A stretch of 20,000 bases of DNA from an uncultured virus (IMG/VR IMGVR_UViG_3300027741_000051) (IMGVR_UViG_3300027741_000051:54817-74816); one strand, 5' to 3'. Counted from the stretch's first letter, positions 1 to 20,000 are shown. Made by a program: numbers and translations. The notes: a model not told the origin generated them from the letters alone.

Positions 1-2
1 CA

Positions 3-980
3 AATGGTGCTTTCGTACAAGCTAATGCGGCTTATGGTTCACAGAATGTAACTGGTACCTATGCTAACTCAGCTTATCTAGCAGCTAATGGTGCCAATGC
101 TAATTCTATAACAACTGGTATCTATGCTAATTCAGCTTATCTGGCGGCTAATAATGCAAACGCCAACGCAATAACATCTGGTGTTTATGCTAATGGTGCT
201 TTTGTACAGGCTAACGCAGTATACATATTTGCTAATTCGGTATTCAGCACACATAATACAAGTATTTCATCTGCATTCACTCAAGCGAATTCAGCTTATG
301 GTTCACAGAACACAACTGGTATTTACGCCAACTCTGCATTTGTAGCCGCCAATTCAGCTGGTGTATATGCTAACGGTGCTTTTGTACAAGCGAATGCTGC
401 ATATACATCACAAAATGTGACCGGTACATATGCCAACTCAGCATACTATACTGCAAACTCAGCACAGATATATGCTAACGGTGCTTTTGTACAAGCAAAT
501 GCGGCTTTCAATTCTCAAAATGTAAGCGCAACTTATGCCAACTCAGCATACTATACCGCAAACTCAGCGCAGATATATGCCAATGGTGCTTTCGTACAAG
601 CTAATGCATCATATAGTGGTCAAAATGTAACTGGTACATATGCCAACTCAGCATATTTGGCGGCCAATAATGCAAATGCTAATGCCATAACGTCTGGTTC
701 ATATGCTAACTCCGCATATGCACAAGCTAATGGTGCTTCAATATATGCCAATGGTTCTTTCGTACAAGCCAATGCGGCTTTTACTTCATCAAATGCAATC
801 AATTTAACCCAAAACACCAGCATTACAGCTGCATTCACTCAAGCGAATTCTGCATATGGTAGTCAAAATACAACTGGTACATATGCTAACTCCGCATATG
901 CACAGGCTAATAGTGCCAGCATATATGCTAACGGTGCTTTCACGCAAGCTAATGCAGCTTTCGCTGTGGCAAATACTGGT
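3..980 (+). repeat. Degenerate coding tandem repeat (ANxA[YF] units, about 7-aa period, with higher-order 35-aa and 60-aa duplications)
   Basis: 431-502 closely matches 536-607 (105-nt offset). The 25-mer CATATGCTAACTCCGCATATGCACA is exact at 700-724 and 880-904 (180-nt offset). Confidence 0.9.
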
Positions 981-1130
981 CCTGCTCCATTAATTCTTCT
1001 CAACAGTACATATATAACCAGTAATGCAACGATTGCAGCAAATACAAATGGACTTTCCGTTGGCCCATTAACCATAGCTAGTAGTTACTATGTTAATGTT
1101 GCGAGTGGACAACGATGGATAATTTTATAA
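3..1130 (+). CDS. Fibre-like structural protein, 5'-truncated by the window edge; Ala/Asn/Tyr repeat shaft plus C-terminal 'GPxT...SGQRW' domain
   Basis: The frame is open from nt 3 (AAT GGT GCT TTC GTA CAA = NGAFVQ...) into the listed 417..1130 ORF, so the GTG at 417 is internal. Repeated YANSAY/ANGAFVQANAA units; ends NGLSVGPLTIASSYYVNVASGQRWIIL-TAA. Confidence 0.8.
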   Translation, partial: NGAFVQANAAYGSQNVTGTYANSAYLAANGANANSITTGIYANSAYLAANNANANAITSGVYANGAFVQANAVYIFANSVFSTHNTSISSAFTQANSAYGSQNTTGIYANSAFVAANSAGVYANGAFVQANAAYTSQNVTGTYANSAYYTANSAQIYANGAFVQANAAFNSQNVSATYANSAYYTANSAQIYANGAFVQANASYSGQNVTGTYANSAYLAANNANANAITSGSYANSAYAQANGASIYANGSFVQANAAFTSSNAINLTQNTSITAAFTQANSAYGSQNTTGTYANSAYAQANSASIYANGAFTQANAAFAVANTGPAPLILLNSTYITSNATIAANTNGLSVGPLTIASSYYVNVASGQRWIIL

Positions 1131-1139
1131 AATAAAAAA

Positions 1140-2687
1140 ATGAGCACACTATCAACTGGAACTTTACTCACAACAGCATTTACAGTAAGGTCAGATTTAT
1201 CTGGCAATCTGCAAATACAAACTGGTACAAGTTCAGCTAATGCAGTTCTTATCGATTCTAATCAAAATGTAACATTTAATGGTTCAATTACATCAAACAC
1301 TATCACTTCGGCAGCAGCTACATCACTCACATTAAAAAGTGCAGGAACTACTGCGCTCACACTTAATTCAAGTCAAGCAATAGGTTTAGGTTCTACACCA
1401 TCTTTTGGAACAAACGGACAAGTTCTGACTTCAGCAGGATCGAGTGCATCACCTACTTGGACTACTCTGTCAACAACATCCATTTCTAACGGCACATCTA
1501 ACGTATCTGTGGCCTCGTCTGGTGGTCCAGTTACTATTGCTACTAATGGAAACACAGCGGTCACTATTGACACAAGCCAAAACGCCACGTTCGCGGGCAC
1601 AATTAAATCCACTGGTAAAGGCGTAGTGCAAAACTACGACTACCTAGTCCCGACTACGGGGTTCTCATATACTTTCAGCACCTACAACACGCTGATAATC
1701 AACCCGGCCGGTACATTGCTTACCGGAACCATTACAATGCCTGCTTCACCTAGTGATGGAATGGTGGTTAGCTTCAGTAGCACAAAAGAAATTACTACAC
1801 TTACACTTAATGCTAATACAGGACAGACGCTGAATAACACAATTCCTGGGTTAGTGCCGGGACAATCAATATCTTACATATATCGTTCTGCATCCACTTC
1901 ATGGTTTGTGTTCAGCACGGCTCTTACACCAACATTTCTCACCACATTAGCTAATTTAGGTTTTTACACAGTCAGTTATTTGGTAGTTGCTGGCGGTGGC
2001 GGTGGCAGCGGAGGTTCAGGTGGCGGAGGGGCTGGAGGCCTTTTAACTTCGTCTACCAGTGTTCTTACTGGAACCGCATACACAGTGACTGTTGGTGCAG
2101 GTGGATCCGCTCAACCAGCGGCAACCGGTGTTGGTGATACCGGCGGTAATTCAAGTATTGGTAGTCTTGTAACTGCTCTTGGTGGTGGTGGCGGTAGTTC
2201 CGGTACTGGCGTTTCTGGTGGTTCTGGTGGTGGCGGCCGCGGTGGTAATGGCGGCGGCTCTGGCACTACTGGGCAAGGAAATGCCGGTGGCGGTGGAGGT
2301 GGTGGCAATGCGTGTGGTGGCGGCGGAGGCGCTTCAGCGGCCGGAAATTCTGGTTCTGGTTCTTCTGGTGGAACGGGTGGTGCTGGAACAGCAAGTAGCA
2401 TATCCGGTTCCAGTGTTACTTACGCTGGCGGTGGTGGTGGTGCCGGCGCTGGTGGTAACGGCAGCGGCGGTGCAGGTGGCGGCGGCGCATATCCCAATGC
2501 CGCGACTGTAAATTCTGGTGGTGGTGGGGGCTGTACATGGAACGCCCCAAATACGGGCACTAATGGTGGTTCCGGCATCGTCATCATCAGTTACTCCGGT
2601 TCGCAAAAAGGCACAGGTGGTACAGTAACATCTTCTGGTGGAAACACTATACATACATTTACATCAAGCGGTACATACACAGCATAA
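1140..2687 (+). CDS. Tail fibre/adhesin-like protein with C-terminal Gly-rich domain
   Basis: 515 aa, Ser/Thr/Gly-rich. Fibre motifs GTNGQVLTSAG..PTW, AVTIDTSQNATFAG and TITMPASPSDG. Gly-rich domain from YLVVAGGGGG (about 1965) to GGSGIVIISY...HTFTSSGTYTA. Confidence 0.8.
   Translation: MSTLSTGTLLTTAFTVRSDLSGNLQIQTGTSSANAVLIDSNQNVTFNGSITSNTITSAAATSLTLKSAGTTALTLNSSQAIGLGSTPSFGTNGQVLTSAGSSASPTWTTLSTTSISNGTSNVSVASSGGPVTIATNGNTAVTIDTSQNATFAGTIKSTGKGVVQNYDYLVPTTGFSYTFSTYNTLIINPAGTLLTGTITMPASPSDGMVVSFSSTKEITTLTLNANTGQTLNNTIPGLVPGQSISYIYRSASTSWFVFSTALTPTFLTTLANLGFYTVSYLVVAGGGGGSGGSGGGGAGGLLTSSTSVLTGTAYTVTVGAGGSAQPAATGVGDTGGNSSIGSLVTALGGGGGSSGTGVSGGSGGGGRGGNGGGSGTTGQGNAGGGGGGGNACGGGGGASAAGNSGSGSSGGTGGAGTASSISGSSVTYAGGGGGAGAGGNGSGGAGGGGAYPNAATVNSGGGGGCTWNAPNTGTNGGSGIVIISYSGSQKGTGGTVTSSGGNTIHTFTSSGTYTA
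2562..2687 (+). repeat. Dispersed direct repeat, copy 1 (3' end of a Gly-rich gene); copy 2 at 6095..6220
   Basis: 106/126 nt identical by hand alignment. Includes the exact 29-mer GGTACAGTAACATCTTCTGGTGGAAACAC at 2619-2647 and 6152-6180. Confidence 0.9.
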
Positions 2688-2705
2688 AAAAGTTAAGGAG
2701 TTAAT

Positions 2706-3050
2706 ATGGCACATTTTGCAAAAGTATCAAACGGCGTAGTAGTTCAAGTCATTGTGGCTGAACCTGAGTTTTTTCAAACATTCGTAGACACAAGTCCTGG
2801 TGAATGGATCCAGACTAGTTATAATACCCGAGGCGGTGTTCACGCTAACGGCGGCACTCCATTGCGTAAAAATTACGCTGGTGTTGGTTTTACTTACGAT
2901 AGAACCCGTGACGCTTTTATTCCACCACAACCATTTCCATCTTGGACATTGAATGATGAAACTTGCCTGTGGGATGCACCAACACCAATGCCTACTGACG
3001 GCATATACGAATGGAATGAATCAACTACTTCTTGGGTTGTTCTGGAATAA
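2706..3050 (+). CDS. Small conserved phage protein (MAHFAK... family), probable fibre assembly/partner protein; paralog of 11206..11547
   Basis: AAGGAG RBS upstream. Motifs WIQTSYNT, PLRKNYAGVG.TYD..RDAFIPPQPFPSW.LN..TCLW.AP.P. Follows a Gly-rich fibre gene. The function is inferred from position. Confidence 0.75.
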   Translation: MAHFAKVSNGVVVQVIVAEPEFFQTFVDTSPGEWIQTSYNTRGGVHANGGTPLRKNYAGVGFTYDRTRDAFIPPQPFPSWTLNDETCLWDAPTPMPTDGIYEWNESTTSWVVLE

Positions 3051-3084
3051 ATGAAAACAACCATTCTAAATTGTGGAGTAAACT

Positions 3085-3699
3085 ATGCCATTATTTCTTA
3101 ACGGCACAGACAATAGCGCAACGACACCAGCAATACAAGGTGGTACTGCTGGCACAACTACGGGTGTTTACTATCCAAACACAAATCAATTAGCTATATC
3201 CACTAACGGCACACAAGCCTTTTTGATTGATGCAAACCAAAATGGCACTTTTACATCCACTGGAGCTCTTACATTAAGTAAAGGTACAACAGGACAACAA
3301 CCAGCAAGTCCAGCTACTGGTATGTTGCGTTACAATACAACGACAAGCCAATTTGAGGGATATGGTGGTGCATCTCCTGCATGGACTTCTGTTGGTGGTG
3401 CAACTCTAAGCAACGATACAACGACTGCTAGTTATGAGTATCCATTGTTTGCGGCATCAACAACTGGTTCTGCGACTACAGTTTATACCAGCAATACAAA
3501 TTTGTTATATAAACCATCTACCGGTGAATTACAAGCATCTGTAGTCACGGCAAATAATGGTTTATACCTAAATAGAGCAACGATAAGTTCAAGTTATACA
3601 ATTGCTGCAGGTTATAATGCTATGACAGTTGGTCCTGTGACTGTGGCGAATGGACAATCAGTTACAATTACCAGCGGCCAACGCTGGTTAATTTTTTAA
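3085..3699 (+). CDS. Short fibre/connector-like protein with C-terminal 'GPxT...SGQRW' domain
   Basis: GGAG RBS. Contains GTTGQQPASPATGMLRYNTTTSQFEGY and LLYKPSTGEL fibre motifs. The C-terminus NAMTVGPVTVANGQSVTITSGQRWLIF resembles the end of the first ORF. Confidence 0.75.
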   Translation: MPLFLNGTDNSATTPAIQGGTAGTTTGVYYPNTNQLAISTNGTQAFLIDANQNGTFTSTGALTLSKGTTGQQPASPATGMLRYNTTTSQFEGYGGASPAWTSVGGATLSNDTTTASYEYPLFAASTTGSATTVYTSNTNLLYKPSTGELQASVVTANNGLYLNRATISSSYTIAAGYNAMTVGPVTVANGQSVTITSGQRWLIF

Positions 3700-3708
3700 G
3701 GATAATAA

Positions 3709-4926
3709 ATGGCATCAAGTATTTCTGCAGGAACAACATCCAGTACCGGTTTGGTTGCTACTGCTGATACCACAGGTGCGTTGGTATTGCAGACCAACAA
3801 CGGCACGACTGCGCTCACACTGGATACTTCGCAAAATGCCACCTTTGCTGGCTACGCAAACCTGCCAAACACCTTTGGCTTCAAGAACCGCATCATCAAT
3901 GGTGCGATGGTGATTGACCAGCGTAATGCGGGGGCGGCAACGGCGAATACTATTAGTGGATACACGGTAGATAGATGGCAAGTTGTTCAATACCCGACAA
4001 CTGGTAAAGTTGTTGGGCAACAAAATGCTGGCTCGGTAACTCCTCCAGTTGGATTTAATAACTATTTTGGAATAACATCCCAATCGGCATTTTCAATAGT
4101 TGCTGGAAGCATTTACACATTTATTCAAGCAATTGAAGGGTTTAATTTTGCAGATATGGCTTGGGGTACTGCAAACGCACAGACAGTTACATTATCTTTT
4201 AGAGTTTATTCATCACTTACTGGAACTTTTGGTGGAAGTTTAGGAAATGGGTCAAGTTTTAATAGGTCATATCCTTTTACATACACCATCTCTTCAGCAA
4301 ATACATGGACAACAATCAGCATAACAATTGCTGGTGATACTACTGGAACTTGGGCGGGGGCAACTAATGGGGTTGGGGTTTATGTTAATTTTGGATTGGG
4401 TGTAGGCTCTACTTTTAGCGGAACGGCTGGAGCATGGGCGGCTGGTGATTATCGTTCTGCTACAGGCGCAACCAGCGTAGTCGGCACAAGCGGAGCCACG
4501 TTCTACATCACAGGCGTACAGCTAGAAAAAGGCAGCACAGCTACATCGTTTGATTACCGCCCGTATGGTACTGAGTTGGCTTTATGTCAGAGATATTGTC
4601 CTGCTTGGTCTGTTTCTGGTGCAAGTAGCAATTTCCCGTTTGCGGGACAATGTTATGCATCAACTGCGGCTATTTTTACAGCACCTTATCCTGTTCAGCC
4701 TAGAGTAGCGGCAACAGGAATAACGACTAGTGGAACTTTTGCTGTGATACCAGCTAATTATGGAACTTCTGCCGCAGGAACAGTAGCTATTTATGGAACT
4801 GGAACAAATTTGTCAACTTTTGCCTTAAATGTAACTGGTTCAAGTGGTCTTACTATTGGAAATGCAACTTCTTTACAAAGCAGTAGTGCGACTAGTTTAA
4901 TTATTGCGACAGGATGTGAATTATGA
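3709..4926 (+). CDS. Putative receptor-binding/fibre protein with carbohydrate-binding-like beta-sandwich
   Basis: AAGGA RBS. N-terminal ADTTGALVLQT module; FKNRIINGAMVIDQR...TVDRW and ITGVQLEKGSTATSFDYRPYGTELALCQRY motifs, which I recognise from aquatic phage fibre proteins. Confidence 0.75.
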   Translation: MASSISAGTTSSTGLVATADTTGALVLQTNNGTTALTLDTSQNATFAGYANLPNTFGFKNRIINGAMVIDQRNAGAATANTISGYTVDRWQVVQYPTTGKVVGQQNAGSVTPPVGFNNYFGITSQSAFSIVAGSIYTFIQAIEGFNFADMAWGTANAQTVTLSFRVYSSLTGTFGGSLGNGSSFNRSYPFTYTISSANTWTTISITIAGDTTGTWAGATNGVGVYVNFGLGVGSTFSGTAGAWAAGDYRSATGATSVVGTSGATFYITGVQLEKGSTATSFDYRPYGTELALCQRYCPAWSVSGASSNFPFAGQCYASTAAIFTAPYPVQPRVAATGITTSGTFAVIPANYGTSAAGTVAIYGTGTNLSTFALNVTGSSGLTIGNATSLQSSSATSLIIATGCEL

Positions 4927-5093
4927 CAACACCAATTTGGAAATTAGTTAAAGACCCAACGACTCAACAAGAAAATGTTGTGTGGCGTGAATGGTCTGAT
5001 GGCAAGCAGGAATCTTGTTTAGTTACTGCTGAAGCCTACCTAGAATGGCTTGCTGAAGGTAATACACCTGAACCAGCGGATACACCAGCATGA
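4923..5093 (+). CDS. Small 56-aa protein, probable fibre chaperone/partner (absent from the ORF track)
   Basis: ATG at 4923 and TGA at 5091-5093, each in an ATGA overlap with a neighbour. Translation: MTTPIWKLVKDPTTQQENVVWREWSDGKQESCLVTAEAYLEWLAEGNTPEPADTPA. I recognise YLEWLAEGNTPEPAD from small genes that follow phage fibre genes. Confidence 0.8.
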   Translation: MTTPIWKLVKDPTTQQENVVWREWSDGKQESCLVTAEAYLEWLAEGNTPEPADTPA

Positions 5094-6220
5094 CCACAAC
5101 AATCAACGCCAGCAATACAGGTACAGGTGGTTTAATACAGACCGCAGATGCCTCAGGAGTCCTTGCATTCCAAACGGCAGGAACAACTGCGGTCACCATA
5201 GATGCAAGCCGGAACACTACCTTTGCAGGCACAGCTACGGTAAATACTATTGGTTCAGCAGCAGCTACGGCACTAACAATAAAAAGCGCAGGAACGACTG
5301 CGGTCACCATCGACACGAGCCAGAACGTCACCTTGAATAGCACGGGTGCATTGACATTGCCCATCGGCACTACTGCACAGCAGCCCACAGCAGTGGCTGG
5401 CATGATTCGCTACAACTCCACAACGTCTTCATTTGAACTGTACAACGGCTCCTACTGGGGTTCAATTGTTACTACATACGCAGTTAGCTATTTAGTTGTG
5501 GCTGGCGGCGGGGGCGGTTATGGGCCAGCAGGTGGCGGAGCCGGGGCTGGTGGGTTGTTGTCGGGCAGTTCTTTGAGTCTTGCTTCGGGAACTGCATATG
5601 CCGTCACCATTGGCGCTGGTGGAACAGGAGATGGCACCTACACCGCAACAGCAGGCGGCAATTCAGTTCTTAGTTCTCTTACTGCAATTGGCGGAGGCAC
5701 TGGTAACGGAATTGCTGGCGGTTCTGGAAGCGGCGGTGGCCCCGCTACCAGTGGTTACGCTGGCACAGCAGGGCAAGGTAATGCAGGTGGAACTGCCAGT
5801 GGCGGAAACGGGTGCAGCGGCGGTGGTGGCGCTGGCGCAGTAGGCGGTTCTAGTACCTCTAATTCTGGTGCAGGCGGCGCTGGCCTTGCTTCTTCAATTT
5901 CAGGTACTTCCACATATTACGCTGGTGGTGGTGGAGGTGGTGGTATCAACGGGGGAACCAACGGAGCAGGCGGCGCTGGCGGTGGTGGAGCCGGGGCTGT
6001 TTACAACGGCGCAAATGGAGTTGCTGGCACTACAAATCTTGGCGGTGGCGGCGGCGGCGGTGGTAATGCCGGAAGTAATGGAAGAATTGGTGGCAATGGC
6101 GGCTCCGGTATCGTAATCATCAGTTACTCCGGTTCACAACGCGGTTCTGGCGGTACAGTAACATCTTCTGGTGGAAACACAATCCACACGTTCACCTCCA
6201 GCGGCACATACACAGCATAA
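5090..6220 (+). CDS. Fibre/adhesin-like protein with C-terminal Gly-rich domain
   Basis: 376 aa. N-terminal TADASGVLAFQT module, AVTIDxSxN repeats, GTTAQQP..AGMIRYNST...FE.Y, then YLVVAGGGGG...GGSGIVIISY...HTFTSSGTYTA. Confidence 0.8.
   Translation: MTTTINASNTGTGGLIQTADASGVLAFQTAGTTAVTIDASRNTTFAGTATVNTIGSAAATALTIKSAGTTAVTIDTSQNVTLNSTGALTLPIGTTAQQPTAVAGMIRYNSTTSSFELYNGSYWGSIVTTYAVSYLVVAGGGGGYGPAGGGAGAGGLLSGSSLSLASGTAYAVTIGAGGTGDGTYTATAGGNSVLSSLTAIGGGTGNGIAGGSGSGGGPATSGYAGTAGQGNAGGTASGGNGCSGGGGAGAVGGSSTSNSGAGGAGLASSISGTSTYYAGGGGGGGINGGTNGAGGAGGGGAGAVYNGANGVAGTTNLGGGGGGGGNAGSNGRIGGNGGSGIVIISYSGSQRGSGGTVTSSGGNTIHTFTSSGTYTA
6095..6220 (+). repeat. Dispersed direct repeat, copy 2 of 2562..2687
   Basis: Same alignment. 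Differences are mostly synonymous third positions; 39 of 41 residues are identical. Confidence 0.9.
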
Positions 6221-6228
6221 GGAAAAAA

Positions 6229-6651
6229 ATGTCTAGCATTATATCAGCAGATTCAGGATTAATAACAGGAGTACCAGGACTTAAAACAAGTGCCGATAGT
6301 ACCGGCTCTTTGCAATTTCAAACAGGTAATAATGTAACTGTAGTTACTTTGACTTCCAATGGAGGTATTGCATTTGGTACGAGTAATACTGCATATGGTA
6401 CTTCAGGACAAGTACTAATCAGTGGAGGAGATTCACCTCCAGCATGGACTACTTTTTCTCCATTACCTTCGCAAACAGGTTATGCGAATAATTTCTTAAA
6501 AACAAATGGAACTACTGCTAGCTGGAGCACATTACCTACTACTTTATACGTCCTAAATAGAGCAGGTTCCTCAATTAGTATACCTGTTGGTAACGGTTTA
6601 TTGCCAATTTTGAATCGCTCAGGTTCTACAATTAACGTGCCAGTAAGTTAA
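6229..6651 (+). CDS. Short fibre/connector-like protein
   Basis: AAGGA RBS. N-terminal SADSTGSLQFQT module; GTSGQVLISGG..PAW and LPSQTG....FLKTNGT..SW fibre motifs; C-terminal duplicated LNRxGSxIxxPV. Confidence 0.7.
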   Translation: MSSIISADSGLITGVPGLKTSADSTGSLQFQTGNNVTVVTLTSNGGIAFGTSNTAYGTSGQVLISGGDSPPAWTTFSPLPSQTGYANNFLKTNGTTASWSTLPTTLYVLNRAGSSISIPVGNGLLPILNRSGSTINVPVS

Positions 6652-6659
6652 GGAAAAAT

Positions 6660-7154
6660 ATGACAACTAGATACACATTGGTTCTTAACGGAACATCAAT
6701 ACAAGAACAACAAAATACTGACACCATTATTTTTACTGGTTCGTCAAGTCTGCCTTCTATTAAAACGTCAAGCATTGCTGAAGTTGATACGATTGCTGCG
6801 ACTGCTGCTACAGGTACAGTTAACTATGATTTGGCTACTCAATCTGTAATGTATTATAGCACTAACGCATCCGGAAACTGGACACTTAATTTTCGAGCTT
6901 CAAGTGGTAACAGTTTGGACTCTATGCTTGCAACTGGTGAAGTTGCTTCTGCTACTTTTCTAGTTACTCAAGGTTCTACAGCATATTATAATAGTGCCGT
7001 GACAATTGACGGTAATTCAGTAACACCTAAATGGCAAGGCGGTTCTGCGCCAACAAGTGGTAATGCAAGTTCTATTGACTGTTATACATATGTTATTCAG
7101 AAAACTGGAAGTGCAACTTTTGTTGTGTTGGCTTCGTTGACAAAATTTGCATAA
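6660..7154 (+). CDS. Fibre-tip-like protein
   Basis: AAGGA RBS. C-terminal VTPKWQGGSAPTSGNASSIDCYTY...KTGSATF.VLAS.TKFA motif, which I recognise from phage fibre C-termini. Confidence 0.7.
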   Translation: MTTRYTLVLNGTSIQEQQNTDTIIFTGSSSLPSIKTSSIAEVDTIAATAATGTVNYDLATQSVMYYSTNASGNWTLNFRASSGNSLDSMLATGEVASATFLVTQGSTAYYNSAVTIDGNSVTPKWQGGSAPTSGNASSIDCYTYVIQKTGSATFVVLASLTKFA

Positions 7155-7164
7155 AGGATAATTG

Positions 7165-10100
7165 ATGCCACGTTTATCGAAAATTGGAGCGGCCGCACTT
7201 GCTGCCTTTGGGTGGACTGGACTGCAATCGGTTACCGTCAGTTATCTTGTAGTTGCTGGCGGGGGCGCGGGTGGTGGAGGCGTTGCTTCTCACGGCGGTA
7301 GCGGAGGGGGCGCGGGCGGTTATCGGACGGGAACAGCATCATTAAACCCATCACTGTCTTACACAGTCACAGTTGGCGCTGGAGGTGCTGGTGCAAATAG
7401 TACTGGTGCATCTGGTAGTGATTCCACATTTAACGCAACCACTTCGGCAGGAGGTGGGGGAGGAGTTACCGCTAGTAACGTAGGCGTTGCTGGTGGTTCT
7501 GGTAGTGGTGGTGGCCCTGATGGAACACCAGCCGCTGGCGGCGCTGGAAACACACCATCTACATCCCCAGTGCAAGGTTACGCTGGTGGACAAGGTATTA
7601 CGGACAATGCTTCTTACAGTGCAACTGGTGGTGGCGGCGGTTCTTCGGCGGTCGGTGCTGCCGGTGTAAATGGGCAATCTGGTGCTGGTGGCGTAGGTAC
7701 TGCAAATAGCATCTCAGGCACATCTACCTACTATGCTGGTGGCGGTGGAGGCGGTGCTACAACTCAATCAACTCGAGGCACAGGTGGTAATGGCGGTGGT
7801 GGCAATGGTGCATCCTCTGGTGCTGGTAGCTCCGGTACAGCAAACCTTGGTGGTGGTGGCGGTGGAGCATCAGTTAGTGGTACAACGGGCGGCAACGGAG
7901 GCTCCGGTGTCGTAATCATCTCCTACGTTGGCGCACAGCAATTCGGTGGCGGAGTTGTCACAACTGATGGCACAAACACAATTCACATATTTAACACATC
8001 AGGAACTCTGTTGCCTTTGTCTTCACTGACAGCACAATATCTTGTTGTTGGTGGTGGTGGCGGAGGCGCTTCAGGCGGCGGTGGTGCTGGAGGTTTTCGC
8101 ACTGGTACTGGGGTCACGATTGATACCAACTCTAATTATGTAATCACCGTTGGCAGTGGAGGAAGTGGAGGAGTTGGTGGCAGCGGAACACCGGCATCAA
8201 CTAATGGCGCTAATTCAGTTTTTTTAAATATTACTTCAGCTGGTGGCGGCAACGGCGCACGAATTGGAAATAGTGGAGAACTGTCCGGCGGATCTGGTGG
8301 ATCTGGTGGCGGCGGTGGCGGATTTTCAAATTCTATAACAAATGGAGGATCAGGAAATACTCCAAGTACCAGCCCAAGTCAAGGTAATAATGGCGGCAGC
8401 AATGGAACTCAACTATCTTCTCCTTATCCCGCTGGTGGTGGCGGTGGCGCTAGTGCAGTTGGAGGAAATGGTTCTGGTGGTTCAATTTCAGGTAATGGCG
8501 GTGCAGGCACGGCAAGCAGTATTAGTGGTTCAAGCGTTACCTATGCTGGCGGTGGCGGCGGCGGTAGTTATGGTAGTGGCACTGCGGGCACCGGCGGCGC
8601 CGGCGGTGGAGGCGCAGGAAGTGGCACAACAACCGGCACCAGTGGAACAGCCGGTACTGGCGGCGGCGGCGGTGGTTCTTATGTTTCAGGCACCGGCGGT
8701 AACGGCGGCTCTGGCGTAGTCATCATTTCTTACGCCGGCTCTACCCAGCAGATGGCTGGTGGCACAGTGACCATCTCTGGCGGCAATGTCATCCACACAT
8801 TTACCTCCAGCGGATACCTAACGCCCATCAAGTACGCAAGCCGTTCACTGCGGTTCCGTAGCACCAACAATTCTTATTTGAACCGAACTCCCGCTAAAGC
8901 ATCCAACCAAAAAACATGGACATGGAGCGGTTGGGTTAAGCGCGGAAATCTTGCTACAGGCGCGGCGCAATTTCTTTTTACAGCGCATAGCGGTTCTCCT
9001 TGGGGTGGTATTATTTTAGATTCAACAAATGCTATTCAAGTATCATTTAGCGCTGGAGTTTCCGGTGGAACTTACACTACTGCGCTTTATCGTGACCCAT
9101 CTGCTTGGTATCACATAGTAGTTGCGGTTGACACCACGCAAGCAACAGCATCAAATCGTATTTTGATTTATGTTAATGGAGTTGTAGTTACTTCATTTTC
9201 TGCCACCAACTACCCATCACAAAATTTTGATACGCAATTCAACAGCGCAATTGCCCATTACTTAGGATGTTCATCGTCCAGCACTGAAAATTTTGATGGC
9301 TATCTTGCTGAGGTCAACTTCATTGACGGCGCAGCCCTGACACCATCCAGTTTTGGCACGTTCAACAGCTACGGCGTATGGCAACCCATCACCTACGGCG
9401 GCTCGTATGGCACGAACGGGTTCTATCTGACCTTCGGCAACAACACATCGACCACCACGCTGGGCTACGACACCAGCCCGCAGGGCAACAACTGGACGAC
9501 GAACAACATCAGCGTGACTACTGGCACAACCTACGACTCCATGACGGATGTGCCAACGCTGACAAGCGCGACAGTGGCGAATTACGCTACTTGGAATCCA
9601 TTGAGAAAAGATAATATTTCAACAATATATTTAACCAATGGGAATTTAACAGCGCAAGGGCCAAATTACCCAAGCGGTGCGTTTATGTCCACAATTGCTT
9701 CACAAGGTTCAGGACTTTGGTATGCAGAATTAACGCTTTCAAACACAACATACCCTACTGTTGCTGTTGCAGATATTACTGTTGCCAATATTTCTCCAAG
9801 CGGTTCGATGAACGTCAGCGGGGTAATTGCATGGGACAACAGTAGCTACTTTATAAATGGCTCCACTTCTTCATCGGCCGCTACGTTTGCGTCTGGTGAT
9901 GTGCTTGGTATTGCTTTTGACGGGGCAACTCGCAAGGTATGGTTTGCCAAAAATAACACTTGGATTTCAAGCGGAAACCCAGCGGCTGGCACAAACCAAA
10001 TCGGCATAGTCGCAGGAACAGGCCCGCTTGCATTTGCTTGTAGGCCAGAAAATTCTGTAGCGATTTCCGCCAACTTCGGTCAACAAGGCTTCACCTACAC

Positions 10101-11196
10101 CCCACCAAGCGGCTTTGTTGCGCTGAACACTTACAACCTGTCCACGCCTACGATACCAAATGGCGCAACGCAAATGGCGGCTACGACCTACACGGGCAAT
10201 GGTTCTACTCAGAGCATTGTCAACACGGTCAATGGCACAGTATTTCAGCCTGATTGGGTTTGGATTAAGAAGCGAAGTGCGGCGGCTAGCTCTGGTTTAT
10301 TTGATGTTCTTAGAGGCGCTGGAGTCGTATTAACTAGCAATATCACTGACGCTGAAAGAAATAACGGAACTGGTTCTGGTGGTGACCTGATTGCCTTTAA
10401 CTCAAACGGGTTTAATTTAGGCAACAATACAACTGGCAGCGCAACAGACAGTAACTTGTCTGGTTCAACCTACATTGGCTGGCAATGGAAAGCCAACGGC
10501 GCAGGCGTATCCAACACCAGCGGCTCTATCACCAGCACGGTGAGCGCAAATCCTACGGCTGGGTTCAGCGTGGTTACCTATACGGGTACAAATACCGCTG
10601 CCACTGTTGGTCACGGGTTGGGTGTAACGCCAAGCATGATTATTGTGAAGCAGCGCAATTCTGGGTCTGAAAATTGGCTTACCTATCACAGTTCATTAAC
10701 TAACCCAACGACAAGTTATTTGTATTTGAATAGCACCGCTGCGCAAGCAACAACAGCAAGCTACTGGAATGGTGGCCCGACCTCATCTGTATTTGGTATT
10801 GGCGCTTTTTCTGGTATCAACGCAAGTGCTGGAACCTATGTTGCCTACGTTTTTTCCGCAATAGCAGGGTACAGCGCATTTGGTAGCTACACGGGCAACG
10901 GCTCAAGTGATGGGCCGTTTGTGTACACGGGATTCCGTCCACGGTTTGTATTAGTTAAACATACCAATGACATTGATAGTTGGTTTGTTTGGGATTCCTC
11001 ACGAATTTCATACAACGCCGCAAATTTAACATTAAAGCCAAATTCTTCTGACGCAGAAGAAAGTGCGTATTCAATTGACACACTGTCCAACGGATTCAAA
11101 ATAAGAACATCTGATGTACGGCAAAATACAAGCGGCGGAACTTACATCTACGCCTGCTTTGCCGAAAACCCATTCAAGTATGCTAACGCTCGTTAA
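7165..11196 (+). CDS. Large multidomain adhesin: two Gly-rich domains + LamG/ConA-like + SPRY-like + C-terminal domain of unknown function
   Basis: ATG 7165 is preferred over TTG 7162 because AAGGA at 7154-7158 gives 6-nt spacing. Gly-rich about 7231-8010 and 8026-8820. LamG-like (TWTWSGWVKRG, RDPSAWYHIVVAVDT, FDGYLAEVNFIDG) about 8840-9500. SPRY-like (GLWYAE, GDVLGIAFD, NFGQ..F.YTPPSGF) about 9580-10140. C-terminal PDWVWIK/GFSVVTYTG/GFRPRFVLVK domain. Confidence 0.85.
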   Translation: MPRLSKIGAAALAAFGWTGLQSVTVSYLVVAGGGAGGGGVASHGGSGGGAGGYRTGTASLNPSLSYTVTVGAGGAGANSTGASGSDSTFNATTSAGGGGGVTASNVGVAGGSGSGGGPDGTPAAGGAGNTPSTSPVQGYAGGQGITDNASYSATGGGGGSSAVGAAGVNGQSGAGGVGTANSISGTSTYYAGGGGGGATTQSTRGTGGNGGGGNGASSGAGSSGTANLGGGGGGASVSGTTGGNGGSGVVIISYVGAQQFGGGVVTTDGTNTIHIFNTSGTLLPLSSLTAQYLVVGGGGGGASGGGGAGGFRTGTGVTIDTNSNYVITVGSGGSGGVGGSGTPASTNGANSVFLNITSAGGGNGARIGNSGELSGGSGGSGGGGGGFSNSITNGGSGNTPSTSPSQGNNGGSNGTQLSSPYPAGGGGGASAVGGNGSGGSISGNGGAGTASSISGSSVTYAGGGGGGSYGSGTAGTGGAGGGGAGSGTTTGTSGTAGTGGGGGGSYVSGTGGNGGSGVVIISYAGSTQQMAGGTVTISGGNVIHTFTSSGYLTPIKYASRSLRFRSTNNSYLNRTPAKASNQKTWTWSGWVKRGNLATGAAQFLFTAHSGSPWGGIILDSTNAIQVSFSAGVSGGTYTTALYRDPSAWYHIVVAVDTTQATASNRILIYVNGVVVTSFSATNYPSQNFDTQFNSAIAHYLGCSSSSTENFDGYLAEVNFIDGAALTPSSFGTFNSYGVWQPITYGGSYGTNGFYLTFGNNTSTTTLGYDTSPQGNNWTTNNISVTTGTTYDSMTDVPTLTSATVANYATWNPLRKDNISTIYLTNGNLTAQGPNYPSGAFMSTIASQGSGLWYAELTLSNTTYPTVAVADITVANISPSGSMNVSGVIAWDNSSYFINGSTSSSAATFASGDVLGIAFDGATRKVWFAKNNTWISSGNPAAGTNQIGIVAGTGPLAFACRPENSVAISANFGQQGFTYTPPSGFVALNTYNLSTPTIPNGATQMAATTYTGNGSTQSIVNTVNGTVFQPDWVWIKKRSAAASSGLFDVLRGAGVVLTSNITDAERNNGTGSGGDLIAFNSNGFNLGNNTTGSATDSNLSGSTYIGWQWKANGAGVSNTSGSITSTVSANPTAGFSVVTYTGTNTAATVGHGLGVTPSMIIVKQRNSGSENWLTYHSSLTNPTTSYLYLNSTAAQATTASYWNGGPTSSVFGIGAFSGINASAGTYVAYVFSAIAGYSAFGSYTGNGSSDGPFVYTGFRPRFVLVKHTNDIDSWFVWDSSRISYNAANLTLKPNSSDAEESAYSIDTLSNGFKIRTSDVRQNTSGGTYIYACFAENPFKYANAR

Positions 11197-11205
11197 GGAG
11201 AACAC

Positions 11206-11547
11206 ATGAGCCATTTTGCAAAAGTAGAGAACGGAATAGTAACACAGGTACTTGTTGCAGAGCAAGATTTTATTAATACAGGTGCAATGGGTCACGGATG
11301 GATTCAAACAAGTTACAATACACATGGTGGTGTTCATAATGAAGGTGGTACACCATTGCGTAAGAATTATGCTGGTGTCGGTTATACATATGATAACGAC
11401 CGTGACGCTTTCATACCACCACAACCATTTCCATCTTGGATATTGAACGAAGATACTTGTTTATGGCAAGCACCAGTTCCAAGAAATAATGATGATAAGA
11501 TGTATTCTTGGGACGAATCAACCACTTCTTGGGTGTCTCTAAGTTAA
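11206..11547 (+). CDS. Small conserved phage protein (MSHFAK... family); paralog of 2706..3050
   Basis: AAGGAG RBS. Aligns nearly end-to-end with 2706..3050. The 25-mer CCACCACAACCATTTCCATCTTGGA is exact at 2922-2946 and 11416-11440. Confidence 0.75.
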   Translation: MSHFAKVENGIVTQVLVAEQDFINTGAMGHGWIQTSYNTHGGVHNEGGTPLRKNYAGVGYTYDNDRDAFIPPQPFPSWILNEDTCLWQAPVPRNNDDKMYSWDESTTSWVSLS

Positions 11548-11557
11548 ATAACTAATG

Positions 11558-11590
11558 ATTATGTTCTGGATAAATAGAACATAATAGGAG
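11558..11590 (+). promoter_or_regulatory. T4-type late-promoter-like motif inside a perfect hairpin, adjacent to the gp13 RBS
   Basis: ATTATGTTCT (11558-11567) and AGAACATAAT (11576-11585) form a perfect 10-bp inverted repeat. GATAAATA at 11569-11576 is 7/8 to TATAAATA. AGGAG at 11586-11590. Confidence 0.65.
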
Positions 11591-11597
11591 TTTTTCA

Positions 11598-12371
11598 ATG
11601 CCAACAATTAATAATAGACAAGAATTTATAGATTACTGCCTTCGTAGATTAGGTGCGCCTGTTATTGATATTAACATGGATCAAGACCAAATTGAAGATA
11701 GAGTAGATGATGCAATTCAATATTGGCAAGATTATCATTTTGATGGCACACAAAAATTCTATTGGATTCATTCAGTAACACAACAAGATATTAATAATAG
11801 ATACTTGAGTGCATCTGGTGTTTTGGACGAAAGCAATAATGCAATACAAATTGTTGGTATCTCTCGTATATTTCCAGTTAATGATTCTCAGGCTAATGTT
11901 AATATGTTTGACCTAAGATACCAACTCCGCTTGAATGAACTATATGACTTTACCTCAGCATCCTATGTCAATTATGTTCTGACTCAACAACATCTTCGTT
12001 CATTGGAAATAATGTTTACAGGAGAAGTTCCTATTCGTTGGAATAGAGTAACACAAAGACTGTATATCGATTGGGCTTGGGGTGACCAAGAAGCTCCTGT
12101 AGGAACAATAGTTGTTGCCGAAGCTTATGGTGGTATTAATCCAACTTCATATCCAAATATTTGGCAAGACCGATTTCTAAAACTTTATGCTACTGCTTTA
12201 ATTAAGAAAAATTGGGGTGAGAACATGAAGAAATTTGGAGGTATTCAATTACCCGGCGGAATAACATTGAATGGCAAAGAAGTATTTGATGAAGCTATTG
12301 AAGAAATATCACAACTCCATCAAGAAATGGAAACAAATTACGGTGGCCCACTAGAATTCATGATGAACTAA
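11598..12371 (+). CDS. gp13: Neck protein, T4 gp13-like
   Basis: YCLRRLGAPVIDIN...DQIEDRVDDAIQY..DYHFDG and YATALIKKNWGENMKKFGGIQLPGGITLNG motifs; first gene of the 13-14-15-16-17-18 block. Confidence 0.95.
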   Translation: MPTINNRQEFIDYCLRRLGAPVIDINMDQDQIEDRVDDAIQYWQDYHFDGTQKFYWIHSVTQQDINNRYLSASGVLDESNNAIQIVGISRIFPVNDSQANVNMFDLRYQLRLNELYDFTSASYVNYVLTQQHLRSLEIMFTGEVPIRWNRVTQRLYIDWAWGDQEAPVGTIVVAEAYGGINPTSYPNIWQDRFLKLYATALIKKNWGENMKKFGGIQLPGGITLNGKEVFDEAIEEISQLHQEMETNYGGPLEFMMN

Positions 12372-12372
12372 A

Positions 12373-13257
12373 ATGGCAACATCACCATATTTCAATAATT
12401 ACAAAGCCAAATACAGCGAACAAAGGCTCGTTGATGATTTGATGGCTGAATCAATTAAGATTCAGGGCTTTGATGCGTACTATATTCCTAATGATAATTC
12501 TATAGCAAGAGATTTATTATACGGTGAAGATCCTGTAAAGAAATTCAACACAGCATTTCCTGTTGAGATGTATTTGTCTAGTGTTATGGGAACAGAAGGA
12601 CAAAAAGATTTCTTTTCCAAATTTGGTTTAGAAATACGCAATCAAGTCCATGTACTAGTTTCACGCAAGGCTTTCTATCAAAGAACACCTCAAACAACTT
12701 ATTTAAGACCAATTGAAGGTGACTTAGTTTACGTTCCATTTTTGAACGGTGGTGGTGAATTGTATGAGATTAAATATGTTGACCAAAACAAAGATGGATT
12801 TACATTGGGAAGAAGAAATCCATACTACTACGAATTGGAAATGGAAAAATTCAAGTATTCACAAGAAATTATTTCTACTGGTATGGCAGATATAGATGTT
12901 GCTTCTTCAGATTCTGCATATACACTACATTTAAATGTTGGTGCTGGTACAGGTTCTTATACACTCAAAGAATTGGTATATCAATCACCTGATAATACAT
13001 ATGCAAATGCAACAACAATTGCTACTGTACAAACTTGGATTCCAACAACTAATACACTTTCTGTTATATACATTGCAGGTGAATTTGTCGATGGTGTAAC
13101 TATTATTGGCCAATCAAGTAATGCCAGATTCACATTATCTTCATATGATCCTTTAGATAATCCAGGACATCTTGAACCATATTCAAACAGTCTATTGCAA
13201 TCAGAAGGTAACACTTATATAAACACGACAGAAACTAATCCAATTGGTGGTTTATAA
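12373..13257 (+). CDS. gp14: Neck/head-completion protein, T4 gp14-like
   Basis: EQRLVDDLMAESIKIQG.D.YY.P, LYGED...KF, FFSKFGLEIR, RP.EGDLVY.P and F.YS.E motifs; synteny. Confidence 0.95.
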   Translation: MATSPYFNNYKAKYSEQRLVDDLMAESIKIQGFDAYYIPNDNSIARDLLYGEDPVKKFNTAFPVEMYLSSVMGTEGQKDFFSKFGLEIRNQVHVLVSRKAFYQRTPQTTYLRPIEGDLVYVPFLNGGGELYEIKYVDQNKDGFTLGRRNPYYYELEMEKFKYSQEIISTGMADIDVASSDSAYTLHLNVGAGTGSYTLKELVYQSPDNTYANATTIATVQTWIPTTNTLSVIYIAGEFVDGVTIIGQSSNARFTLSSYDPLDNPGHLEPYSNSLLQSEGNTYINTTETNPIGGL

Positions 13258-14333
13258 TGGCAAATGTTTACTACAATAGGATGATAAGAAAGATAACTGT
13301 TGCTTTTGGTGATTTGTTTAAGAACATCACAATGGTTCGTTACAATGCAGATGATTCGGAACAAGAAAGATTCATTGTTCCTATTGAATATGCAACCAAA
13401 GAATTATATGTAATGCGTATACAAGGTGACCCAAACCTTGACAAGAAAGTTATGATGACTTTGCCTAGAATGTCATATGAGATGAATGGCCTATCTTATG
13501 ATTCGACCAGAAAACAGATGACAAACATAAAACAATTCAATCAAAGTGGTGCCGTAACTTCTTCTCAATATGTTCCTGTTCCATATAACTTTGATTTCTC
13601 TTTGTATCTGTATGTAAGAAACATTGAAGACGGAAATCAAATTATCGAACATATTTTACCATTTTTTGCACCAGATTATACGATTAAGGTCAACATGATT
13701 CCTGAAATGGGAATCGTTAAAGAAGTTCCTGTTATTTTAAAAGATACAAAATATGAAGTAACATATGAAGGTGATTATAGTTCAGATACAAGGTCTGTAA
13801 TTTGGACATTAAATTTCACTGTCAAAGGTTTTATATTTGGTGCAACATCTACCGCTGGTGTAATTAAAACATCCATTACTAATATATACAATACAATATC
13901 CGACAGAGATACTGTGATATTTTCGCTTACTCCTCTTGGAACAGGTGATTATCAGATTGGTGAATTGGTATATCAGGGAGCTTCTCCTGCTTATGCGACA
14001 GCAAGTGCAAGGATTGTCAATTGGGACTATTTAAATTTAAAATTAACAGTAAGTAATTTAGATGGTAATTTTATATCAGGTCAAAAACTAATTGGTTCCA
14101 TAACAGATGCAACATGGACTTTTGATTCTTATAATATCGTAACTGAAAAATATACAAATATTGTTATCACACCCGCATATGGTCCATCTCAAGATGATTT
14201 AGCGGCAGATACAGGTTCAGAAGATATTATGACCGAAACCGGAACAGAAGATTTACTAACGGTAACAAGTGATAATGGACCAATTGATCCTTTCACATAC
14301 AATACTGTTATCACCGAATATCCAAATACTTAA
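13257..14333 (+). CDS. gp15: Tail sheath stabiliser/tail terminator, T4 gp15-like, with C-terminal extension
   Basis: IRKITVAFGDLF..I, VPIEYA.KE, TLPRMSYE, PVPYNFDFSL, DGNQIIEHILPFF.P and IWTLNFTVKG motifs; TAATG overlap with gp14. Confidence 0.95.
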   Translation: MANVYYNRMIRKITVAFGDLFKNITMVRYNADDSEQERFIVPIEYATKELYVMRIQGDPNLDKKVMMTLPRMSYEMNGLSYDSTRKQMTNIKQFNQSGAVTSSQYVPVPYNFDFSLYLYVRNIEDGNQIIEHILPFFAPDYTIKVNMIPEMGIVKEVPVILKDTKYEVTYEGDYSSDTRSVIWTLNFTVKGFIFGATSTAGVIKTSITNIYNTISDRDTVIFSLTPLGTGDYQIGELVYQGASPAYATASARIVNWDYLNLKLTVSNLDGNFISGQKLIGSITDATWTFDSYNIVTEKYTNIVITPAYGPSQDDLAADTGSEDIMTETGTEDLLTVTSDNGPIDPFTYNTVITEYPNT

Positions 14334-14348
14334 TTCAAGGATTTAAAA

Positions 14349-15353
14349 ATGGCAAAAACATTACAATTTAGAAGATATACAACAGCAAATCTTTCAAGTA
14401 TAACTGGAGCAAATGGTGAATTAATTATAGATACAACATTAAATGCAATTACAGTACACACTGGTAGTCAACCTGGTGGTTTTTATACTGCAAATGCTAT
14501 AACATTACAGGCAGCATTCAATCAGGCTAATGCAGCATATGCACAGGCAAACACAGATTTAACCTATCTTGCTTCTAATGTTGCAATAATTTTAGGTATA
14601 GATGTTACTCAAAATAACACAGGCAATTTAGCTTTTGCTCAAGCCAATGCGGCTTATAGTTCTCAAAACGTAACTGGTAGCTATGCCAACTCAGCATATA
14701 CAGCAGCTAATGGTGCCAACGCAAATGCAATTTCATCCGGTGTTTATGCTAATTCTGCTTTTTCTTCTGCAAACGGAATTAATTTAACACAAAACACCAA
14801 CATTACGGCTGCGTTCACTCAGGCAAACTCATCATATGGTTCACAGAATACTACAGGCACATACGCCAATTCGGCATATACAGCAGCCAATGGTGCCAAT
14901 GCCAACGCAATAACCTCTGGTACATATGCTAATGCCGCGTTTTTAACAGCCAATACACCAAGCAATGTGGCAAATTCTGCAGCACTCTATGCTAATGCGG
15001 CTTTCACGGCAGCCAATACCGCAGCAAATACAATACCACAAAATCTACAAACAACAAATTATGTTTTACAAGTATCTGATGCAGGTAAACATATTTACTA
15101 CACTCAAGCATCCAATACAACATTGTATATTCCCAATTCGGGACAAGCATCATTTCAAAATGGTGCAGCCGTATTAATTGTATCACAAACAACATCAGCT
15201 GCAAATGTAACAATAACACCAAATACTGGCGTGTCATTGTATCTTGCAGGTAATACAACAAGTGCTTCACGAAATGTTACTACATATGGTATGGCAACAT
15301 TAATGAGGGTTGCTGCAAATACATGGTTTATTAATGGTACGGGAGTAGTATAA
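14349..15353 (+). CDS. Accessory fibre: Mtd-N-like N-terminus, Ala/Asn repeat shaft, C-terminal knob
   Basis: The N-terminus LQFRR.T......TGA.GELIIDT.....VH.G..PGG resembles the N-terminal domain of Bordetella phage major tropism determinant-type fibres. Same ANSAY repeats as the first ORF. C-terminal NYVLQVSDAGK...ATLMRVAANTWFING. Confidence 0.75.
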   Translation: MAKTLQFRRYTTANLSSITGANGELIIDTTLNAITVHTGSQPGGFYTANAITLQAAFNQANAAYAQANTDLTYLASNVAIILGIDVTQNNTGNLAFAQANAAYSSQNVTGSYANSAYTAANGANANAISSGVYANSAFSSANGINLTQNTNITAAFTQANSSYGSQNTTGTYANSAYTAANGANANAITSGTYANAAFLTANTPSNVANSAALYANAAFTAANTAANTIPQNLQTTNYVLQVSDAGKHIYYTQASNTTLYIPNSGQASFQNGAAVLIVSQTTSAANVTITPNTGVSLYLAGNTTSASRNVTTYGMATLMRVAANTWFINGTGVV

Positions 15354-16666
15354 TGAGTGGAATGATGGCTATGGTAGCCAGTAATTTTCAAAGAACTATT
15401 ACTGCTTCAGTGTTTACACCAAGTTTGGTCTATGATTTAGACGCAGCTAATTTTGTAGCACTTCCTAGTACAGGTGGCAGTTTTAATTTAAATGGCACCA
15501 GTCAGTATCTTTCATTAGCCTCAAGTGCTGCATTTGCGTTTGGAACTGCCGATTATACAATAGAAGGTTGGTTCTACACTACTAGCAATTCAGGAAGATT
15601 ATGGTATTTTGGAACTAACACCGATAATGTAGACCTTAATGGTAATGGTGGTATTTTTTACTTCAATGGAAGTCAATATCAAAGTGCTACCAATACAGTA
15701 ATAAACTTAAATACTTGGCAGCATATAGCGTTAGTAAGAGCCAGCGGAACTGTAACACTATTTGTAGATGGAGTTTCTGTAATGTCTCAAAGCGGAATTG
15801 GATATGATAGTTCAGCTAATAGAATACTTGAAATTGGATATAGTTCATCTCAAGCCAACAATTATTTTAATGGTCGTATAAGTAACTTTAGAATAGTCAA
15901 GGGAACAGCAGTTTATACTGCAAACTTTACTCCACCAACACAACCACTTTACCCAATTACAAATACAGTATTGTTTATACAACCACAAAATAGTTCAACA
16001 TTGTTAACTGATTATAGTGCAGCCCCACTTACTGTTACAAATAATGGTACTGTAACATATAATTCTGCAACACCATTCATATATGTAAAAGATGCAACTG
16101 GAACCTATAATATAACCCAGAACAACGGCACTTCACTTTCTTGGAACAGTGCTAATGGTGGATCGTTTGCTAAATCAAATAGTACAGGAACAGATTATAT
16201 TTACGGTGGTCCAAATTATGTGACTGGACAAAGTTATACAGTATTCATGGCATACAAACTATCCGCAACATCTTCTGGTAGACTATTAAATACTCAAAAT
16301 GAAGGTGTTAAAGATTGGTTGATGGGTGCTTATAATGGTAACCCAAATACTTTTTATCCAAACTATGCTGTTAATTTACCATCAACTGGTGCTGATACAG
16401 TTTGGCACTTAGACTGGGCAACTTGGGATACAACTACAAGTACTGGTAAATTGTATACATCAACAAGCACGGCACCATCAGCTGCAGCATTCACAGTAAC
16501 AAATGCTGCTGGTGGAGGTTTTAATCAGTTAAGAATGTTTAGCCGAGCAGCAGGCACAGAAGTTCAATCGGGTAATATTGCATTTGTCAAAGCGTACAAT
16601 GGTGTATTAGCTTTAGCGGATATTCAATCACTCCACGCAACATATAAAGCAAGATTTGGTTATTAA
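15353..16666 (+). CDS. LamG/concanavalin A-like lectin domain protein (two nested domains)
   Basis: FAFGTADYTIEGWFY, WQHIALVR.SGT..LFVDG, YFNGRISNFRIVKGTAVYTANFTPP; outer domain LVYDLDAAN...NGGSF...KAYN..L...DIQ......KARFGY. TAATG-coupled to the upstream gene. Confidence 0.8.
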   Translation: MSGMMAMVASNFQRTITASVFTPSLVYDLDAANFVALPSTGGSFNLNGTSQYLSLASSAAFAFGTADYTIEGWFYTTSNSGRLWYFGTNTDNVDLNGNGGIFYFNGSQYQSATNTVINLNTWQHIALVRASGTVTLFVDGVSVMSQSGIGYDSSANRILEIGYSSSQANNYFNGRISNFRIVKGTAVYTANFTPPTQPLYPITNTVLFIQPQNSSTLLTDYSAAPLTVTNNGTVTYNSATPFIYVKDATGTYNITQNNGTSLSWNSANGGSFAKSNSTGTDYIYGGPNYVTGQSYTVFMAYKLSATSSGRLLNTQNEGVKDWLMGAYNGNPNTFYPNYAVNLPSTGADTVWHLDWATWDTTTSTGKLYTSTSTAPSAAAFTVTNAAGGGFNQLRMFSRAAGTEVQSGNIAFVKAYNGVLALADIQSLHATYKARFGY

Positions 16667-16680
16667 ATACGGATTATAAT

Positions 16681-17097
16681 ATGAATACATTTGAAAAAAA
16701 CATGGAAGAAATATTTGATATTGCTCCAAAACCAGAAACACCAGTTGTTGTGAAACCAGAAACACCTGTTTCGCAATTAGATTCAAATTTAGAAGAAGAT
16801 TTGAACGATGCCTATGAGCAGACTAAGACCAATCTTCAAGACTTGATTGACCAAGGCAAAGATGCAATGGAAGAAATATTGATGATTGCAAAAGCAGGTC
16901 AACATCCAAGAGCATTTGAAGTGTACGGAACACTACTTAAAAATGTAGTAGATGCAAACAAAGAACTACTTGCAGTACAGAAGCAGATGCGTGAAATGAA
17001 TAAACAAAATCAACCATCAGGTGCAACACATATAGATAAAGCCATATTTGTTGGTTCAACTTCTGAACTTAATAAATTAATTAAGGGCAAAGAATGA
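16681..17097 (+). CDS. gp16: Terminase small subunit, T4 gp16-like
   Basis: D..DAYE..K.NL..LI..G..A, HPRAFEVYG.LLK and IFVGSTSEL.K motifs; directly upstream of the large terminase. Confidence 0.93.
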   Translation: MNTFEKNMEEIFDIAPKPETPVVVKPETPVSQLDSNLEEDLNDAYEQTKTNLQDLIDQGKDAMEEILMIAKAGQHPRAFEVYGTLLKNVVDANKELLAVQKQMREMNKQNQPSGATHIDKAIFVGSTSELNKLIKGKE

Positions 17098-18773
17098 TTA
17101 ATAAAGATTCATACCGCGATAATCCTCTGTTAAAAAAAGCAGGGGTGCAAATAAAGTTCTCCAAAGAACAAGTGGAAGAATACATGAAGTGTGCAAAAGA
17201 TCCAGTATACTTTGCAGAAACTTATATCAAGATTGTCAACGTGGATCAAGGTCTGATACCATTCAATATGTGGCCATTTCAAAAAGACATGATTCGATTA
17301 TACCATGAGAATCGTTTTGCAATCACAAAATGTCCTCGTCAGGTTGGTAAAACAACAACCTCGGTAGCATATCTTCTTTGGTTAACACTCTTTACAGACT
17401 CACAGAACATTGCAGTCCTGGCAAACAAGGGATCACTTGCAAGAGACATTCTGGCTAAGTATCAGTTGGCATATGAGAATCTTCCAATGTGGTTGCAACA
17501 GGGTATCATTACTTGGAACAAAGGTAATGTTGAATTAGAAAATGGTTCTAAGATTATTGCCGCATCTACCTCATCATCCGCAGTTCGTGGAGGTTCTTTC
17601 AATGTAGTATTCTTGGATGAATTTGCTTTCGTTCCTGCAAATATCGCAAACGAATTCTTTAACTCTGTATATCCTGTCATTTCTTCTGGTAAATCTACCA
17701 AGATTATTATTGTATCGACACCAAACGGTATGAATCTATTCTACAAACTGTGGATGGATGCTATTGGCAAAAAGAATGGATACAAGACTTTCTCTATTCA
17801 TTGGTCTATGGTTCCAGGTCGTGATGAAAAATGGAAAGAAGAAACTATCAAGAACACCTCACTTGAACAATTCAGGCAAGAGTTTGAATGTGAGTTTTTG
17901 GGTTCCACCAACACTTTGATTTCAGGTGAAAAACTCCAACAATTGGCATACATGGATGCCATTTATGAACACGACAAGGTTAAAATCTACGAACAACCTA
18001 TCAAAGAGTCTGATGGAGAAAATCAAAAAGACCATCTGTATGCAATAACGGTAGACGTTTCTGAAGGTCGAAACATGGACTGTTCGGCATTTAATGTAAT
18101 GGACATATCACATACTCCATACAAACAGGTTGCAACATATCACAGTTCGTCTATATCACCTGTATTATTTCCAACTGTAATCTATAATACTGCAAAATTG
18201 TATAATGATGCATATGTTCTTGTAGAAATTAATAACACACCACAAGTGGCTGAAACTTTACACAATGATTTAGAATACGAAAATCTTTGGAAAGTGTTTA
18301 CTGGTAACAAGAAACCACAACAATTATCGGCAGGTTTTGCAAGAGGTATTCAGCTGGGTCTGAAAATGTCACCTCAAGTCAAACGAATTGGTTGTTCTAA
18401 TCTTAAAATGTTGATTGAGGGTGATAAACTTTTAATCAATGATTTTGATACTATTTCAGAATTGACCACGTTTGTTGCAGAGAAAAACTCTTTTTGTGCG
18501 GAAGAAGGTTCAAATGATGACTTAGTTATGTCTTTGGTGATTTTTGCATGGTTAACTACTCAAACCTACTTCAAAGAAATTGTTAGCCATGACATTCGTA
18601 AACAGATTCAATTGGAAAGAATGAATCAGGTTGATGATGAAGGCTTACCAGAAATGATAATGGACGATGGTAGGCAAATGGAACTTGAATTGATTGGTGG
18701 CGATTTGTGGGACTCTACTGTTGGTGGAGATACCTATGGTTCTTTCACGCGAGATATGCTCAGAAATATGTAA
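17094..18773 (+). CDS. gp17: Terminase large subunit, T4 gp17-like
   Basis: Walker A PRQVGKTT, Walker B VVFLDEFAF, motif STPNG, FRQEFECEF, nuclease VDVSEG and DDLVM; ATGA overlap with gp16. Confidence 0.98.
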   Translation: MINKDSYRDNPLLKKAGVQIKFSKEQVEEYMKCAKDPVYFAETYIKIVNVDQGLIPFNMWPFQKDMIRLYHENRFAITKCPRQVGKTTTSVAYLLWLTLFTDSQNIAVLANKGSLARDILAKYQLAYENLPMWLQQGIITWNKGNVELENGSKIIAASTSSSAVRGGSFNVVFLDEFAFVPANIANEFFNSVYPVISSGKSTKIIIVSTPNGMNLFYKLWMDAIGKKNGYKTFSIHWSMVPGRDEKWKEETIKNTSLEQFRQEFECEFLGSTNTLISGEKLQQLAYMDAIYEHDKVKIYEQPIKESDGENQKDHLYAITVDVSEGRNMDCSAFNVMDISHTPYKQVATYHSSSISPVLFPTVIYNTAKLYNDAYVLVEINNTPQVAETLHNDLEYENLWKVFTGNKKPQQLSAGFARGIQLGLKMSPQVKRIGCSNLKMLIEGDKLLINDFDTISELTTFVAEKNSFCAEEGSNDDLVMSLVIFAWLTTQTYFKEIVSHDIRKQIQLERMNQVDDEGLPEMIMDDGRQMELELIGGDLWDSTVGGDTYGSFTRDMLRNM

Positions 18774-18784
18774 AAATTATGTTT

Positions 18785-18792
18785 CATAAATA
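18785..18792 (+). promoter_or_regulatory. T4-type late-promoter-like motif upstream of the tail sheath gene
   Basis: CATAAATA (7/8 to TATAAATA) in the 72-nt gp17-gp18 gap; AAGGAG RBS at 18831-18836. Confidence 0.6.
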
Positions 18793-18845
18793 ATTCATTG
18801 GTATAAACTGCCAAACATCAGAACAATATTAAGGAGAAGACACAA

Positions 18846-20000
18846 ATGGCGCAAATAGCTCAATTATCTCCAGGCGTAATTACAACCGAAACCAACTTAA
18901 CAACAGTTGTTCCTTCAGTTCTAACTACAGCCGGTGCTTATGCAGGAGCCTTTAACTGGGGTCCAGGCAAATTAATTACAACAGTTGACAGCGAAAGAAC
19001 TCTTGTTAACATTTTTTATCAACCAGATTCAAATACTGCTTCTTCCTTTTGGACAGCTGCTTCATTTTTGGCATACGGAAACAATCTTCAAGTTGTTCGT
19101 GCAGTTAATTCTGGAACTAAAAATGCTGTTAATGCTGGTACAGCTGTACAGGTTTTGAATAAAGATGCTTTCCAATACACATTACTAAATTCAGGTGCAT
19201 CTAATTCTTACGGCGCGTTCATTGCTCGTTATCCAGGTGCTTTAGGAAACTCATTGACAGTTTCTGTAGTTGATGCTGGTTCTAATACAACTCAATTTTC
19301 TTCATGGAATATTGCATTGTATAATGTTGCAGGAACAAATTATGCAAACGTAGCTCTTGCAGGTTTCTTCAATGGTGCACCAAGTACAAGTTATTCCACT
19401 ACACAAGTTGGTGGTGCAAATGACCAAATTCACATTGCAGTTGTTGATACTGGTGGTTTGTTGTCTGGAACAAAAGGTACAGTTTTAGAAACATTCGCGT
19501 ATCTATCAAAAGCAGTAGATTCAGTTGATTCTCTTGGTCAATCAAATTATTACAAAAATGCTGTTTTCAATAACTCAAAATATATCTATGCAGTTGATCC
19601 AGTAAATTATTCTGCAACGAATGCTACATGGGGTAGAACAGCAGCCAATACAAGTTTCACAACTTTAGCTACACCTTATACATTACCAATGACTGGTGGT
19701 GTTGATGTTGCTGTTACAGATGCGGATGTTATTTCTGCTATGGCATTTTTTACAGATACTGCACAAACATCAATTTCATTGTTGACAACAGGTCCATACA
19801 CAAATGTAGCCGTTCAAACAGCAGCTATCAACATGGCCGCTACCCGTAAAGATTGTGTTGCTTTTGTTTCACCACCAATATCAGCAGTTGTCAATAATTC
19901 AGGAAGTGAACAATCAAGTGTTCTTTCTTGGATGGCAGGTCTTTCTTCATTGACAGGCGGACCAAATGGTTCTTATGGATTTGCGGATTCTGGTTGGAAA
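18846..20000 (+). CDS. gp18: Tail sheath protein, T4 gp18-like, 3'-truncated (absent from the ORF track because there is no stop in the window)
   Basis: MAQIAQLSPGVITTETNLTTVVP...AGAFNWGP...AASFLAYGNNLQVVRA...ARYPGALGNSL...RKDCVAFVSP...DSGWK; the frame is open to the window end. Confidence 0.96.
   Translation, partial: MAQIAQLSPGVITTETNLTTVVPSVLTTAGAYAGAFNWGPGKLITTVDSERTLVNIFYQPDSNTASSFWTAASFLAYGNNLQVVRAVNSGTKNAVNAGTAVQVLNKDAFQYTLLNSGASNSYGAFIARYPGALGNSLTVSVVDAGSNTTQFSSWNIALYNVAGTNYANVALAGFFNGAPSTSYSTTQVGGANDQIHIAVVDTGGLLSGTKGTVLETFAYLSKAVDSVDSLGQSNYYKNAVFNNSKYIYAVDPVNYSATNATWGRTAANTSFTTLATPYTLPMTGGVDVAVTDADVISAMAFFTDTAQTSISLLTTGPYTNVAVQTAAINMAATRKDCVAFVSPPISAVVNNSGSEQSSVLSWMAGLSSLTGGPNGSYGFADSGWK

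Follow-up and report, generated by a model that had tools for sequence, protein, structure and literature searches.

A probable docking joint between carrier and tip proteins in the receptor-binding gene cluster of a T4-like aquatic myovirus

In the 20,000-nucleotide window analysed here (the whole stretch of DNA presented above, part of a 74.8-kb contig of an uncultured virus), positions 3–11547 are occupied by 11 adjacent genes, all on the plus strand. The T4-like character of the phage is apparent from homologues of gp13/14/15, the terminase and the sheath protein (Pfam, PHROGs), and the collection of cultured phages contains no DNA near-identical to the window. The first ORF (3–1130) is truncated by the window start and encodes the C-terminal 375 amino acids (aa) of a fibre protein that starts upstream, has a full length of 747 aa in the contig, is built of 'YANxAF/AQANxAY' repeats, matches phrog_13173 (tail fiber, E = 3e-5) and ends in a tail domain (984–1127). 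It is followed by a 515-aa tip protein (1140–2687), in which a diverged A-type head (1140–1316) precedes shaft repeats and a Gly_rich_2 domain, and by a 114-aa protein (2706–3050, phrog_7759). Next come a 204-aa double-ended connector (3085–3699), which consists of a C-type head (about 3085–3243), a small beta-prism (3217–3399), a conserved middle part and a second tail domain (3547–3696), and a 405-aa tip protein (3709–4926) with an A1 head (3709–3885) and a 'NRIINGAMVIDQRN...CEL' payload (phrog_4492, tail fiber). A 56-aa ORF (4923–5093), with the C-terminal end ...YLEWLAEGNTPEPAD, precedes a 376-aa tip protein (5090–6220) composed of an A2 head (5090–5263), a beta-prism (about 5306–5467) and a TNF-like plus glycine-rich tip (about 5474–6145). 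The remaining genes encode a 140-aa protein (6229–6651) with an A3-type head (6229–6402) and a short C-terminal part; a 164-aa protein (6660–7154, phrog_5906) with neither head nor tail; a 1344-aa protein (7162–11196) with two Gly_rich_2 domains and a C-terminal DUF7483, in which no head or tail was detected and merely about 25 aa lie ahead of the first Gly-rich domain; and a 113-aa paralogue (11206–11547, phrog_7759) of the 114-aa protein. The window contains two tails and five heads, not motifs spread across 11 adjacent genes as the original prediction had it.

The tail domains are homologous. The C-terminal ends of ORF 3–1130 (...VGPLTIASSYYVNVASGQRWIIL, with the terminal residues SGQRWIIL) and ORF 3085–3699 (...VGPVTVANGQSVTITSGQRWLIF, with the terminal residues SGQRWLIF) align in a BLASTP comparison of the C-terminal ~160 aa of both proteins with E = 2e-11 and 41% identity over the last 61 aa (945–1127 in the first ORF), and these approximately 61 aa are the only demonstrably common part in the pairwise comparison. 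The consensus, ...N.xTxxxSYTIxxGxNAxSxGPxTxxxGxxVTxxSGxRWxxx, immediately followed by the stop codon, describes a beta-rich domain of about 50–60 aa. The tail profile matches 8,680 cluster representatives (clusters at 50% identity) at E ≤ 1e-3 and 4,227 clusters at E ≤ 1e-10, with the best tail stretch located at the C-terminus in 149 of the best 150 matches and in 119 of 120 longer relatives. One protein, P0133, harbours the tail unit as five tandem copies in its interior, and the domain is therefore able to occur elsewhere than at a C-terminus. Fused forms, with a tail followed by a head in one polypeptide, were found in none of these 120 longer relatives and 150 best matches. Mean pairwise identity is 0.31 for the anchor, 0.72 for the middle part, 0.64 for the tail and 0.25 for the payload, and such conservation of the distal end of the carrier argues for a protein–protein interface rather than a receptor tip. 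A profile scan of the whole contig yields exactly two tails, four A-type heads and no spurious matches, of which only the absence of further matches counts as evidence because the profiles contained the window's own sequences. Neither the tail nor the heads match Pfam-A (the set without the newer PF26696) at E ≤ 0.01, with just noise at E ≤ 10, any NCBIfam family or, in a phmmer search, any PDB sequence; the sole match in a PDB profile search (7rfv, E = 0.05) is to the prism part. A few relatives are tagged with the newer Pfam model PF26696 ('PTL_trimer'), for which the literature search found no paper, as it found none describing the tail or head motifs; the available text of the OM43-phage paper mentions tail fibres in general terms only (PMC9004378).

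The heads comprise the first 15–45 residues of the downstream proteins and fall into three related types as delimited by regular expressions devised for this analysis and naive ORF calls: A (MASxISAGT..TADTxGxLxLQT..TAxTxDxxQN), B (MASIVVNGDTSGAVTLSAPAVAG..) and C (MxxVLDGTxGIT.P). The motifs quoted in the original prediction are all present where it had placed them, the C-terminal motif common to two ORFs is borne out by the BLASTP comparison, and the N-terminal module common to ORFs 1140, 3709, 5090 and 6229 is recovered in the alignment and in pairwise searches (3709 versus 5090, E = 2e-13 and 51% over 57 aa; 1140 versus 6229, E = 6e-4). The N-terminus of the 204-aa protein is a C-type head (E = 5e-10 against the tail-following head in locus L034), and with its tail this protein fits the adaptor role once proposed for ORFs 3085, 6229 and 6660; the other two lack a tail domain in the profile scan, and the 'connector end' ascribed to ORF 6229 finds no support.

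In the window, ORFs 1140 and 3709 start exactly 9 nt behind the two tail genes. The stop codon is overlapped by TAAGGA at the junction of ORF 3709, and there is no Shine-Dalgarno overlap at the junction of ORF 1140. A tail gene followed by a head gene recurs among 80 related viral loci (two from the window's own phage), which were picked as the most similar to the query rather than drawn at random from the family. The tail is at the very C-terminus in 78 of these loci, at least 250 nt are readable downstream in 70 of the 78, and for 65 of those 70 a head is present on the first ORF downstream, of type B in 34 loci, A in 25 and C in 6. The five misses comprise two intervening endonuclease-like ORFs, one frameshifted B-head gene and two mis-called starts with C-like heads inside. 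The intergenic gap is 7–15 nt in 60 of the 70 loci and exactly 9 nt in 38, and the usual junction is TAA-GGA. The tail and head segments lie next to each other on about 250 bp of DNA, and linkage alone favours their joint inheritance. Head-like N-termini are found in 5 of the 484 upstream genes of the same loci; in a second locus scan, seeded with the C-terminus of the 747-aa protein and yielding mostly ANxAY-repeat matches and only one new independent tail-bearing relative (L093), a head follows none of the 37 repeat-fibre genes without a tail and all three with a tail. The Fisher p values (3e-72 against the upstream genes, 3e-24 against the tail-less fibre genes) are nominal and, the loci being related, are not true probabilities. 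The adjacency of the two motifs in other genomes that the original prediction called for is clearly observed, and the same junction is present in cultured phages, namely the OM43 podoviruses MEP402 and MEP301 and the cyanomyoviruses P-TIM68, S-B64 and S-T4. At least two head-bearing genes per tail gene are found in 39 of the 78 loci, the second being nearly always the conserved A2 type, whatever the first type, and usually not located beside the tail. Given this excess and the non-adjacent A2 heads, not every head can be accounted for by a simple 1:1 coaxial joint; the excess is compatible with branching and also with alternative occupancy.

The subtypes of tails and heads co-vary: SGSRW is followed by head B in 28 of 32 loci, SGQRW by head A in 14 of 16, and SGSVW or TGSVW by head C in 3 of 3. 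Pairwise identity over the carrier's last 40 aa correlates with that over the first 40 aa of the protein encoded next at r = 0.64 (0.62 after dereplication, 0.52 within class A and 0.47 within class B), compared with 0.35 for the carrier middle part and its own tail and 0.18 for the head and its own payload, although these Mantel figures, like the Fisher values, take no account of shared ancestry. The anchors upstream and the payloads downstream of the joint are shuffled. They form 12 and 30 clusters, respectively, with both pairings represented in four anchor clusters; one payload cluster is found behind Q>A (6), S>B (12) and S>A (2) joints, and T7-fibre-like and other anchors can likewise precede the Gly-rich payload, in agreement with the interchangeable payloads of the original prediction.

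The Gly-rich labels originally given to the payloads of ORFs 1140 and 5090 are confirmed by Gly_rich_2 (PF21722; cut-off 24.3 bits), with scores of 56 and 54 bits, respectively (127 bits, in two stretches, for ORF 7162); the label 'carbohydrate-binding-like' for ORF 3709 has only a weak match to 7d29 (E = 0.07) behind it. In the model of ORF 5090, which contains no helix of at least four residues, the N-terminal 128 aa correspond to head A and the beta-prism together with a stretch of low confidence, and residues 129–352 match the cyanophage Pam3 fibre protein gp24 (7ypx_A; Z 12.9, rmsd 2.4 Å, 154 aa, 30% identity), so the payload is a Pam3-gp24-like glycine-rich receptor-binding tip, with the same TNF-like plus glycine-rich fold. 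Other fold matches of the Gly-rich domain are the Bxb1 tail tip (Z 13.3) and ALK/LTK (Z about 5); S16 gp38, a protein of the fold type with an attachment domain, a beta-helix and a polyglycine sandwich, is absent among the 19 chains aligned in this search. Pam3 gp24 docks to the baseplate via an N-terminal alpha-helical bundle, whereas ORF 5090 has head A and the beta-prism in its place. Similarly to Pam3 gp24 and its chaperone gp25 (PMC9608196), payloads here are followed by small candidate chaperone ORFs. The 114-aa and 113-aa proteins each follow a large Gly_rich_2-containing protein, and a relative is found behind a Gly-rich protein in locus L027, which makes the phrog_7759 protein a candidate cognate assembly factor. 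The 56-aa ORF, whose relatives stand behind '...EL'-ending payloads in 17 instances in related loci, is a candidate payload-specific chaperone.

In T-even phages, the distal fibre protein gp37 carries a separately encoded adhesin, gp38, with small cognate factors encoded nearby, and the order in the window (747-aa fibre, 9 nt, 515-aa Gly-rich protein, 114-aa ORF) is similar. The T4 long tail fibre consists of gp34, gp35, gp36 and gp37, products of consecutive genes joined end to end; the window likewise belongs to a T4-like phage and would encode a multi-protein fibre in consecutive genes. However, Pfam, PHROGs and NCBIfam reveal no sequence family in common with gp37/gp38 and no homology to the gp34–37 families, and the joint modules are shared with podoviruses and also occur on adaptors of 109–200 aa. 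In the T-even and S16 phages, a tip with a Gly-rich receptor-binding domain is reported to be encoded directly 3' of the fibre gene (PMC9608196, PMC3157838), and the N-terminus of S16 gp38, a short alpha-helical attachment domain, is proposed to dock on the C-terminal end of the fibre (PMC9608196), whereas the heads in the window are beta-rich or unmodelled. An anchor/docking-peptide pair has been validated experimentally in the Klebsiella phages KP32, K11 and KP34 (PMC13352976), and partner recruitment by CBA120 TSP4-N is supported structurally and biophysically (PMC8825819). As in the Klebsiella-phage (KP32 RBP1), CBA120 TSP2/TSP4 and G7C gp66/gp63.1 systems, an anchored primary protein would recruit a second receptor-binding protein via a short conserved N-terminal peptide, with swappable payloads; the likeness of heads A, B and C (65 of 70 loci) to such a docking peptide is an architectural analogy, not a sequence comparison with the Klebsiella-phage peptide. 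Those systems dock through a T4-gp10-like beta-jellyroll (XD2/XD3), which belongs to the N-terminal portion of a receptor-binding protein with its own enzymatic payload, in contrast to the candidate docking domain of the window, the ~50-aa C-terminal tail of a carrier without a payload of its own. The carrier beta-prism matches residues 22–78 of CBA120 TSP4, the anchor domain (Z 5.0, rmsd 2.2 Å, 56 aa), with XD1 starting at residue 80 (PMC8825819), and fold searches with the 160-aa carrier module (monomer model, pLDDT 76, pTM 0.41) returned no XD2/XD3 or gp10. A T4-gp10-like branching domain was not found in the carrier by these searches, and the original comparison with G7C and CBA120 stands only as an analogy, the single TSP4 likeness pertaining to the anchor domain. 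The chain-like fibres of phage A1002, described in the available text as dimers on a rope protein (PMC13730344), were set aside as a different architecture.

The region at positions 3–11547 is best explained, with moderate confidence, as a cluster of receptor-binding (tail-fibre) genes in a T4-like aquatic myovirus, arranged around a conserved inter-protein joint. Judging from sequence, the tail and the head are probably the two sides of this docking joint, between carrier and tip proteins, and the evidence for it includes homology, adjacency, terminal position, subtype co-variation, shuffled flanks and the receptor-tip nature of one payload. By analogy, the joint is best read as a previously uncharacterized variant of the gp37/gp38 and anchor/docking-peptide principle. 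The carriers would be the 747-aa repeat fibre and the 204-aa connector and, in relatives, small adaptors with many different virion anchors, each ending in a tail domain; the next gene, putatively coupled in translation (stop-TAA/GGA, about 9 nt), would encode the head-bearing receptor-binding subunit. Contact, stoichiometry and geometry are inferred: the head would sit on the tail domain in which the carrier trimer ends, probably with beta-strands continuing end-on from one to the other, so that payload-plus-chaperone cassettes would be exchangeable behind a constant joint mountable on podovirus or myovirus anchors. A complex prediction with three 160-aa carrier modules and three 60-aa A1 heads (one stoichiometry, own alignments) scored 0.00 twice, which is no answer, and counts neither way.

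Chance resemblance of Ser/Thr/Gly/Ala-rich fibre sequences, without any specific module, draws on their biased composition and on the second half of head A, a common fibre repeat; the probability of such resemblance is negligible, and it was rejected given the composition-adjusted pairwise E-values (2e-11 and 2e-13), the 4,227 clusters with a fixed terminal position and the clean contig scan. The likeness of this half of head A to a typical trimeric fibre repeat (8ond, E = 0.018) and its internal recurrence in ORFs 1140 and 5090, the heads of ORFs 5090 and 6229 that have no preceding tail, and the Gly-rich payload behind other anchors that dock directly to phage tails, such as the T7-fibre-like ones, could also be accommodated without any tail–head contact: the tail would be a C-terminal folding or trimerization cap, the heads generic anchors to a baseplate or nozzle component, and adjacency and co-variation a product of operon order and tight linkage. 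This explanation appears unlikely, considering that heads are missing after all 37 tail-less fibre genes of the same kind, that subtype pairing holds over the 12 anchor and 30 payload clusters, that some carriers (109–147 aa) are too small for anything but adaptors, and that the tail occupies the exact C-terminus in 149 of 150 relatives.

A more plausible, although still doubtful, competitor to the docking joint as outlined above is the full model of the original prediction, a branched multivalent adaptor. Two or three different tips would be attached simultaneously to the ~160-aa carrier module, tree-like as in CBA120 or G7C; heads of type A1, B or C would occupy a subtype-specific site on the tail, and A2 a constant one in the conserved middle part. 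The surplus of heads in 39 of 78 loci, the second head being nearly always A2, the top conservation of the middle part among the carrier segments, the 204-aa protein bearing both head and tail, and MEP402, with one 147-aa carrier and three head-bearing proteins, are all in line with branching. However, that MEP402 carrier (gp60) lacks the middle part, XD2/XD3 domains were not found, and one-site alternative occupancy, or attachment of heads elsewhere, gives the same gene counts.

Receptor-binding proteins, nearly all of which are annotated as 'hypothetical', determine which hosts environmental phages can infect. If the joint is real, it provides a sequence rule for spotting carriers as well as tips across thousands of genomes of aquatic phages, accounts for recombination breakpoints that lie inside genes rather than between them, and shows how podoviruses and myoviruses use the same tips. 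A bolder proposal, to be entertained only tentatively, is that the tail is a universal cross-morphotype 'socket' of aquatic myoviruses and podoviruses (of cyanobacteria and OM43-type hosts), with a pairing code (SGQRW-A1, SGSRW-B, SGSVW-C) plus a constant A2 site, whereby an adaptor trimer would display two or three tips, and tip-plus-chaperone cassettes would recombine at the joint between unrelated virion types. From the subtype pairing follows a prediction about specificity that bench work could verify, and the cultured phage–host pairs (MEP301, MEP402; P-TIM68, S-B64, S-T4) would make the hypothesis directly testable.

The tail and head motifs quoted in the original prediction are all found in the window. 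The 747-aa fibre, whose ORF is cut by the window start (3..1130) and which consists of 'YANxAF/AQANxAY' repeats, and the 204-aa protein 3085..3699 share a C-terminal domain (the 'tail'): the final 61 aa of the fibre align to the end of the 204-aa protein (E=2e-11). Nine nucleotides after each of these two tail ORFs comes an ORF (1140 and 3709, respectively) with a homologous N-terminus (the 'head', type A), and the same head also begins ORFs 5090 and 6229, as predicted. A profile search of the whole contig yielded two tails, four A-type heads and nothing else; the profiles included the window's own sequences, so that only the absence of extra matches is informative. ORFs 6229 and 6660, which had been taken for adaptors exposing new sockets, lack a tail at the C-terminus in this search and thus do not qualify. 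At its N-terminus, the 204-aa protein carries another, third type of head, C, which matches the head of a tail-following gene in the related locus L034 at E=5e-10. Judging by these sequence matches, the 204-aa protein has a head at one end and a tail at the other, as would suit a connector plugging into one joint and offering another. The second junction (3697-3711) shows the usual TAA-GGA Shine-Dalgarno overlap, TAAGGATAATAAATG, and the first one (1128-1142) reads TAAAATAAAAAAATG, without a recognisable ribosome-binding site. The 1344-aa protein (7162 on) has a putative TTG start and only ~25 residues ahead of its first Gly-rich domain (7162-7245), and therefore no recognisable attachment module; the preceding ORF 6660-7154 is in a different frame.

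Adjacency of the two motifs in other genomes, a check proposed with the prediction, was examined in 80 viral loci with a carrier alignment, 'carrier' being a protein that ends in a tail; two of these loci are from the window's own phage. The tail is C-terminal in 78 of the 80 loci, of which 70 offer 250 nt or more of downstream sequence. The first ORF after the tail gene bears a head in 65 of these 70 (34 B, 25 A and 6 C). Of the other five loci, two have an endonuclease-like ORF in between, one has a frameshifted B-head gene, and in two the start codon was miscalled and a C-like head lies inside the ORF. The gap between tail and head is 7–15 nt in 60 of the 70 loci and exactly 9 nt in 38, usually with GGA directly after TAA. 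For comparison, head-like N-termini occur in 5 of the 484 upstream genes from the same loci, and, in a second scan, a head followed none of the 37 repeat-fibre genes without a tail versus all three with one (two of the three being the window's own). The same junction is present in cultured OM43 podoviruses (MEP402, gp60 then gp59; MEP301, gp22 then gp21) and in the myoviruses P-TIM68 of Prochlorococcus and S-B64 and S-T4 of Synechococcus; in Nostoc phage Nsp-JY18, the tail is only degenerate and the downstream genes differ.

Extra ORFs at or near the junction (L014:6459-7190, L025:2679-3209, L060:4767-5258) look like homing endonucleases targeting the conserved joint region. In MEP301, gp20 (L089:4697-5278), annotated as 'putative endonuclease', is flanked by gp21 (A head) and gp19 (B head) and shares its first residues, MASIKLQGD, with gp19. 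In the metagenomic contig of L022 (5507-5833 and downstream), a B-head gene is broken after ~30 residues and resumes in another frame, through either a sequencing error or a true frameshift.

The head type is predictable from the tail subtype: with the classes assigned by our own patterns, a B head comes next in 28 of the 32 loci with SGSRW tails, an A head in 14 of the 16 with SGQRW tails and a C head in all three with SGSVW or TGSVW tails. Pairwise identities of the last 40 aa of the carrier and the first 40 aa of the next protein are correlated with r=0.64 across 60 junctions (0.62 when only the 57 unique junctions are used; 0.52 for class A alone and 0.47 for class B alone), compared with 0.35 for the carrier middle part and its own tail, 0.22 for anchor (the N-terminal part of the carrier) and tail, and 0.18 for head and its own payload (the part of the tip protein behind the head); these values come from related loci in which tail and head adjoin on the DNA, and ancestry is left out of account in the Mantel and Fisher figures. 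The carriers form 12 anchor clusters and the tips 30 payload clusters. Both main pairings are present in four anchor clusters, and the payload NRIINGAMVIDQRN..., as in ORF 3709, is found behind SGQRW–A, SGSRW–B and SGSRW–A junctions, which implies that the joint travels as one piece and the sequences on either side of it are reshuffled.

The tail family is broad. A search of proteins of similar length with the 204-aa protein gave 1,998 relatives at E<=0.001; their N-termini are of many kinds, and they share a conserved C-terminal stretch of ~155 aa. With a profile of the last 50 aa, 8,680 clusters (built at 50% identity) have a matching representative at E<=1e-3, and 4,227 have one at E<=1e-10. 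Among the best 150 of these 8,680, the match in 149 stops at the C-terminus or one residue short of it. The sole exception, P0133 (329 aa), contains five tandem internal ~45-aa tail units, each ending in ...GSxWSxD, and in P0121 (207 aa), the tail is duplicated, with one extra internal copy, which argues that the tail is an autonomous fold unit and not merely a terminal peptide. The tail is also terminal in 119 of 120 longer relatives (358–1338 aa), none of which is a fused tail-head protein. No family covering the tail or the heads was found in NCBIfam, PDB sequences or a copy of Pfam-A that predates PF26696. The PF26696 ('PTL_trimer') tag, carried in the source database by a few relatives (P0390, P0391, P0280 and P0360), may cover the beta-prism part of the carrier module; a literature search found no paper naming PF26696 or PTL_trimer. 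Neighbours in the structure atlas and BFVD are 'uncharacterized' phage proteins, except for a P-TIM68 homologue labelled as a virion structural protein.

The AlphaFold monomer model of the 160-aa carrier module (pLDDT 76, pTM 0.41) consists of three beta sub-domains. Sub-domain 1 is similar to residues 22-78 of CBA120 TSP4, its anchor domain (Z 5.0, rmsd 2.2 Å over 56 aa; profile E 0.05), and no match to the gp10-like XD2/XD3 domains, the binders of partner spikes (PMC8825819), came up. Model confidence is highest in the last 50 aa, for which the fold search gave only weak beta-helix-like matches (Z 2.1–3.5). The second half of head A is similar to the unit repeated in trimeric Bdellovibrio fibres (8ond, E 0.018), and copies of it also lie within 1140 and 5090. 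ORF 5090 has as its payload a TNF-like plus glycine-rich tip, which in the model resembles gp24 of cyanophage Pam3 (Z 12.9) and the tail tip of Bxb1 (Z 13.3); the Pam3 study assigns receptor recognition to this fold (PMC9608196). This payload family also occurs behind T7-fibre-like and other anchors, which puts head A in the same position as known attachment domains. A separate small ORF follows each payload type, in the window (2706-3050, 4923-5093, 11206-11547) and in related loci: payloads ending in '...EL' are followed by a ~55-aa '...DYQAYLKWLAEGNTPEPADE' ORF (the 56-aa ORF 4923-5093 belongs to this set, seen 17 times), those ending in '...LMEIAA' by a ~86–100-aa '...EYPPxxDYLDG..KYPKG' ORF, other payloads by a ~85-aa 'MSLTKTTTVDQITVTENG...' ORF and the Gly-rich proteins by phrog_7759 proteins. 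These ORFs are candidate payload-specific assembly chaperones.

The window forms the final 20 kb of a 74.8-kb IMG/VR viral contig, and its genes identify the source as a T4-like myovirus: after homologues of gp13, gp14 and gp15 (11598-14333) come both terminase subunits, small and large (16681-18773), and then the tail sheath (from 18846), and genes of baseplate size lie upstream of the window. The joint gene block is placed between baseplate and neck, the usual site of fibre genes in T4-like phages. The contig has an estimated completeness of 44%, its large terminase is only ~55% identical to those of cyanomyoviruses, and no near-identical DNA was found among cultured phage records. Between gp15 and the small terminase subunit, a 334-aa protein (14349-15353) combines an Mtd_N domain with the ANxAY repeats of the long fibre, and no tail domain was found in it; next comes a 437-aa Laminin_G_3 protein (15353-16666), and the two could be collar or whisker fibres. 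In L117 and L124, homologues ending in ...ANTWFINGTGV are followed by the same neighbour as in this pair. The GC content rises to 0.53–0.56 at 2001-3000, 5001-6000 and 7001-9000, against a backbone of ~0.35; these stretches coincide with Gly_rich_2 coding segments (GGN codons), which accounts for long spurious ORFs in other frames, and the rise is not by itself evidence of foreign origin.

The reading best supported by these data is that carrier and tip proteins dock through a conserved joint, probably, though by no means certainly, by direct contact of tail and head. Varied anchors would seat the carriers on different virions, and the tips, together with their candidate chaperones, would be exchanged as cassettes behind the head. 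Because heads outnumber tails (five against two in the window, and 39 loci with at least two head genes, the second nearly always with the conserved A2 head), a carrier may be multivalent, as in the branched model of the original prediction, which we consider rather unlikely; the tips may instead vie for a single site, or some of the heads may attach elsewhere.

The docking principle behind such a joint is already known: T-even gp37/gp38 is an instance of it, the T4 long fibre has serial joints, and CBA120 and G7C rely on an anchor, a branching domain and a docking peptide. The last arrangement is also described for Klebsiella podophages (PMC13352976). By the tests run, the modules of the present joint belong to none of these families; the joint is further set apart by its candidate docking element, a C-terminal tail on a payload-less carrier, and by its presence in both podoviruses and myoviruses. 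These uncharacterised joint modules are very widespread, and cultured marine phage-host pairs offer a way to test them.
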